Below, one piece after another: positions 1 to 59,665 of a stretch of DNA of 59,665 bases (positions are counted from its first letter, which is position 1; every line of letters starts with the position of its first letter). Where the stretch lies: NCBI GenBank assembly GCA_964546045.1, contig CAZJIF010000001.1, forward strand, positions 1 through 59,665, given 5' to 3'. The notes beneath the pieces were generated by a model. The model ran no database searches. It was not told where the DNA came from and saw nothing but the letters and a program-made list of their open reading frames with translations. Source of the stretch: an uncultured Klebsiella sp. (GTDB lineage Bacteria; Cyanobacteriota; Cyanobacteriia; PCC-6307; Cyanobiaceae). The position numbers were made by a program, and so were the translations under genes.

Positions 1-2
1 AG

Positions 3-560
3 AGTCAGATCAGCGCCACCCTGGCGCTCAAACCGGATCTGATCGTGCTCAGCCTGCAGGGGGTCGACGGCGGCAATCTGGTGCGCCAACTGCGGGAGCT
101 CGGTTACAAGGGCACAATCGTGGTCGGCAACGGGATGAACACGCCAAACATTTACCCGATCTGCCAGAAGTACTGCGACGGCTTGCTGATCGCCCAGGCC
201 TACAGCCCTGAGCTGCCCACACCCGCCAACAAGGCCTTCGTGAAGGCCTTCACAGCCAGCCAGAGCCGCAGCGGCCAGACAGCGCTGATTCCGCCCCAGC
301 TCACGGCCCAGGCCTACACCGCACTGCAGGTGGTGGCTGAGGCCCTGCAGCGGCTCGACCAGCGCACCCCACTCAAGGGGCTGAGCGTGGCCGCAGCCCG
401 CAAGGGGCTCATGGATGAAATCCTGGGCGGCACCTACCAGACGCCGCTGGGCGAGATCCGCTTCACCCCCGACGGTGAAGTGATCCAGAACAACTTCTAC
501 GTCGCCCAGGTGCGCATGAACCCAGGCGGCCGCAGCGGTCGGTTTGCGCTGCTGCCGTGA
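3..560 (+). CDS. ABC-transporter periplasmic substrate-binding protein, LivJ/type-I PBP family (5' end lies outside the window)
   Basis: Frame 3 is open from the window edge to TGA at 558-560. Roughly half of the positions are identical by eye to the C-terminal part of the next ORF (GGNLVRQLRELGY.G.IV.GNGMNTPNI.P.CQK.CDGLLI.QAY; TPLGEIRFTP.GEVIQ). Lies upstream of livHMGF-type genes. Confidence 0.8.
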   Translation, partial: SQISATLALKPDLIVLSLQGVDGGNLVRQLRELGYKGTIVVGNGMNTPNIYPICQKYCDGLLIAQAYSPELPTPANKAFVKAFTASQSRSGQTALIPPQLTAQAYTALQVVAEALQRLDQRTPLKGLSVAAARKGLMDEILGGTYQTPLGEIRFTPDGEVIQNNFYVAQVRMNPGGRSGRFALLP

Positions 561-567
561 TGGTGTC

Positions 568-1758
568 ATGAACCGACGACGCCTTCGTCCCTGGCTCATT
601 GGGGTGCTGGGCTCACTCGCAGCCGGCTCCACGCTGCTGAGCTGCAGCCGCCAGCCATCCGATGTGCTCCAGCTCGGCGGCGCCATCGCCCTCACCGGCA
701 ATGCCAGCCTGCTGGGCCAGGATGCCCGTACCGGCCTCGAGATCGCCCAGCAGCACTACGGCCAGCAGCAGCCCCAGCTGAAGCTGGTCATCGAGGACAC
801 CGGCAGCGATGAGGCCAGTGCCACCCAGGCCTTTCGGCGGCTGATCAACAACCGGGTGGTGGCAATCCTCGGGCCCTCGCTGTCGCAGCAGGGGTTTGCG
901 GTGATGCCGATGGCCGAAAGGGCCGGCATTCCCGTGATCGGCATTTCGACGACTGCCCCTGGCATCCCGGAGATCGGGCGTTTCGTAACGCGGGTGGCCT
1001 CACCGGTGACGGTGATTGCGCCCAGGTCCCTGGCCAAAGCCATCGAGCTGACCCCCAGGATCAAGCGGGTGGCGGTGTTCTTCGCCCAGGACGATGTCTT
1101 CTGCAGCTCCGAAAGCACCATCTTTCAGAAAGCCATTGGCGCCAAAGGACTGGAGCTGGTGTCGCTGCAACGCACCTCAATCAGCGACACCGACTTCCAG
1201 ATCCCGATCAGCAATGCGTTGCGCAGCCGCCCCGATCTGATCGTGATTTCTGCGCTGCCGAGCGATGGTGGCAACCTGGTGCGCCAGTTGCGGGAACTGG
1301 GCTACACGGGGCCGATCGTGGCGGGCAACGGCATGAACACACCGAACATCTTCCCGGTGTGCCAGAAGCACTGCGATGGCCTGCTCATCACCCAGGCCTA
1401 CAACCCAGCCCGCAAGAACCCAAGCAACACCGTGTTGTTGCAGCAGTTTCGGCGTGGCCGCAGCGCCGATGCGGTGCCGCCCCAGGTCACGGCCCAGGCC
1501 TTCAGCGCCTATCAGGTGGTCCATGAAGCTCTGGCCCGGGTCAAGGCCAATCTGCCCAAAGGAACCACGTTGATCAGCCTGCCCGAGAGCGATCTGCGCC
1601 AGCAACTGCTGAGCACCTTGCTGGCGATGCAATTCCAGACCCCGCTGGGGGAGATCCGCTTCACCCCTGAAGGGGAGGTGATTCAGAAGGACTTCAGCGT
1701 CGCCCGTGTGAGCATGAGCCCCGATGGCCGCGGCGGTCGCTTCGTGCTGCTGAAGTAG
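568..1758 (+). CDS. ABC-transporter substrate-binding lipoprotein, LivJ/branched-chain amino-acid-binding family
   Basis: ATG at 568 (the track ORF starts at TTG 544). Basic N-terminus followed by a hydrophobic stretch and a lipobox-like LLSC. Tandem paralogue of the preceding ORF and first gene of the liv-type operon. Confidence 0.8.
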   Translation: MNRRRLRPWLIGVLGSLAAGSTLLSCSRQPSDVLQLGGAIALTGNASLLGQDARTGLEIAQQHYGQQQPQLKLVIEDTGSDEASATQAFRRLINNRVVAILGPSLSQQGFAVMPMAERAGIPVIGISTTAPGIPEIGRFVTRVASPVTVIAPRSLAKAIELTPRIKRVAVFFAQDDVFCSSESTIFQKAIGAKGLELVSLQRTSISDTDFQIPISNALRSRPDLIVISALPSDGGNLVRQLRELGYTGPIVAGNGMNTPNIFPVCQKHCDGLLITQAYNPARKNPSNTVLLQQFRRGRSADAVPPQVTAQAFSAYQVVHEALARVKANLPKGTTLISLPESDLRQQLLSTLLAMQFQTPLGEIRFTPEGEVIQKDFSVARVSMSPDGRGGRFVLLK

Positions 1759-1762
1759 ATCC

Positions 1763-2695
1763 ATGGCCGATCTGATCCAGCTGCTGCTGAACGGCCTCTC
1801 CACAGGGGCTGTTTATGCCCTGTTTGCCCTGGGCTACACCCTGGTGTTCTCGGTGCTCGGCGTGATCAACTTCGCCCATGGGGCGGTGTTCACCCTGGGG
1901 GCTTACTTCACCTTTCTGCTGATCGGCGGCGCCGTGGGGGCCAACGGGCTGCTGGCCGGGTTTCAGCTGCCGTTTGCCCTGCCCTTCTGGCTGGCCCTGC
2001 TGCTGGCCGGTGTGGCCGCCGCTGTCGTGTCGCTGCTGATCGAGCGCATCGCCTTCCGGCCGCTGCGCGAACGGGGCGCCGATCCCCTTCTCGCCCTGAT
2101 CACCAGCCTGGGGGCCGGGGTTGTGCTGGTGAACCTGATCCAGCTGCTGGTGGGGGCCGAAAGCTACGCGATCCCCACCAGTGCCCTGGCGGGATTACCC
2201 GCGGCGATCAGGCTGTTTGGGGCTCAGGTGCGCACGGTGCAGCTGCTGTTGCTGGCGGTGGCAGCGGTGCTGCTGGTGGCGCTGAGCCTTTGGATCGATG
2301 GCAGCCGCAGCGGCAAGGCCCTGCGCGCCGTGGCCGAAGACGCCACCACAGCCCAGCTGCTCGGCATCCCCAGCGGTCGCATGATCCAGATCGCGTTTGG
2401 CCTCAGCGGCTTTCTCGCTGGGATCGCCGGTGGCCTGGTGGGCCTCAGCGTCAGCATCGCCGGGCCCTACTTCGGCATCGGCTATGGGCTCAAGGGCCTG
2501 GGCGTGCTGGTGCTGGGCGGCCTTGGCAGCGTGCCCGGGGCTGTTCTGGGGGGGCTGATCATCGGCATCGCCGAGGCCTGTGTGCCGGCTGAACTGTCGG
2601 GCTACCGCGATGTTGTGGCTTACGGCTTCCTGTTTGTGGTGCTGCTGTTGCGGCCCCAGGGACTGCTGGGCCGCGTGCTTCCCACCAAGGTGTGA
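1763..2695 (+). CDS. livH: Branched-chain amino-acid ABC transporter permease (LivH type)
   Basis: 310-aa polytopic membrane protein with a typical LivH N-terminus (LIQLLLNGLSTGAVYALFALGYTLVFSVLGVINFAHG). Stop overlaps the next start. Confidence 0.85.
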   Translation: MADLIQLLLNGLSTGAVYALFALGYTLVFSVLGVINFAHGAVFTLGAYFTFLLIGGAVGANGLLAGFQLPFALPFWLALLLAGVAAAVVSLLIERIAFRPLRERGADPLLALITSLGAGVVLVNLIQLLVGAESYAIPTSALAGLPAAIRLFGAQVRTVQLLLLAVAAVLLVALSLWIDGSRSGKALRAVAEDATTAQLLGIPSGRMIQIAFGLSGFLAGIAGGLVGLSVSIAGPYFGIGYGLKGLGVLVLGGLGSVPGAVLGGLIIGIAEACVPAELSGYRDVVAYGFLFVVLLLRPQGLLGRVLPTKV

Positions 2696-3606
2696 TGGAC
2701 GCCAGCCTGCTGACACAGATGCTGATCGGCGCCCTGCTGGGGGTATCGGTGTACCTGCCGCTGCGCTGCGGCCAGTTGTCGCTGGCCACACCCGGGTTTT
2801 ATGCCATCGGCGGCACGTTGGCCGCATTGCTGTCGACCCGGGTGAGCGTCCTGGGGGGCAACGACCCCACCTACCCGATCAGCTCGGTGCTGCTGGAGAT
2901 GGTGCTGGCAGGCCTGCTCTGTGGGGCGCTGGCCGTTGGCATCGGCGCTGTGGTGCTGCGGCTGCGGGGGGTGTACCTGGCGATCGCCACCATCGCGCTG
3001 GTGGAGATCCTGCGCGTCACCACGCTCAACCAGGAGGGTCTGGGCGGTGCCGTGGGCATCTTCGGCATCCCACAGCCGTTCAATGAGCCCAGCGGCTATG
3101 CCCTGTTCACGCTGCTGCTGCTGGCTGGCATCTGCTGGCTGTGCGATCGGGTCGAGCGCAACCGCCTGGGGCGCGCCATGGCGGCGATCCGCGATGACGA
3201 ACTGGCCGCCGCCTGCCAGGGCATCAACACCGAGCGCACCAAGCTGGTGGCGTTTGTGCTGAGCGCCGTGGTCGCAGGCCTGGTGGGGGTGATCAGCGCC
3301 CACTTTCTCAACAGCTGGAACGCCCGCCTGGGCAATTTTGACGCCAGCATCACCACCCTGGCCTTCGTGGTGTTCGGTGGCTCGCGCACCTGGGCCGGTC
3401 CGGTGGTGGGGGGCCTGGTGCTCACCGCCCTGCCCGAGCTGCTGCGGCCGATCGGCGACCTGCGGCTGATCGTGTTTGGCCTGGTGATCCTGGTGGGGCC
3501 CCTGCTGCTGCCCCAGGGTCTGATCAACCCAGCCCTGATCGGTGCATGGCGGCACCGGCTGCTGGGCCGCCGGGCCAGCGCGGCGGCGCCAGAGTCGCGA
3601 CCATGA
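2692..3606 (+). CDS. livM: Branched-chain amino-acid ABC transporter permease (LivM type)
   Basis: 304-aa polytopic membrane protein. ATGA overlaps with both flanking genes. Contains the LivM-like RLGRAMAAIRDDELAA motif. Confidence 0.85.
   Translation: MMDASLLTQMLIGALLGVSVYLPLRCGQLSLATPGFYAIGGTLAALLSTRVSVLGGNDPTYPISSVLLEMVLAGLLCGALAVGIGAVVLRLRGVYLAIATIALVEILRVTTLNQEGLGGAVGIFGIPQPFNEPSGYALFTLLLLAGICWLCDRVERNRLGRAMAAIRDDELAAACQGINTERTKLVAFVLSAVVAGLVGVISAHFLNSWNARLGNFDASITTLAFVVFGGSRTWAGPVVGGLVLTALPELLRPIGDLRLIVFGLVILVGPLLLPQGLINPALIGAWRHRLLGRRASAAAPESRP
2980..2987. repeat. HIP1 octamer GCGATCGC (one of at least 13 dispersed copies)
   Basis: Copies read at 2980, 4072, 4979, 6294, 7669, 16068, 29978, 32007, 40656, 43815, 50187, 53056 and 54433 (start positions). 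Confidence 0.8.
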
Positions 3607-4373
3607 CCGCTCCACTGCTCGAAACCCGCAACCTGGGCGTTCGTTTCGGCGGGCTGCAGGCCCTGGAAGGCGTCGACCTGCAGATCCATCGCGGCGAGAT
3701 CTTTGGCCTGCTCGGCCCCAATGGCGCCGGCAAGACCACGCTGTTCAACCTGATCTCAGGGCTGACACCCGCCAGCAGTGGCACCGTGCTGTGGCGCGGC
3801 GCCACGATCAGCGGCCTCAATGCCAACCGCATCGCCCGCCTGGGCCTGGCCCGCACCTTCCAGAACCTGCGGCTGTTCAGCTCGCTGAGCTGCCGCGACA
3901 ACGTGCTGGTGGGCCTGCACCGCCAGGCCCGGCTGCCCTGGGCCGCTGCGCTGTTGGGCACCCCCCTGGCGCGGAAGCGCCAGCGCGAGCTTCTGAACCG
4001 GGCGCAGGAGCTGCTCGAACTGCTCGAGATCGGCCAGCTGGCCGAGCAGAACGCCGCCGCGTTGTCCTACGGCGATCGCCGCCGCCTCGAGATCGCCAGG
4101 GCCCTGGCCAACAGCCCGGAACTGCTGCTGCTCGATGAACCCGCTGCTGGCATGAACCCGGGTGAAAAAGACCAGCTGCGCGACCTGATCCGCCGCATCC
4201 GCGACCAGTTCGACCTGACGGTCCTGATCATCGAGCACCACGTGCCCTTGATGCTGGGATTGTGCGACCGTCTGGCGGTGCTGAACTTCGGCCGCCGCAT
4301 CGCCCTGGGGAGTCCTGAACAGGTGCGCCACGACCCCGCGGTGATCGAGGCCTATCTGGGGGTGAGCAGCTGA
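3603..4373 (+). CDS. livG: Branched-chain amino-acid ABC transporter ATP-binding protein (LivG type)
   Basis: ATG 3603 overlaps the livM stop (ATGA). Walker A GPNGAGKTT, signature LSYGDRRRLEIARAL, Walker B LLLLDEPAAG. Confidence 0.9.
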   Translation: MTAPLLETRNLGVRFGGLQALEGVDLQIHRGEIFGLLGPNGAGKTTLFNLISGLTPASSGTVLWRGATISGLNANRIARLGLARTFQNLRLFSSLSCRDNVLVGLHRQARLPWAAALLGTPLARKRQRELLNRAQELLELLEIGQLAEQNAAALSYGDRRRLEIARALANSPELLLLDEPAAGMNPGEKDQLRDLIRRIRDQFDLTVLIIEHHVPLMLGLCDRLAVLNFGRRIALGSPEQVRHDPAVIEAYLGVSS

Positions 4374-5089
4374 TGGCGATGCCTCTGCTGGAGCTGAGCA
4401 GGCTGACCGTGCGCTATGGCGGCATCACCGCCCTGCGGGACCTCGACCTGCTGGTGCATCCAGGGGAGCTGGTGGCCCTGCTGGGCGCCAACGGCGCCGG
4501 CAAAAGCACGACCCTGCGTGCGATCTCGCAGCTGGTTCCGGCTGCCGCGGGCACAATTCGCTGGAATGGGGGCGCGATCAACGGCATTCCCGTTGAACGC
4601 ACCGTCAGGCTGGGCATCGGCCATTGCCCCGAGGGTCGCCGCGTGTTGACCCGCCAGAGCGTCGCTGACAATCTGAGCCTCGGTGCCTGGCTCAGGCGCG
4701 ACGAGGCTGGGATCCGCGCCGACCTGGAGCGCTGCTACGAGCTCTTTCCCAGGTTGGCGGAGCGGCGCAACCAGCTGGCGGGCTCCCTGTCCGGAGGCGA
4801 ACAGCAGATGCTGGCTATTGCCCGGTCGCTGATGGGCCGGCCGCAACTGTTGATGCTCGATGAACCGAGCCTGGGCCTGGCCCCCAAGCTGGTGGCCGAG
4901 GTGATCGGGGCGCTGGCCACCCTGCACCGCGACGGGCTGACGATGCTGCTGGTGGAGCAGAACGCCAGCGCAGCCCTGGCGATCGCCGATCGGGCCTACG
5001 TGCTGGTCTCGGGCAGCCTTGAACAGCAGGGGAACGCCGCCGACCTGCGCGCCGACGCCCGGATCAGGGCGGCCTACCTGGGGCCCTGA
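4373..5089 (+). CDS. livF: Branched-chain amino-acid ABC transporter ATP-binding protein (LivF type)
   Basis: Walker A GANGAGKST, signature LSGGEQQMLAIARSL, Walker B LLMLDEPSLGL. Start overlaps the livG stop. Confidence 0.9.
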   Translation: MAMPLLELSRLTVRYGGITALRDLDLLVHPGELVALLGANGAGKSTTLRAISQLVPAAAGTIRWNGGAINGIPVERTVRLGIGHCPEGRRVLTRQSVADNLSLGAWLRRDEAGIRADLERCYELFPRLAERRNQLAGSLSGGEQQMLAIARSLMGRPQLLMLDEPSLGLAPKLVAEVIGALATLHRDGLTMLLVEQNASAALAIADRAYVLVSGSLEQQGNAADLRADARIRAAYLGP

Positions 5090-5092
5090 GGC

Positions 5093-5359
5093 TCAGGCCT
5101 TGTCGACCTGCTCCTCGCTGCTGCCGAAGGCATGCAACAGAGCATCACCCCAGCTATTAATCGAGGCGAGTTGGTGGTCCTCAGCAGAGGCCAGCGCCTT
5201 GCCCTGCTCGCGCAGCAGCACCGCTTTGTCGAGGCTGTGGCCGTGGGCTGCAGCGATGGTCACCACATCGTCGACGCCGCTGGCTGCATGCAGCTTGTCG
5301 CGCAGCTGTCCATCAGCTGACACCGACGCAGCAAAGGAACGCAGAGCGGAAAGCGACAT
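5093..5359 (-). CDS. Nif11-domain small protein (88 aa)
   Basis: N-terminal LSALRSFAASVSADGQLRDKLHAA..DDVVTIAAAHGHSL follows the Nif11 leader pattern (L.AFL.KV..D..L...L......D.VV.IA...GF). No Cys and no Gly-Gly site. Confidence 0.7.
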   Translation of the reverse strand: MSLSALRSFAASVSADGQLRDKLHAASGVDDVVTIAAAHGHSLDKAVLLREQGKALASAEDHQLASINSWGDALLHAFGSSEEQVDKA

Positions 5360-5419
5360 GAGGGGAGGCGCAACGCTCCTGTCCTAGCAGCACAGGGCAC
5401 GGGAGCTACCGTTCATTCA

Positions 5420-6538
5420 ATGGAACCGTTATTAACGAGCATCGCCCGGCGGGTCCGCAATTTGACAGCCCAGCAGCGCCGTCGGCTGCAGCTGGCGGCC
5501 CTGCTCGTGCTAACCCTTGCAGGCACGGGCCTGGTGCAGATAAGCCTGCAGGACCAGCAGCGCAAACGCGCCAGACAGGCCGCTCTGACGGCACCGATCA
5601 CGACGGTCACCGCCCTCGGCCGGCTCGAACCCGTTGGCGAGGTGATCAGCGTGGCGCCAGCGGCCAGTGCCATGGGCGGGGCCCAGGTCAGGCTCAGGCA
5701 GCTGCTGGTCGATGAAGGCGACACGGTGCGCCAGGGCCAGCTGCTGGCCGAGATGGACTCCCTGGCCAGGCTGAGCCGCGCCGTTGAGGAGGCGGCCGCC
5801 CAGGTCGCCATCGCCCAGACGCAGCTGCAGGTGGCCGCGGCCAGCCAGCGCAGCGAACTCCAGAGCCAGCGCGCCCGTGTGCTGCGGGCCCAGGCCAACC
5901 TGCGCACGGCCGCTGCCGAGGAACGCCGCTACCGCGAGCTTTACCGCAGCGGTGCCGCCTCGGCTTCGCTGTACGAGAGCCGGTCCCTGAGCCTGGAAAC
6001 AGCCCGCGCCGACGTCGAAGAAGCCCGCAGTCGCCTGCAGCGGCTCGAGGTCCGGGTGCCGAGCGCCGATGGGGCCATCAGTCTCGAGGAAGCCAAGGCC
6101 CAGCGCGAACTGCAGGCCGCACGCTCGCACCTGCTGCGCACCAGAGCCGAACGCGACGATGCCCTGGTGCGGGCGCCGATCAGCGGGCGGGTGTTGAGCG
6201 TGCTGACCCGCCCCGGCGAAGTGCCCGGCGCCGGCGGCATTCTCGAATTGGGCCGCACCGATCGCATGCAGCTGGTGGCGGAGGTTTATCAGAGCGATCG
6301 CAGCCGTCTGCAGCTGGGCCAACCGGTGCGCATCACCAGCACCGCCCTGACAGTTCCCCTGCAGGGCACGGTCAGCCGCATCGGCGCGATCGTGCGGCGC
6401 CAGTCGCTGATCAACACCGACCCCAGCGCCAACACCGACACCCGCGTGATCGAGGTGCGTGCCCGCCTCGATCCGGCCAGCAATGGTCGGGCGGCTGATC
6501 TGTCGAACCTGCAGGTCACAGCCGTGTTCGGACGATGA
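5420..6538 (+). CDS. devB: ABC-exporter membrane fusion protein, DevB/HlyD family
   Basis: N-terminal TM segment, a long coiled-coil region rich in A/Q/R/E, and a C-terminal beta-barrel segment (RAPISGRVLSV). First gene of a devBCA-type triplet. Confidence 0.8.
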   Translation: MEPLLTSIARRVRNLTAQQRRRLQLAALLVLTLAGTGLVQISLQDQQRKRARQAALTAPITTVTALGRLEPVGEVISVAPAASAMGGAQVRLRQLLVDEGDTVRQGQLLAEMDSLARLSRAVEEAAAQVAIAQTQLQVAAASQRSELQSQRARVLRAQANLRTAAAEERRYRELYRSGAASASLYESRSLSLETARADVEEARSRLQRLEVRVPSADGAISLEEAKAQRELQAARSHLLRTRAERDDALVRAPISGRVLSVLTRPGEVPGAGGILELGRTDRMQLVAEVYQSDRSRLQLGQPVRITSTALTVPLQGTVSRIGAIVRRQSLINTDPSANTDTRVIEVRARLDPASNGRAADLSNLQVTAVFGR

Positions 6539-7719
6539 GAACGCCGGCCCACCTGTGGCAGCAATGGCGCCAACGCACCCCCCTGGGCTGGTTGCAGCTG
6601 CGCCATGACCGGGGCCGGTTGCTGGTGGCCCTGGCCGGCATCGCCTTTGCCGATGTGCTGATGTTCACCCAGCTCGGGTTTCAGGCCTCGATCTACGACG
6701 CCAACACCCGCTTTCACAGGGCACTGCACGCCGACATCGTGCTGCTGAGCCCTAAGGCGCAGAACCTGCAGAACCTGTCGACCTTTCCGCGCAGGCGGCT
6801 GCTGCAGGCTCTGGACGTGCCTGGGGTGCAAGGCGGCCACGGCCTGTACGTGAGCACCCTCACCTGGAAAAACCCGGACACCCGAAGAGATGCCACGGTG
6901 CAACTGTTCGGCTTCGATCCGGATGCCCCGCTGTTCAACATTGCCGAGGTGACCGCCCAGCAACACAAGCTCAAGCAAGCCGACACGGTGCTGTTTGATC
7001 GGGGTGCGCGGGGTCCCTACCAAGCGACCATTGCGGCGCTGGAGCGGGGCGAGAGCCTCAGCACCGAAGCCGAACGGCGCACGCTGCTGATCACCGGGCT
7101 GTTTCCTCTGGGGGCCAGCTTCGGCTCCGATGGGACCCTGATGGCCAGCGACCTCACCTTTCTGCGGCAGTTCCCCCGACGCAGCGTGGGCAGCCTCAGC
7201 CTGGGACTGGTTGCGCTGCAACCGGGAGCCGATGCCGACCTGGTCGCCGCGCGCATGCGCCGCCATCTGGATGCCGATGTGAAGGTGCTGACCAAGACCG
7301 AGTACGTGGCCTTTGAGCAGGCCTACTGGCGACGGGCCTCGCCGGTAGGGGTGATCTTCGGCATGGGCACGGTGATGGCCTTCGTCGTAGGTGTGGTGAT
7401 TGTGTATCAGGTGCTGTCCACGGATGTGGCGTCCCACCTGGGTGAATACGCCACCTTCCGAGCGATGGGCTACCGCAACCGCTACCTGCTGGGGGTGGTG
7501 TTCGAGCAGGCATTGGTGCTGGCCAGCCTGGGATTCCTGCCGGGCTTTGTGCTGCCGATCGGCATCTATGCCCTGGCATCGAAGGCGACCTTTCTACCGA
7601 TCGCGATGACCGCCGAACGGGCGATCAAGGTGTTTCTGCTGACGGTGCTGATGTGCGGCGCCTCGGGGGCGATCGCCACCCGCCGCCTGCAGGCGGCGGA
7701 CCCGGCCGAACTGTTCTGA
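6535..7719 (+). CDS. devC: ABC-exporter permease, DevC/FtsX-like family
   Basis: ATGA overlap with devB. 394 aa with an N-terminal TM segment, a large extracytoplasmic loop and three C-terminal TM segments (FtsX topology). Confidence 0.8.
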   Translation: MRTPAHLWQQWRQRTPLGWLQLRHDRGRLLVALAGIAFADVLMFTQLGFQASIYDANTRFHRALHADIVLLSPKAQNLQNLSTFPRRRLLQALDVPGVQGGHGLYVSTLTWKNPDTRRDATVQLFGFDPDAPLFNIAEVTAQQHKLKQADTVLFDRGARGPYQATIAALERGESLSTEAERRTLLITGLFPLGASFGSDGTLMASDLTFLRQFPRRSVGSLSLGLVALQPGADADLVAARMRRHLDADVKVLTKTEYVAFEQAYWRRASPVGVIFGMGTVMAFVVGVVIVYQVLSTDVASHLGEYATFRAMGYRNRYLLGVVFEQALVLASLGFLPGFVLPIGIYALASKATFLPIAMTAERAIKVFLLTVLMCGASGAIATRRLQAADPAELF

Positions 7720-7724
7720 GGCTG

Positions 7725-8456
7725 ATGCCAACTCTGAGGCCCATGCCAACCCCAGCGGCGATCAGCATCACCGGACTTCAGCACCACTTCGGCCACGGCA
7801 ACCTGCGCCGCCAGGTGCTGCACGACATCGATCTCGAGGTGTGGCCAGGGGAAATCGTGCTGCTGACCGGTCCCTCCGGCTCGGGCAAAACCACCCTGTT
7901 GACCCTGATCGGCGGACTGCGCCACGGACAATGCGGCAGTGTGATGGTGCTGGGCCATGAGCTGATCGGTTGCAGCGACAAACAGCTCAGCCAGGCCCGG
8001 CGAGACCACGGGTACATCTTTCAGGCGCACAACCTGCACCGAAGCCTCACAGCGCTGCAGAACGTGCGCATGGCCCTGGAGGTGCGCGGTGATCTCGATC
8101 GCGCCACCATGGACCGCCGGGCAGCCCGAATGCTGGAGCAAGTGGGACTGGCACCCCAGATCGAGAGCTACCCGGATCAATTGTCGGGTGGCCAGAAGCA
8201 GCGGGTCGCCGTAGCCCGCGCGCTGGTGCACAACCCGCCACTGGTGCTGGCCGATGAACCAACGGCAGCCCTCGACAGCCGCTCAGGCCGTGAAGTGGTC
8301 ACCAGGATGCAAGAGCTCGCGCGCGAGCAGCACAGCACCATCCTGCTGGTCACCCACGACAACCGCATTCTCGACATTGCCGACCGCGTGCTGACCATGG
8401 ACGACGGGCACCTGCGCGAAGAGGGGCGCAGGTTGAACCCGTCACCCCCGCCATAG
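7725..8456 (+). CDS. devA: ABC-exporter ATP-binding protein, DevA family
   Basis: Walker A GPSGSGKTT, signature LSGGQKQRVAVARAL, Walker B LVLADEPTAALD. Start is ATG 7725 or 7743; the track ORF from 7653 overlaps devC. Confidence 0.85.
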   Translation: MPTLRPMPTPAAISITGLQHHFGHGNLRRQVLHDIDLEVWPGEIVLLTGPSGSGKTTLLTLIGGLRHGQCGSVMVLGHELIGCSDKQLSQARRDHGYIFQAHNLHRSLTALQNVRMALEVRGDLDRATMDRRAARMLEQVGLAPQIESYPDQLSGGQKQRVAVARALVHNPPLVLADEPTAALDSRSGREVVTRMQELAREQHSTILLVTHDNRILDIADRVLTMDDGHLREEGRRLNPSPPP

Positions 8457-8503
8457 CCAGCTGCAGCGATTGGCAATAGGGTTCGCCCGTCAGCTGATCG
8501 ACG

Positions 8504-9919
8504 ATGGCGCCGGAACGGTTTTTTCTTGAACTTGAGCCGCCGGCAGGCACCCAGCCCGACTGGCCCCACGTGGTGATCGTGGGTGGGGGATTCGCTGGTC
8601 TGCGCGCCACCCACAGGCTGATCGGCAAACCGGTGCGCGTCACCCTGATCGACAAGCGCAACTTCAACCTGTTTCAACCGTTGCTGTATCAGGTGGCCAC
8701 CGGCCTGGTCGGCCAAGCCGACGTGGCTTCGCCGCTGCGGCAGATGGTTGGCAACGCCCCCAACGTGCAGATTCTGCTGGGGGAGGTCGAAGAGCTCGAT
8801 GTCGAAGCCCGCGAGATCGTGTTTAACGAGCGGCGCTACAGGTATGACCATCTGATCCTGGCCACCGGTTCGGGCAGCAGCTATTTCGGCCACGAAGAGT
8901 GGCGGCCGATGGCGCCGCCGATGAAGATCCTGGAGCACGCCAACGAAATCCGGCGTCGCGTGCTGTCAGCCCTCGAGGAAGCCGAACAGACCCCCGACCC
9001 CCAGCGCCGTCGGCTGCTGCAGAGCGTGGCGGTGATCGGCGGCGGCCCCACCGGCTGCGAACTGGCCGGCTCGCTGATCGATCTGATGCGTCATGCGATT
9101 GAACGGGACTTCAAACAACTGCGGGTGGACGACTGTCGCGTGTTGCTGGTCGATCCGGGTGATCGCGTGCTCCGCGCCATGCACCCCCAGCTGTCGGCTG
9201 CGGCTGGCGCCTACCTGCAACGCGCTGGGATCGAGCTGGTGCTGGGCGGCCGAGTCCAGCAGATCAGCGAAACCGAGGTGCAGCTGAGCTTTAAGACCAC
9301 CGGAGAAGAACGGCGCCTTGACGTCGGCAATGTGTGCTGGACCGCCGGTGTTCGGGCCTCCCATCTGGGCAAGCTGCTGGCCGCCAGCGCCGGCTGCCAG
9401 ACCGACAAGGGTGGGCGGGTGATCGTCGAGCCCGATTTTTCGATCCCGGGCCATCCAGAGGTCAGGGTGGTCGGGGATCTGTGCTCGTACAGCCACACAG
9501 CCGACGGCAAACCTCTGCCCGGTATGGCCGGGCCGGCGGTGCAGATGGGCGGATGGGTGGCGGCCGACATTCTTGCTCGTGTTCAGGGCCAGCCCCACAA
9601 GCCGTTCGTGTTTACCGATTTCGGATCGATGGCGGTGGTCGGTCCGCTCTATGCCGTCGCGGATCTGCGGGGTCTGCGCCTCAGCGGTCTGCTGGGCTGG
9701 ATCGTCTGGGGCCTGGCCCATCTGGCCTTCATGCCCGAGATGGAGAACCGTCTCAGCCTGCTGCTCAAATGGCTGTGGGTGATTGCAACACGCGAGCGCG
9801 ATTCAATGCTGATCATCGGCAACCACAACCAGCACATGGGGGTGGAAGTCGGGCTGGAAAGCAGGGAAGGCAGTGAGCTTGTCGACAAAACGACTGCCGA
9901 TCTCAGTCAGACAGGCTGA
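8504..9919 (+). CDS. ndh: Type II NADH dehydrogenase (NDH-2)
   Basis: Two dinucleotide-binding motifs (VVIVGGGFAGL and VAVIGGGPTGCELAG). Length and C-terminal membrane-anchor region are typical of cyanobacterial Ndb proteins. Confidence 0.85.
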   Translation: MAPERFFLELEPPAGTQPDWPHVVIVGGGFAGLRATHRLIGKPVRVTLIDKRNFNLFQPLLYQVATGLVGQADVASPLRQMVGNAPNVQILLGEVEELDVEAREIVFNERRYRYDHLILATGSGSSYFGHEEWRPMAPPMKILEHANEIRRRVLSALEEAEQTPDPQRRRLLQSVAVIGGGPTGCELAGSLIDLMRHAIERDFKQLRVDDCRVLLVDPGDRVLRAMHPQLSAAAGAYLQRAGIELVLGGRVQQISETEVQLSFKTTGEERRLDVGNVCWTAGVRASHLGKLLAASAGCQTDKGGRVIVEPDFSIPGHPEVRVVGDLCSYSHTADGKPLPGMAGPAVQMGGWVAADILARVQGQPHKPFVFTDFGSMAVVGPLYAVADLRGLRLSGLLGWIVWGLAHLAFMPEMENRLSLLLKWLWVIATRERDSMLIIGNHNQHMGVEVGLESREGSELVDKTTADLSQTG

Positions 9920-9932
9920 ACCAAGGCCGCTG

Positions 9933-10736
9933 TCACGACGGGGGCCGATGCTGCTCGTCTTCTGATTCTTCCTCCAATTGGGTCTGGACCGTGTAACGGC
10001 TGATCAGCAGACCCATGACGATGGCAATGTAAAGAGGTCCGACAATGCTCAGGGTGATGCAGGCCATCTGGGCCATACGCCGAACGGGAACGATGTCGCC
10101 ATAGCCGACGGTCGTGATGCTGACAAATGCAAAATAATTCAATCGCGAAAAATCAAGATCCCAGACCTGCCCACTGATCGCGTCGGTCATGGCATGGGAA
10201 CGGATCACATCGCTACCCCTGGAAGAAATCAGATCAACAAAACTTCCAGGTTGAAGAGTTTCCAGCACACTCAAGATCAATCCACCGGTGATGCCCAACA
10301 TCAGGTAGCCGGCAATCGCACCACCCAGCACCGAACTGGTGATCGCCTCTTCCTGACGCAACAGCAACAACAGCCGCAGCAGGCTCCAGAAGACAAAGAC
10401 TGCCAAGACCACCAACAGCAACAACCCGCTCCAGCCTTGCTGGGTTGGGGTGAACAACCAGCCCAGCAGGGCACCGAAGCCCACAACCCCAAGCAGCCGG
10501 TACAACCAGATGTAGGTGGAGCCAAGCCGAAAAGCCGCCAACTGGCGCCGCCCCAATTGGGTCAACAACAGCACCAGCATCACGCCAGTGCCAATGGCGG
10601 CAAAACGATGGAACCCCCAGGGCAGACTCATGATCACAAGCTGCGCAGCCATGACAACAAAAAGCTGTCGATACAGGCGATGGCGACTACTCTCAACCCG
10701 GCCGGATGAGGAAGGCAATGGGGAGCCGGTTCTCAT
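9933..10736 (-). CDS. Potassium channel protein (Ion_trans_2-type pore, canonical TVGYGD filter)
   Basis: Pore helix plus filter FVSITTVGYGDIVP is encoded at 10095-10115. Multiple TM helices precede it. Confidence 0.8.
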   Translation of the reverse strand: MRTGSPLPSSSGRVESSRHRLYRQLFVVMAAQLVIMSLPWGFHRFAAIGTGVMLVLLLTQLGRRQLAAFRLGSTYIWLYRLLGVVGFGALLGWLFTPTQQGWSGLLLLVVLAVFVFWSLLRLLLLLRQEEAITSSVLGGAIAGYLMLGITGGLILSVLETLQPGSFVDLISSRGSDVIRSHAMTDAISGQVWDLDFSRLNYFAFVSITTVGYGDIVPVRRMAQMACITLSIVGPLYIAIVMGLLISRYTVQTQLEEESEDEQHRPPS

Positions 10737-11455
10737 GGTTTGCGTTTGTGGTATCGACCAAGAATCAAGGCGATCAGGATGGCCACATAGAGCTGACCCG
10801 ACACGGTGATGATCGTCACAGCCACCTGTCCCAGGACATCGGTAGGGTTGACGACCGGCGTACCGACGGTGGTCAGCATGTTGAACGAAGCCGCCATCAA
10901 CGACGGAGCATCCGCCACAACCCCAGCCGATGCAGCACTGATCACAGTGGCCTTGGACAAGTTAGCCACCGTCAGACTGAGGGGGCTCAAGGCCGAAATG
11001 GCGATCAGCATGACGCCACCTGCAATGCCGACCAACAAATAGCCGGAGGCGGCACCCAGGACGACCGATGTGGTGACGTATGGCTCATTGATCAAGGTTC
11101 TGACCTTGCGCAACAACACCAGAACCAGAAAAATCAGCCAGACGATCACGTGCGGGATCGTCAACCACTGGCCAAGGGCAGGATTGAAGCGCAGGCCGAC
11201 ATGCCAGACCACCTCCATCAACACCGCGATGGCACCCAGGCTGTAGACGAGTGGCTTGGTGCGCCGCAGCGGCGAAAAACGACTGACAAACGCAATCAGC
11301 ACACTGGAGAGGCTGATCATCAAAACCGAAAGCAGCCAGGGAGCGTGCTGTGCCAGGGGCAGCAGCAACAGCAGCAGGATCTGCATGGCAAGCACGATCA
11401 GGTAGCCGCGATGACGGCGCTTCAACCTGAGCAGAACTTCCCGACTGACACGCAC
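10733..11455 (-). CDS. Channel-like paralogue of the downstream K+ channel with a degenerate selectivity filter (TTVGTPV)
   Basis: Collinear similarity to the 9933-10736 protein (VTTSVVLGAASGYLLVGIAGGV vs ITSSVLGGAIAGYLMLGITGGL; SGQLYVAILIALILGRY vs VGPLYIAIVMGLLISRY). The filter position reads TTVGTPV (10853-10873). ATGA overlap with the downstream gene. Confidence 0.7.
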   Translation of the reverse strand: MRVSREVLLRLKRRHRGYLIVLAMQILLLLLLPLAQHAPWLLSVLMISLSSVLIAFVSRFSPLRRTKPLVYSLGAIAVLMEVVWHVGLRFNPALGQWLTIPHVIVWLIFLVLVLLRKVRTLINEPYVTTSVVLGAASGYLLVGIAGGVMLIAISALSPLSLTVANLSKATVISAASAGVVADAPSLMAASFNMLTTVGTPVVNPTDVLGQVAVTIITVSGQLYVAILIALILGRYHKRKP

Positions 11456-11482
11456 CGCCTGGCTTCCACCACCGGGCGAATC

Positions 11483-12802
11483 ATGGCACTGATCGGCAGG
11501 CTGCCCACCCCCCCGCGCAGGCGTCGAACAGGGCTGCTGACGGTGCTGTTAACAGCGCTGGCACCTGCCGTGTTCACCGCAGGGACCCCGGCTTCTGCCC
11601 AAGCAGCAGACCCCGGAGAACCCGCATCAACGCTGGCGCCAACGCCGCTCTGGCCGTCGCTGGCGTCGGTGCTGGCCCTGCCCCCCTGGCTGAATCTGGA
11701 CCTGGAGCTGAGCGCCGAACCCATGGCCGGCAACGCCCCCGGCCTGGGCAGCAGCGGTGCCTGGATGCAGCAGCTGACGTTGACCGCCGAAGCCAGCCGC
11801 GGCCTGGGACGCGACAAAGGGCAATGGCAGGAGTTCGACCATTGGAAAACGAGCCTGCAGCTGACCGCCTTCAGCGGCAACCCCAACCTCAACCAAACCC
11901 TGGGGACTGCCTTTCCCCTGCAGACCGCAGCCCACCCCGTCGGCCTGTGGTTGACCGAAGCCACCGTGCAACGGGTGGCAGCTGGTGATCCGGTGTTCTT
12001 CAAGGCAGGCCTGATGGCATTGAATCCCTCCTTTGTTCAGAGCGAAGTCTTCAACAGCTACATCCATTCGGCACTCAATAACACCCTGAATCTTGAAATC
12101 AACGGGTTCCCGATCAATCCGTTCATCGCCCCGGCCGCGACGCTGCACCTTCATCTGGGTTCCAGCAGTGAGCTCAGGATTGGCCAGTTCTGGCTGGACA
12201 ATGTCAACAACCTTGCCAGCTTGTTCGGTGTCAATCCCCAACAGAACGCGGGCAGTGGCAGCTTGCAACTCGTGCAATGGAATTGGCGCGACCTGCCTGG
12301 ATCAGACGCTCTGCAGCAGCCGATCCGCCGTGGGGAGACGTTGGTGAGCCGCCAGCTGCCGCCTCCTTTGCTGCAGCTGGGTGGGTTCAACACCACGGGC
12401 CCCGATCCGAACCTGGGCCTTTATGGCACCCTGACGATGGCGGTTCCGCTGCCGGTGGGGCTTGATCATCGCGTCTGGGTCGGCTTCAACAACGGCTTCA
12501 CAATCCAGAACGACCCTGATCCCACCTTTGTCGCTGCAGGATGGCTAGCCCAGGGACTGCTGCCAGGGCGACCACTGGATGTTCTGGCCGTGGGGTATGG
12601 CAGCACCTGGTTCAACAACAATCTCAACGCCGGGCTGATTCAAGGACCCAACCCGGAAGCTGTCGTAGAGATCAACTACGCCATTCCGCTGAGCAGCCAG
12701 CTCACGATTCAGCCGGTGTTGCAATGGATCATGCAGCCGAGGGGCAGCAGCACCAGACAGTCCGTCGTTGCAGCGGGACTCCAAGTCAATCTCAGCTTCT
12801 GA
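11483..12802 (+). CDS. Outer-membrane porin, OprB (carbohydrate-selective porin)-like, without an SLH domain
   Basis: ATG 11483 gives a signal peptide (RRRRTGLLTVLLTALAPAVFTAGTPASAQA). The protein is beta-rich and Gly/Asn-rich. The C-terminus LTIQPVLQWIMQPRG...GLQVNLSF, with terminal Phe, is typical of OprB-type barrels. The track ORF from 10706 is an artefactual 5' extension. Confidence 0.6.
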   Translation: MALIGRLPTPPRRRRTGLLTVLLTALAPAVFTAGTPASAQAADPGEPASTLAPTPLWPSLASVLALPPWLNLDLELSAEPMAGNAPGLGSSGAWMQQLTLTAEASRGLGRDKGQWQEFDHWKTSLQLTAFSGNPNLNQTLGTAFPLQTAAHPVGLWLTEATVQRVAAGDPVFFKAGLMALNPSFVQSEVFNSYIHSALNNTLNLEINGFPINPFIAPAATLHLHLGSSSELRIGQFWLDNVNNLASLFGVNPQQNAGSGSLQLVQWNWRDLPGSDALQQPIRRGETLVSRQLPPPLLQLGGFNTTGPDPNLGLYGTLTMAVPLPVGLDHRVWVGFNNGFTIQNDPDPTFVAAGWLAQGLLPGRPLDVLAVGYGSTWFNNNLNAGLIQGPNPEAVVEINYAIPLSSQLTIQPVLQWIMQPRGSSTRQSVVAAGLQVNLSF

Positions 12803-12845
12803 AGCGACCGCGCTGCAGCATCAGGGTCAGGGTGATGGCAAGAGG

Positions 12846-13598
12846 TCAGGCTGTCGTCAGGAGATTGAGAATGGCCGAAATGACGGTTGAGTAAAAGAGA
12901 AAACTGATCACGGAGTGAACCAACACCATCCGCCGCATGCGCGCGTCTTCCAGGTTGACATCACTCATCGCGTAGGTCAGACCAACCGCAAAAGCAACGT
13001 AGAGAAAATCGGTAAAAATCGGCTCATCATTGCCCGCGAACACAAATCCCTGAGGATCGGGCCCGTCAGCAGCGGGGGCAGGATTAAGAGTGAAGTAATG
13101 CTTTGCATAATAAATCGCAAAGCCAATATGCAACTGCATCCACGTCGTGAACAAGGCCGCAAAATAGATAAAAATCCGCAACGACGTCGGCAGTGTGCTG
13201 ACTGAAGCATGCACGTCATGAATGCAGAGACTCAACAAGCCAATGCTCATGAACGCCAACAACACCGTGCGCTCAATCAACAGTTTGCGATTGGCCCGCC
13301 AGTGACCAAAAATCCGGCGGGTTGCCAGCGCTGAAAGCTTCTGCGACGACCGGGTGATGGCCAGCAGGTCAATCGCCATGGCCGCCAGAAAGCCGATCGA
13401 GGTGGCCTCATCCATGGGCAGCTCACGCAGCAACCCCACTGTCACGGCCGAACCGATCAACAGCCCGCGCAAGCCGCGGTAACCATCGTGAAAGCCGCGG
13501 GGGTGCTCGGGGGGTTCGACGATCAGGCGTCTGAGCTTGCGAAGGCCAAAACCCTTGCTCCCGCGGGGTCGAGCCGCCGTCGTCTCTGCCATGACCAC
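12846..13598 (-). CDS. DUF1345-family membrane protein
   Basis: Several TM helices. FAIYYAKHYF and DFLYVAFAVGLTYAMSDVNL...MVLVHSVISFLFYSTVISAILN resemble the conserved DUF1345 core as I recall it. Confidence 0.6.
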   Translation of the reverse strand: MVMAETTAARPRGSKGFGLRKLRRLIVEPPEHPRGFHDGYRGLRGLLIGSAVTVGLLRELPMDEATSIGFLAAMAIDLLAITRSSQKLSALATRRIFGHWRANRKLLIERTVLLAFMSIGLLSLCIHDVHASVSTLPTSLRIFIYFAALFTTWMQLHIGFAIYYAKHYFTLNPAPAADGPDPQGFVFAGNDEPIFTDFLYVAFAVGLTYAMSDVNLEDARMRRMVLVHSVISFLFYSTVISAILNLLTTA

Positions 13599-13737
13599 CG
13601 ATTCGCCACAGATCTGCTTCAGATGATGGCGGCGACCATGTCATGAGTCCACCGACTCGATGCGCCCCAGATGACTTGTTGGCGAAAAACCGTGGCACGA
13701 TGACAACAACGGAACTCCGCAGGTTTCTGCCGCTTCC

Positions 13738-14412
13738 ATGGCCCAGGCGTCAGCCCCCAACCAGCGCTCGCCTCGCTGCCGCAGCGGGATCGCCCACCTG
13801 CATCGACTGGATGCTGGGCACCAGCGGTTTCTCAATGGGCAATCGGAACATCCCCACGCCACCAGCCAGCGACTCAAACATCTGGTCCAGGGACAGCATC
13901 CAATCGCCGCGATCCTGAGCTGCGCCGATTCGCGTGTGCCGGTCGAGCTGCTGTTTGACGCTGGCTTTGGCGATCTGTTTGTGGTCCGCAATGCCGGCAA
14001 CACCTGCACCAGCGCGACGATCGCCTCACTCGAATACGGAATCCAGGCGCTGGGGGTTCCGCTGGTGCTGGTGATGGGCCACGAAGGCTGTGGCGCCGTG
14101 ACCGCGGCCTGTCAACCCCACGGGACCCTGACACCCGAACTGCACGAGCTGGTGCACACGATTCGCCAAGGGCTCGACGAGACCACACCCAGCCTCGATC
14201 TGCCGGCCGCCTTTCGCCAGAACCCGATCCAGTCGGCCCGCCACCTGGTGCGCGGCAGTGCCCTGATCCGCGAGCGCATCGCCGCAGGCCAGCTGCTGGT
14301 CGAGGCGGCCTATTACACGCTGTGCCGCGGCGAGATCGAATGGTTGGGGGCGATTGACACCGATGAGGGGTTGCAACAGCCCCATCTGCACCGATCAGAG
14401 ACCCACGGCTGA
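13738..14412 (+). CDS. Beta-class carbonic anhydrase
   Basis: Zinc and active-site motifs CADSRVPVE, FVVRNAGN and HEGCGAV. Confidence 0.85.
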   Translation: MAQASAPNQRSPRCRSGIAHLHRLDAGHQRFLNGQSEHPHATSQRLKHLVQGQHPIAAILSCADSRVPVELLFDAGFGDLFVVRNAGNTCTSATIASLEYGIQALGVPLVLVMGHEGCGAVTAACQPHGTLTPELHELVHTIRQGLDETTPSLDLPAAFRQNPIQSARHLVRGSALIRERIAAGQLLVEAAYYTLCRGEIEWLGAIDTDEGLQQPHLHRSETHG

Positions 14413-15336
14413 CGGCTGGGGTGCTGATGTCGACTGGCGCGGCACCAGATGGTGCTGGTGCAGCGAGGCATTCCAGTCGATGCGTCGACTGAAGCGCAGA
14501 CCCAACGACCCACCAAGCTGTCGGCCGGTCTCGCTGCCGCCGGTGAGTCCGGCGGCCAGATTGGCCCCAAGCCGTTCGCTGAAGCTTTCGGCAGTGGTGT
14601 CGCGCACCATGCCAACAAACCAGCTGCGATGACCGATCGAACGGCGCAGCGCTTGAGGACCGGTCAGATCGCTGGCGAGCTGTCCGCCCACCATGGCGCC
14701 AACGGCCAGTCCCGCCAGGGCGCCCACCGGGCCGGCCAAGGCCGACCCCAGCACCATGCCGGTGCTGGAGCCCGCCTCCTCACCAACGCGGGTGCCGAGC
14801 CGACGCCAGGTCATCTGTCCCAGGGTCCGAGGCACTGTTTTGGCCTGACCGTCGGCCACGGCACTGCCGATGGTGGAACCGATGACAGCCCCCAGGACGG
14901 AGCCCAGACCACCCAGGACCAGGGCCAGGGTTGGCCCACCCAGGACCCCACCCAGGGCCGCGCCGCCGCCGCCGACCACCACCTGACCGATGGAGGCGCC
15001 GATCAGATTGCCGCCGAGTTGGCGGCTCAGATGCAGCCAGGGACCGGAGTCTGCGGAGGAGTCAACCGCGTCGCCGCCATCCCTGGCTGCACCCCCATCC
15101 AATTGGCAGCCGAGCGACGCCAGGGCCAGTTGCCAGCGCACCACTGGACAGCCGGGCCTCAGTTCGAGCACCAGTGAACGGGAGGTCTGGCGCCGCTGCC
15201 AGGCGCGCAACCAGGACTGCACCGAAAGCTGATCGCAAAGACGATCCAATGCGTCTGGATCGGCATCCTGGGGCCATTGCAACCGCACCCGGTCCGGCAG
15301 CGCATGGGCGATCCGCAGGTGGAGGCTTGCTGGCAT
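14395..15336 (-). CDS. HMA-like (no CxxC) N-terminal module fused to a glycine-zipper membrane domain
   Basis: ATG at 15336 (MPASLHLRIAHALPDRVRLQW...) gives 313 aa. The longer track ORF would run across the divergent gene. The C-terminal two-thirds are GxxxG-rich (GGGGAALGGVLGGPTLALVLGGLGSVLGAVIGSTIGS; GPVGALAGLAVGAMVGG). Confidence 0.65.
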   Translation of the reverse strand: MPASLHLRIAHALPDRVRLQWPQDADPDALDRLCDQLSVQSWLRAWQRRQTSRSLVLELRPGCPVVRWQLALASLGCQLDGGAARDGGDAVDSSADSGPWLHLSRQLGGNLIGASIGQVVVGGGGAALGGVLGGPTLALVLGGLGSVLGAVIGSTIGSAVADGQAKTVPRTLGQMTWRRLGTRVGEEAGSSTGMVLGSALAGPVGALAGLAVGAMVGGQLASDLTGPQALRRSIGHRSWFVGMVRDTTAESFSERLGANLAAGLTGGSETGRQLGGSLGLRFSRRIDWNASLHQHHLVPRQSTSAPQPSAVGL

Positions 15337-15420
15337 GGTTGCCGCGGCAGCAGACAACAGCTGATCTGGACGATAGGTTGGCTTGGCTTGTCTTCGCTTG
15401 CTCCCCCTCGCACCGATCCC

Positions 15421-15714
15421 ATGTTTGAGCTCGAAACCCTCATCGCCATGGGCGTCGGCGCCGCCCTGGTCGCCGTGGCACCTGTGGTGGCCTCCGTCAC
15501 GGGCCGGGAACACAAGCTGGCCACCTCGATCAGCGCCGCTGGTCGCAACCTGACCAAACAGGGTCTCAAGCTGGGAATCTGTCTGGCGGACAAGTCCTCC
15601 GGACTGGTGCGCAAGGTTGGCCACGGACTGTCAGAAGCCGGCGAAAGCCTGACGGACCTGGTGGCCGAAGCCCGTGCCGATCTTGAGCAGGCCAAAGCCG
15701 CCAAGAACGGCTGA
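15421..15714 (+). CDS. Small membrane protein, DUF5132-like (97 aa), copy 1
   Basis: ATG 15421 gives MFELETLIAMGVGAALVAVAPVV...GESLTDLVAEARADLEQA. Clear paralogue of 17324-17692. The pattern matches DUF5132 as I recall it (N-terminal TM helix plus C-terminal DLVAEA+.E helix). Confidence 0.7.
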   Translation: MFELETLIAMGVGAALVAVAPVVASVTGREHKLATSISAAGRNLTKQGLKLGICLADKSSGLVRKVGHGLSEAGESLTDLVAEARADLEQAKAAKNG

Positions 15715-15737
15715 CGCGACAGCCGCCGGCTCCAACT

Positions 15738-16244
15738 GTGACAACGCAAGCGACCTACCGGGTGAAGCACCGGCTTCCCCACCGGGTCCGGATCGATTTT
15801 GGCGAGCGACTGAGCCCGGAACAGCTGCGCAGTGTGATCTGGTTGCTGGAACACCACGACCCCGGGGCCGTGGTGCGACCAGCCGCGTCGGGCCATGGTC
15901 TGGTGATCTGCAGCACCAGCCCAGACCAACCGCTGATCGATCCGCTGCCGAGGCTGGACCAGGTGCTGTGCGAACCGGTCGCCCATCTGATCGAGCTGCC
16001 GCCCCAGGGCCTCCAGAAACTGATCCGCCAGTCACGCCAGGGCACCCTCAAGCTGCTCATCACCCTGGCGATCGCTGGCTGGGCGTTGCCGATCCTGCCG
16101 GGAACGCCTTTTTTCCTGTTGGCCTGGTGGATGGGTTGGCGACCGGAACCCAAAACCAACACCACCGGCAGCAACCCGGTGGATCAGGACAGGCCAATCT
16201 CCAACCAGGGAGAGTCGATCCGCGCTGAACGGCACGTCAGTTGA
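15738..16244 (+). CDS. HMA-like (no CxxC) module fused to a YbaN/DUF454-like membrane tail
   Basis: GTG start. N-terminus YRVKHRLPHRVRIDF. The C-terminal LLITLAIAGWALPILPGTPFFLLAWW matches the YbaN motif (LGVVLPVLPTTPFILLAAW). Confidence 0.65.
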   Translation: MTTQATYRVKHRLPHRVRIDFGERLSPEQLRSVIWLLEHHDPGAVVRPAASGHGLVICSTSPDQPLIDPLPRLDQVLCEPVAHLIELPPQGLQKLIRQSRQGTLKLLITLAIAGWALPILPGTPFFLLAWWMGWRPEPKTNTTGSNPVDQDRPISNQGESIRAERHVS

Positions 16245-17242
16245 GCGCGCTCAGGCGGCAAGGGCACGTCCAACTGCAAGCCACCGCTGCGGATCAGCAA
16301 CTGCTGATCCGCCTGGCGCACCCGCAGAGTCTCACGGACCAGACCCGGCAGCAACAACCGGCAGCGGCAGCCATCAGGCCCATCGATCCAACAACAGGTT
16401 TCAGCGCGCAAGGGTTGCTCCAGCCAGGACTCGAAGGCCAAAGGTGACGGCGTCGATCGGCCAAGCATGATCGGCAGCTCCCAGCGGGCGACAAGCTGAT
16501 CGCGAACCGAAGGTGCCAGATCGCCCTCCAGCCATAGACGGGGCTGGGCCAGGCCGCACAGGGCCAACGCCGCCACCCGACCATCCAGCAGCGGTAGATC
16601 CTCGGCATCGGCTGCCAGGGCCACCACCGCCTCGACCGCCTCAGGCACCTGCCGCAGGCGGCTCGCCAGGTCCTGCAGGCATGAACGCCAAACAGGCGAC
16701 AGCGCCAGGCTTTCAGCGTCTGGAAGGCGCAGGCGCAACACCAGCTCGAACTGGGCCAGGCGCTGACGGGTCTGGCTCCACCAGAGCAACAGTGGCGACC
16801 AGAGTCCCTCAAGCAGCTCGGGCCCCCGACGCAGCAGCTGCAGGATTTCGGTCGTCTGGGCCAGGGGAGGCATCACCACCACAAGGGCGATCCCTGCTTG
16901 CAGCGCGTGCCAGCCCTGGGCCAGATAAAGCGCACGCAGCACCGTGCCGAGACCTGGAATGGCGCCAAGGCAAGGCCGTTCGCCATCAACAGCGTCCAGC
17001 TCCAACAAGGCGAACCAGGGGGCCAGGGCCGGTAGCAGGTCCTGCCAGATGGTGTCGGCCCAGGCTTCAGGGTCGTAGCGCTGGAGTGGCTGGTGCGGCC
17101 TGGAGAGGACCAGGTCGCCGGCCAGATCCATCACCGCGGCCGCCTGACCCAGGCGGTCACACCGGTCCAGAACCGCCTGGGCCAGCCGGCGCCGCTGCGG
17201 CGCCGTGTCTGCCACCAAAAGCACCAACGGGGACGCCTCCAT
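16184..17242 (-). CDS. ArsA/Get3-like protein lacking the Walker A P-loop, with a C-terminal HSP20-like domain
   Basis: ATG 17242 (MEASPLVLLVADTAPQRRR...). IPGLGTVLRALYL....ALVVVMPPLAQTTEILQLL parallels the ArsA PG.dE / D.aPTGhTLrLL region. The C-terminus LRVRQADQQLLIRSGGLQLDVPLP...ARIDSPWLEIGL resembles the ArsA HSP20-like domain. No GKGGVGKT is present. Confidence 0.5.
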   Translation of the reverse strand: MEASPLVLLVADTAPQRRRLAQAVLDRCDRLGQAAAVMDLAGDLVLSRPHQPLQRYDPEAWADTIWQDLLPALAPWFALLELDAVDGERPCLGAIPGLGTVLRALYLAQGWHALQAGIALVVVMPPLAQTTEILQLLRRGPELLEGLWSPLLLWWSQTRQRLAQFELVLRLRLPDAESLALSPVWRSCLQDLASRLRQVPEAVEAVVALAADAEDLPLLDGRVAALALCGLAQPRLWLEGDLAPSVRDQLVARWELPIMLGRSTPSPLAFESWLEQPLRAETCCWIDGPDGCRCRLLLPGLVRETLRVRQADQQLLIRSGGLQLDVPLPPERAQLTCRSARIDSPWLEIGLS

Positions 17243-17280
17243 GGCCGGTCTCACAGCGTGGTTGGCAGCACGGATCTGCA

Positions 17281-17299
17281 GCAATCTGCCGTAGATTGC
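17281..17299. promoter_or_regulatory. Inverted repeat gcaatct-N5-agattgc in the divergent promoter region between the ArsA-like gene and the DUF5132/ATPase operon
   Basis: Read directly. 17281-17287 gcaatct is the reverse complement of 17293-17299 agattgc. Lies inside the 81-bp intergenic 17243-17323. Confidence 0.3.
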
Positions 17300-17323
17300 A
17301 AAGACTGCATCATCTGACGCTCG

Positions 17324-17692
17324 GTGTTTGAACTCGAAACCGTGCTGGCTTTCGGCGTGGGTGCCGGGCTGGTCGCACTGGCTCCAATGGTGCGTCGCCT
17401 GGGCAATCCCCAGCTCGGTGATTCGATGAACCACGTGGGCCGCTCGATGGCCAAAGGCGGTATCAAGGTCGGCGTCACCGTGGCCGGCGCTGCAGGCAAT
17501 GCCGCCCGCAGCGTGGCCCGCCATGCCGCAGAAGCTGCCGAGTCCCTGGGTGATCTGGTGGCCGAGGCCCGCACCGAACTGGAGACCGCCGTTGTGGACA
17601 CCCCCGTCGTGGACGCTCCGGCCGCAAGCAAGAAACCCGCCACCGGCCGCACCAAGAAGCAGGTGAGCGTCACGGATGTGACCGTCGAATAA
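17324..17692 (+). CDS. Small membrane protein, DUF5132-like (122 aa), copy 2
   Basis: GTG start. MFELETVLAFGVGAGLVALAPMV...AESLGDLVAEARTELETA is a paralogue of 15421-15714, with an extra Pro/Val/Lys-rich tail. Confidence 0.7.
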   Translation: MFELETVLAFGVGAGLVALAPMVRRLGNPQLGDSMNHVGRSMAKGGIKVGVTVAGAAGNAARSVARHAAEAAESLGDLVAEARTELETAVVDTPVVDAPAASKKPATGRTKKQVSVTDVTVE

Positions 17693-17758
17693 GCATCACG
17701 CTCTGTCAGCTGACGGCGCAACAGTTCACGTTTTTCTCTCACCCCGCCCTTCTGGTCC

Positions 17759-20290
17759 GTGCTTGCTGAAGAGTCGCCCCGGCTGCGCCGCCCCGGACGC
17801 GTTCATACCTCGACAGAGCGTCCCCGGCTTGTCCCTGTTCCCCTGAGCCTGGCGAGCAACGGTGACACAGGGCATCAACAGCCTCAGCTGATCTGCGGTT
17901 TGGTGCATGCCAGTGGCACCAGAATCCGGCTGCGGATCGATGCCGAACCCCTTGCCCAGCAGCGACTGCACGCGGCGCTGAAAGCCAAGCCCGAGATTGC
18001 CCAGGTCCGGATCAACAGCCTGGCCTGCAGCTGCGTGATCCAGTTCAGGGATCGTCAGGCCACCCCTGCGACGGACGCGGCCCTGAACGCGTGGCTCGGG
18101 CAGCTGCCGATTGCGATCGATGGCACTGAAGCCAGCACCGCAAAGCCCACCGGCACCGGGCCTGACGAGGAGGAGGACGCATTCGTTCCCTCACGCATCA
18201 TCCTGCCGGTCAGCTCCCTGGCTCTGGCCCTGCTGGCCGGCCCCCTGGCCCTGCCCCCGCTGGCCGTTGCTGGATTCATCCTGGTCTCGGCTCACCTGAG
18301 CTTCAAACGGGCCTGGGCCGGTCTGAAGCAGGAACGCAAGATCAACGTCGACTTTCTCGACGCCCTCGCCGTCACCCTGCACAGCCTGGAAGGGTTCCTG
18401 GTCGGCCCCGCGCTGATGATCAGCATGATCGAGGGTGGCGAAGCAGTGCGCGATGCCACCCAGCGCATCGCCCACTCGGCCAACACCGACCTGCTGGCCA
18501 GCCTGCAGGCCGATGTGCGCCGGTTGCGCAGCGACGGCAGCGACGAGATCGTTCCCAGCACCGACCTGGTGGCCGGCGACCGAGTTCTGTTCTTTCCGGG
18601 CGACAGCATCCCCATCGACGGCGTGATCGACAGCGGCGAAGGCAGCTTCGACGTGGTCAAGCTCACCGGCGAATCGGTGCCCCGCCATGCAGTGGCCGGC
18701 GATGAGGTGTTGGCTGGATTCATCCTGCTCGAAGGGTCCCTGGTGGTCGAGATCCGCGCGGTGGGCGATGACACCCGGATCGGCCAGATCACGGCGATGA
18801 TCGAATCAGCCCCCGTCTACGACACCCGGGTTGGCAATTTTGCCGCCAAGATCGCCAACCGATTCGTCATGCCGACCCTGCTGCTTGCAGGCGTCTCACT
18901 GTTGCTCAGCGCAGGCAATGTGGCCCAGGCCGCATCCCTGCTGATGTTCGACCTGGGAACCGGCCTGCGCGTCTCGGTGCCCACGGCGATCATGGCTGCC
19001 CTGACCCGCGCCGGCTCTCAGGGTCTGTTGATCCGCAGCGGCCGAGCCCTCGAGCAACTGGTCGACATCGATGTCGTGGTCTTCGACAAGACCGGCACCC
19101 TGACCCAGGGCCATCCCTCGGTGGTGCATGTCGATGTGCTCCACAGCGAACTGTCGCGCGAACGGCTCACCTGGCTGGCCACCACGGCAGAACAGGGCCT
19201 GAACCATCCAGTGGCAACGGCGATCGTCGATTACGCCGAGGTCCAGGGGCTGCAGCCCGGGACCTGCGACAGCTGGGATTACCGCATCGGCAAGGGCGTC
19301 AGCGCGGTGATCGATGGTCACCGGGTCCTGATCGGCAACGCCAAGATCCTGCGCGACGAATCGCTGGACGTTCCCGAGCTTCACCCCGAACAGGCCCTGC
19401 GCTCGTCGACACCGATCTATCTGGCGGTCGACGATGTGGTGGCGGCGGTCTTTTATGCCGCCGACCAACTGCGGCCGGACAGCCGTGATCTGGTTGCCGA
19501 ACTGCACCGACGGGGCATTCAGGCCCACATGCTGACCGGCGATGTGGCCAGTGTCGCCAATGCCGTGGCCGCCGAGCTTGGCCTTCAGCCCGATGAGGTT
19601 CATGCCGAGGCACTGCCGGATCAGAAGGCCGAACTCGTCAAACAACTCAGCGAGCAGGGGCACAAGGTGGCGTTTGTCGGCGACGGCATCAACGATTCGG
19701 CGGCACTGGCCTATGCCGATGTGTCGATCTCATTTGCCTCCGGCAGTGATCTGGCGCGGGAGACCGCCGACATCGTGCTCACCAACGACAAGGTCTCAGG
19801 CCTGATCACCGCCCAGGATCTGGCCAAGCGCACCTTTGCCCTGGTGAAGCAGAACATCAGCATTGTGGGTGTCCCGAACCTGTCGGCCCTGGTGATCGGC
19901 ACGTTTGTGCCGGTCAGTCCGATTGCGGCTGTGCTGCTGAACAACGGCTCCTGCCTCGTGGCAGCCGCCAATGCGCTGAGAACGCTGGGCTTCACCCCCA
20001 GCCCACTGCCCCAAGCCGATGCGGCAGCCTCCGGTTCCGAGGCCGTGGTTGCCGTTGACGTGGTGGCCAACACACCTGCGCAGAGCGAAGCAATCCGCAG
20101 GGAACAGCCGGCAGAACCGCTCAACCTGACGACCCAGGCCCTTGCCAAGCGCCTGGGCACCTCCCATCAGACCGTCAGCGCCCGCCGCCGCCGTGGTGAT
20201 CTGGCGGACTGGAGCCGCAGCCTCGATCCCGAAGGTCGGTCCTGGACCCAGGAATCCGCCAGCGGCCGCTATGTGAGCATCAGCGCCTGA
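17759..20290 (+). CDS. P-type ATPase of P1B (heavy-metal) architecture with an HMA-like N-terminus and no CxxC or CPx motifs
   Basis: Catalytic motifs are present: TGES (KLTGESVP), DKTGT (19085-19099), NHP (SEHP-type), MLTGD and GDGINDSAAL. The start is uncertain because no in-frame ATG occurs before codon 220; GTG 17759 or TTG/GTG near 17899-17904 are candidates. Confidence 0.8.
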   Translation: MLAEESPRLRRPGRVHTSTERPRLVPVPLSLASNGDTGHQQPQLICGLVHASGTRIRLRIDAEPLAQQRLHAALKAKPEIAQVRINSLACSCVIQFRDRQATPATDAALNAWLGQLPIAIDGTEASTAKPTGTGPDEEEDAFVPSRIILPVSSLALALLAGPLALPPLAVAGFILVSAHLSFKRAWAGLKQERKINVDFLDALAVTLHSLEGFLVGPALMISMIEGGEAVRDATQRIAHSANTDLLASLQADVRRLRSDGSDEIVPSTDLVAGDRVLFFPGDSIPIDGVIDSGEGSFDVVKLTGESVPRHAVAGDEVLAGFILLEGSLVVEIRAVGDDTRIGQITAMIESAPVYDTRVGNFAAKIANRFVMPTLLLAGVSLLLSAGNVAQAASLLMFDLGTGLRVSVPTAIMAALTRAGSQGLLIRSGRALEQLVDIDVVVFDKTGTLTQGHPSVVHVDVLHSELSRERLTWLATTAEQGLNHPVATAIVDYAEVQGLQPGTCDSWDYRIGKGVSAVIDGHRVLIGNAKILRDESLDVPELHPEQALRSSTPIYLAVDDVVAAVFYAADQLRPDSRDLVAELHRRGIQAHMLTGDVASVANAVAAELGLQPDEVHAEALPDQKAELVKQLSEQGHKVAFVGDGINDSAALAYADVSISFASGSDLARETADIVLTNDKVSGLITAQDLAKRTFALVKQNISIVGVPNLSALVIGTFVPVSPIAAVLLNNGSCLVAAANALRTLGFTPSPLPQADAAASGSEAVVAVDVVANTPAQSEAIRREQPAEPLNLTTQALAKRLGTSHQTVSARRRRGDLADWSRSLDPEGRSWTQESASGRYVSISA

Positions 20291-20295
20291 AGCCG

Positions 20296-20841
20296 ATGCA
20301 CGCGCTGGACTGCCTGCAAACGGTCCACAGCAGCCCGGGCCGACTGCGTTACCGACTCCGTGCAGCCAAGCCAATCCCCTGGCCCGAACTGCAGCGGGAG
20401 CTGGATCAACGGTTGACCGGACTGCCCATCTACTGGCGTCTCACCCCGGGGGCCTGTTCAGTGCTGTTGGTGTACCGCCCACCACACGACGACCTGAGCG
20501 ATGGACCCGACGTCGCCGCAGCCATCCTGCGCCAGGCCAGCCAACGGTTGATCGCCGCCCTGGAGGCATGCGGCGTCACCCCCGCCGCACCCGAGCTGAT
20601 CGAGATCCGAACCCAGCAGCACAACAACCGGCTAGCAGCATTGCAAGCCTTGGGATCAGGCCTGATCAATGGACTCTCGGCAGGGGTGAGTCTGCTGCTG
20701 GTGGCCCTGGCCAGCCTGCTCATCCTGCTGGGCAGCCTGGGGTTGATGGTTCCCTGGGGCCCTGGCAGCCTGCTGCTGCTGCTGGCCTATGGATTGGTGG
20801 AGCTGGCCCTGTGGGTGCGCCAACCGTTCGTCAACGCCTGA
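20296..20841 (+). CDS. HMA-like (no CxxC) module fused to a two-TM YbaN/DUF454-like tail
   Basis: ATG lies 5 nt after the ATPase stop. N-terminus VHSSPGRLRYRLR...PGACSVLLVY. The C-terminal LLGSLGLMVPWGPGSLLLLLAYGL parallels the tail of the 15738-16244 protein. Confidence 0.65.
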   Translation: MHALDCLQTVHSSPGRLRYRLRAAKPIPWPELQRELDQRLTGLPIYWRLTPGACSVLLVYRPPHDDLSDGPDVAAAILRQASQRLIAALEACGVTPAAPELIEIRTQQHNNRLAALQALGSGLINGLSAGVSLLLVALASLLILLGSLGLMVPWGPGSLLLLLAYGLVELALWVRQPFVNA

Positions 20842-22339
20842 CGACAGGCTGAACCAAAGTCGCAGTCACATCGCGCAAGGGGATCGACGGATGCCCCCAG
20901 CCCTCGGTGGGCAGAGCCCCATTCGAAGCAAACCAGGCCAGGATCAGGGCATCGAGGGGCGATTCGATCGCAGCAGTCGCAGGGGCACGCAGGTTGAAGT
21001 GATCGCCACCCTCAGCCAGCACCAGCCGATGGTTGCCGATGCCGGTGTTGAGCGCCATGCGCCGCAGCGGCTCGATCGCTTCGGGCCCCGCCGGCACCAC
21101 CCAGTCCCGGGAGCCGCTGACCACGAGCGCGGAGGCATGCATGGCTCCGGCCGCACCGGGAGCGAACAACAGGCGCATCGGCGGGCTGACGGCCACAACC
21201 GCCGTGACACGCCGGTCAGCGAGGGCAGCCTGGTCGGCAGCACCAAGAAAACTGCACTGCAGCACCCAGCTGAGGTTGTGGGCAGGATCCTTGAGGTTGT
21301 TGCACTCCTCACGCAACAGCCTCGAACTGGGGGTGACACCCGCGAGCTGCAGCACCGTCGTGGCACCCCAGGAGTGGCCGGCCGCCAGCACCCGGGTGGT
21401 ATCAACCCTGGTGCTGAGGCCAAGGCGACCATCAGCCGCCGCGTCGATCAGGGCTGACACGTCCTTGGGACGCTGCTTCAGCTCCTCGGGACCGGGCGGC
21501 GCTGTCTTACCGGCCAGCATGGCGTGTTGCTGCGCCGCATCGCTGCCCGGATGCTCGGGCAGGACCACCGTGTAGCCATGACTGGCCAGATGGTGGGCCC
21601 AGGACTCGAAATTCGCAGGGCTGTCCCACAACCCGTGGGAAACCACCACCAACCGGCCGTTGCCTCCCGACACCGGTTCGATCACCACACCCCGCAAACG
21701 CACAGGCCGATGACTGACCGCCAGGTCAAAGCTGCGACGACGGTGGGCCACGGGGCCACGCGTGCTGAAACGGCCCGATTGCGCCGCGGGCTGAGCCGCC
21801 AACAGCGGAACGGCTGCCGCCTGCTGACGCTGCAGGCGCGTCAGGGCTGCTAGCAGGCGATTGAGATCCACGGTGGCCGTTCTGCCGGGCACAGCCGCCA
21901 GCACATCCGCCAGGCTGAGGGTCCCGTCGTTGGCGGCGGCCTGTCGCAGGGCCAGTTCCAGTTCTTCTCTGCCGGTGGTGGGCGGAGCGGAGAGGCCGTC
22001 GACATCTCCCAGAGCTGCGATCAGCAACAACACCTGATCCAGCAGGGAACTGCCCTGGGCCACCCGTGCCAGCGAACCCAGCTGCAACGGCAGGGCTGAA
22101 TCCAGCAACGTGGCCAGCTGCCGGCCGATCGCGCCATTGGTGGCGCGGTTCAGCTCGGCCAGGTCGCTGTTTCCAGCAGCCAGCGATCGGGGATCGCGCA
22201 GATCGGAGACCTTCAGCGTGAAGGCCTCCGGGATCATCGGCAGCTTGATCCGGATCGTCTCGAGGGCGCGGGCAGGAGCCGCCGTCAGCGTCGCCAACAC
22301 CAGGCCTGCCATCAGGCGAAAGGCGCGCTGCACGTGCAT
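20831..22339 (-). CDS. Secreted alpha/beta hydrolase with a DUF1400-like N-terminal domain
   Basis: ATG 22339 gives a signal peptide (MHVQRAFRLMAGLVLATLTAAPARA). ETIRIKLPMIPEAFTLKVSDL is DUF1400-like. Nucleophile elbow GHSWG. Confidence 0.65.
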   Translation of the reverse strand: MHVQRAFRLMAGLVLATLTAAPARALETIRIKLPMIPEAFTLKVSDLRDPRSLAAGNSDLAELNRATNGAIGRQLATLLDSALPLQLGSLARVAQGSSLLDQVLLLIAALGDVDGLSAPPTTGREELELALRQAAANDGTLSLADVLAAVPGRTATVDLNRLLAALTRLQRQQAAAVPLLAAQPAAQSGRFSTRGPVAHRRRSFDLAVSHRPVRLRGVVIEPVSGGNGRLVVVSHGLWDSPANFESWAHHLASHGYTVVLPEHPGSDAAQQHAMLAGKTAPPGPEELKQRPKDVSALIDAAADGRLGLSTRVDTTRVLAAGHSWGATTVLQLAGVTPSSRLLREECNNLKDPAHNLSWVLQCSFLGAADQAALADRRVTAVVAVSPPMRLLFAPGAAGAMHASALVVSGSRDWVVPAGPEAIEPLRRMALNTGIGNHRLVLAEGGDHFNLRAPATAAIESPLDALILAWFASNGALPTEGWGHPSIPLRDVTATLVQPVVRR

Positions 22340-22356
22340 GGGAAATCTGAGCCTGC

Positions 22357-22376
22357 AGGCGCATTCTGACCTTGGC
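22357..22376. promoter_or_regulatory. Inverted repeat tgacctt-N6-aaggtca in the divergent region between the hydrolase and pseudo-ATPase genes
   Basis: Read directly. 22357-22363 tgacctt is the reverse complement of 22370-22376 aaggtca. Confidence 0.25.
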
Positions 22377-22443
22377 CCGAAGGTCACGTCGCCAGAGCAG
22401 CCACCGGAGGCTTCTGCCATACCGGAACGCCGTCATCACTGCG

Positions 22444-24648
22444 ATGATGACCCTTGTCATCTCCGCTTCATCGATGGCTTCGCCTGCAGCAGTTGCAGAG
22501 GCCGCCACTGGAATGACCTGGACAGTCGCCAGTGATCTGCCGGGTCGTCTCAGAGTGCGCAGTGAGGACCTGGTCGCCTCGCCCCTGCTGCGCCATCACT
22601 GCAAGCTGGTGCTGACCAGCTGTCACTGGCTGGTTCAGTTCAGGATCAACCCCTTGGCGGGCAGCCTCTGCGTCGGCTACCCCCAGCACCGCCGCCATGA
22701 ACTGCTCGCTCTGCTCGAGCAGGCCTTGCGCCTGAACACCGCGGACGATGGACTGGCGCCACTGCCACCAGCGCCATTCTCAGGAGCGCGGGTCAGGCGG
22801 ACCCTGGTGCATGGAGCAGCCTGCCTGGCTTTGATCAGCTTTGAAAGCGTCCTGGCCGTGCCGACGGTGGTGATGGTTGGCCTCAGCTCGGTGCTGCTGC
22901 TGCCGCTGGCTCGTGAGGTGCTGCACCAACTGCGGCGGCGCAAGCTCACCGTCGAAAGTCTGGAACTCAGCTTTTCTGGTCTTCTGGTCAGTCAGGGACT
23001 CACCGGAGAGGCCCTGCTGGATCTGGCGATCGGTGATGCGGTCGAGGTCGCCCAGAGCGCCGTTGAGCGCGACGATCTCGACCTCAATGCCGACCATGTG
23101 CTGCAACGTCTCGGCGAGCGGGTCAGCCTCAAGTCGGTTGACGACAGCGGGCAGACCCTGTCTGTCTTGCTCAGGGATGTGGACCTGGGCCTCACCATCC
23201 GCATTGAGCGCCGCGAGCACTGTTTGCTCTCAGCACGGCTGCTCAACGGTGAACTGATCGTCGTCAACCGGCTGGTTGATGGCGACTGGCGGCCCCAACG
23301 GCTGCGCCAGGGGGATCTGCTCGAATCTGGTGCCCTGGTGATCTTCGGTGAGGCAGAAGCCAGAATCGAGCAATGCATCCATACGGATCCTGCCTATAGC
23401 CTTCTGCGGGACCATTCAGCCAAGGCAAAGCAGGACCCCACGGGTGCCGAGCTTTGGGTCCACCGGTACAAACGGGTGATGCCGCCCCTGCTGCTGAGCC
23501 TGGGCGGTGTGATGTTGTCAGTCGGGTCGACCGACGCAGCCCTGGCCGCCTTTCAGTTCAACCCACTGAGTGACTGGGAGGAGCAGAAACTGGCATCCCA
23601 ATTCACAACCATTGCCGATCTGAACCTTCACAAGCTGAGGATTCGCAAACCTGCTTCGATCGAGGACATCGGCAAGATCCGCCACCTGGTGATCAGCCGC
23701 AGCTGCCTGGACCGGATCGGGGGCATCCAGGTGCGCGAACAGATCCACGACCCCGCCCGGACCGCAACCGGTTCCCTGGTCCAACTTCTGGCAGGCATTC
23801 AACACTGGATCTGCGGCAACGACGGCGCCGCTCTCTGGTCAACACAATTGCAGAAGGTGGCTGATCCTGTTGTTGTTGAACACGTCGAGATCCGGCAACT
23901 TCACGAAGGGTGGACCATCACCGCAGCTGATGGCCGCTGCTGGCAACTGCGGCAACAGGCCATGGACCCAGGCAAACGCTGCCACACCCATCTCAATCCC
24001 CTCGAAGTCTGGCAGGACGAGACACTGTTGGGGATTGTGGACCTGCTCAGTGAACCCGACCACCATTGGCAGGCCACCTGCCAAAGCCTGCGAGAGCTGG
24101 GCATTGAGATTCATCTGATCACCGCGGAAGAGGTGGAACGGCTGGATGAGATTGCCGGGCCTCTGGGCATTGACCAAGATCACTGCTATGGGTCATTCAC
24201 AGCCCTGGACCGGCTGGAGTTGGTGCAGCGGCTTCAGCAGAGTGGTCAGGGAGTGGGCTACATCGGCTATGTGTTGCACGATCTGCCGGCCCTGGCCCAG
24301 GCAGACGTCTCCCTTGGTTTGGACGTCGATGATGACAGCCGTTATTTGTCGACCATCTGCGACCTGTCGCTCGGCTCAGACGCACTCTGGTTGCCGCGCC
24401 TGATCAAGATCAGCCGCAGCATGCAACGGGCCTCCGACCAGAATTTCAGCCTGCTGGCCGCCTCCCAGGTGTTGGCCTCCTTGGCTACAGCTGCCGGTTG
24501 GATCGTTCCCCTGCAGACCGTGTTGCTGAGCGATGTCCCGCTGCTACTCGCTGAACTCAACAACCTACTGGCGCTGCAGGCTCCTAAACAGCTGGCGGCT
24601 GAGCAGCCAGCAACCGTCGGTGCAAAGCCGGCAAGATCAGGCTCTTGA
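22444..24648 (+). CDS. Catalytically degenerate P-type-ATPase paralogue (pseudo-ATPase) with an HMA-like N-terminus
   Basis: Collinear with the 17759-20290 protein, but DKTGT is SRSCL (23695-23709), TGD is TAE, GDGIND is GYVLHD (24265-24282), and TGES is absent. Start candidates are ATG 22444, 22474 or 22513; the track start is TTG 22372. Confidence 0.65.
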   Translation: MMTLVISASSMASPAAVAEAATGMTWTVASDLPGRLRVRSEDLVASPLLRHHCKLVLTSCHWLVQFRINPLAGSLCVGYPQHRRHELLALLEQALRLNTADDGLAPLPPAPFSGARVRRTLVHGAACLALISFESVLAVPTVVMVGLSSVLLLPLAREVLHQLRRRKLTVESLELSFSGLLVSQGLTGEALLDLAIGDAVEVAQSAVERDDLDLNADHVLQRLGERVSLKSVDDSGQTLSVLLRDVDLGLTIRIERREHCLLSARLLNGELIVVNRLVDGDWRPQRLRQGDLLESGALVIFGEAEARIEQCIHTDPAYSLLRDHSAKAKQDPTGAELWVHRYKRVMPPLLLSLGGVMLSVGSTDAALAAFQFNPLSDWEEQKLASQFTTIADLNLHKLRIRKPASIEDIGKIRHLVISRSCLDRIGGIQVREQIHDPARTATGSLVQLLAGIQHWICGNDGAALWSTQLQKVADPVVVEHVEIRQLHEGWTITAADGRCWQLRQQAMDPGKRCHTHLNPLEVWQDETLLGIVDLLSEPDHHWQATCQSLRELGIEIHLITAEEVERLDEIAGPLGIDQDHCYGSFTALDRLELVQRLQQSGQGVGYIGYVLHDLPALAQADVSLGLDVDDDSRYLSTICDLSLGSDALWLPRLIKISRSMQRASDQNFSLLAASQVLASLATAAGWIVPLQTVLLSDVPLLLAELNNLLALQAPKQLAAEQPATVGAKPARSGS

Positions 24649-25984
24649 TCAGCATGCTGAGGACCACAGTAAAGCAAACAGCATCGACAATGAACGATTC
24701 GGAGACGGGGTGAATCACGCGTTCAAACGGAATACCACTTTCTTCAATCAAATCAGGGATCGTGATTGCCAAGGCCATGGAAATGGCTCCCTTTGGGGCC
24801 CAAAGAGACAGAAATTGCTTCTCGCGCATATCCAGGAATGTTGATCCGCGGAAAAAGAGAAAAACGGTCAAAGGCCTCAAAATCCAGACCACACAAAGCA
24901 GAATGACGGCAGCAAATAGAGTGGGAAGAAATCCCACACTCAGGTCTACGGCCAGACCTGCCATAAAAAAGATCAGCGACTCGGAAGCGATGTTGATGGA
25001 CTCGAGCTGCACCGAGAGAATCTCTTTCTCATCCTCGGTATCCTGGCCGGAGAGAAGGATGCTGACGACGAAACCCATGACCAGGCTGCAGACCAGACCA
25101 CCTTGTCCAATCCAGGCATTGAAGCCGTAGCCGATCATCACGAACCCGATGGCCAGATCGATTGACTGGGAACGCTCGACGGCGAACCGCTTGATCGTTG
25201 CCGCGAGCAAGTAGCCGAGCACGGCTCCGATCACAATGCCCTGGGAAATGCTGCCGACAAAGATATCGACAGCCTTTGAAGCCATCGTGCTGGTGCCTTC
25301 ATCCGTGAAGAACTCAAACAGAGCCTGGCCAATCACCAGGGTCATCGCAGCACTGATGGCAGTTTCAAATTCGAGCACTCCCATCACACGATCACTGAAA
25401 CGCTCAACACGCTTGACAATGAAAGTGAAAGCACCCCAGTCGAGTGGCGCGATGCAATAGGCCAAAGCCAAAGCAATCAACAATGGCTGCTCACTGGTGA
25501 CGTACTCAGCATTGACCGCGCTGAGGGCGTAGTACATGACAACCGACCCCACGGCGATCACAATGAACACGCCGAAAACCGAGATCAACAGACTGGGGAT
25601 GACAAACTCTTGCCTTTTAAAGTAACGCCTGCATATCTTAACGCCGCTGTAGAACAATAACAAACAAAGCGCGATAACATGCAGATCTTCAAATCCCTTG
25701 TGGTCAAAGGCCGAATTGGACATCGGCTGTATGGCCACACCAGCGCCAAACAATGCAATCGCACCAGGGATGCCAATCCGCAGCGCGTAGCGGTCGATCA
25801 CAATGCTGAAGACAAGAATGGCGCCGATGGCAGCCAACTGAACCGGCAGGCTGCCAAGCGCCTCAGCACGGACAGCTTCAGCAGCAGACATGGTCGATTC
25901 GACTGCCGATTCAGCAGCAACGGCCAGGACGTTGAACCAATTCTGTTGGATCAACAGAACCACAGGCGTTAGCAGCAGATGCAC
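24584..25984 (-). CDS. Cation:proton antiporter (Na+/H+ exchanger, CPA1-like)
   Basis: About 12 predicted TM helices with general Na_H_exchanger family appearance. Visibly lower GC (about 50%) than its neighbours. An alternative start is ATG 25891. Confidence 0.6.
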   Translation of the reverse strand: MHLLLTPVVLLIQQNWFNVLAVAAESAVESTMSAAEAVRAEALGSLPVQLAAIGAILVFSIVIDRYALRIGIPGAIALFGAGVAIQPMSNSAFDHKGFEDLHVIALCLLLFYSGVKICRRYFKRQEFVIPSLLISVFGVFIVIAVGSVVMYYALSAVNAEYVTSEQPLLIALALAYCIAPLDWGAFTFIVKRVERFSDRVMGVLEFETAISAAMTLVIGQALFEFFTDEGTSTMASKAVDIFVGSISQGIVIGAVLGYLLAATIKRFAVERSQSIDLAIGFVMIGYGFNAWIGQGGLVCSLVMGFVVSILLSGQDTEDEKEILSVQLESINIASESLIFFMAGLAVDLSVGFLPTLFAAVILLCVVWILRPLTVFLFFRGSTFLDMREKQFLSLWAPKGAISMALAITIPDLIEESGIPFERVIHPVSESFIVDAVCFTVVLSMLIKSLILPALHRRLLAAQPPAV

Positions 25985-26025
25985 GTTGCACCAGATGCGG
26001 ATGAATTGATTTTAGAGGCCTGAAC

Positions 26026-26544
26026 TCAGGCCGCAATAACCGTGTCATCGCCGGTCACTTTCCAGCTTTGGCGCTGGCCAGGGCGGCTGATGCGCCAGAA
26101 GCGCAGGCCCTGGCGCTCAAAGTAGGGAATCGCACCGTCAGTCACGACCGCAGGCAGACGTTTGAGCTGCAACAGCTCGGCCAGATCACGGCTTTCGACC
26201 TCGATGCCGGTACGCACCAGTCGTTCAAGAATCTCCAACCGTTCTCGAAACAGACGCAGGTCTGCATACAGATCAGCCTTGTACCAATTGCCGTCGATCG
26301 GAACCGGCAGGTTGTGATGCACCACAGGTTCATCCAACACCAACTCTGCAGCCACCGTTTCGCCGGGGTCGGCCGAGACACGGCTGACCAGCACAGCCGC
26401 ATCGCTCGACCCCAGAAACGTGCGCATGCCCCGACGCATGGGCTCGAGCCCGAGTCGACGGATCAGCAGCAGCAGATCGACCCGGCTGATGCCGAGCTCT
26501 GACTCAAGCCGTGACAGCGGAATCAGCTCATCAGTAGGGGCCAT
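26026..26544 (-). CDS. Hypothetical protein with an N-terminal helix-turn-helix-like segment
   Basis: IPLSRLESELGISRVDLLLLIRRLGL looks like an HTH. No other recognisable motif. Confidence 0.45.
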   Translation of the reverse strand: MAPTDELIPLSRLESELGISRVDLLLLIRRLGLEPMRRGMRTFLGSSDAAVLVSRVSADPGETVAAELVLDEPVVHHNLPVPIDGNWYKADLYADLRLFRERLEILERLVRTGIEVESRDLAELLQLKRLPAVVTDGAIPYFERQGLRFWRISRPGQRQSWKVTGDDTVIAA

Positions 26545-26552
26545 GGCGTTGT

Positions 26553-27359
26553 TCAGAGACCGGGGCTGCTCTGCATGATGCCGCCATCGGCAAAGATGGT
26601 CGTGGCCGTGATGTAGCTGGCCGCGTCACTAGCCAGGAAACCCACAACCCGGGCGATCTCCATCGGCTGGGCCATGCGCCCGAGGGGAATCGCCGCATTG
26701 AGCTTGGCCAGCAGCTCGGGATTGTTCATGGTTGAGTCATTGATCGGCGTGGCCACAGCTCCCGGTCCCACGTTGACCACGGTGATGCCGTGCGGCGCCA
26801 GCTCGAGAGCCGCCGTTCGGGTCATCATTCGCACCCCTCCCTTGGCGCAGCAGTAGGGCGTGTTGTTCGGCATGGGCCAGTCCTCATGCACCGAGGAGAT
26901 GTTGATGATGCGCCCACCACCACCCTGGGCGATCATCTGTTTGGCTGCAAATTGGGTCGCAAAGAACACACCGCGAAGGTTGACGTCCAGCACCTTGTCG
27001 TAATCGTCGGGTGTGGTGTCCAGAATCGAGGTGCGGGTCTCGATACCAGCGTTGTTCACCATCACATCGAGCCGCCCGTAGCGGCTGACAGCCGTGTCAA
27101 CCAGGCGCTGCAGATCATCAAGTTTGGCGACGTCGGCCTGAACGCCGAAGCTACAGCCGCCATAGCTGCCGATCTCCTTCTCGAGTTCTTCGGTGGCTTC
27201 GGGATGGGAGCGGTAATCGATCACCACCTTGGCCCCCAGCTGGGCGAGACATTCGACAATGGATTTGCCGATGCCGCTGTTGCCGCCCGTGACGATGGCC
27301 ACCTTGCCCGCCAACAGAGTGGAGAGGGTCTCCTGGGCATAGGGATTGGTGGTGGTCAT
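26553..27359 (-). CDS. SDR-family oxidoreductase, glucose 1-dehydrogenase-like
   Basis: Cofactor motif VTGGNSGIGKS, NNAG, and catalytic S...YCCAKGG (YxxxK). Overall similarity to classical glucose 1-dehydrogenase SDRs. Confidence 0.75.
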   Translation of the reverse strand: MTTTNPYAQETLSTLLAGKVAIVTGGNSGIGKSIVECLAQLGAKVVIDYRSHPEATEELEKEIGSYGGCSFGVQADVAKLDDLQRLVDTAVSRYGRLDVMVNNAGIETRTSILDTTPDDYDKVLDVNLRGVFFATQFAAKQMIAQGGGGRIINISSVHEDWPMPNNTPYCCAKGGVRMMTRTAALELAPHGITVVNVGPGAVATPINDSTMNNPELLAKLNAAIPLGRMAQPMEIARVVGFLASDAASYITATTIFADGGIMQSSPGL

Positions 27360-27507
27360 GACTCAGATCCGCAAGGCTTCATGGGATTAAGACTGAACCT
27401 AGGAGGAACTGAGGCGTCGTGCCGCCATCTGCAACACCCAGCGTTGCCCTGCACAAGTAGGTCACCCTCCCTACGGTGGCGGCATCAGTGCAGCATGCCT
27501 CCCTTCT

Positions 27508-27912
27508 ATGGCTGAACCACGGATCCGCCGCGCCATCCACAGCGACCGCTTTCCAAAACCAGTGGCCTCGTACAGCCAGGGCTTCCAGGTGGGGGACATG
27601 CTGTTCATCACCGGCCAGCTGCCGGTGGATCCAGCGACCAACGAGGTGGTCGGCCATGGCGACATCACCCTGGAATCCCGTCAGGTGATGCGCAACATGA
27701 TGGCGGTGCTTGAAGAAGCGGGGTTCAGCGCAGCTGACGTCGTCAGCGCCACGGTCTACCTGACCGACATCGACACCCTGGACACCTTTGACGCGGTCTG
27801 GCAGGAGTATTTCCCCGATCCGAACGCCTACCCATCGCGAGCTGTGGTGGAGGTGGCAGCGCTGGTCCTGGGCATCCAGCTGGAGATCTCAGCCATCGCG
27901 ATCAAGCGTTGA
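27508..27912 (+). CDS. ridA: RidA/YjgF/L-PSP family reactive-intermediate deaminase
   Basis: PKPVASYSQGFQVGDMLFITGQLPVDPATNEVV and the C-terminal PSRAVVEVAALVLGIQLEISAIA are typical of RidA. Confidence 0.8.
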   Translation: MAEPRIRRAIHSDRFPKPVASYSQGFQVGDMLFITGQLPVDPATNEVVGHGDITLESRQVMRNMMAVLEEAGFSAADVVSATVYLTDIDTLDTFDAVWQEYFPDPNAYPSRAVVEVAALVLGIQLEISAIAIKR

Positions 27913-27914
27913 CC

Positions 27915-28376
27915 ATGACCGATCCCTTCAGCCTGGCTCCCAAACCCGAAACCTATTGGCACCTGTGGTGTGGTGATGACGGCGTCAGTCGCCAGGTTCA
28001 GTGCACGATCGACCAGTTCACGTTGGGCCAGCTGGGCCCGGGTGACTCTCCCCAGTTTTCGAGACCGTTGTTCGATCAGGGCAATGCCTTCGTCACCTAC
28101 CTGCCGGTGGGATGGACGGCCGACTGGCATGAGAACCACATCCCGAAATGGATTTACGTGCTCAAGGGTGCCTGGTCGGTGGAAAGCATGGACGGCCACA
28201 AGGTGGTCATCCAGGCTGGTGAGTATTCGTTCGGCGGCGATCAAGGCTGCATCGCCACCCCTGACGGCCGCTGCGGCCACCTGTCGGCTCAGGTGGGCGA
28301 CGAACCGTGTGTGCAGCTGATCATTCAGCGCAACGATCAACTCTGGCGTCAGGCCAGGCCTGGATTCTTCAGCTGA
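27915..28376 (+). CDS. Cupin-like small protein of unknown function
   Basis: ATG 27915 lies 3 nt after the ridA stop. About 150 aa and beta-rich (WIYVLKGAWSVESMDGHKVVIQAGEYSF), suggesting a cupin barrel. Confidence 0.45.
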   Translation: MTDPFSLAPKPETYWHLWCGDDGVSRQVQCTIDQFTLGQLGPGDSPQFSRPLFDQGNAFVTYLPVGWTADWHENHIPKWIYVLKGAWSVESMDGHKVVIQAGEYSFGGDQGCIATPDGRCGHLSAQVGDEPCVQLIIQRNDQLWRQARPGFFS

Positions 28377-28386
28377 GGCGCGCGTG

Positions 28387-29304
28387 ATGAAACATCCGTC
28401 CGCCTGCACCGAGAGCCTGGATCCGCGCTTTGAACAACTGGTGCTGTTCAACGCCGAACTGGAGCTGCTGGCCGAAGGCTTTCGCTGGGTGGAAGGGCCG
28501 GTGTGGTTCGGCGACCACAACTGTCTGCTGTTCAACGACATTCCCAACAACCGCACCCTGCGCTGGAGCGAGCAACACGGCGTGACCGTGTTTCGACAGC
28601 CATCCGATTACGCCAACGGCCAGACCCGCGACCGCCAGGGCCGCCTGATCAGCTGCCATCACAGCAGCCGCAGGCTGACGCGCCTGGAAAGCGATGGCTC
28701 AGTGACCACCCTCGTGAGCCAGGCCCGCGGCCACCGGCTCAATGCCCCCAACGATGTGGTCGTCAAAAGCGATGGCTCGATCTGGTTCAGTGATCCCCTC
28801 TATGGGCTGATGAACGACTACGAAGGGGGTCGCCAGGTGTCCGAGCAGCCCCCGGCCCTCTATCGCCTGGATCCGGACAGCGGCGTGGTGGACGCTGTCG
28901 CCAGCGACTTTGACGGTCCCAACGGCCTGGCCTTTTCGCCCGATGAACGCCTTCTCTATGTGGCCGAGACCGGCGCCCCCGGTGCAGCCGAGCCGCAGCA
29001 GCTGATCCGCCGCTTTGTCGTCAGTGACGATGGCCGCAGCCTCAGCGGCGGCGAGGCCTTTCACCGGGTCAACCCGGGCTGGGCTGATGGTTTTCGGGTG
29101 GATGAGCAGGGCAATCTGTGGTGCAGCGCCGCCGATGGGGTGCATTGCATCGCCCCGGACGGCACCCTGATCGGCAAGGTGCGCGTCCCGGCGCGGGTCT
29201 CCAATCTCTGTTTCGGTGACCGCCACCACAGCCGCCTGTTCATCTGCGCGTCGCATGCGGTCTACAGCCTGTTCACCAACACCCGCGGCGCCACCAACAC
29301 CTGA
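28387..29304 (+). CDS. SMP-30/gluconolactonase/LRE-like protein
   Basis: EGPVW...NDIPNNR, NDVVVKSDGSIWFSDP, PNGLAFSPDE.LYV and DG..VD..GN.W are the repeats of the six-bladed gluconolactonase family. Confidence 0.8.
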   Translation: MKHPSACTESLDPRFEQLVLFNAELELLAEGFRWVEGPVWFGDHNCLLFNDIPNNRTLRWSEQHGVTVFRQPSDYANGQTRDRQGRLISCHHSSRRLTRLESDGSVTTLVSQARGHRLNAPNDVVVKSDGSIWFSDPLYGLMNDYEGGRQVSEQPPALYRLDPDSGVVDAVASDFDGPNGLAFSPDERLLYVAETGAPGAAEPQQLIRRFVVSDDGRSLSGGEAFHRVNPGWADGFRVDEQGNLWCSAADGVHCIAPDGTLIGKVRVPARVSNLCFGDRHHSRLFICASHAVYSLFTNTRGATNT

Positions 29305-29321
29305 CCACTCCTGAACCAACC

Positions 29322-29582
29322 ATGGCCAACCCTGCGCTTGAAACGTTTCTCAAAGAGGTCAAAGCGGATCCGGACCTGCTGAGCCAGATGCAGAGCTGCC
29401 CCAACCTGGACGCCATCGCCGCGCTCGGCGCGGAACGGGGGTTTGCCTTCACCGGTGTCGATTTGGTGCGCCATCAGGCCGAAGCCACCCTGCGGCTGAG
29501 CGAGCCTGACCTGCAGGCCGCCGCGGCCGGGGTGAGCCTTGAAGGTCACCTGTGGCTGATGCAGATCGTCTGGCCGGCCTGA
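29322..29582 (+). CDS. Nif11-type leader peptide precursor (86 aa) with a short Cys-free C-terminal core
   Basis: LETFLKEVKADPDLLSQMQSC.NLDAIAALGAERGFAFTGVDL....LSEPDLQAAAAG follows the Nif11 leader consensus up to the double-Gly-type site. The 16-aa tail VSLEGHLWLMQIVWPA is encoded at 29532-29579. Confidence 0.7.
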   Translation: MANPALETFLKEVKADPDLLSQMQSCPNLDAIAALGAERGFAFTGVDLVRHQAEATLRLSEPDLQAAAAGVSLEGHLWLMQIVWPA

Positions 29583-30037
29583 TGCAGCCCACCCACCTGC
29601 TGGACCTGCGCGAGGTGCGCCTGATCATCGAAGCCGCCCACAGCGCTGCCCAGAGCCATGGAGACGCGGCGGGCCCGGCACGGGTCAGCATTGCCGTGGT
29701 TGACGCCGGCGGGCACCTGCTGGCACTGGATCGACGCGACGGAGCCAGCCCCGCCAGCGCCGAAACAGCCATGGCCAAGGCTCGGATGGCCGCCCTCAAC
29801 GGCAAACCCACGGCACCGCAGGAGCAGGCGATCAACAACGAGCGCCCGGCCCTGGCCCAACTGGCCGGCATCTTCGGCCAACCGGCCGTGGCGATGGCCG
29901 GTGGGATTCCCCTGATCCACAACGGCCACTGCCTGGGGGCGATCGGCGTCTCGGGCATGACCCCCAGCACCGACCTGGCGATCGCCGAAGCCGCCACTGC
30001 CGCCGGCAACGCCCTGCTGCTGGAGCTGGCGCCATGA
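29582..30037 (+). CDS. GlcG/HbpS-like (DUF336) heme-binding-family protein
   Basis: ATG 29582 overlaps the Nif11 stop (TGATG). IAVVDAGGHLLAL.R.DGA...S...A..KA..A and GGIPL...G..LGAIGVSG are DUF336 hallmarks. Confidence 0.7.
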   Translation: MQPTHLLDLREVRLIIEAAHSAAQSHGDAAGPARVSIAVVDAGGHLLALDRRDGASPASAETAMAKARMAALNGKPTAPQEQAINNERPALAQLAGIFGQPAVAMAGGIPLIHNGHCLGAIGVSGMTPSTDLAIAEAATAAGNALLLELAP

Positions 30038-31017
30038 GCACCACGGTGGCGGTCCCCCCCCAGGTGTTGCAGTTTGGCTTCAGCAGCGCAGACCCTGCAC
30101 GGGCGGTCGACTTTTACTGCCAGGCCCTCGGATTTGAGCCCCGGGAGACCCTGCAGATTGAGGGCGGCAGCTACGGCCAGCTGCTGGGCTTGCCGCAGGG
30201 CAGCTTCCGCTTGACGCGCCTGCAACTGGGTCAGGAGACCCTCGAGATCCTGACGCTGCACCAGGCCGATGCAAACCAGCCGGCAGGGCGGCCGATCCCT
30301 GCCGATTCACGCAGTTGTGATCTGTGGTTTCAGCATCTGTGCCTGGTGACCAGCGACCTGGATGCGGCACTCGCACGCCTGCAGCCTGCCCTGGCGTGCG
30401 GCCTGGCCCAGGCGGTGTCGCGGGCACCGCAAACCCTGCCGGACTGGAACCAGGCCGCCGCCGGCATCCGCGCCTTCAAGTTCAGGGATCCGGATGGTCA
30501 CAACCTGGAACTGCTGGAATTTCCGGCCGACAAAGGTGATGCCCGCTGGCACCAGGGGTCCGGACTGCTCGGGATCGACCACAGCGCGATCAGCATTGCC
30601 GACACGGCTCTGAGCTGCCGCTTTTACGACGGGCTGCTGGGGCTGCGCCTTGGCGGCGATGGCATCAACAGCGGCCCCACCCAGGACGACCTCGACAACC
30701 TGGAGCAGACGCAGGTGCGCATCACCGGCCATCGCTGCCCCCAGGGCGCCGGCATCGAATGCCTGGATTACCAGCCTCCAAACCGGGGCCGACCGATGCC
30801 GGCAGATCTGAGCCCGGCGGACCTGGCCCACTGGCAGATCCGCCTGCAGGTCGACGATCTAACCACCATTGCCGCCCAGATCGAAGCCTTTGGTGGGCGC
30901 CTGCTCAGTCCGGGGGTGGTGCACCTGGCGGATCAGGGCAACGCTCTCGGCTTCAACAGAGCTCTGCAGGTGGCCGATCCCGATGGGCACCGCCTGCAAT
31001 TGGTGCAACGCGGATGA
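30034..31017 (+). CDS. Two-domain VOC (glyoxalase/bleomycin-resistance/dioxygenase) family protein
   Basis: ATGA overlap with the upstream gene. Two repeats of the VOC pattern (FQHLCLVTSDLD...FRDPDGHNLELLEF and IDHSAISIAD...VADPDGHRLQLV). Confidence 0.7.
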   Translation: MSTTVAVPPQVLQFGFSSADPARAVDFYCQALGFEPRETLQIEGGSYGQLLGLPQGSFRLTRLQLGQETLEILTLHQADANQPAGRPIPADSRSCDLWFQHLCLVTSDLDAALARLQPALACGLAQAVSRAPQTLPDWNQAAAGIRAFKFRDPDGHNLELLEFPADKGDARWHQGSGLLGIDHSAISIADTALSCRFYDGLLGLRLGGDGINSGPTQDDLDNLEQTQVRITGHRCPQGAGIECLDYQPPNRGRPMPADLSPADLAHWQIRLQVDDLTTIAAQIEAFGGRLLSPGVVHLADQGNALGFNRALQVADPDGHRLQLVQRG

Positions 31018-32132
31018 CGCTCACGGCGCTGCTGCTTCCCCCGCCCCGCTGGCGGGCCCTGCTGGGGGTCACGGTCCTGATGTTGTGGCCGGGCATGGGC
31101 GAGGGCGTCAGCGGCCTCGGCGGCCATTTGCTGTTGTTCGCGCTGTGCGGTCTGGGGCTGCTGCCGCTGGCCATCGTGCTCAGCCAACTCGTGGAGGCGT
31201 TGGTGGAGCATCTGGGGCCGCGGTTCGGCGGCCTGGTCAGCGTGATCTTTGGCAACGTTGTCGAGCTCCTGGTTGCGATCAACGCCCTCAACAGCGGCCT
31301 TTACCCACTGGTGGTGATCAGCATTGCCGGCTCGGTGGTGATCAATTGCCTGCCGGTGCTGGGGCTCGGCATCGTGGTCGCCACCACCCGGGAACAGGGG
31401 CAGGCCATCGACCCCCACAGCCGGGATCTGCACACCCAGCAACTGCTGATGAGTGCGATTTTGCTGGCCCTGCCCTCGGTGTTTTACCAGCGGGGCATCG
31501 AGGCAGCGATGCAGGGCAGCAACAGGTCCGATGCCTTCAGCAACTACTCGATTCTGGTGGCCCTGTTGGCCCTGGCCTATTACGCCCTGGCCTTTGCCCT
31601 GCCCCGAGGGGGCCAGCATCCCGCCCAACCAGCCCAGCCCCAGCCCAGCCATGGGCAGGGATCACCCCAACCCCTACGGGTCATCGTCCTCTCCCTGGCC
31701 ATCGTCACCGCCCTGGTGGCCCTGATCTCCGAACGGTTGGTGGGCGCTTTGGAGCAACTGGTCTCCGCCTCCCATCTCAATGAGCTGTTCGTGGGGCTGT
31801 TTCTGCTGCCCCTGTTCGGCTGCCTGCCCGAGGCCCTGGTGGCCCTCAGGGCCGCCTCGCGCCGGCAGATGCAGCTGTTGATGACCAGCACGGTCGAGTC
31901 CAGTCTGCAACTGCTGCTGTTTGTGCTGCCGCTGCTGGTGTTGATCGGCATCCCGATGGGGCGGTACCTGCACCTGAGCCTGCCGCCGATCGCCCTGGCT
32001 GCGATGGCGATCGCCATCGCCATGGTCGAGCGCATGACAGCCAACCGCGAGGTCGCCTGGTACGAGGGGATTCAGTTGATCGTGCTGTTTGCCGCCATGG
32101 CCGTGGGGGCGCTGCTGCTGATCAGCCCCTGA
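31014..32132 (+). CDS. Ca2+/H+ (CaCA/CAX family) antiporter
   Basis: ATG 31014 overlaps the upstream stop. About 10 TM helices. Alpha-repeat motif GNVVELLVAINAL (GNxxE) and a second repeat with a conserved Glu (GCLPEALVAL). The track ORF from 30759 is an artefactual extension. Confidence 0.65.
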   Translation: MTLTALLLPPPRWRALLGVTVLMLWPGMGEGVSGLGGHLLLFALCGLGLLPLAIVLSQLVEALVEHLGPRFGGLVSVIFGNVVELLVAINALNSGLYPLVVISIAGSVVINCLPVLGLGIVVATTREQGQAIDPHSRDLHTQQLLMSAILLALPSVFYQRGIEAAMQGSNRSDAFSNYSILVALLALAYYALAFALPRGGQHPAQPAQPQPSHGQGSPQPLRVIVLSLAIVTALVALISERLVGALEQLVSASHLNELFVGLFLLPLFGCLPEALVALRAASRRQMQLLMTSTVESSLQLLLFVLPLLVLIGIPMGRYLHLSLPPIALAAMAIAIAMVERMTANREVAWYEGIQLIVLFAAMAVGALLLISP

Positions 32133-34240
32133 TGGCCTGTGATCAACACCATCAGAGAACGGGGTGCCAGCTGCGCCAGCTGTTGGTCGACCGGTTGTGC
32201 CTGATCCCAGGGGACGATGTCCTGGGGTGACGGCAGCGCCGTGTCGATCCAGCGGTGCCAGAGCTGACTGCCGAAGTCAGCCTCGGGCAGAGCAAAGGTC
32301 AGGGGTTCCCACCAGGCGTTGACCATCAGCGCGCAACGGAAGCGATGGCCACTGCTGGTCAGGGTCAGGGCCAGCGAGCGGGAGCCGTCGCTGCGGTCGG
32401 GCTGGCCGGGCTGCACCCCGTTCCAGGTGATCTGATTGCGGTGCAACAGATCCGCCAGGCTCAGGGCCTGACCGTCAACCACAATGTCCCGTCGCTGGCG
32501 ATAGGTGCACAGCTCCCGCACAAACCGATGGATGTCCCGGTTCTGCTCCAGCAGATCCCAATCCAGCCAGCTGGTGGGGTTGTCCTGGCAGTAAGCATTG
32601 TTGTTGCCCCCCTGACTGCGGCAGATCTCATCCCCCATGCCGAGCATCGGGGTGCCGGCCGACAGCATCAACAAGGCCAGGAAATTGCGGATCTGTCGTT
32701 TGCGCAGAGCCTGCACCTCCGGGTCGCTGCTGGGCCCCTCGACGCCACAGTTCCAGCTGGCGTTATCGGCTGAGCCATCGCGGCTCTTTTCGCCGTTGGC
32801 CTCGTTGTGCTTGTCGTTGTAGCTGACCAAATCAGCCAGGGTGAAGCCGTCATGGCAGGTGATGAAGTTGATGCTGGCTTCGGCCTCGCGCCGCTTGGGG
32901 CCATAGATGTCAGGACTGCCGATCAGCCGCTGACTGACGGCCGCCACCTGGCCGCCGTCGCCCTTGAGGAACCGGCGCAGATCGTCGCGGAAACGACCGT
33001 TCCATTCCTGCCAGCGGTCGCCGACGAACGATCCCACCTGGTAGAGGCCTGCCGCATCCCAGGCTTCGGCGATCAGCTTGGTGCCGGCCAGCACCGGATC
33101 GGTGTCAAGGTCCCACAAGATCGGTGGCCTCGGCACGGGGTTGCCGCTTTCGTCGCGGGCCAGCACCGAGGCCAGGTCAAAGCGAAACCCGTCGATGTGA
33201 AAGTGCTGGACCCAGTGACGCAGGCTGTCGCGGATCAACCGCCGCACCACCGGGTTGTTGCCATTGAAGGTGTTGAAGCAGCCGGTGACGTCGAGATAGG
33301 CGGAGGGATCAGCGGGGTCAAGCAGGTAGTAGTCGCTGTTGGCCAGGCCGCGGTAGCTGAAGGTGGGCCCATCGGCTCCGGCTTCAGCGGTGTGGTTGAA
33401 CACCACATCGAGGATCACCTCAATCCCAGCCCGGTGCAGGGCCTTGACCATGTCACGGAACTCATCGAGAACCGCCAGCGCATCGGCGTCCTCTCGCCAG
33501 GCGCTGCTGTAGCCATGGTGCGGCACCAGAAAGCTGATCGGCTGGTAGCCCCAGTAGTTGGGCAGACCGGCGGGTGCATCCTGGGGGTCGAACTGAAACA
33601 CCGGCAACAGTTCGACCGCGGTGATTCCCAGGTCCTTGAGGTAGGGAATCTTGTCGATCAGGCCGGCATAGGTTCCGGCCGTCGCCGGATTCAGTCCACC
33701 CGAGGGATGGACCGTGAAACCCCGAACGTGCAGTTCATAGATGATCGTCTCCCTGCTGGGGCGGTTCAGCGGGCGATCCCCCTGCCAGTCGTAGGCGTCC
33801 AGATCGGCGACGACGGTTTTGATCGCATCCGCCCAGCCCCGCGGGCCACAGCACTGCCCCTGACTACGGACATAGCCAGCGGGCACGGCCAGAGCATGGC
33901 CGTAGGGGTCAAGCAGCAGCTGACGCGCATCGCAGCGCAGCCCTGCCGAGGGGTCCTGCGGTCCATGCACCCGGTAGCCGTAGAGCTGACCGGGACCCAG
34001 TCCCTGCACCCAGCCATGCCAATAGTGGCCGCTGCGATGGGCCTCGCCCGCCAACGGCAGACAGACCGACGGCTGCTCGGCGCTGAGCGAGTCGAACAAA
34101 CACAGCTCCACGGCTGTGGCATCACGGGCGTAGAGGCTGAAGTTGACGCCATCTCCCCTGACGCTGGCCCCCAACGGAGCCGGCCGCCCCGGCAACAGAC
34201 CAGGGGTGGTTGCCACCGACGTCACCATGGAACCAGCCAT
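32072..34240 (-). CDS. glgX: Glycogen debranching enzyme GlgX (GH13)
   Basis: PLGASV..DGVNFSLYA..A..VELCLFD N-terminus, YELHVRGFT, GFRFDLAS, EAWD and FITCHDGFTL are GH13/GlgX regions. Start is ATG 34240 or 34228. Confidence 0.9.
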   Translation of the reverse strand: MAGSMVTSVATTPGLLPGRPAPLGASVRGDGVNFSLYARDATAVELCLFDSLSAEQPSVCLPLAGEAHRSGHYWHGWVQGLGPGQLYGYRVHGPQDPSAGLRCDARQLLLDPYGHALAVPAGYVRSQGQCCGPRGWADAIKTVVADLDAYDWQGDRPLNRPSRETIIYELHVRGFTVHPSGGLNPATAGTYAGLIDKIPYLKDLGITAVELLPVFQFDPQDAPAGLPNYWGYQPISFLVPHHGYSSAWREDADALAVLDEFRDMVKALHRAGIEVILDVVFNHTAEAGADGPTFSYRGLANSDYYLLDPADPSAYLDVTGCFNTFNGNNPVVRRLIRDSLRHWVQHFHIDGFRFDLASVLARDESGNPVPRPPILWDLDTDPVLAGTKLIAEAWDAAGLYQVGSFVGDRWQEWNGRFRDDLRRFLKGDGGQVAAVSQRLIGSPDIYGPKRREAEASINFITCHDGFTLADLVSYNDKHNEANGEKSRDGSADNASWNCGVEGPSSDPEVQALRKRQIRNFLALLMLSAGTPMLGMGDEICRSQGGNNNAYCQDNPTSWLDWDLLEQNRDIHRFVRELCTYRQRRDIVVDGQALSLADLLHRNQITWNGVQPGQPDRSDGSRSLALTLTSSGHRFRCALMVNAWWEPLTFALPEADFGSQLWHRWIDTALPSPQDIVPWDQAQPVDQQLAQLAPRSLMVLITGHQGLISSSAPTAMAANSTIN

Positions 34241-34286
34241 CTGCACCGATGATGGCTCAGGTCCTTCGTCATGGCAGCCGATCCCC

Positions 34287-35582
34287 ATGGTTCCTCTGGC
34301 AATGCCACCACTGCCCCGGCTGCGCAACGGGGTGGTGCTGATCCTTCAGCTGGCCCTGCTGGGGGTGCTGGTGGGCCTGGCCTGCTGGCCCCTGAACCTG
34401 GTGGACCATTGGCAGGACCAGCTGCTGAACCGCCTGCCGGCATTCACCGCCGCGGGGTGGTCGCCGTTGCACATCGCCCAGGCCTGTTCACCCCTGGTGG
34501 TGATGCCACTGCTGCTGGCCCTGCAGGCTCGGGTCTGGCGCCGGGGGGCCGGATCGGGCATTCCCCAAACGATGCTCAGCCTGGAGGAACCCAGCCGCAG
34601 TCCCGAGCTGCTCGCTGCTGATGCCACCGTGCAGCGGTTGACGCTGTGGTCCATCGCCAGCCTGGCCCTGTTCCCCCTGGGCCGCGAAGGGCCGGTGGTG
34701 CAGGTGGGTGCCGCCGTTGCCCAGGCCCTGCGCAGCCGCTGGCCCAGGCTGCTTGGGCGCCTGTCGAGCCGAAACCTGATGGCGATCAGCGCCGGCGCCG
34801 GCCTGGCCGGGGGCTTCAACACCCCGCTGATGGGTGTGGTGTTCATGGCTGAGGAACTGCTCGGCAGTTTTGGAGCCCAGTTGATCTGGCCGGCCCTGGT
34901 GGTGTGTGCCCTGGCCGCTGAGATCAGCAACCTCGATGGCCAGCCCCAGTTCACGCTTGGCCTGGTGAGCCTCAACCCCCTCGAGCTCAACCAGATCCTG
35001 CTTGGCGCGGGTCTGGGCCTCTGCGGCGGCCTGCTGGGCGGCCTGTTTGCCCGTCTGCTGCTCGAGAGCACGCGCCGCCTCGTGCCTCGGGTGCGCCAGC
35101 ATCCCTGGCGCGGTGGCCTGCTGCTTGGGGCCCTGATCAGCGGCCTTGCTCTGATCACTGGCGGTGCCAGCGGCGGTGACGGCGAAGCGCTGATGGCCTG
35201 GATGCTGGCCGATCCGGTCAGCCATCACGCCAACCTTGTCGACCTGGCGGCACGCATCGTCGGCCCCTGCCTGGCGCTGGGGGCCGGCATTCCCGGTGGC
35301 TTGATCGATCCAGCCTTCGCGATCGGAGCAGTCATCGGCGACCTGCTCACCCAGGCCCTGGATCTCGGCAGCCTTGGGGTGGCGATCGGGATGGCAGGCG
35401 GTCTGGCAGGGGCCACCCAACTGCCGGTGATGAGTCTGGTCTTTGCCCTGCACATGGCCGGCGATCAACAGCTCCTCGCCGGGGTGCTGATGGCCTCGGT
35501 GATCGGGGCCTATGCGGGCAAGCTGTGGATCCACAAACCGATCTATCACGCCCTGAGCGATCTGCTGCAGGAACGGCACTAA
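34287..35582 (+). CDS. ClC-family chloride channel/antiporter
   Basis: GSGIPQ, GREGPVVQVGA and GIPGGLIDP motifs in a polytopic membrane protein. ATG 34287 is chosen to avoid overlap with the divergent glgX. Confidence 0.8.
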   Translation: MVPLAMPPLPRLRNGVVLILQLALLGVLVGLACWPLNLVDHWQDQLLNRLPAFTAAGWSPLHIAQACSPLVVMPLLLALQARVWRRGAGSGIPQTMLSLEEPSRSPELLAADATVQRLTLWSIASLALFPLGREGPVVQVGAAVAQALRSRWPRLLGRLSSRNLMAISAGAGLAGGFNTPLMGVVFMAEELLGSFGAQLIWPALVVCALAAEISNLDGQPQFTLGLVSLNPLELNQILLGAGLGLCGGLLGGLFARLLLESTRRLVPRVRQHPWRGGLLLGALISGLALITGGASGGDGEALMAWMLADPVSHHANLVDLAARIVGPCLALGAGIPGGLIDPAFAIGAVIGDLLTQALDLGSLGVAIGMAGGLAGATQLPVMSLVFALHMAGDQQLLAGVLMASVIGAYAGKLWIHKPIYHALSDLLQERH

Positions 35583-35630
35583 CTCCTTAAGTTGGGTCCG
35601 TTGCATGCCGTGCAGAGCGGCACCCGAGCG

Positions 35631-36128
35631 ATGCCGATCACCATCGTCGAACTCATCGTGCCCAGTGGCCCCTCGACCCTGGCTGAGTCGGCCTTGCTCC
35701 TGTTGCGGGTGTTTCTCGGAATCTGCTTCATCCGCCACGGCTGGCCCAAGCTGCGCAACCTCAAAACCTGGTCTGAAGGACTGAAGACGCCGGTCTGGCT
35801 CTGTTTTCTCTCAGCTTTCTCGATGTGGGGGGCCGGCATCGCCCTGATTCCCGGACTGCTGACACCCCTGGCTGCCCTGGCAATCGCTGTCTCCATGGCC
35901 TATGCCATGGTGCTGGAAATTCGCTCGGGCTTTCCCTTCATCGCCCCCGATCCCTATCAGATTCCGCAGGGGGACTATGTCGGCCCGATGGGGGTGGGTG
36001 AGCCCCCCAGCTGGGAAAAGGCAGCCATCTACGTGGTGATGTGCGCCGTGCTGGCCACCTGCGGCGGTGGGTTGTGGTCCCTCGACAACCTGCTGATCGC
36101 TGATCTGCTGCGCTCGATGCTGGCCTGA
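35631..36128 (+). CDS. DoxX-family membrane protein
   Basis: LLLLRVFLGICFIRHGWPKL is a typical DoxX first helix. About four TM helices. ATG at 35631. Confidence 0.65.
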   Translation: MPITIVELIVPSGPSTLAESALLLLRVFLGICFIRHGWPKLRNLKTWSEGLKTPVWLCFLSAFSMWGAGIALIPGLLTPLAALAIAVSMAYAMVLEIRSGFPFIAPDPYQIPQGDYVGPMGVGEPPSWEKAAIYVVMCAVLATCGGGLWSLDNLLIADLLRSMLA

Positions 36129-36733
36129 TGGGCCAGCCGCCGTTGGTGCTGGTGCACGGCCTGTGGGACACCCCCCGGCTGTTCAACAGGCTTCGCACCG
36201 CCCTTGACGGTCGCCGCGATCCGCTGCTCATCCCCCATCTGCGCCACGGGCTGGGCCATGTGCCGTTGGTCGATCTGGCAGCCCAGCTTGATCAGCACAT
36301 CACCACGGCCTTCGGTGCCGAGGCCGTTGTGGACCTGCTTGGCTTTTCAATGGGTGGCCTGGTCGGACGCTGCTGGATCCAGGATTTCGGAGGCTATCGG
36401 CGCACACGACGTTTTCTGTGCGTGGGCAGCCCCCAACGGGGCACATTGACTGCCCAGCTGATGCCAAGGGCCTGGCTGGCCGGTATCGCCGACATGAAAC
36501 TGGGCAGTGCCTTCCTGAGGCGATTGGACACCATCCAGCAACGCCACCCGGAGCGGCTGGCACAGCTCGACTGCCGCAGCTTTTATTGCCGGTTCGATTT
36601 GATGGTGGTTCCAAGCTGGCGCGGGGTGCTGCCCGTTGGTCCGATTCAACCGTTGCCGGCGCGCACCCATCCAGGCCTGGTCAACGAATCGCGGTCGCTG
36701 AGCTACCTCTGCGACGCCCTGCTGGAGCCCTGA
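36128..36733 (+). CDS. Alpha/beta hydrolase, small lipase/esterase type
   Basis: PLVLVHGLWDTP oxyanion region and GFSMGG nucleophile elbow. Start overlaps the DoxX stop (TGATG). Confidence 0.7.
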   Translation: MGQPPLVLVHGLWDTPRLFNRLRTALDGRRDPLLIPHLRHGLGHVPLVDLAAQLDQHITTAFGAEAVVDLLGFSMGGLVGRCWIQDFGGYRRTRRFLCVGSPQRGTLTAQLMPRAWLAGIADMKLGSAFLRRLDTIQQRHPERLAQLDCRSFYCRFDLMVVPSWRGVLPVGPIQPLPARTHPGLVNESRSLSYLCDALLEP

Positions 36734-36840
36734 TTCCAGCAGACCGGATCGCCCGCACCCATTGGATGCAAAGGATCATGACAGTGCGGTCAGAGTTTCG
36801 CTGAATCGACACAATCGGAATAGTTCCATCCAGCGCAACG

Positions 36841-37545
36841 ATGTGTTTTTCAGCCTCGGCAAGCTTTACAGCTTCGGCCGTTCTGATGCCGCTCGGTCTG
36901 TACGCAACCCATATCGCCAAGACCACGGATCAGAAGGACTACGTCCCCCTGGCCCTAACGCCGTTTTTCTTTGGTGTGCAGCAGCTCACCGAGGGACTGG
37001 TCTGGACCGGCATTGACAACGGCCGAGCCGAACCACTCACAACCCTGGCCTCGCTCGGCTTTCTGTTCTTCGCCTACTGCTTCTGGATGATCTGGATCCC
37101 CTGGAGCGCCTGGTCGATCGCCCGCAGCAGCGACAGCAAAGCCCTGCTGCATCGCCTCAAATGGGTGGCGATCGTGGCAACCCTGCTGGGCATCAGCTTC
37201 TACCTGCCGGTCCTGTTCAACCCGCCGGCGGTGCAACCATCAGTCCACAGCACGGGACGCCTGCTCTACGACATCAGCAACCTGCACAGCGCCTGGCACA
37301 ACTTCGTTAACACCGAACCAGTCGGCGAACTTGTGTATTGGGGCTTCATCGTGCTGCCACTGGTGGCCCTGCGCGACAAAGCCGTCAGGCTGTTCGGCAT
37401 CCTGATCTTCGTCTCGATCTTCCTGACCTGGTTCACCTACAGCAAGACGTTCAACTCGGTGTGGTGCTTCTATTGCGCCGTGCTGTCGATCTTCGTGATC
37501 TGGATCGTCAACCGTCCCCGTCTCAGCGGCAGCCGGGCTGCATGA
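36841..37545 (+). CDS. Polytopic membrane protein of unknown function (possibly DUF6629-like)
   Basis: MCFSASASFTASAVLMPLGLYA N-terminus and 6-7 hydrophobic helices. Family assignment is from memory only. Confidence 0.5.
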   Translation: MCFSASASFTASAVLMPLGLYATHIAKTTDQKDYVPLALTPFFFGVQQLTEGLVWTGIDNGRAEPLTTLASLGFLFFAYCFWMIWIPWSAWSIARSSDSKALLHRLKWVAIVATLLGISFYLPVLFNPPAVQPSVHSTGRLLYDISNLHSAWHNFVNTEPVGELVYWGFIVLPLVALRDKAVRLFGILIFVSIFLTWFTYSKTFNSVWCFYCAVLSIFVIWIVNRPRLSGSRAA

Positions 37546-38084
37546 TCGAGCAGGCCCTCGACCAGCTGGCCCGGTGGCTGATGCAGGCCGATGCCGGGCT
37601 TGGCCTGGTGGCCCTGGTGGGATTGTCGATGTCGATCTCCCACCTGTTCGCCCTGATGGCCAACAGGCTCACGCCGCGGCAGATCGTGATTCAGCTGATC
37701 CTCGATGGCCTGGTGCTGTCACTGGCACTGGTGCTGGCCAGCCTGATCAACATGCTGATGCTTCGCATCTTTGCGGGCGCCGCCATCAATCCTGGCGAAC
37801 TGCTGGCCAAGCTTGGCCCTGCTCTGATCCCCGGTTTGTTTTATTGCTTTGTCGCGGCCCCCTACATCAGTGATCTGATCGCTGGCGTGATCTGGGCCCT
37901 GATTCACCTCAACATGGTCACGCTGTTGCACGTCCACTTCAACGTGTCGTATGCCCAGGCGCTGGTGCTGGCCACGCCGGGATTGGTGGTGGCCCTGCTC
38001 TTGGTGATCGCTGTGTTTCATCAAGGCTGGCAGCGGGCTTACCGGCAGCTGGCCAGCGAACTGGCCCCCACAGCTGAGCCCTGA
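37542..38084 (+). CDS. Membrane protein of unknown function (180 aa)
   Basis: ATG 37542 overlaps the upstream stop (ATGA). 4-5 hydrophobic helices. The track ORF from 37338 is an out-of-context extension. Confidence 0.55.
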   Translation: MIEQALDQLARWLMQADAGLGLVALVGLSMSISHLFALMANRLTPRQIVIQLILDGLVLSLALVLASLINMLMLRIFAGAAINPGELLAKLGPALIPGLFYCFVAAPYISDLIAGVIWALIHLNMVTLLHVHFNVSYAQALVLATPGLVVALLLVIAVFHQGWQRAYRQLASELAPTAEP

Positions 38085-39178
38085 TGGCCCCCTTGCAGGC
38101 GATCCGCATTCAGCTGGCAGGACAGCGGCGCCTGGCACGCCTGCTGGGCTGGCTGGTGTTGCTGAGCGGACTGAGCTCGCTGGTGATCAGCCTGCATGCC
38201 GGGCCCATGCTGCTGGCGGCCCTGTCCCCAGCGGACCTGGCACTGGTGCTGCAGGCGGTGGCCATCCTTGGACTGCTGCTGATTCCGATCAGTGGCGTGA
38301 TCTCGGTGACCTCACAGTTCGCCTTCTGGCGCGGCTGGCTGGGGGGACTGCCACAGCCGGGCGACATCTTTGCAGGGTTGGCTGGGGCACCACCTGGCAC
38401 CGCAGAGACGCGCTGCACGATCGTCTACCTGGACGGCATCCACCAGAGTGAGCGTGATCATCCACCACGGGTGGCGGCCTTTCTGGCGTTGCTGGAATCG
38501 CGTTTACCCAGCCATGTCCGGCTGTTCAAAGGCCTCGAGACCTACACGGTCACCACAGCCAGGTTGGCCGACGACGCTGGCGGCAGCTGGTTCTGGCGAC
38601 GCCTGTTTGCCCTGCAGGAGCACCATCCCAATGCCTGGGTCGGCCTGATCTGTGCGGTCCTGGTGCAGGCGAACAACGTCATCAAAGTGGGCATCTCCTC
38701 GGACAGGCGCTATGGCCCGATCCTCAATTACGAGCTAGCCCTCAAGGTGGCGCAACGGCTGGCCGACCAAGGCTTTCTCCCGGGTCAAGACCCTGGTGGT
38801 CGGCCCCAGGAGCTAGTGCTCCTGGGCTACAGCGGTGGGGGTGAAATGGCGATGGGCATGGCCGAATACCTGCGCCGCATCTGCCGCTGCCCCGTGCGGA
38901 TCATGACCTTCTGCGGCGTGTTCAGCGGCAACCAGTTGCTCGAACAGGTCGGCGAGATCGCCATGATCGTGGGCGACCGCGACCCCGTGGCGGCGTTCGG
39001 GCGCATCGCCTACCCGGGGCGTTCGCCACTGCTGCCCCTGTCGAACTGGAACAGGGCCGTCCAGCGCGGCCAGGTGCGGCGCCACCGCATCAGCGGCCTG
39101 TCCCACAACGGCCTGAGCGGACCTTTTTCTGATCGCTACCGGACTGCCGTGATCGAGGCGATCACCAGCGGCCTCTAG
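38084..39178 (+). CDS. Membrane-anchored protein with an alpha/beta-hydrolase-like C-terminal domain; function unknown
   Basis: Start overlaps the upstream stop (TGATG). Three N-terminal TM helices. VLLGYSGGGEMAMG resembles a GxSxG elbow. Confidence 0.5.
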   Translation: MAPLQAIRIQLAGQRRLARLLGWLVLLSGLSSLVISLHAGPMLLAALSPADLALVLQAVAILGLLLIPISGVISVTSQFAFWRGWLGGLPQPGDIFAGLAGAPPGTAETRCTIVYLDGIHQSERDHPPRVAAFLALLESRLPSHVRLFKGLETYTVTTARLADDAGGSWFWRRLFALQEHHPNAWVGLICAVLVQANNVIKVGISSDRRYGPILNYELALKVAQRLADQGFLPGQDPGGRPQELVLLGYSGGGEMAMGMAEYLRRICRCPVRIMTFCGVFSGNQLLEQVGEIAMIVGDRDPVAAFGRIAYPGRSPLLPLSNWNRAVQRGQVRRHRISGLSHNGLSGPFSDRYRTAVIEAITSGL

Positions 39179-40653
39179 CCCAATCCAGGCTGCAGCTGAT
39201 GCACCTGCTGAATCACAGCAAAGGGGCTGCGCAGGGGCAGCGATGCCCGCAGCCGTCGCCATGCGTCGCTGACGGTACTGCCATGGTGCGAAAAATCCAA
39301 CGGCAGATCGACCAACGCGCGCCGGTAGGCCTCGAGCACCGGCAACGCGGCCGTTGTCACCACGCCATCCTCAACAAGGGCGCTGCAACGTCGCAACAGG
39401 CGCTCACGCCACAGGCCCGGCAGCACCAAGGGGAACAGATCACAGCACCCGCTTAGGGCCTGCTGAAGCAAGGCAGTGCTGTCAATGCAGAAGCCGAGGC
39501 TGCCATAGCCGCCCAGTCGCAGATGGCTCTCACTGGCTTCAAGGTTGTGCACAAGGGCGATCAACTCACACAACGGCATCAGGGCCGGCAGCTGTTCGCC
39601 TTCAAACGAATCGCCGAGGTAACGCACTGTGCCGGTCTGGGGGTCGTTTTGCCAGGGACGCCGCAGATCATTGAGACCATCCCAGCCGCACAGGCCGCCG
39701 GTGCCCTGATACCACTGCAGGCGCAGCAGCTCATCGCCACGGCTGAGCTCCAGCTCAAGCGCGGTGTGGGGCAACAGCGACACCACCTCCTGATCGTCAC
39801 GATCCAGCAGACCGGTGCGCAACGGCAGGGCCAAAGGAATCTGACGCGGCTGCTCATCGGGCAACACCAGAGCAGCACCGAAGCCAAAACTGGCGATGCT
39901 GCTGCGCAGCCGAGCCCCCACGCTCCAACCCTGATCGCTCAGCCAGGCCAGCAACGAGGCCCCATCGTTGCAGCCTTCAAAGCTGTAGGTCTGCGGCGTG
40001 ATCACATTGGCCGCCAGACGGTTGAACACCTGAGCCAAAAGCGCATTGGCACAACGCGCCCGGCCGGTTTGGCTGAAGCCAAGCCCCACATTGGTCCAGC
40101 GCAAGCCCTGGGTGATGTGCTGCCAACGGGGTGCATTGGCCGCGCCCACACCGGGGGGCAGGGTCGAAGCTGATTCGGCGACCCCAGATGCCATGCCCTG
40201 GAGGGCTGCCCACTGCGACGGCAGGGGCAACGTCGCTCCCTGCCAGTCGATGGACTGCCGCTGCCAGAGCGTCACCGCCGTTGGCGCAGCATCGGCCGGT
40301 GGCCAGAGATGGGCCAGATCATCGACCAAAGCCGCCAGAAACACCGGGCTGATCAGCCCCTGCTGCAGCAGGGCACTGAGACCCTGCAACCGCGACGGCA
40401 AGGCAGCTGGGGCAAGGCGCCAACGGCGCGGCAAGACCCACAGCAGCGGGTGCAACAGCGGATGGCCAACATCAGCAAGCAGGCGGCTGATCAGCTGTTC
40501 ACGGGTCAGACCAGTGACCAGCAGGCTGCGCTCAAGGGCCTGATCAAGACTGATCAGGGGCAGCGGATCGTCCCAGTCAGGCCCAAGCGTCAGTGGATCC
40601 AACGGCTCAGCGGGCCAGTCGTTCGCGCAGGTGATGGCCAACGCGAATGGCAT
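39175..40653 (-). CDS. Hypothetical protein (492 aa); no recognisable motif
   Basis: Long ORF co-directional with and overlapping the 3' end of the upstream GMC gene. Its composition looks protein-like, unlike the Ala/Arg/Pro/Gly-rich artefact frames. Confidence 0.5.
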   Translation of the reverse strand: MPFALAITCANDWPAEPLDPLTLGPDWDDPLPLISLDQALERSLLVTGLTREQLISRLLADVGHPLLHPLLWVLPRRWRLAPAALPSRLQGLSALLQQGLISPVFLAALVDDLAHLWPPADAAPTAVTLWQRQSIDWQGATLPLPSQWAALQGMASGVAESASTLPPGVGAANAPRWQHITQGLRWTNVGLGFSQTGRARCANALLAQVFNRLAANVITPQTYSFEGCNDGASLLAWLSDQGWSVGARLRSSIASFGFGAALVLPDEQPRQIPLALPLRTGLLDRDDQEVVSLLPHTALELELSRGDELLRLQWYQGTGGLCGWDGLNDLRRPWQNDPQTGTVRYLGDSFEGEQLPALMPLCELIALVHNLEASESHLRLGGYGSLGFCIDSTALLQQALSGCCDLFPLVLPGLWRERLLRRCSALVEDGVVTTAALPVLEAYRRALVDLPLDFSHHGSTVSDAWRRLRASLPLRSPFAVIQQVHQLQPGLG

Positions 40654-42229
40654 TGGCGATCGCCGTCAGCGAGGGATTGACCGCACCAATGCTCGGGAAA
40701 AAGCTGGTGTCCACGACATAGAGGTTGTCCAGTTCGTGGGCCTTGCAGTTCACATCCAACACAGAATTGGAGGGGTCGGTACCAAAACGGCATGTGCCCG
40801 CCTGGTGACCAACAGCAGCGACCCCCATGGCGTTCTTGATGTACACCTGACGCTCAACCAAATGGTCCTTGAGATACAAACGATCCAACATGTTCTGCAG
40901 CCGATTCCACAGGTGGTCAGCCGCGGACTGGTTGTTCGGGGTGTAAGACAGATTGATGGCCCCATCAGCAGTGATCGTGACCCGGTTGTCGGGATCAGGA
41001 AGATCTTCAGTGGACACCCAGAAATCAAGGGCGTGCTCAGCAATCTTGTCCATCGACCAATTGGGCATCAGAAATGTCTCCAAAGGCGCATAGCCCTTCA
41101 TAATCGCTCCACGGGTCTTACCCGTCATCTGGATATTGCCCATCGGAAAATCAAAGTCAGCATCACCGAAATACCAATCGTTGATGGAGATCGTTTTCTG
41201 AAAAACAGTCGGATTTGGCTCATGCGACAACGCCACAGCCGCCTTGCTGTTGTGGAACATGTAGTTCCGGCCCACCTGATCACTGCCATTGGCCAGACCG
41301 CGGGGGTGCTTGTCATTGGCCGACATCAGCAACAGCCGTGCGGTGTTAGCCGCACCACAGCTGACCACAACCAGATCGCCACTGACACGCAACGGCTCGC
41401 CATCCCGCTCCAGATGCACGCTCTGCACTGTGCGCCCAGAAGGGTCCGTTTCCAGTCGTTTGACCTCGGCACGGGTCAGCAGGGAGACATTCGCTTGACC
41501 CAGTGCTGGCCGCACACCAATGACTTCGGCGTCACTCTTGGCATGAACAAGGCAGGGGAAGCCATCACAGCTGTTGCAGCGCCGGCAACGGCTGAAGGGC
41601 ATGTTGGCCTCATCCAGCATCACCCCACTGGGGGCGTGAAACGGATGCAGGCCGGCGGAGCGAAGGTCGTCGGCCAGCTTGGCGATGCGTGGTTCGTGCG
41701 AGATCGGCGCGTGCGGATAAGGACGACTGGCGTGGGGCTCGGTCGGATCTTCACCGCGCAGACCATGAACGTGATACATCTCCTCCGCCATCTGATACCA
41801 GGGCTCGAAGTCGCTGTAGCGCAGAGGCCAAGCGGGAGACATGCCGTCAACGTGCGCTAGCTCTTCGAAATCGCGGGCGCGCAAGCGAAAATGGTGGGCG
41901 CCGTACATCTTGGTGGCCCCACCCACAAAGTAATGGCTTCCCGGCTGAAAAGGCTTGCCGTGCTTGTCGGTCCAGATGTCCTTCGACAGGTAACGTCCCT
42001 GCTGGAAGACCGCATCGGCGTCCCAGTTCTCGGGTTCCTGAGGCAACCAATCACCGCGTTCCAGCACCAGGATTTTCAACCCTGTCGGAGCCAGCACACG
42101 CGCCAAGGTTCCCCCGCCAGCACCGCTGCCGATGATCACCACATCAAAATGATCACCATTGCTCACCTCGAGCTGATTGGGCTGAGGCATTGGTGACTGG
42201 GACCAGGTGGGTCCGCTGAGATCCTGCAT
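40607..42229 (-). CDS. GMC-family FAD-dependent oxidoreductase
   Basis: FAD motif DVVIIGSGAGGGTLA, C-terminal GMC region GTCRFG...VLD......H...NLYVVDTSFFPS. Confidence 0.8.
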   Translation of the reverse strand: MQDLSGPTWSQSPMPQPNQLEVSNGDHFDVVIIGSGAGGGTLARVLAPTGLKILVLERGDWLPQEPENWDADAVFQQGRYLSKDIWTDKHGKPFQPGSHYFVGGATKMYGAHHFRLRARDFEELAHVDGMSPAWPLRYSDFEPWYQMAEEMYHVHGLRGEDPTEPHASRPYPHAPISHEPRIAKLADDLRSAGLHPFHAPSGVMLDEANMPFSRCRRCNSCDGFPCLVHAKSDAEVIGVRPALGQANVSLLTRAEVKRLETDPSGRTVQSVHLERDGEPLRVSGDLVVVSCGAANTARLLLMSANDKHPRGLANGSDQVGRNYMFHNSKAAVALSHEPNPTVFQKTISINDWYFGDADFDFPMGNIQMTGKTRGAIMKGYAPLETFLMPNWSMDKIAEHALDFWVSTEDLPDPDNRVTITADGAINLSYTPNNQSAADHLWNRLQNMLDRLYLKDHLVERQVYIKNAMGVAAVGHQAGTCRFGTDPSNSVLDVNCKAHELDNLYVVDTSFFPSIGAVNPSLTAIANAIRVGHHLRERLAR

Positions 42230-42259
42230 GGCGTTAGGTGAGCGCGCGAGAGAACTGGG

Positions 42260-51570: not shown

Positions 51571-54500
51571 CCGCCGCCCCCCGGGGTCTCGATTCGGATG
51601 CCATCGCCGGGCTGCAGCTCCAGTGAGCAGCAGCCCGGTACGACCTGTGCGCTGCCGTCACGATGCAGCAACAGATTGCGACCGCATTGACCGGGCTGAC
51701 CGCCCGCCAGTCCAAGCGGGGGCACCAGCCTGGAACCACTGATCAGCGACACCTGCACCGGTTCAAGAAATCGGAGCTGGCGCACCACACCGTCGCCGCC
51801 TGACCAACGGCCCACGCCCCCCGAACCGCACCGGACGGCGAAACGTTCGAGCCGCACCGGCAACCTGTCTTCGAGCACCTCGGGATCGGTGAGCCGGGAG
51901 TTGGTCATGTGGGTCTGAACGGCCGCGCAACCGCTGAATCCGGGCCCCGCCCCGGCGCCACCGCCGATCGTCTCGTAGTACTGGACCCGGTGATTGCCAA
52001 AGGTCAGGTTGTTCATCGTGCCCTGGGACCCTGCCATCGCCCCCAGAGCCGCCAACAGGGCGTTGGCCAGGGCCTGGGAGATCTCGACGTTGCCGGCGAC
52101 AACCGCGGCCGGTGGATTGGGGTTGAGCAGTGAGCCGGGCGGCACCACCAGTTCGATCGGCTCAAAACAGCCGGCATTGAGCGGAATCGCCTCGCCCACC
52201 AGGGTGCGCAACACATAGAGCACCACCGCCCGGGTCACCGCCAGCGGGGCGTTGAGGTTGCCGGAATGCTGGGCCGAGGTGCCCGAGCAATCGATCCGCA
52301 GGCGCTGCTGGAGGCGGTCGATCTGGACGGCAACGGCGATGCATCCACCGTGATCGAGGGCAACGGTGCACGCTCCGTCCTGCAGACGGGCGATCAGCCG
52401 TCGCACGGCCGCGGCGGCGTTGCTCTGGACATGCCCCATGTAGGCGAGCACCTCGTCCAGGCCATGGCGTTCGGTCAGTTCGGCCAGGGCCAGGACGCCG
52501 CGGCGGTTGGCCGCCACCTGGGCCTGCAGATCGGCCAGCAGCAGATCGGGGTTGCGCACCGGATGGGGGCCAGCGGCAAAGCGTTGCCTCCACCACGGCT
52601 CGTCGAGGGCGCCACGGTCCAGAAAGAACAGGTTGTCGAGCAGCAACCCTTCGTCGTCGATGCTGCGGCTGTCAGCCGGCATCGAACCCGGGGTGATCCC
52701 GCCCACATCGGCATGATGACCGCGGCAGGCCACAAACAGCGCAGGCTGATTGCCAAGGCCTGCCCCAGGGGCAAACACCGGCGTGATTGCCGTGATGTCC
52801 GGCAGGTGGGTGCCGCCGTTGTAGGGGTTGTTGGCGAGCACCACATCGCCATCGACCAGGGGGCGGCGCGCACCGCTGGCCACCGCCGCCAGCAGGCTGG
52901 TCACGCTCTCGCCCATCGATCCCAGGTGCACGGGAATGTGGGGTGCATTGGCCACCAGGCGCCCCCCGCCATCAAACAGGGCACAGGAGTAGTCGAGCCG
53001 TTCGCGCATGTTGAGCGAGCGGGCGCTCTGCTGCAGTTGCTGGCCCATCTGCACGGCGATCGCCGCAAAGCGGTGGTGATACAGCTCCAGCAGCACCGGA
53101 TCCACCGCGTCAGCCGCCTGGCGTTGCTGCCAGTCCGGGACGCCCGCCCGCCGCGGGGCCGGCGTGGCCTCGAGCAACAGGGCACCATCGGCCAGGGTCT
53201 GCAGCTGCCAGCCGGCCTCGAGCACCAGGGTGGTGGTGGCATCAAGCACCAGCGCCGGCCCCTGCAGCCGCTGACCACAGTCAAGATCGGCGCGCCAGCA
53301 CAACGGCACGGGTTGCCAGGCGCCGCCCGTCCACAGCGGCGTGGTGACGGGCAGCAGGGGCGGTGCCGGCTCCCGCCGCACACCCGCTGGCTGTTGCTCA
53401 ACCGCCTGCAGCTCGAGCAGCAGCCGCTCGACCACCAGCGGGCCGGCGGCAGGCCGGTAGCCATAGCGCTGCTGATGACACACGGCATAGGCCTCGGCCA
53501 GGGACGCGGCCATGGCCTGGCGATCCGCCTCGAGGAGCCATGGCAGCTCGAGGCCCCGTTCCTGGGCAGGCTGGCGCAGCTCCAGACGCACCTGCAGCCG
53601 TGGTGGCCCGGCGGTGTCGGGCACCACCTGGGCGAGCTGGGCGCTGCCCTGAGCCTGCAGCTCACCAACCAGGTCGTGCAAGCCCGCCAACGTCTGCGGA
53701 TTCAGGGGCAACGCCACCACCCGCTCCAGCAACAGGGACTGGGGTGAGCGGCCGATGCCATAGGCCGACAGCACCCCCGCCAGCGGATGGACCAGCACCC
53801 GCTGGATGCCCAGTTCGGCCGCCAGACGGCAGGCGTGCTGGGCTGCCGCGCCGCCATAACTGACCAACACGGCTGCCCGGGGGTCGTGGCCCTGCTCGAG
53901 CGAGATGCGGCGGATCGCCGCCGCCATGGTCTCCACCGCGATCCGCAGGGCGCCGTCGGCCAGCTCTTCGACGCTGACCGCCACCCCGGCCCTGGCCATG
54001 GCCGCCTGCAACACGGCAAAGCCCTGCTGCACGGCATTGCGGTCGAGCGGCTGATCGCCGTTGGCACCGAACAGCGGCGGCAAGGCCTCGGCCGGCAGCC
54101 GCCCCAACAGCACATTGGCGTCGGTGATGGTCAACGGTCCGCCGCGGCGGTAGGCCGCCGGCCCGGGGTCCGCCCCGGCCGAAGCCGGACCCACCTGCAG
54201 CCGCCCGTCGTCAAAGCGCAGGATCGAGCCGCCGCCGGCCGCCACCGTGTGGATCGGCAACATTGGCGCCTGCAGCTGCAGCCCGGCGATAGCGGTCTCC
54301 GGACTGCGCTGCCAGTGCAGCACGCCATCCCTGCAGCCGGCATGAAAGACATCGGTCGACGTGCCGCCCATGTCAAACCCCACCACCGGCTGCAGCGGCA
54401 GACCGGCGTGCTGCAACGCCTCATGGGCCACAGCGATCGCCCCCACCATGCCGCCGGCAGGACCCGAAAGAACCGTGTCCTTGGCCTGCAGCCAGGGCCG

Positions 54501-55253
54501 CGGCGCCAGGGCGCCGCTGGAACGCATGATCCGCAGTGGCACGCCATCTCCAAGGGCCTGCTCCACCTGATCGAGGTACCGCCCCAGCACCGGCGCCACC
54601 GCCGCCTCCACCAGGGCGGTGTGGCCGCGGGGCACGAGCCGCGGCAGGGCACTCAAGCGATGGGAGAGGGTGATCGTGTCCGGCGCCAGCGGCGCCAGCC
54701 AATCGGCCAGCTGCAGCTCATGGTCGGGGTTGCGGGTGCTGTGCAGCAGCGCAATGGCAACGCTGCGGTAGCCGTCGGCCAATGCATCGCCAATGCTCTG
54801 GCGCAGCTGCTGATCGAGCACCAGGGGTTCGAGCTCGACACCGTCAGCAGCCAATCGGCCGCCGACCTCGACCACCCGCATCGCCAGCGGATCGGGCCGG
54901 CGCACGGCCAGGGCGAACAGGTCGGGCCGGTGCAGATCGCCGATCCGCAGCAGATCCCCCAACCCGCGGTTGATCAACAGCAGCACCGGCGTGCCGGCCC
55001 CCTCGAGCAGGGCGTTGGTGGCCACGGTGGTCCCCAGGCGTAGATCGGCGACCCGGTCTGACGGCCCCAGCAGCTCGGTGATGGCCTGCACCGCCGGGTC
55101 GCCGGAGATGCCGGGTTGCACCGACAGCACCTTGCGCACCAGGATCTGACCCCGGGGATCCAAGGCCACCACATCGGTGAACGTGCCGCCGCGGTCGATC
55201 CAGATGTGCCAGCCAGCCGCTTGGGCTACAGGGGATTCAGCGGAAGTTCTCAA
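51549..55253 (-). CDS. 5-oxoprolinase / fused hydantoinase A-hydantoinase B family protein
   Basis: 1234 aa. N-terminus WIDRGGTFTD (hydantoinase A). The C-terminal half has hydantoinase B features (NNPYNGGTHLPD, GGGAGAGPG). Confidence 0.9.
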   Translation of the reverse strand: MRTSAESPVAQAAGWHIWIDRGGTFTDVVALDPRGQILVRKVLSVQPGISGDPAVQAITELLGPSDRVADLRLGTTVATNALLEGAGTPVLLLINRGLGDLLRIGDLHRPDLFALAVRRPDPLAMRVVEVGGRLAADGVELEPLVLDQQLRQSIGDALADGYRSVAIALLHSTRNPDHELQLADWLAPLAPDTITLSHRLSALPRLVPRGHTALVEAAVAPVLGRYLDQVEQALGDGVPLRIMRSSGALAPRPWLQAKDTVLSGPAGGMVGAIAVAHEALQHAGLPLQPVVGFDMGGTSTDVFHAGCRDGVLHWQRSPETAIAGLQLQAPMLPIHTVAAGGGSILRFDDGRLQVGPASAGADPGPAAYRRGGPLTITDANVLLGRLPAEALPPLFGANGDQPLDRNAVQQGFAVLQAAMARAGVAVSVEELADGALRIAVETMAAAIRRISLEQGHDPRAAVLVSYGGAAAQHACRLAAELGIQRVLVHPLAGVLSAYGIGRSPQSLLLERVVALPLNPQTLAGLHDLVGELQAQGSAQLAQVVPDTAGPPRLQVRLELRQPAQERGLELPWLLEADRQAMAASLAEAYAVCHQQRYGYRPAAGPLVVERLLLELQAVEQQPAGVRREPAPPLLPVTTPLWTGGAWQPVPLCWRADLDCGQRLQGPALVLDATTTLVLEAGWQLQTLADGALLLEATPAPRRAGVPDWQQRQAADAVDPVLLELYHHRFAAIAVQMGQQLQQSARSLNMRERLDYSCALFDGGGRLVANAPHIPVHLGSMGESVTSLLAAVASGARRPLVDGDVVLANNPYNGGTHLPDITAITPVFAPGAGLGNQPALFVACRGHHADVGGITPGSMPADSRSIDDEGLLLDNLFFLDRGALDEPWWRQRFAAGPHPVRNPDLLLADLQAQVAANRRGVLALAELTERHGLDEVLAYMGHVQSNAAAAVRRLIARLQDGACTVALDHGGCIAVAVQIDRLQQRLRIDCSGTSAQHSGNLNAPLAVTRAVVLYVLRTLVGEAIPLNAGCFEPIELVVPPGSLLNPNPPAAVVAGNVEISQALANALLAALGAMAGSQGTMNNLTFGNHRVQYYETIGGGAGAGPGFSGCAAVQTHMTNSRLTDPEVLEDRLPVRLERFAVRCGSGGVGRWSGGDGVVRQLRFLEPVQVSLISGSRLVPPLGLAGGQPGQCGRNLLLHRDGSAQVVPGCCSLELQPGDGIRIETPGGGGYGLAPG

Positions 55254-55728
55254 ACTGCAGCGGCACCTCGACGTCCTGGGCCTTGAGCAACTGGATCGCG
55301 GCCTGCAGATCGTCCTTGCTCTTGCCGGTGACCCGCAGGCTTTCGCCCTGGATGGCCACGGTCACCTTCTTGAGCTGATCGCGGACGGTCTTGCTCAGCT
55401 TTTTGGCCAGCTCCTGGCTGAGCCCCTTGCGCAGCTTGACCACCTGCTTGACCCGGTTGCCACCCACGGGCTCGGGGGTCTGAAAGTCGAAGATCTTGAG
55501 CGAAAGATCCCGTTTGGTGGCCTTCTGGCGCAGCACGTCTTCGACGGCCTGCAGGGTCATGTCGCTGGCGGTGGTGATCACCAGCGCCGCCTCCTCGAGG
55601 TCGATCGTGGTGGCCGAATCCTTGAGGTCATAGCGCTGGGCGACCTCGCGCCGCACCTGGTCAACAGCGTTGACCAGCTCCTGACGGTCAAAATCACTGA
55701 CGCAGTCAAAGCTGAACGTGTCGGCCAT
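55237..55728 (-). CDS. yajQ: YajQ-family nucleotide-binding protein
   Basis: ATG 55728 gives MADTFSFDCVSDFDRQELVNAVDQ..REV..RYDLK, the typical YajQ N-terminus. 163 aa. Confidence 0.85.
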   Translation of the reverse strand: MADTFSFDCVSDFDRQELVNAVDQVRREVAQRYDLKDSATTIDLEEAALVITTASDMTLQAVEDVLRQKATKRDLSLKIFDFQTPEPVGGNRVKQVVKLRKGLSQELAKKLSKTVRDQLKKVTVAIQGESLRVTGKSKDDLQAAIQLLKAQDVEVPLQFENFR

Positions 55729-55792
55729 GGGACTCGCAGGGGGACGCCGGTGACGCCAGCGTAGAAAAGAGTCCTGCTCCAAGCTTCAAGCC

Positions 55793-56215
55793 ATGACCAA
55801 CCACCCCGATCCCCTGATTGCCTGGGCCCTGCTGGCCGCCGCCGGGGTCGTGGTGGCAAGCCTGGTGCCCCTGGGTGCGGCCCGCTCCCAGGCCGATTTC
55901 ACCGTGGCCGACCTGGGGGCGCCCCGGGCGATGTTCGAGCGGCTGCCGGCCTGGGGCAAGCGCGCCACATGGGCCCACCAGAACAGTTTTGAGGCCTTCA
56001 CCCTGTTTGCACCCGCCTGCCTGCTGGCCCTGGTCAGCGGGGTGCACGGCACCCTGCCGACAGGCCTGGCCCTGGCCTGGCCGGCGTTGCGCCTGGTCTA
56101 CATCGGTGCGTACGTGGCCAACCAACCACCGCTGCGCAGCCTCTGCTGGGCCGGGGCCATGGTCTGCACCGGCGTCCTGTACGTCGAAGGGCTGCGGGCG
56201 GTGCTGGGCGGCTGA
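55793..56215 (+). CDS. MAPEG-family membrane protein
   Basis: 140 aa with 3-4 TM helices. Contains the RATWAHQNSFEAFTLFA (R..AH.N..E) motif. Confidence 0.65.
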   Translation: MTNHPDPLIAWALLAAAGVVVASLVPLGAARSQADFTVADLGAPRAMFERLPAWGKRATWAHQNSFEAFTLFAPACLLALVSGVHGTLPTGLALAWPALRLVYIGAYVANQPPLRSLCWAGAMVCTGVLYVEGLRAVLGG

Positions 56216-56218
56216 CGC

Positions 56219-56734
56219 TCAGTCGAAGAACATCAAGCTCACCACCTTGCCCATGTCCTCGGCAACGCGCACGCTGGCCAGCAGCGTCTCGCTGTCGTGG
56301 AAGGCGTAACAGATGAGCTGGTCGCAGCGGCTGATGATGTCCTGGTTGCAGAGGCTGCTGGCCATCGGCAGGGGCAGCTCGTCGTGCTCCGGCTTCTCCA
56401 CCAGATGCAGCACCCGTTCGAGCTGCTCACGGGATTCGCCGGGCTGCCGCTCGAGGCTCTGGGGCAACAGCACCGTGAGGCGAGACGGGTCGATCTCGAG
56501 CACGCTGCGGATCACCGCCGCATTGACCCCCTGGGCCCCGGAGGTGATCAGGTTGTGACCCTCCTGGGCCAGGGAGCGGGCGACAAGCTCAACCAGATGG
56601 ACTGAAACCACAGGAACGTGGCGACTGCCAAGGATGGCGATGCGCCGTTTGCCCCTGTCCTGGAGCAAAGCCAGCTCCTGGGCCAGGGTATCGACACGAT
56701 CCAGCGCCGGGAGATCGAGAGACCGGGCCACCAC
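56219..56734 (-). CDS. DprA-like (DNA recombination-mediator protein A / SLOG fold) small protein
   Basis: GTG start. RIAILGSRHVP......LVELVARSLAQEGHNLITSGAQGVNAAV resembles the DprA Rossmann core. Confidence 0.5.
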   Translation of the reverse strand: MVARSLDLPALDRVDTLAQELALLQDRGKRRIAILGSRHVPVVSVHLVELVARSLAQEGHNLITSGAQGVNAAVIRSVLEIDPSRLTVLLPQSLERQPGESREQLERVLHLVEKPEHDELPLPMASSLCNQDIISRCDQLICYAFHDSETLLASVRVAEDMGKVVSLMFFD

Positions 56735-56786
56735 CAGCGCGCAACCTGCCCGTTGAAACTAGCAGCGCTGCCCGAGACCACGAAGG

Positions 56787-57896
56787 TCAGGCGGGACGTG
56801 GAACCTGGAGACGGGTGAACAGGGGGCCGAAGTCGCAATGCTCATCCACCAGGCGGATCGCGTAGGTGGCCTTGACCCCTTCGTGCAAGCGCACATGACC
56901 AAAGGCCTGTTCGATCACCTCAACGGTGGTCAGGGTGTCGTGCTCAACCTTGAGCAAGGGCACCTCCAGCTCTTCGGCCCGGTTGATCAACTGGGGCAGG
57001 GGCTCGCCCACCCCCGTGAGGATCAGGCACTGGGTGGAGGCCTCGAGGGCCGCCAGCTGGATGTCGGTGCGGTCGGCTCCGGTGACCACAGCCATGTTGC
57101 GGCGGCGACGGAAGAACTCCATCGCTGCGTTGACGTTCATCGCGCCGATCGACAGGGTCTCGACCAACAGATCGAGCCGGTCGCGGCAGCACAGCACCCG
57201 GGCCTCCAGCCGGGTTACCAGCTCCTCAACGGTGACACTGCGCAGCAGCGGGCTGCGGGGCAGCACGCCGAACACCGGGATGCCCAGCCGGGCCAGCGCC
57301 GGGCACACCTGATCGCGGATTGTTTCGACGGCCTCGGGAGCGACGGCGTTGAGCACCACCCCGGTCAGCAGGTCTCCCAACTGGGCCTTGGCCTCGAGCA
57401 GCGGTTCCGCGCTGCGGGCGTCGTTCCAGGCATGCACCAGCAGCACGGGAGCCTGCAGCCCCCGGGCCAGCTGCACCAGCCCGAGCCCGTACAACTGGCC
57501 TTCACTGAGGGTGCCGGCCGCCTCCAGCAACACCAGGGCCTGGGGGTCCAGGGCCTGCAGCTGAAGCCGCACAGCCTGGCAGGCGTGTTCGGCGGCGACA
57601 CCGCTATCACCCTGCAGCAGCCGCTGCAGGGCCGTGGCGGCATCCAGCTGGACCAGCGATGGCAGCAACCGCTCGGGGGGCAGGTGCAGGATCGAGCCGA
57701 TGAACTGGACGTCATCGTCAAGCCGCGCCCCAGCCTGGTCGGCGACGGTTTCTACGCTGGTGGCCAAGGGCTTGCCGACATGCACCAGGGCGTCGGCTGC
57801 TTGCAGCTGACGCAGCAGACCCAGCACCACGGCTGATTTGCCGCCAAAGGCTTCGCAGGAGCCGATCAGCAGGGTGGTCGGGAGGTCTGGCTGCAT
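56787..57896 (-). CDS. Phosphotransacetylase-family protein (Pta N-terminal AAA-like plus DRTGG domains only)
   Basis: ATG 57896. TLLIGSCEAFGGKSAVVLGL (degenerate P-loop) and VVTGADRTDIQLAALEASTQCLILTG (DRTGG domain). Confidence 0.65.
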   Translation of the reverse strand: MQPDLPTTLLIGSCEAFGGKSAVVLGLLRQLQAADALVHVGKPLATSVETVADQAGARLDDDVQFIGSILHLPPERLLPSLVQLDAATALQRLLQGDSGVAAEHACQAVRLQLQALDPQALVLLEAAGTLSEGQLYGLGLVQLARGLQAPVLLVHAWNDARSAEPLLEAKAQLGDLLTGVVLNAVAPEAVETIRDQVCPALARLGIPVFGVLPRSPLLRSVTVEELVTRLEARVLCCRDRLDLLVETLSIGAMNVNAAMEFFRRRRNMAVVTGADRTDIQLAALEASTQCLILTGVGEPLPQLINRAEELEVPLLKVEHDTLTTVEVIEQAFGHVRLHEGVKATYAIRLVDEHCDFGPLFTRLQVPRPA

Positions 57897-57930
57897 CACG
57901 AATCTCCCGGACCCGCAGGGTTGCGCCAAT

Positions 57931-58317
57931 TTAGAAGGCGGGTTCCTCGCCCAGGATCAGCCAGCGCCAGAAGCTGTCAGGCAGGTCCTGGGGCTCTGGG
58001 GTGGCAGAGACCTCGACCAGCCAAGCGAGCAGCCGCTGGGTGGGGAGCATGAAGCTGTACTGCACCGCGGGCAAACGGGGGAACTGCAGCTCACAGCTGC
58101 TGGGTTCGGCGGGGGCTGCGGCTCCGCTCCAGCGCAGCTCATAGGGATGGCTGCGACCGTCGAGCAGCCGCCGCTCGCCGCTGAAGCGGCCCTGCAGCAG
58201 CATTTGCAGGGCCGGTTCCAGGTCGGCAGCCTGGGTCCCCAGATAGGGCGTGAACAGGGGAACCAGGGCGGCCGCCCTGGGCACGGCTGCAGGACTGGGA
58301 CTGGAACCGGCGTGCAC
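57931..58317 (-). CDS. Hypothetical protein (128 aa)
   Basis: ORF co-directional with the downstream Pta-like gene (34-nt gap). No recognisable motif. Confidence 0.4.
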   Translation of the reverse strand: MHAGSSPSPAAVPRAAALVPLFTPYLGTQAADLEPALQMLLQGRFSGERRLLDGRSHPYELRWSGAAAPAEPSSCELQFPRLPAVQYSFMLPTQRLLAWLVEVSATPEPQDLPDSFWRWLILGEEPAF

Positions 58318-58373
58318 CGCTCAGGTCGCGATCTGTCCCATGCTGGCGCCCCAGCTGCCTGCTGCGCCACCTG

Positions 58374-59096
58374 ATGCACCGACCCGAACTCACAGTGGCC
58401 GTGACCGGCGCCAGCGGCGCCCTGGGCAGAGCCCTGCTGCAGCGCTGGCATCGGCGTGGAGCCCGGTTGATCGCCCTGACCCACAGCCAGGCCCCCCTGC
58501 AGCTGCTGGCCGACGACGGCAGCACGATCCCGTTGCAACAGCTGTTTTGGCAGGTGGGGCAGGAGCAGGAGCTGTTGGACCAGCTGCCCGAGGTTGATGT
58601 TCTGGTGCTCAACCATGGCATCAACCTGCAGCAGCAGCGCGGCGCCGAAGCCACGGCCCGCAGCCTGGAGGTGAACGCCCTGAGCAGCTGGCGGCTGCTC
58701 GAGGGGTTTGCCGCCCGGGTGGCCGCCCGCAGCCCGTCGATGCGCGCCGGCCGGCCCCGGCCCGAGGTCTGGATCAACACCTCGGAAGCCGAGATCGAAC
58801 CCGCATTCAGCCCCCTCTACGAGATCAGCAAACGCCTGCTGGGGCAGTTGCTGAGTTTGCGCAGCCTCGACCTGTCCCAGGAGCTGCGCCTGCGCCGGCT
58901 GGTGCTGGGACCGTTTCGCTCGGCGCTCAACCCCGTGGGGCTGATGCCGGTCGGCTTTGTCGCCGATCAGGTGCTGCTGCAGGCCTCGTGGGGATGGAAC
59001 CTGATCGTGGTCACACCCAACCCACTCATCTACGTCCTGATGCCCCTGACCACCCTGGGGCGCTGGGCCTACAACCGGCTGCTGACCCGGGCCTAG
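58374..59096 (+). CDS. SDR-family NAD(P)-dependent oxidoreductase
   Basis: [14 protein letters not shown] cofactor motif, NHGIN, and catalytic YEISKRLL (YxxxK). Confidence 0.7.
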
Positions 59097-59665
59097 AAAC
59101 TGCGGTCGGTGAGGATTTCACAACCGTCGCTGGTGACGGCGATGGTGTGCTCCCACTGGGCCGACAGGCTGCCGTCGACGGTCACCACGGTCCAGCGGTC
59201 CCGCAGGGTGCGGCAGGCCTTGCTGCCGGCGTTAAGGATCGGCTCCACGGCCAGGGTCATGCCGGGCCGCAGCTTCATGTTGGGCAACTGGGTGGTGCGG
59301 TAGTTGAACACCGAGGGCTCTTCGTGCAGGTTGCGGCCAACGCCGTGACCGGTGTAGTCCTCGACAACGGCGAAGCCATGGGCTTCAACGTGGTCCTGCA
59401 CGGCGGCGGCGATGTCGAGCAGGGTGTTGCCGGCCTTGATCCGCGCCAGGCCCTGCATCAGGGATTCCTGGGCCACCCGTGCCAGCTCGCGGGCCGGATC
59501 GGGGGTCTCGTCACCGACGCAGATCGTGATGCAGCTGTCGCCGTGGTAGCCATCGAAATAGGCACCGGTGTCGACCTTCAGCAGGTCGCCGGCTTTGATC
59601 ACGCGCTTGCTGCTGGGGATGCCATGCACCACCTCGTTGTTGATCGAGGCGCAGATGCTGGCGGG
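59093..59665 (-). CDS. map: Type I methionine aminopeptidase (N-terminus outside the window)
   Basis: The reading frame is open to the window edge ([14 protein letters not shown]...). Metal-ligand regions [28 protein letters not shown] and QWEHT. Confidence 0.9.

What the first reader, a model, noticed from the sequence alone, without database searches (positions are those of the whole stretch)
14395..24648. Ten-kb membrane locus built on five copies of a Cys-loop-less HMA-like 'PGRxRxR' module
Five ORFs within 10 kb open with the same 65-75 aa module. A (from 15336, minus strand): HLRIAHALPDRVRLQW...SRSLVLEL. B (from 15738): YRVKHRLPHRVRIDF...GHGLVICS. C (ATPase, about 17891-18107): GLVHASGTRIRLRI...VRINSLACSCVIQF. 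D (from 20296): VHSSPGRLRYRL...PGACSVLLVY. E (about 22513-22732): VASDLPGRLRVRS...FRINPLAGSLCVGY. The spacing and hydrophobic periodicity fit a ferredoxin-like heavy-metal-associated fold. However, the GMxCxxC metal loop expected after strand 1 is absent in all five copies; only a single semi-conserved Cys sits in the last strand of B-E. The module is fused to five different partners: a Gly-zipper membrane protein, two YbaN/DUF454-like tails, an apparently active P1B-like ATPase and a catalytically dead ATPase paralogue. Two DUF5132-like small TM proteins and a Walker-A-less ArsA/Get3-like protein are interleaved. The genes form three back-to-back divergent units (intergenic 15337-15420, 17243-17323, 22340-22443). 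I know of no experimentally assigned function for this combination. It reads as a dedicated membrane machine in which a shared HMA-like domain, probably not metal-binding, acts as a common docking or regulatory handle. Databases may already catalogue the module (I recall an 'HMA2' label), but I cannot verify that here.
Basis: partly seen in the sequence, partly recalled or inferred. Interest (0 to 1): 0.85.

Follow-up and report, generated by a model that had tools for sequence, protein, structure and literature searches.

The report
Calcyanin carbonate-biomineralization gene cluster
This stretch is the calcyanin (ccyA) locus of a Cyanobium-like picocyanobacterium: five neighbouring membrane proteins share the already described CoBaHMA (Pfam HMA_2) domain, which gives a compact list of candidate genes for how cyanobacteria build calcium-carbonate granules inside the cell.

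Summary
Five genes within 10 kb open with one homologous module of about 80 aa. A profile built from the five copies alone recovers 589 protein clusters, and 82 of the 99 best scanned are Pfam HMA_2 (PF19991). That family is published as CoBaHMA: an HMA-superfamily domain with an extra strand β0, a conserved His, a basic RxR patch and no CxxC.

Gene A has all the published features of a W-type calcyanin (ccyA), the marker gene for intracellular amorphous calcium carbonate (iACC). No published calcyanin sequence could be aligned to it.

In the ATPase the CPC motif is replaced by D-[LF]-G. The α/β-hydrolase is a lineage-specific insertion.

A ccyA, DUF5132, CoBaHMA-DUF454 neighbourhood is already published for Microcystis. 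The domain and the marker gene are therefore known. The ATPase/pseudo-ATPase pair and the Get3d-like gene next to ccyA appear in none of the papers I could read.

Best reading: an iACC and Ca/carbonate-handling gene cluster in which CoBaHMA is a shared membrane-targeting or regulatory handle. This function is inferred, not shown.

The parts
12846..13598 (-). DUF1345 membrane protein, a conserved flank of the cluster
   Evidence: Pfam DUF1345 E 1.4e-31. Syntenic in nearly all related loci and also next to the C-type ATPase on the Gloeothece PCC 7822 plasmid.
13738..14412 (+). β-class carbonic anhydrase, convergent with ccyA and overlapping it by 18 nt
   Evidence: Pfam Pro_CA E 6.8e-33. CxDxR and HxxC zinc-site motifs are readable in the translation. 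It lies next to ccyA in every locus with enough flank except L023.
14395..15336 (-). Gene A: W-type calcyanin (ccyA), 313 aa
   Evidence: CoBaHMA N-terminus followed by three GlyZip repeats. Weak PdsO match on GlyZip2, as published for calcyanins.
15097..15336 (-). CoBaHMA module of A (aa 1-80)
   Evidence: AF2 pLDDT >90 with β0βαββαβ topology. H11, R16, R18 and R53 are invariant in 15 homologues. Foldseek matches to HMA domains have probability 0.94-0.99.
14455..15042 (-). (GlyZip)3 domain of A (aa 99-294)
   Evidence: Gly autocorrelation peaks at lags 4, 8 and 12. Central Gly-Pro at residues 134 and 202. W239 is invariant and E250 nearly so in GlyZip3. GlyZip1 is predicted as a helical hairpin.
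15421..15714 (+). s1: DUF5132 small protein with an N-terminal TM helix
   Evidence: Pfam DUF5132 E 5e-5, just below the cut-off. TM helix at residues 8-26. 81-97% identical in close relatives and 57-58% in the distant loci.
15738..16244 (+). Gene B: CoBaHMA (15738-15980) with a DUF454/YbaN-like TM hairpin
   Evidence: Pfam DUF454 E 2.8e-6, below the cut-off. Module links to A at 87% and to C at 89%. Same architecture as the published Microcystis protein at position -3 from ccyA.
16184..17242 (-). Get3d-like protein with a C-terminal α-crystallin/HSP20 domain and no Walker A
   Evidence: AF2 pLDDT 85, pTM 0.86. Foldseek NosGet3d 8egk E 4e-14, AtGet3d 8elf 1e-11, then Get3/ArsA. ArsA_HSP20 E 9e-5. 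After β1 the sequence is 'ADTAPQRRR' where the P-loop should be. The gene is absent from the distant loci L010-L012.
17324..17692 (+). s2: second DUF5132-type small TM protein, a paralogue of s1
   Evidence: 45% identical to s1. Conserved directly upstream of the ATPase in all loci.
17759..20290 (+). Gene C: CoBaHMA (about 17891-18118) fused to a P1B-like P-type ATPase with a non-canonical TM4
   Evidence: NCBIfam TIGR01525 482 bits; best PDB match CopA 3rfu, 1e-69. TGES, DKTGT, HP, TGD and GDGIND are all kept. CPC is replaced by D-[LF]-G within a conserved 'D[LF]GTG' stretch; TM5 has 'PN' and TM6 has 'NNGS', also in Gloeothece and most Nostoc orthologues.
20296..20841 (+). Gene D: CoBaHMA (20296-20535) with a DUF454-like C-terminal TM hairpin
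   Evidence: Module links to C at 97%, E 6e-10. Tail links to the B tail at 80%, E 1.4e-5, sharing the LPxxPG..LLA motif. The start lies 5 nt after the stop of C.
20831..22339 (-). Secreted DUF1400 α/β-hydrolase: a lineage-specific insertion, not part of the conserved cluster
   Evidence: Pfam Abhydrolase_1 and DUF1400. Present only in L001, L016 and L017. Absent between D and E in L004-L010, L022, L025 and L026.
22513..24648 (+). Gene E: CoBaHMA (22513-22740) fused to a conserved pseudo-P-type ATPase
   Evidence: DKTGT becomes ISRSC, TGES becomes DGDW, TGD becomes TAE and GDGIND becomes GYVLHD, all kept in orthologues at 60% identity. Residual P1B similarity is TIGR01525 E 1.5e-15. HMA_2 E 0.001.
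24584..25984 (-). NhaP-type Na+/H+ exchanger, a conserved flank
   Evidence: Pfam Na_H_Exchanger E 4.9e-31. Syntenic in L004-L009, L016 and L026.
26026..27359 (-). Conserved 172-aa protein of unknown family and an SDR oxidoreductase, conserved flank
   Evidence: No Pfam hit for the 172-aa protein; adh_short_C2 E 6e-64 for the SDR. Syntenic. An SDR also follows the HMA2 protein in the Gloeothece cluster.

Best explanation
The locus is the ccyA (calcyanin) gene cluster of a Cyanobium/Synechococcus-type picocyanobacterium. It most likely encodes a membrane system for handling Ca2+ and inorganic carbon, linked to intracellular amorphous calcium carbonate (iACC) granules.

Shown here:
- Five proteins carry a CoBaHMA/HMA_2 domain: an HMA-type ferredoxin fold with an extra β0 strand, a conserved His, an invariant RxR basic patch and no metal-binding cysteines.
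- One of the five has the published features of calcyanin.
- The gene set is syntenic across relatives down to 42% ccyA identity.

Inferred:
1. The CoBaHMA basic surface acts as a common handle. It would bring calcyanin, the two DUF454-tailed proteins, the ATPase and its dead paralogue to the same anionic membrane or granule surface, or regulate them there.
2. ATPase C has an Asp in place of the first CPC cysteine in TM4 and Asn/Ser ligands in TM5 and TM6. It would therefore pump a hard cation, with Ca2+ the best guess, rather than Cu or Zn.
3. The catalytically dead paralogue E would act as a scaffold or regulatory partner.
4. The adjacent β-carbonic anhydrase and the NhaP exchanger would supply HCO3-/CO3 2- and control pH.
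5. In this subclade, the P-loop-less Get3d-like protein would be an ATP-independent holdase or insertion factor for the C-terminally anchored B and D proteins, or a lipid binder.
For: Module identity:
- hhalign links all five modules.
- The five-copy profile gives 589 family hits, and 82 of 99 scanned are HMA_2.
- AF2 gives the β0βαββαβ topology with pLDDT >90, and Foldseek matches HMA domains.
- RxR is invariant, and His is present in A-D.

Calcyanin features:
- Three GlyZip repeats with Gly-X3-Gly periodicity, a central Gly-Pro in repeats 1 and 2, and conserved W and E in repeat 3.
- A PdsO partial hit on GlyZip2. All of these are listed as calcyanin traits in PMC8890360.
- W-type calcyanins are published for the picocyanobacteria RS9917 (iACC observed), CB0101 and Lanier.

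Synteny:
- The same order is found in L002-L009, L016-L022, L025 and L026, and the core also in L010-L012 at 42-44% ccyA identity.

Links to Ca and carbonate:
- Pro_CA abuts ccyA in nearly all loci.
- L011 and L012 add two Na_Ca_ex genes.
- The window has a Na_Ca_ex gene 6 kb away.
- C-type ATPases in Nostoc flagelliforme lie beside cax.
- The literature reports ccyA co-localised with cax, BicA, cation ATPases and a carbonic anhydrase.
- In Microcystis, ccyA lies beside DUF5132, CoBaHMA-DUF454, DUF5132 and cax. The paper reports that the DUF454 gene is co-expressed with ccyA.

ATPase pair: motifs are intact in C and lost in E, and CPC is replaced by D-[LF]-G across the clade.

Get3d-like fold without a P-loop.
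Against: - There is no evidence that this organism forms iACC.
- No published calcyanin sequence could be obtained for direct alignment, so membership rests on described features.
- One published picocyanobacterial calcyanin (Lanier) is called atypical and was never tested for iACC.
- The third GlyZip here has no central Gly-Pro.
- By sequence, C scores above NCBIfam's cut-off for 'heavy metal translocating P-type ATPase'. Its ion is unknown, and Ca2+ is a guess from ligand chemistry and neighbours.
- Overexpressing ccyA in S. elongatus raised cellular Ca but did not produce iACC.
- A related set (C-type ATPase, DUF1345, DUF5132, HMA2 pseudo-ATPase, SDR) sits on a Gloeothece PCC 7822 plasmid with no recognisable calcyanin.
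- L023 carries ccyA without the CoBaHMA genes nearby.
- Whether CoBaHMA binds lipid, protein or mineral has not been tested.
Confidence: 0.6

Rival explanations
1. A general cation and pH homeostasis membrane module, for example Ca2+, Mn2+ or Mg2+ export under alkaline or high-Ca conditions. It would use CoBaHMA-regulated transporters and have no mechanistic tie to mineral formation. Calcyanin would be a frequent neighbour, not a working partner.
For: - The ATPase, DUF5132, HMA2 pseudo-ATPase, DUF1345 and SDR set exists without a recognisable calcyanin on the Gloeothece PCC 7822 plasmid.
- C-type ATPases in Nostoc flagelliforme lie next to cax and a Mn efflux pump.
- L023 has ccyA apart from the cluster.
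- NhaP and Na_Ca_ex neighbours fit ion homeostasis.
Against: - ccyA, β-CA, DUF5132 and CoBaHMA-DUF454 stay adjacent from 98% down to 42% ccyA identity.
- A similar trio flanks ccyA in the distant Microcystis, and the paper reports the DUF454 gene as co-expressed with ccyA.
- Calcyanin itself carries the same CoBaHMA domain as the transporters.
Confidence: 0.22
2. A system for membrane or envelope biogenesis and lipid remodelling. CoBaHMA domains would bind anionic lipids, the Get3d-like protein would carry lipid or tail-anchored clients in its hydrophobic chamber, and the SDR, DUF1345 and DUF5132 proteins would modify or organise a specialised membrane. Ion transport would be secondary.
For: - The CoBaHMA family is reported to be fused to lipid-metabolism and transport proteins and is hypothesised to bind anionic lipids.
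- A YegS-type lipid kinase and an SDR lie in the Gloeothece cluster.
- Get3d crystals contain a phospholipid-like density in the hydrophobic chamber.
- B and D are C-terminally anchored.
Against: - No lipid enzyme lies in the conserved core here.
- The Get3d-like gene is missing from the distant versions of the cluster.
- The largest conserved genes are a P-type ATPase pair, a carbonic anhydrase and an antiporter.
Confidence: 0.12
3. An ordinary heavy-metal (Cu/Zn/Cd) efflux operon with divergent metal-binding domains.
For: C matches TIGR01525 'heavy metal translocating P-type ATPase' above the cut-off, and CopA/ZntA structures are its best PDB relatives. RefSeq annotates the orthologues that way.
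Against: - None of the five modules has CxxC, and their cysteines are not conserved.
- The TM4 CPC motif is replaced by D-[LF]-G across the clade.
- There is no metal-sensor or chaperone gene. The neighbours are calcyanin, carbonic anhydrase and Na+/H+ and Ca2+ antiporters.
Confidence: 0.03

Closest known systems
W-type (CoBaHMA) calcyanin, ccyA, of Synechococcus sp. RS9917 / CB0101 (Benzerara et al. 2022, PMC8890360)
   Same: An N-terminal CoBaHMA domain with a β0 His and basic residues in β1 and β2. A C-terminal triple GlyZip domain with Gly-Pro centres, conserved W and E in GlyZip3, and a PdsO-like partial match. Similar length (313 aa against 302-303 aa). Picocyanobacterial host.
   Different: No direct sequence comparison was possible. 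GlyZip3 here has no central Gly-Pro. iACC formation by this organism is unknown. The paper does not describe this gene neighbourhood.
ccyA neighbourhood of Microcystis aeruginosa PCC 7806 (bioRxiv 10.1101/2024.07.07.602159)
   Same: ccyA is flanked by a DUF5132 gene, a CoBaHMA-DUF454 gene, a second DUF5132 gene and a further CoBaHMA protein, and a Ca2+ antiporter lies nearby. The authors likewise propose that these proteins work with calcyanin.
   Different: Microcystis calcyanin has a Z-type N-terminus, not CoBaHMA. No CoBaHMA ATPase, pseudo-ATPase, Get3d-like gene or adjacent β-CA is reported there. Here cax is not adjacent; a Na_Ca_ex gene lies 6 kb away.
CoBaHMA domain family = Pfam HMA_2 PF19991 (Gaschignard et al. 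2024, Proteins 92:776; not readable here, cited)
   Same: Ferredoxin-like HMA fold, extra β0 strand, conserved basic patch, no CxxC, and fusions to transporters and membrane proteins.
   Different: The window copies are divergent: they are sub-threshold or undetected by the Pfam model. The E copy lacks the β0 His. Five copies in one conserved cluster is not described in any text I could read.
P1B-type heavy-metal ATPases (CopA 3rfu, ZntA 4umv)
   Same: Overall sequence and domain order; the A, P and N domain motifs including the P1B 'HP' locus; an N-terminal HMA-superfamily domain.
   Different: TM4 CPC is replaced by D-[LF]-G. TM5 and TM6 carry Asn/Ser instead of the Cu or Zn ligand sets. The N-terminal domain has no metal-binding cysteines. 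It is paired with a dead paralogue.
Get3d (NosGet3d All4481 8egk, AtGet3d 8elf; PMC10248533)
   Same: Get3/ArsA fold with a C-terminal α-crystallin domain. Cyanobacterial. TM-score about 0.65.
   Different: Get3d keeps a well-conserved deviant Walker A motif and hydrolyses ATP. Here there is no glycine-rich loop or lysine, so nucleotide binding is unlikely. About 15% identity.

Membership tests
CoBaHMA / Pfam HMA_2 | Ferredoxin-like βαββαβ HMA core with an additional N-terminal strand β0 | tested here: met
   AF2 of A gives E5-12, E16-20, H27-37, E43-49, E54-59, H65-74, E77-80 with pLDDT >90. Foldseek matches HMA domains with probability 0.94-0.99 and the KipI-like YbgJK with 0.97. Only A was modelled; B-E are inferred by profile alignment.
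CoBaHMA / Pfam HMA_2 | Conserved basic residues in β1 and β2, and a His in β0 | tested here: met
   RxR is invariant in all 29 module sequences and in 99 family representatives. The β2 Arg is present in all five. His is present in A-D and replaced by Ala/Ser in the E lineage.
CoBaHMA / Pfam HMA_2 | Significant match to the family profile | tested here: inconclusive
   The window copies score below Pfam's cut-off (C E 0.004, E E 0.001; A, B and D no hit). However, 9 of 29 orthologous modules hit HMA_2 (best 2.3e-10), and 82 of the 99 top hits of the five-copy profile are HMA_2.
CoBaHMA / Pfam HMA_2 | Absence of the CxxC metal site of classical HMA | tested here: met
   The β1-α1 loop has no Cys in any copy. 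Other cysteines are not conserved across orthologues.
Calcyanin (ccyA) | C-terminal domain of three GlyZip repeats of about 50 aa with Gly-X3-Gly periodicity | tested here: met
   Repeats at about residues 105-162, 177-226 and 233-284. Gly autocorrelation is 0.29, 0.27 and 0.15 at lags 4, 8 and 12.
Calcyanin (ccyA) | Central conserved Gly-Pro in each GlyZip | tested here: inconclusive
   GP at residues 134-135 (mostly conserved; two of 15 homologues differ) and at 202-203 (invariant). GlyZip3 has no central GP.
Calcyanin (ccyA) | Trp and Glu strictly conserved in GlyZip3 | tested here: met
   W239 is invariant and E250 is conserved in at least 90% of 15 homologues. Equivalence to the published positions could not be checked without published sequences.
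Calcyanin (ccyA) | Match to the authors' GlyZip HMM, or direct homology to a published calcyanin | not testable with these tools
   Neither the HMM nor the sequences are held. The Fischerella plasmid AP018299 is not in the collections. tblastn against plasmids finds nothing, probably because of the low-complexity filter.
Calcyanin (ccyA) | The host forms intracellular amorphous CaCO3 | not testable with these tools
   This needs microscopy or FTIR of the organism.
P1B-type ATPase (gene C) | P-type catalytic motifs TGES, DKTGT, TGD and GDGxND, plus the P1B HP motif | tested here: met
   All are present in C and its orthologues. TIGR01525 scores 482 bits against a cut-off of 346.
P1B-type ATPase (gene C) | TM4 (C/S/T)P(C/H)-type metal-binding motif | tested here: not met
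   Aligned to CopA 'CPC', C has 'DLG'. D-[LF]-G holds across the clade, within a conserved 'D[LF]GTG' stretch in all but one Nostoc paralogue.
P-type ATPase (gene E) | Phosphorylated Asp in DKTGT and the other catalytic motifs | tested here: not met
   The motifs read ISRSC, DGDW, TAE and GYVLHD, conserved as such in orthologues. E is a pseudo-enzyme.
Get3d | Get3/ArsA fold with a C-terminal α-crystallin domain | tested here: met
   Foldseek 8egk E 4e-14, TM 0.66. ArsA_HSP20 E 9e-5. A profile search matches the All4481 C-terminal domain.
Get3d | Conserved deviant Walker A (P-loop) | tested here: not met
   Between β1 (6-11) and helix 14-30 the sequence is A-D-T-A-P-Q-R-R. T13, Q16, R17 and R18 are conserved, and there is no Gly or Lys. 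Get3d normally keeps the P-loop.
DUF5132 | Match to PF17195 | tested here: inconclusive
   s1 has E 5e-5 and 23.7 bits against a cut-off of 25. s2 has no hit but is 45% identical to s1. The Gloeothece orthologue is annotated as DUF5132.
DUF454 / YbaN | Match to PF04304 | tested here: inconclusive
   B matches only profile positions 11-45, with E 2.8e-6 and 27.8 bits against a cut-off of 35.1. D has no hit but its tail aligns to the B tail. Only the first helical hairpin of YbaN is present, as described for the Microcystis protein.

The most novel reading that the evidence does not exclude
The cluster is a self-contained 'carbonate-granule island', the iACC counterpart of a magnetosome island. 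CoBaHMA would be the address tag that gathers a Ca2+-pumping P1B-derived ATPase, its pseudo-ATPase partner, calcyanin and two tail-anchored proteins on the granule envelope. A P-loop-less Get3d paralogue would serve as their dedicated insertion chaperone, and a dedicated carbonic anhydrase and a Na+/H+ exchanger would set the carbonate chemistry. If so, this would be a first near-complete parts list for bacterial intracellular CaCO3 formation, and the first P1B-lineage pump for an alkaline-earth cation.
Probability: 0.3. Interest if true: 0.75.

Novelty: new variant of a known kind. Interest (0 to 1): 0.5.

Why it matters
How bacteria make intracellular amorphous calcium carbonate is unresolved. 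Only ccyA is an accepted marker, its biochemical role is unknown, and no deletion mutants have been obtained (PMC8890360). This locus shows that, in picocyanobacteria, ccyA sits in a conserved block of about 14 kb. The block also holds an apparently active but non-canonical P-type ATPase, a conserved dead paralogue, a carbonic anhydrase, a Na+/H+ exchanger and four further proteins with calcyanin's own N-terminal domain. That turns 'what works with calcyanin?' into a short, testable gene list. It also suggests that CoBaHMA is the physical link between the components. Separately, a P1B-lineage ATPase clade with Asp in place of the first CPC cysteine, and a Get3d paralogue without a P-loop, are each of interest to their own sections.

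Tried and rejected
- Direct Pfam scans of the five window N-termini gave only two sub-threshold HMA_2 hits. Homology had to be shown through ortholog profiles and an exhaustive profile search.
- Word-indexed protein searches with A and with an alignment of A reached only relatives at 42% identity or more. They did not recover named calcyanins.
- The genome and metagenome locus scans also returned only this clade.
- tblastn of A and of s2 against plasmids found nothing.
- The Fischerella NIES-4106 plasmid that carries a published ccyA is not in the collections.
- The supplements hold accession numbers but no sequences.
- Sequence search of the Get3d-like protein against PDB was marginal (E 0.1-0.4). 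Only the predicted structure settled it.
- The profile of the modules found no solved structure by sequence.
- Foldseek with the full-length A model gave weak E-values because two thirds of the model is low-confidence.
- I tested whether the C-terminal tail of ATPase C and the conserved 172-aa protein share a domain. They do not (hhalign 1%).
- Rfam found nothing in 12-28 kb.
- Promoter and terminator consensus scans were at chance level.
- I considered the heavy-metal efflux reading and rejected it, because the CxxC and CPC motifs are missing.

Full report
**1. What is there**

The region 12.8-27.4 kb of this 65% G+C window encodes the following genes, in order:
- a DUF1345 membrane protein (12846-13598, -);
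- a β-carbonic anhydrase (13738-14412, +);
- gene A (14395-15336, -);
- a DUF5132 small TM protein, s1 (15421-15714, +);
- gene B (15738-16244, +);
- an 'ArsA-like' protein (16184-17242, -);
- a second DUF5132-type protein, s2 (17324-17692, +);
- the P-type ATPase C (17759-20290, +);
- gene D (20296-20841, +);
- a secreted DUF1400 α/β-hydrolase (20831-22339, -);
- gene E (22513-24648, +);
- an NhaP-type Na+/H+ exchanger (24584-25984, -);
- a 172-aa protein with no family match;
- an SDR.

**2. Are the five N-termini one module?**

Taken singly, the evidence is thin. Pfam HMA_2 is hit only by C (E 0.004) and E (E 0.001), both below the cut-off, and not by A, B or D. Raw pairwise scores give a connected but weak graph, with z of 5.2 for A-B, 5.0 for C-D, 4.5 for C-E and 3.4 for A-C.

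With orthologues from related loci the picture becomes clear. In hhalign the C module is a hub: A-C 92%, B-C 89%, C-D 97%, C-E 90%, and also A-B 87%. All alignments are in the same register.

A profile built from the five window copies alone was run exhaustively against 1.84 billion representatives. It finds 589 proteins at E<=1e-3 and 38 at E<=1e-10. Of the 99 best scanned, 82 carry Pfam HMA_2 (best 2.6e-24), 17 carry classical HMA and 11 are P-type ATPases. The consensus there is 'VHxxPGRxRxR', with both arginines invariant.

AlphaFold2 of A, using 15 homologues, gives β0(5-12)-β1-α1-β2-β3-α2-β4 with pLDDT above 90 for residues 1-80. Foldseek then matches HMA domains: Ccc2a 1fvq, ATP7B 6a71, CopA 1kqk, NmerA 2kt2 and ZntA 1mwy, with probability 0.94-0.99, target TM about 0.6 and rmsd about 2.8 Å. 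It also matches the KipI-like YbgJK.

There is no CxxC motif.

Five copies of a domain this rare within 10 kb cannot be chance.

**3. The module has a name**

It is the CoBaHMA domain ('Conserved Basic residues HMA'). It was first described as the N-terminus of W-type calcyanins (PMC8890360) and then as a family by Gaschignard et al. 2024, where it is equated with Pfam HMA_2 PF19991. I could not read that second paper. Its published hallmarks are the extra β0 strand with a conserved His, basic residues in β1 and β2, and the absence of the metal-binding cysteines. All are met here, except that the E lineage lacks the His.

**4. Gene A has the features of calcyanin**

Behind its CoBaHMA domain, A has three Gly-zipper repeats, at about residues 105-162, 177-226 and 233-284. 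They show Gly-X3-Gly periodicity: Gly autocorrelation is 0.29, 0.27 and 0.15 at lags 4, 8 and 12. Repeats 1 and 2 have a central Gly-Pro. Repeat 3 has an invariant Trp and a nearly invariant Glu. Repeat 2 gives a weak match to the PdsO model.

Each of these is a stated calcyanin feature. The PdsO hit is even listed for the RS9917 protein in the authors' table. As in the published models, only GlyZip1 folds confidently, as a helical hairpin.

W-type calcyanins are on record for three picocyanobacteria:
- Synechococcus sp. RS9917, 303 aa, with iACC seen by EM;
- CB0101, 302 aa;
- Lanier, 264 aa, described as atypical and not tested for iACC.

Limits: I could not obtain any published calcyanin sequence or the authors' HMM, so membership rests on features. 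The third repeat here also lacks a central Gly-Pro.

**5. Synteny**

Twenty-seven further loci were collected, about twenty of which carry enough of this region to compare. The order DUF1345, CA, ccyA, s1, B, Get3d-like, s2, C, D, E, NhaP, 172-aa, SDR recurs in Cyanobium/Synechococcaceae-type MAGs and metagenome contigs with ccyA identity from 99% down to 56%.

At 42-44% identity the core persists: CA, ccyA, s1, B, s2, C, D, E. These loci differ in three ways:
- they have no Get3d-like gene;
- L010 has an extra 111-aa HMA_2 monodomain protein;
- L011 and L012 have two Na_Ca_ex genes beside the CA.

The α/β-hydrolase lies between D and E only in the closest relatives (L001, L016, L017).

One contig, L023, has ccyA between the 172-aa protein and DUF1345 without the CoBaHMA genes.

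Outside this clade two related loci were found:
- A Gloeothece verrucosa PCC 7822 plasmid carries a C-type ATPase (44% identical), DUF1345, DUF5132, an 'HMA2 domain-containing protein' that resembles a truncated E, an SDR, a GlyZip-like hypothetical protein, a YegS lipid kinase and DUF1269, with no recognisable calcyanin.
- A Nostoc flagelliforme plasmid has two such ATPases beside cax and Na_Ca_ex fragments.

The published Microcystis PCC 7806 neighbourhood is ccyA with DUF5132 at -1, a CoBaHMA protein at -2, CoBaHMA-DUF454 at -3, DUF5132 at -4 and cax at +1. The paper reports the DUF454 gene as co-expressed with ccyA. This is plainly the same core.

**6. The partners**

*ATPase C.* C is P1B-like: TIGR01525 scores 482 bits, and CopA 3rfu matches at 1e-69. 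TGES, DKTGT, HP, TGD and GDGIND are all intact. Where CopA has CPC, C has D-L-G. D-[LF]-G holds in all orthologues, within a conserved 'D[LF]GTG' stretch in all but one Nostoc paralogue. 'PN' in TM5 and 'NNGS' in TM6 are also conserved. This oxygen-rich ligand set argues against soft metals. Ca2+ is my inference from chemistry and neighbourhood, not a result.

*Pseudo-ATPase E.* E keeps the CoBaHMA domain, the TM segments and the overall P-type layout. It has ISRSC for DKTGT, DGDW for TGES, TAE for TGD and GYVLHD for GDGIND. These replacements are themselves conserved at 60% identity. E is therefore a maintained pseudo-enzyme.

*B and D.* Both end in a TM hairpin with the YbaN-type 'LPxxPGxPxxLLA' motif. 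B matches Pfam DUF454 at E 3e-6, and the D tail matches the B tail in hhalign at 80%.

*The 'ArsA-like' protein.* It has no sequence-detectable NTPase domain; only its C-terminal HSP20-like domain is detected. A confident AF2 model (pLDDT 85, pTM 0.86) matches NosGet3d (8egk, E 4e-14, TM 0.66) and AtGet3d, followed by Get3, TRC40 and ArsA. Get3d proteins keep a well-conserved P-loop, hydrolyse ATP and bind tail-anchored proteins (PMC10248533). Here the loop reads A-D-T-A-P-Q-R-R and is conserved as such.

**7. Mechanism (inferred)**

The best-supported reading is an iACC-associated system for handling Ca and carbonate.
- Calcyanin and four other proteins would be brought to, or regulated at, the same anionic surface by their shared CoBaHMA basic patch.
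- C would pump a hard cation, with E as a non-catalytic partner.
- The abutting β-CA and NhaP would manage HCO3-/CO3 2- and protons.
- The Get3d-like protein, found in this subclade only, would chaperone the tail-anchored B and D proteins or bind lipid without ATP.

The evidence against is set out under Best explanation. The main points are that there is no phenotype for this organism, the ion is unknown, the ATPase core occurs without calcyanin in Gloeothece, and ccyA occurs without the core in L023.

The rival readings are generic cation/pH homeostasis, envelope or lipid biogenesis, and heavy-metal efflux. I rate them at 0.22, 0.12 and 0.03.

**8. Novelty and score**

The domain (2022 and 2024), the calcyanin family (2022) and a ccyA, DUF5132, CoBaHMA-DUF454 neighbourhood (2024-25 preprint) are all published.

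The following appear in none of the texts I could search:
- the extended conserved cluster in picocyanobacteria, with five CoBaHMA proteins;
- the D-for-CPC ATPase clade with its conserved pseudo-ATPase partner;
- the P-loop-less Get3d paralogue;
- the fixed β-CA, DUF1345, NhaP and SDR flanks.

I cannot exclude that Gaschignard et al. 2024 mention some of this. I rate the finding as a new variant of a known kind, with interest 0.5. It gives a useful, testable parts list for an open problem, not a new kind of system.

Noticed in passing
window 20120-20287 (+), C-terminal tail of ATPase C: A conserved tail of about 56 aa, 'LTTQALAKRLGTSHQTVSARRRRGDLADWSRSLDPEG...', follows the last TM helix. It gives weak HTH_17 and AsnC-HTH hits (E 0.003). 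It is kept in picocyanobacterial orthologues and absent from the Gloeothece and Nostoc ATPases. A helix-turn-helix-like tail on a P-type ATPase is unusual.
   Followed up: partly
window 20831-22339 (-): A secreted DUF1400 α/β-hydrolase is inserted between D and E only in the closest relatives (L001, L016, L017). In all more distant loci D and E are adjacent.
   Followed up: yes
window 30540-32132 (+): A Na_Ca_ex (CaCA-family) antiporter gene lies about 6 kb beyond the cluster (Pfam E 1.5e-23). In L011 and L012 two such genes sit directly beside the carbonic anhydrase next to ccyA.
   Followed up: partly
window 40000-50000: This stretch has lower G+C (0.55-0.58, against about 0.65 elsewhere). 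It holds two GMC oxidoreductases, a GH63/MGH1-like hydrolase and a COX1/COX2/COX3 oxidase operon. It may be an acquired island.
   Followed up: no
L023 3197-5555: One metagenome contig has ccyA (58% identical) between the 172-aa protein and DUF1345, with neither the carbonic anhydrase nor any CoBaHMA, DUF5132 or ATPase gene. ZnuA and SelO genes lie nearby. The linkage is therefore not absolute.
   Followed up: partly
L010 1234-1569 (-): The distant version of the cluster has an extra 111-aa HMA_2 monodomain protein (E 2e-8) and no Get3d-like gene.
   Followed up: partly
L013 (Gloeothece verrucosa PCC 7822 plasmid NC_014533, 84374-104449): A related cluster without a recognisable calcyanin: C-type ATPase, DUF1345, DUF5132, a 522-aa 'HMA2 domain-containing protein' (a truncated E-like pseudo-ATPase), SDR, a 200-aa GlyZip-like hypothetical protein, a YegS-family lipid kinase and DUF1269. 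An unannotated, possibly frameshifted DUF5132-like ORF lies upstream of the ATPase (8008-8267).
   Followed up: partly
window 14395-14412, 16184-16244, 24584-24648: Three pairs of convergent genes overlap at their 3' ends: CA/ccyA by 18 nt, B/Get3d-like by 61 nt and E/NhaP by 65 nt. This could allow antisense or transcriptional interference.
   Followed up: no
one search hit list (P0104-P0251): Most of the best CoBaHMA family hits are 250-450 aa proteins with two or three tandem modules. This architecture does not occur in this window.
   Followed up: no
window 26026-26544 (-): The 172-aa protein has no Pfam or NCBIfam match and is strictly syntenic with the cluster (50-75% identical in relatives). 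Its N-terminus, 'LSRLESELGISRVDLLLLIRRLGL', looks like a helix-turn-helix, so it may be a regulator. It shows no detectable similarity to the ATPase tail.
   Followed up: partly

Follow-up and report, generated by a model that had tools for sequence, protein, structure and literature searches.

The locus and its genes

The window, by which we mean the whole stretch of 59,665 nucleotides that was analyzed, encodes on its forward strand a paralogue of P1B-type ATPases, hereafter called the dead ATPase, embedded in the following group of genes.

13738 to 14412, forward strand: beta-carbonic anhydrase (Pro_CA, E 6.8e-33; conserved synteny)
14395 to 15336, reverse strand: CoBaHMA-type calcyanin (ccyA)-like gene, 313 aa (beta0 His, basic residues, three GlyZip repeats)
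17324 to 17692, forward strand: DUF5132-like small membrane protein, first gene of the module (synteny; weak DUF5132 match, E 0.013)
17759 to 20290, forward strand: active CoBaHMA-P1B-like ATPase, 843 aa, a partner gene conserved upstream of the dead ATPase (TIGR01525, motifs, synteny)
20296 to 20841, forward strand: 181-aa CoBaHMA plus DUF454-like helical-hairpin protein (conservation, hhalign, DUF454 matches)
20831 to 22420, reverse strand: alpha/beta hydrolase (DUF1400 plus Abhydrolase_1; Pfam, synteny)
22444 to 24648, forward strand: dead P1B-type ATPase paralogue, 734 aa (ORF, hhalign, AlphaFold2 and Foldseek, orthologues, dN/dS)
24584 to 25984, reverse strand: NhaP-type Na+/H+ exchanger (Na_H_Exchanger, E 4.9e-31; synteny)

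The reading frame of the dead ATPase stops at 24648 and could start at TTG 22372 or ATG 22444; the ATG is favored because an orthologue with 96% identity (P0001) is likewise 734 aa long. The GC content at the three codon positions (0.69/0.44/0.72) has the pattern of a coding frame. A scan for promoters and terminators around the gene found none and was uninformative. The NhaP gene is convergent with the dead ATPase gene, with an overlap of 65 nt between their 3' ends.

The neighboring ATPase scored 481.7 bits against TIGR01525, above the cut-off of 346, and has the TGES, DKTGT, TGD, and GDGIND motifs, with FDLGTG instead of CPC in helix M4. In the hairpin protein, H11, R16, and R18 are invariant; it matched the CoBaHMA domain of the dead ATPase family in hhalign (E 2.3e-4), and eight of its 11 orthologues have a DUF454 match. 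The calcyanin assignment rests on the diagnostic criteria of PMC8890360 rather than on similarity to any published sequence; a tblastn search with this protein against plasmids, aimed at the ccyA gene on the Fischerella NIES-4106 megaplasmid, gave no match. A further neighbor, ArsA_HSP20-like, had a marginal match to All4481 (3igf, E 0.4) in a PDB sequence search.

Architecture of the dead ATPase

Sequence-only tools (Pfam, NCBIfam, BLASTP against the neighboring ATPase, and phmmer against the PDB) clearly recognized only the C-terminal third of the protein. The match to TIGR01525 (E 1.7e-15) reached 56.9 bits against a cut-off of 346.25, those to PF00122 and PF00702 reached 20.2 and 16.4 bits against cut-offs of 28.1 and 26.4, respectively, and all Pfam matches were sub-threshold, so that no curated model cut-off was reached. 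BLASTP against the neighboring ATPase aligned 164 aa with 26% identity. These results left the register of the phosphorylation site unsettled, and profile-profile alignment and structure prediction were therefore needed.

In hhalign, 23 orthologues of the dead ATPase were collinear with 13 P1B ATPases, the neighbor among them, over 631 columns (probability 99.96%, E 7.4e-39). The AlphaFold2 model was of moderate confidence (pLDDT 75.9, pTM 0.68); used as a Foldseek query, it matched only P-type ATPases, the best match being ZntA (4umw, E 1.9e-29, TM 0.69 on the target, 642 columns). The model passed the test for P1B architecture, having helices MA, MB, and M1 to M6 and the A, P, and N domains in canonical order. 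M1-M2 and M4 are weakly hydrophobic, and the hydrophobicity of M2 in particular is low. The dead ATPase thus keeps the complete P1B-type architecture, with a CoBaHMA domain at its N-terminus, eight helices, and the A-, P-, and N-domain folds.

Loss and replacement of the catalytic motifs

The phosphorylated Asp defines P-type ATPases. The register of the motifs was taken from the hhalign alignment and from a motif table over 148 members of the superfamily. The domains and motifs of the dead ATPase, all on the forward strand, are as follows.

22513 to 22728, forward strand: N-terminal CoBaHMA (PF19991 HMA_2)-like domain, residues 24-95 (Pfam, AlphaFold2, orthologue matches)
23005 to 23040, forward strand: helix M2, unusually acidic (GEALLDLAIGDA; conservation, AlphaFold2 helix 187-211, low hydrophobicity)
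23275 to 23295, forward strand: A-domain loop VDGDWRP at the position of LTGESxP (hhalign register, motif table)
23551 to 23580, forward strand: helix M4 motif FQFNPLSDWE in place of the CPC metal site (alignment, motif table, conservation)
23692 to 23712, forward strand: former phosphorylation loop ISRSCLD (hhalign register, motif table)
24121 to 24129, forward strand: TAE at the position of TGD, residues 560-562 (alignments, motif table)
24265 to 24282, forward strand: GYVLHD at the position of GDGxND, residues 608-613 (alignments, motif table)
24388 to 24579, forward strand: helices M5-M6 (LLSDVPLLLAELNN), a putative hard-cation site (alignment, conservation)

The DKTGT position reads SRSCL (residues 418-422, nt 23695-23709), which places S418 at the site of the phosphorylated Asp. 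Nearly all members of the family have Ser or Thr at this site. One lineage (P0019) has an Asp there in a loop that is otherwise degenerate, and deeper members of the family have T or even D in loops that otherwise differ. The dephosphorylation motif is also lost, with D279-G-D-W282 aligned to TGES. Only G608 and D613 of GDGxND are kept, and the Mg2+-site Asp is now Tyr. The P-domain Lys is replaced by Arg (R590; PxxK aligns with xxDR), the N domain lacks the HP motif, and the CPC region reads F-N-P, the proline alone being kept of the CPx/xPC metal motif of M4.

Every residue needed for the phosphoenzyme cycle is missing, and the dead ATPase therefore cannot act as an ATP-driven pump. This conclusion rests on the aligned motif losses alone, without data on phosphoenzyme formation or transport. 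The replacements are themselves conserved across the family as ISRSCLD, NRLVDGDWRP, FQFNPLxDW, and GYVLxDLPAL; the TAE/TGD site varies. Across 12 genomes, S418, S420, and C421 are invariant in the former phosphorylation loop, as are G280, W282, and P284 in the A-domain loop and Q371, F372, N373, P374, D377, and W378 in M4.

The original prediction, made from the sequence alone, was that of an intact reading frame, collinear with the neighboring ATPase, in which every catalytic motif is destroyed. This was confirmed, collinearity by the profile alignment. Its manual register, which paired DKTGT with SRSCL, held, as the profile alignment also puts Ser at the position of the phosphorylated Asp; an alignment placing an Asp there would have refuted the prediction, and none was obtained for the dead ATPase. 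The reported absence of a visible TGES and the replacements of TGD by TAE and of GDGxND by GYVLHD held too, and the coordinates it gave for SRSCL and GYVLHD were exact. Three minor corrections apply. GDGxND has kept its last Asp (D613), and the ADVS after it is still present; the N-terminus is a CoBaHMA/HMA_2 domain without CxxC and not a classical HMA domain; and the string TGEA (residues 187-190) sits in helix M2 and is not an A-domain motif.

The CoBaHMA domain and the membrane core

The diagnostic features of CoBaHMA domains, among them an extra strand beta0, were defined in PMC8890360. In the AlphaFold2 model, the N-terminal domain has strands at residues 26-32, 35-40, 65-69, and 74-78 and helices at 47-58 and 81-94, which corresponds to a ferredoxin-like HMA core with the extra N-terminal strand beta0. 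The basic residues of beta1/beta2 are present (R35, R37, and R67, all invariant), and the segments LPGRLRVR, SCHWL, and FRIN are invariant in the family. The conserved beta0 His is absent from the dead ATPase, where the position is Ala or Ser (...VASDLPGR...); the 181-aa protein, the calcyanin, and the active ATPase all have it. The isolated domain matched Pfam HMA_2 below threshold (E 0.0023, 18.3 bits, cut-off 30); orthologues P0036, P0038, and P0042 have precomputed PF19991 matches. Binding to anionic lipids has been proposed for CoBaHMA domains (cited in bioRxiv 10.64898/2025.12.07.689555).

Conservation within the dead ATPase is strongest in the CoBaHMA domain and in a membrane core with many acidic and amide residues. 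The mean identity was 0.63 for M5-M6, 0.62 for the CoBaHMA domain (0.40 in the active paralogue), 0.58 for M1-M2, and 0.55 for M3-M4; the A and N domains were the least conserved (0.41 and 0.43, respectively). In addition to the residues of M4 given above, E189, D193, and D198 in M2 and N667, Q691, D697, P699, and E704 in M5-M6 are invariant across the 12 genomes. The side chains would suit a hard cation; Ca2+ is the probable one, though this specificity is inferred from conserved side-chain chemistry only, without binding data.

Conservation, selection, and phylogeny

Orthologues were found in at least 57 protein clusters from at least 16 picocyanobacterial species; full-length orthologues span from 96% down to about 24% identity, and 130 residues are invariant across 12 genomes. 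At unsaturated dS (0.2-0.95), the NG86 dN/dS of the dead ATPase was 0.11-0.17, about the same as that of the active ATPase in the same genomes (0.10-0.15); it was 0.135-0.155 in the lineage of the window itself, whose operon is split. One metagenome-assembled genome (MAG; L017) has a nonsense codon in the dead ATPase gene together with a split active ATPase gene.

Homology, loss of the catalytic residues, and purifying selection together make the dead ATPase a pseudoenzyme. The original prediction of a retained pseudoenzyme rather than a decaying pseudogene was borne out by the orthologues, the conserved motifs, and the dN/dS values; the two comparisons it proposed, dN/dS across orthologues and a search for orthologues with the same substitutions, returned purifying selection (0.11-0.17) and substituted motifs that are conserved family-wide.

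In a neighbor-joining tree, which is crude, the dead lineage is long-branched, lies apart from all active clades, and falls into at least three subclades. The lineage is old and diversified, and all of its members are dead. By profile score and by the M4 and M6 motifs, its nearest active relatives belong to a different CoBaHMA-ATPase clade from that of the neighboring ATPase. The possibility that the dead ATPase is a recent tandem duplicate of its neighbor was rejected, since the dead lineage branches deeply and does not group with the neighbor's clade. The motif table and the tree also show that related CoBaHMA-ATPase lineages carry degenerate phosphorylation motifs; the route to a dead pump may therefore be recurrent in evolution.

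The module in other genomes

A near-universal order is DUF5132-like protein, active CoBaHMA-ATPase, CoBaHMA/DUF454 hairpin protein, dead ATPase; among the loci whose upstream flank is long enough, only L003 departs from it. The DUF5132-like gene is kept upstream of the ATPase in every locus, and the hairpin gene always lies between the active and dead ATPase genes in other genomes. Intergenic distances run from an overlap of 1 nt (L022) to gaps of 3-6 nt in several genomes. As a lineage-specific insertion, the hydrolase gene interrupts the module in the window, L004, and L005 only; there, on the opposite strand, it separates the dead ATPase from the pump operon. In L003, the dead ATPase follows a CAX gene, which lies 2 nt upstream of it, instead of the pump, and L022 has a CAX gene within the cluster. 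The placement of CAX in L003 and the split by the hydrolase gene indicate that the dead ATPase gene need not be strictly co-transcribed with the pump.

The gene ccyA is a marker of intracellular CaCO3 biomineralization and the only gene firmly implicated in it so far. A calcyanin-like gene lies less than 8 kb away in the window and in L006, L010, L014, L017, L018, L019, and L022; in L008, one was seen near the module by tblastn only. In the window and seven to eight other loci, the module lies beside ccyA, beta-carbonic anhydrase, and Na+/H+ or Ca2+/H+ exchangers. No calcyanin gene was found adjacent to the module in L001/L013, L011, L016, L020/L021, and the P0055 contig, that is, in about five loci, including a Synechococcus UW140-like clade; a link to biomineralization is therefore not obligatory.

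Proposed function and alternatives

We propose that the dead ATPase is a non-catalytic partner of the adjacent pump that binds or conducts a cation, probably Ca2+. This is an inference, which we regard as no more likely to be right than wrong. The CoBaHMA domains of the dead ATPase, the pump, the hairpin protein, and calcyanin would bring these proteins to the same, anionic-lipid, membrane site. The membrane core (E189, D193, and D198 in M2; N373, P374, and D377 in M4; N667 in M5; D697 and E704 in M6) would form a binding site or passive conduit for a hard cation, most likely Ca2+, in the pump's cation-handling pathway. The remodeled and mutually conserved DGDW (A) and SRSCLD (P) loops may stop the cytoplasmic head from cycling and hold it in one state, either fixed or under the control of a ligand or partner. 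Physiologically, the dead ATPase would probably serve Ca2+/carbonate homeostasis tied to the formation of intracellular amorphous CaCO3, and from its gene context, it might be part of the mineral-forming machinery.

The collinear fold, the motif losses with their conserved replacements, the invariant polar membrane residues, the domain-wise constraint, the purifying selection, the module order, and the Ca2+/carbonate gene context support the partner reading without tipping the balance in its favor, and we count the joint disruption of pump and dead paralogue in one MAG (L017) on the same side. No physical interaction, localization, expression, or transport data stand behind it, and the shared ancestry of related picocyanobacteria partly accounts for the conserved gene order. 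The original prediction had suggested a regulatory or scaffolding partner of the active pump or a channel-like derivative; this remains unproven, its support being the near-universal operon-like linkage to the active ATPase. A bolder version, which we think improbable, makes the dead ATPase an obligatory, ATP-independent Ca2+-binding or -conducting subunit of a heteromer with the active CoBaHMA-ATPase and the hairpin protein, working with calcyanin to load or buffer Ca2+ at the iACC compartment. If true, the dead ATPase would become the first pseudo-P-type ATPase that is free-standing and has a defined role, and it would provide the ATPase component that has been reported to be missing for iACC formation in cyanobacteria (PMC11773610).

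The most serious alternative, which we think clearly less likely than our proposal, is a stand-alone derivative of a pump, independent of the neighboring ATPase: a passive cation channel, a uniporter, or a membrane cation sensor that the dead head gates or regulates. In its favor, the membrane core with its acidic and amide residues comprises the best-conserved elements of the catalytic core, a dN/dS of about 0.14 persists in the lineage of the window although the gene is uncoupled from the pump operon there, and in L003, the dead ATPase directly follows the CAX gene and not a pump. However, the active ATPase and hairpin genes adjoin the dead ATPase in nearly all loci across 35-96% identity, pump and dead gene are disrupted together in L017, and the matched A and P loops are conserved together, a hint that the domains still dock and that the protein is not a bare pore. 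We consider it less probable that the protein is purely a scaffold, targeting factor, or regulator without ion binding that tethers, inhibits, or recruits the pump via CoBaHMA to the envelope of the carbonate granule. Consistent with this reading, the CoBaHMA domain is more conserved than in the active pump, and three or four CoBaHMA proteins cluster at the locus; the invariant polar and acidic residues in M2, M4, M5, and M6 and the M4 proline are, however, hard to explain in this way.

An enzyme with unconventional chemistry, using Ser418 or Cys421 as nucleophile or acting as a phosphatase or ATPase by another route, is most doubtful. The segment ISRSCLD is among the most conserved of the protein, with three invariant residues, and the pocket therefore has some conserved role. 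However, Tyr has replaced the Mg2+-ligand Asp and Arg the Lys, TGES and the HP of the N domain are gone, and deeper family members carry T or even D in place of Ser418; Asp is the nucleophile in all HAD and P-type enzymes. A decaying pseudogene, or a frame open by chance in a high-GC genome, could appeal to the in-frame stop in L017 and to model scores below all curated cut-offs. Decay was ruled out by dN/dS and conservation, and the low dN/dS, the at least 57 full-length clusters from 16 species, the 130 invariant residues, and the coding-frame GC pattern leave practically no room for either.

Comparison with known systems

We found no description of the dead ATPase family in the literature searched (dead or pseudo P-type ATPases, picocyanobacterial P-type ATPases, and calcyanin with ATPase). 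This search did not include Gaschignard et al. 2024 (Proteins 92:776) on CoBaHMA, where the architecture may already appear.

The dead ATPase shares with the P1B ATPases ZntA (4umw/4umv) and LpCopA (3rfu) the eight-helix topology and the order and fold of the A, P, and N domains, and the C-terminal half of its P domain and M5-M6 are still recognizable by sequence. It differs from them in lacking DKTGT, TGES, TGD, GDGxND, CPC, and HP, in having a CoBaHMA N-terminus instead of a CxxC HMA domain, and in its candidate membrane ligands, with Asp, Glu, Asn, and Gln in place of Cys, His, and Met. The CoBaHMA N-terminus and the lack of CPC are common to the CoBaHMA P1B-like ATPases with the M4 motif xDxGTGxRxSxP, including the neighbor; the M6 motif LAELN is shared with the active relatives nearest by profile score (P0094, P0096, P0100, and P0101). 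In contrast to the dead lineage, the active CoBaHMA-ATPases keep all catalytic motifs.

In the flippase (P4-ATPase) modules of P4GC, the guanylate-cyclase chimeras of alveolates, some lineages have lost the Asp of DKTGT and the Glu of LDGET (PMC13466520). As in the dead ATPase, the P-type fold is retained despite altered phosphorylation and dephosphorylation residues, and in P4GC the fold is needed. However, P4GC is eukaryotic, of the P4 subfamily, and fused to a cyclase, whereas the dead ATPase is bacterial, free-standing, of P1B lineage, and paired genetically with an active paralogue. KdpFABC, F1 alpha/beta, and heterodimeric ABC transporters with a degenerate site pair an active subunit with a non-hydrolyzing partner from the same operon. 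The concept of an active subunit with a non-hydrolyzing partner for ion handling or structure is common to these and to our proposal; however, KdpA is derived from a channel and not from a dead P-type ATPase, and no complex with the pump has been shown for the dead ATPase.

In Microcystis, ccyA is flanked by genes for two DUF5132 proteins, a CoBaHMA-DUF454 protein, and cax (bioRxiv 10.1101/2024.07.07.602159). The DUF5132, CoBaHMA-DUF454 hairpin, and Ca2+/H+ exchanger families of the Microcystis aeruginosa PCC 7806 neighborhood also surround the dead ATPase, whereas no P-type or dead ATPase is reported there, and the Microcystis calcyanin lacks the CoBaHMA domain that the calcyanin-like gene of the window has. 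The cluster around the dead ATPase, with its calcyanin, carbonic anhydrase, and exchanger genes, offers concrete, testable candidates for Ca2+ handling by cyanobacteria during intracellular carbonate formation.

The dead ATPase represents a free-standing bacterial lineage that keeps the whole P-type fold under selection with the catalytic motifs replaced by new conserved ones. It shows that the P-type scaffold can be re-used for non-pumping purposes and provides a natural "frozen" pump for structural work. In public annotations, members of the family are called "hypothetical protein", "HAD family hydrolase", or "cation transport ATPase"; the latter two labels imply an activity that is impossible for the dead ATPase.

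Fold and Motif Register of the Dead ATPase

The dead ATPase, a 734-aa P1B-type paralogue without catalytic motifs, is encoded on the + strand from either a TTG at 22372 or an ATG at 22444 to the stop at 24648. We favor the ATG because a 96%-identical orthologue is exactly 734 aa long. The codon-position GC of the ORF is that of a typical coding sequence in this genome. The 3' ends of this gene and of NhaP on the - strand overlap by 65 nt (24584-24648); comparable overlaps (38-52 nt) occur in the orthologous loci L004 and L005 and are absent in L006.

Standard models barely recognize the protein. Its Pfam matches (E1-E2_ATPase, Hydrolase, HMA_2) were all sub-threshold, and NCBIfam TIGR01525 covered only residues 543-732 and scored 56.9 bits (cut-off 346). 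BLASTP against the neighboring active ATPase (17759-20290) aligned 164 residues at 26% identity, with TAE opposite TGD and GYVLHD opposite GDGIND. The closest solved structure by sequence was LpCopA (3rfu).

The profiles of 23 dead ATPase orthologues (alignment A1) and 13 genuine P1B ATPases, the neighbor among them (A2), were collinear over 631 columns (probability 99.96%, E 7.4e-39). In this register, the N-domain SEHP motif had no counterpart in the dead ATPase.

Table. Profile-profile register (canonical P1B ATPases; dead ATPase).
F-D-K-T-G-T-L-T; I-S-R-S-C-L-D-R
L-T-G-E-S-x-P; V-D-G-D-W-R-P
M4 CPC region; FQFNPLxDW
P-domain Lys; invariant Arg (R590)

With A1 as input, AlphaFold2 gave a model (pLDDT 75.9, pTM 0.68) that contains a beta-alpha-beta N-terminal domain, helices equivalent to MA, MB, and M1-M6, a beta-rich A domain, and a Rossmann-like P domain with the N domain inserted. 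Foldseek matched this model exclusively to P-type ATPases in the PDB, with ZntA in the E2.Pi and E2P states at the top (4umw, E 1.9e-29; 4umv, E 1.6e-27; TM 0.69 on target). The original prediction had aligned the motifs by eye, placing SRSCL at 23695-23709 and GYVLHD at 24265-24282. Both positions are exact, and because the profile-profile register and the fold evidence agree, the manual register is correct. An Asp at the phosphorylation site in a proper alignment would have refuted it; the Ser of SRSCL sits there instead. The protein is a P1B-type ATPase in its descent but, judged by function, satisfies none of the catalytic criteria for membership. Lacking the nucleophile, TGES, the Mg2+-ligand Asp, and the HP motif, it cannot run the Post-Albers cycle.

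A Maintained Picocyanobacterial Family

A word-indexed search with the dead ATPase recovered 57 cluster representatives, ranging from 96% down to 24% identity and almost all 700-775 aa long; past these, the hits were ordinary CPC/DKTGT ATPases at E ~1e-7. Named sources were Cyanobium and unclassified picocyanobacterial MAGs, and the annotations read "hypothetical protein", "HAD family hydrolase", "cation transport ATPase", or "soluble P-type ATPase". Scanning one genome per GTDB species gave 16 loci, picocyanobacterial throughout (Cyanobium, Vulcanococcus, Synechococcus UW140-like, "Prochlorococcaceae", and one contig mislabelled Klebsiella). Every family member comes from MAGs or metagenomes. 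The complete picocyanobacterial module, at 56-74% identity, is present on the "uncultured Klebsiella sp." MAG contig CAYFMB010000059.1 (L007), whose label probably reflects a binning or labelling error.

The replacement motifs are themselves conserved among the A1 orthologues (HLVISRSCLDRIGGI, NRLVDGDWRP, FQFNPLxDWE, GYVLxDLPALxQADVSIG, DVDDDS, and WLPRLI). We calculated dN/dS (NG86) for unsaturated pairs (dS 0.2-0.95). The values were 0.11-0.17 for the dead ATPase, 0.10-0.15 for the active ATPase of the same genomes, ~0.2-0.3 for the 181-aa gene that follows the active ATPase, and 0.05-0.11 for NhaP. The claim of a retained pseudo-enzyme, not a decaying pseudogene, had been offered with two checks, dN/dS across orthologues and a search for orthologues with the same substitutions; both were run, and the claim held on dN/dS, conserved replacement motifs, and the many orthologues. 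The dead ATPase is selectively maintained.

In a Lake Mendota MAG (L017, 4913-7471 and 7995-10211), a nonsense codon interrupts the dead ATPase (…LPA*AMELAFS…) and the active ATPase is broken across two frames; joint pseudogenization and assembly error are both possible.

A Conserved Module in a Ca2+/Carbonate Neighborhood

The genes of the cluster are as follows.
14395-15336, - strand, calcyanin-like ORF
15421-15693, + strand, second DUF5132-like small membrane protein
17324-17692, + strand, DUF5132-like small membrane protein, before the pump
17759-20290, + strand, active ATPase (the pump)
20296-20841, 181-aa CoBaHMA/DUF454 hairpin protein
20831-22420, - strand, alpha/beta hydrolase (DUF1400 + Abhydrolase_1)
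22444-24648, + strand, dead ATPase

Profile searches of all fetched loci found the order DUF5132-like gene, active ATPase, hairpin gene, dead ATPase wherever the upstream flank suffices, over identities from ~35% to 96% and with spacings from a 1-nt overlap (L022) to 3-6 nt gaps (P0055 contig, L020); a DUF5132-like gene precedes the pump in every locus. There were two exceptions. The opposite-strand hydrolase gene, which separates the dead ATPase from the hairpin gene and breaks an otherwise tight operon, is present only here and in the two closest relatives, L004 and L005; dN/dS of the dead ATPase in this lineage remains 0.135-0.155. In L003, only 2 nt separate the dead ATPase from an upstream gene for a CAX-type Ca2+/H+ exchanger (PF01699, 2-748), and the contig ends there. 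Further recurrent neighbors are a beta-carbonic anhydrase, DUF1345, an ArsA_HSP20-like gene, and NhaP, together with CAX at the cluster edge in L022 (1-723). These observations of synteny are among related genomes. The dead ATPase is genetically coupled to the active CoBaHMA-ATPase and the CoBaHMA hairpin protein.

The HMA-like N-terminus of the dead ATPase weakly matches HMA_2 (PF19991), with precomputed matches in three orthologues; PF19991 corresponds to CoBaHMA, a domain whose first description was in calcyanin (bioRxiv 10.1101/2024.07.07.602159; PMC8890360). The N-terminal half of the hairpin protein carries an invariant His and Arg signature and aligns to this domain of the dead ATPase (E 2.3e-4); in 8 of 11 orthologues, the hairpin at the C-terminus matches DUF454.

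The ORF at 14395-15336, annotated merely as "hypothetical protein", shows the features published as diagnostic for CoBaHMA-type calcyanins (PMC8890360): an invariant beta0 His and basic (Arg) residues, and three GlyZip repeats, the second with an invariant Ala-Gly-Pro and a weak match to the PdsO model, the third with an invariant Trp and a near-invariant Glu. The identification rests on features alone, because no published calcyanin sequence matched this ORF (tblastn vs plasmids). The calcyanin gene, ccyA, is a published marker of intracellular amorphous CaCO3 (iACC) biomineralization. An adjacent calcyanin-like gene occurs here and at eight more loci (L008 by tblastn only, the other seven by profile search); ~5 loci lack an adjacent one, among them the P0055 contig, L020/21, and the UW140-like clade. 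In Microcystis PCC 7806, ccyA is flanked by the same accessory families: two DUF5132 proteins, a CoBaHMA-DUF454 protein, and cax. The dead ATPase sits in a Ca2+/carbonate-related neighborhood.

Constraint by Domain

Table. Mean pairwise identity in 12 genomes with both genes (dead ATPase; active pump).
M5-M6; 0.63; 0.86
CoBaHMA; 0.62; 0.40
M1-M2; 0.58; 0.94
M3-M4; 0.55; 0.91
P domain, two halves; 0.48-0.51; 0.90-0.91
N domain; 0.43; 0.66
A domain; 0.41; 0.82

Invariant polar residues lie in predicted M2 (E189, D193, D198), M4 (Q371, N373, P374, D377, W378), M5 (N667), and M6 (Q691, D697, P699, E704) of the dead ATPase; D697 adjoins the M6 ligand position of P1B pumps in the profile alignment, and M1-M2 and M4 are weakly hydrophobic. 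From side-chain chemistry, and without binding data, we infer that these residues would be ligands for a hard cation, not Cu+, Zn2+, or Cd2+.

Relationships within the Superfamily

An exhaustive HMM scan over 1.84 billion representatives returned 173 proteins at E <= 1e-30. The top ~25 all lack DKTGT. Three or more subclades can be told apart among them: clade I ("ISRSCLD / QFNP..DW"), to which the dead ATPase studied here belongs, an "ISINxL" group, and clade II ("V/ITE(A/S)V / QFDP..DWQL"). In a crude NJ tree, the three form a single long-branched, all-dead lineage. The best-scoring active relatives (P0094, P0096, P0100, P0101) share M6 "LAELN" and have M4 "LQLDFGTG"; the physical neighbor belongs to a different clade (M4 "FDLGTG", M6 "LLNNGSCLVAAANAL"). 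Since these relatives and the neighbor differ in clade and in M4/M6 motifs, the dead ATPase is an ancient paralogue. A recent copy of the neighbor was rejected, the nearest active relatives being in another clade.

Possible Roles

Our preferred reading, an inference that could go either way, is that the dead ATPase is a non-catalytic partner in the pump's pathway. Its CoBaHMA domain, for which binding of anionic lipids has been proposed, would bring it to where the pump, the hairpin protein, and calcyanin are. A hard cation, Ca2+ being the most plausible, would be bound or conducted by the conserved acidic/amide membrane core. The co-conserved DGDW and SRSCLD loops would keep the A domain docked to the P domain, in a state that is either fixed or gated by a partner. 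The AlphaFold2 model is closest to E2 states, which is weak evidence. Ca2+ specificity, complex formation, and the link to biomineralization are inferred and untested. According to a 2025 paper, functionally equivalent ATPases had not been found for cyanobacterial iACC (PMC11773610).

That the protein acts alone, as a channel or sensor, cannot be dismissed; the acidic/amide core speaks for this alternative and the coupling to the pump against it. It is doubtful that it is an ion-blind scaffold or regulator, a reading that the invariant membrane residues speak against. An unconventional catalyst deserves very little credence, with the nucleophile and Mg2+-ligand Asp both gone. A pseudogene can be set aside almost entirely, because dN/dS of 0.11-0.17 rules out neutral decay.

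Neither a free-standing dead P-type ATPase nor this family is described in the literature we searched; the CoBaHMA survey of Gaschignard et al. 2024, outside that search, may list CoBaHMA-ATPase architectures. The nearest published analogue is the flippase module of alveolate guanylate-cyclase chimeras, which keeps the P-type fold and has lost the catalytic residues (PMC13466520); that module is eukaryotic, P4 type, and cyclase-fused.

Other Genes and Degenerate Paralogues

The active neighbor has all catalytic motifs and no CPC (M4 LLMFDLGTGLRVSVP, M6 LLNNGS), and is one member of a large P1B-like superfamily, linked to CoBaHMA, whose substrate is unknown; its conserved C-terminal tail of ~100 aa (nt 19991-20290) has weak helix-turn-helix matches. 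Both DUF5132-like genes overlap spurious 5' extensions of long opposite-strand ORFs. An ArsA_HSP20-domain protein (16184-17242, -), conserved divergently upstream of the module, is possibly Get3d/All4481-like (PDB 3igf, E 0.4). No P-loop was seen in it by eye and no ArsA ATPase domain was detected; it may be a second degenerate NTPase of the cluster. Just upstream of the cluster, the - strand encodes an Ion_trans_2 channel (9933-10736) and a DUF1345 membrane protein (12846-13598) that is syntenic in most loci, and the + strand an OprB-family porin (10706-12802).

L020 has another dead paralogue near the module (11767-13908, -), a distant relative that belongs to clade II; its CoBaHMA domain has the His, its DKTGT and GDGxND sites read ITESVL and GEDADV, and its M4 reads QFDPLSDWEL. 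Other CoBaHMA-ATPase lineages (P0102, P0112, P0115, P0127, P0205; the P0109-P0155 group; the P0117-P0179 group) have degenerate phosphorylation loops, with FAKTGT or FGKTGT, or elsewhere only the D of DKTGT left. Because several lineages show such loops, catalysis may have been lost repeatedly in this superfamily.
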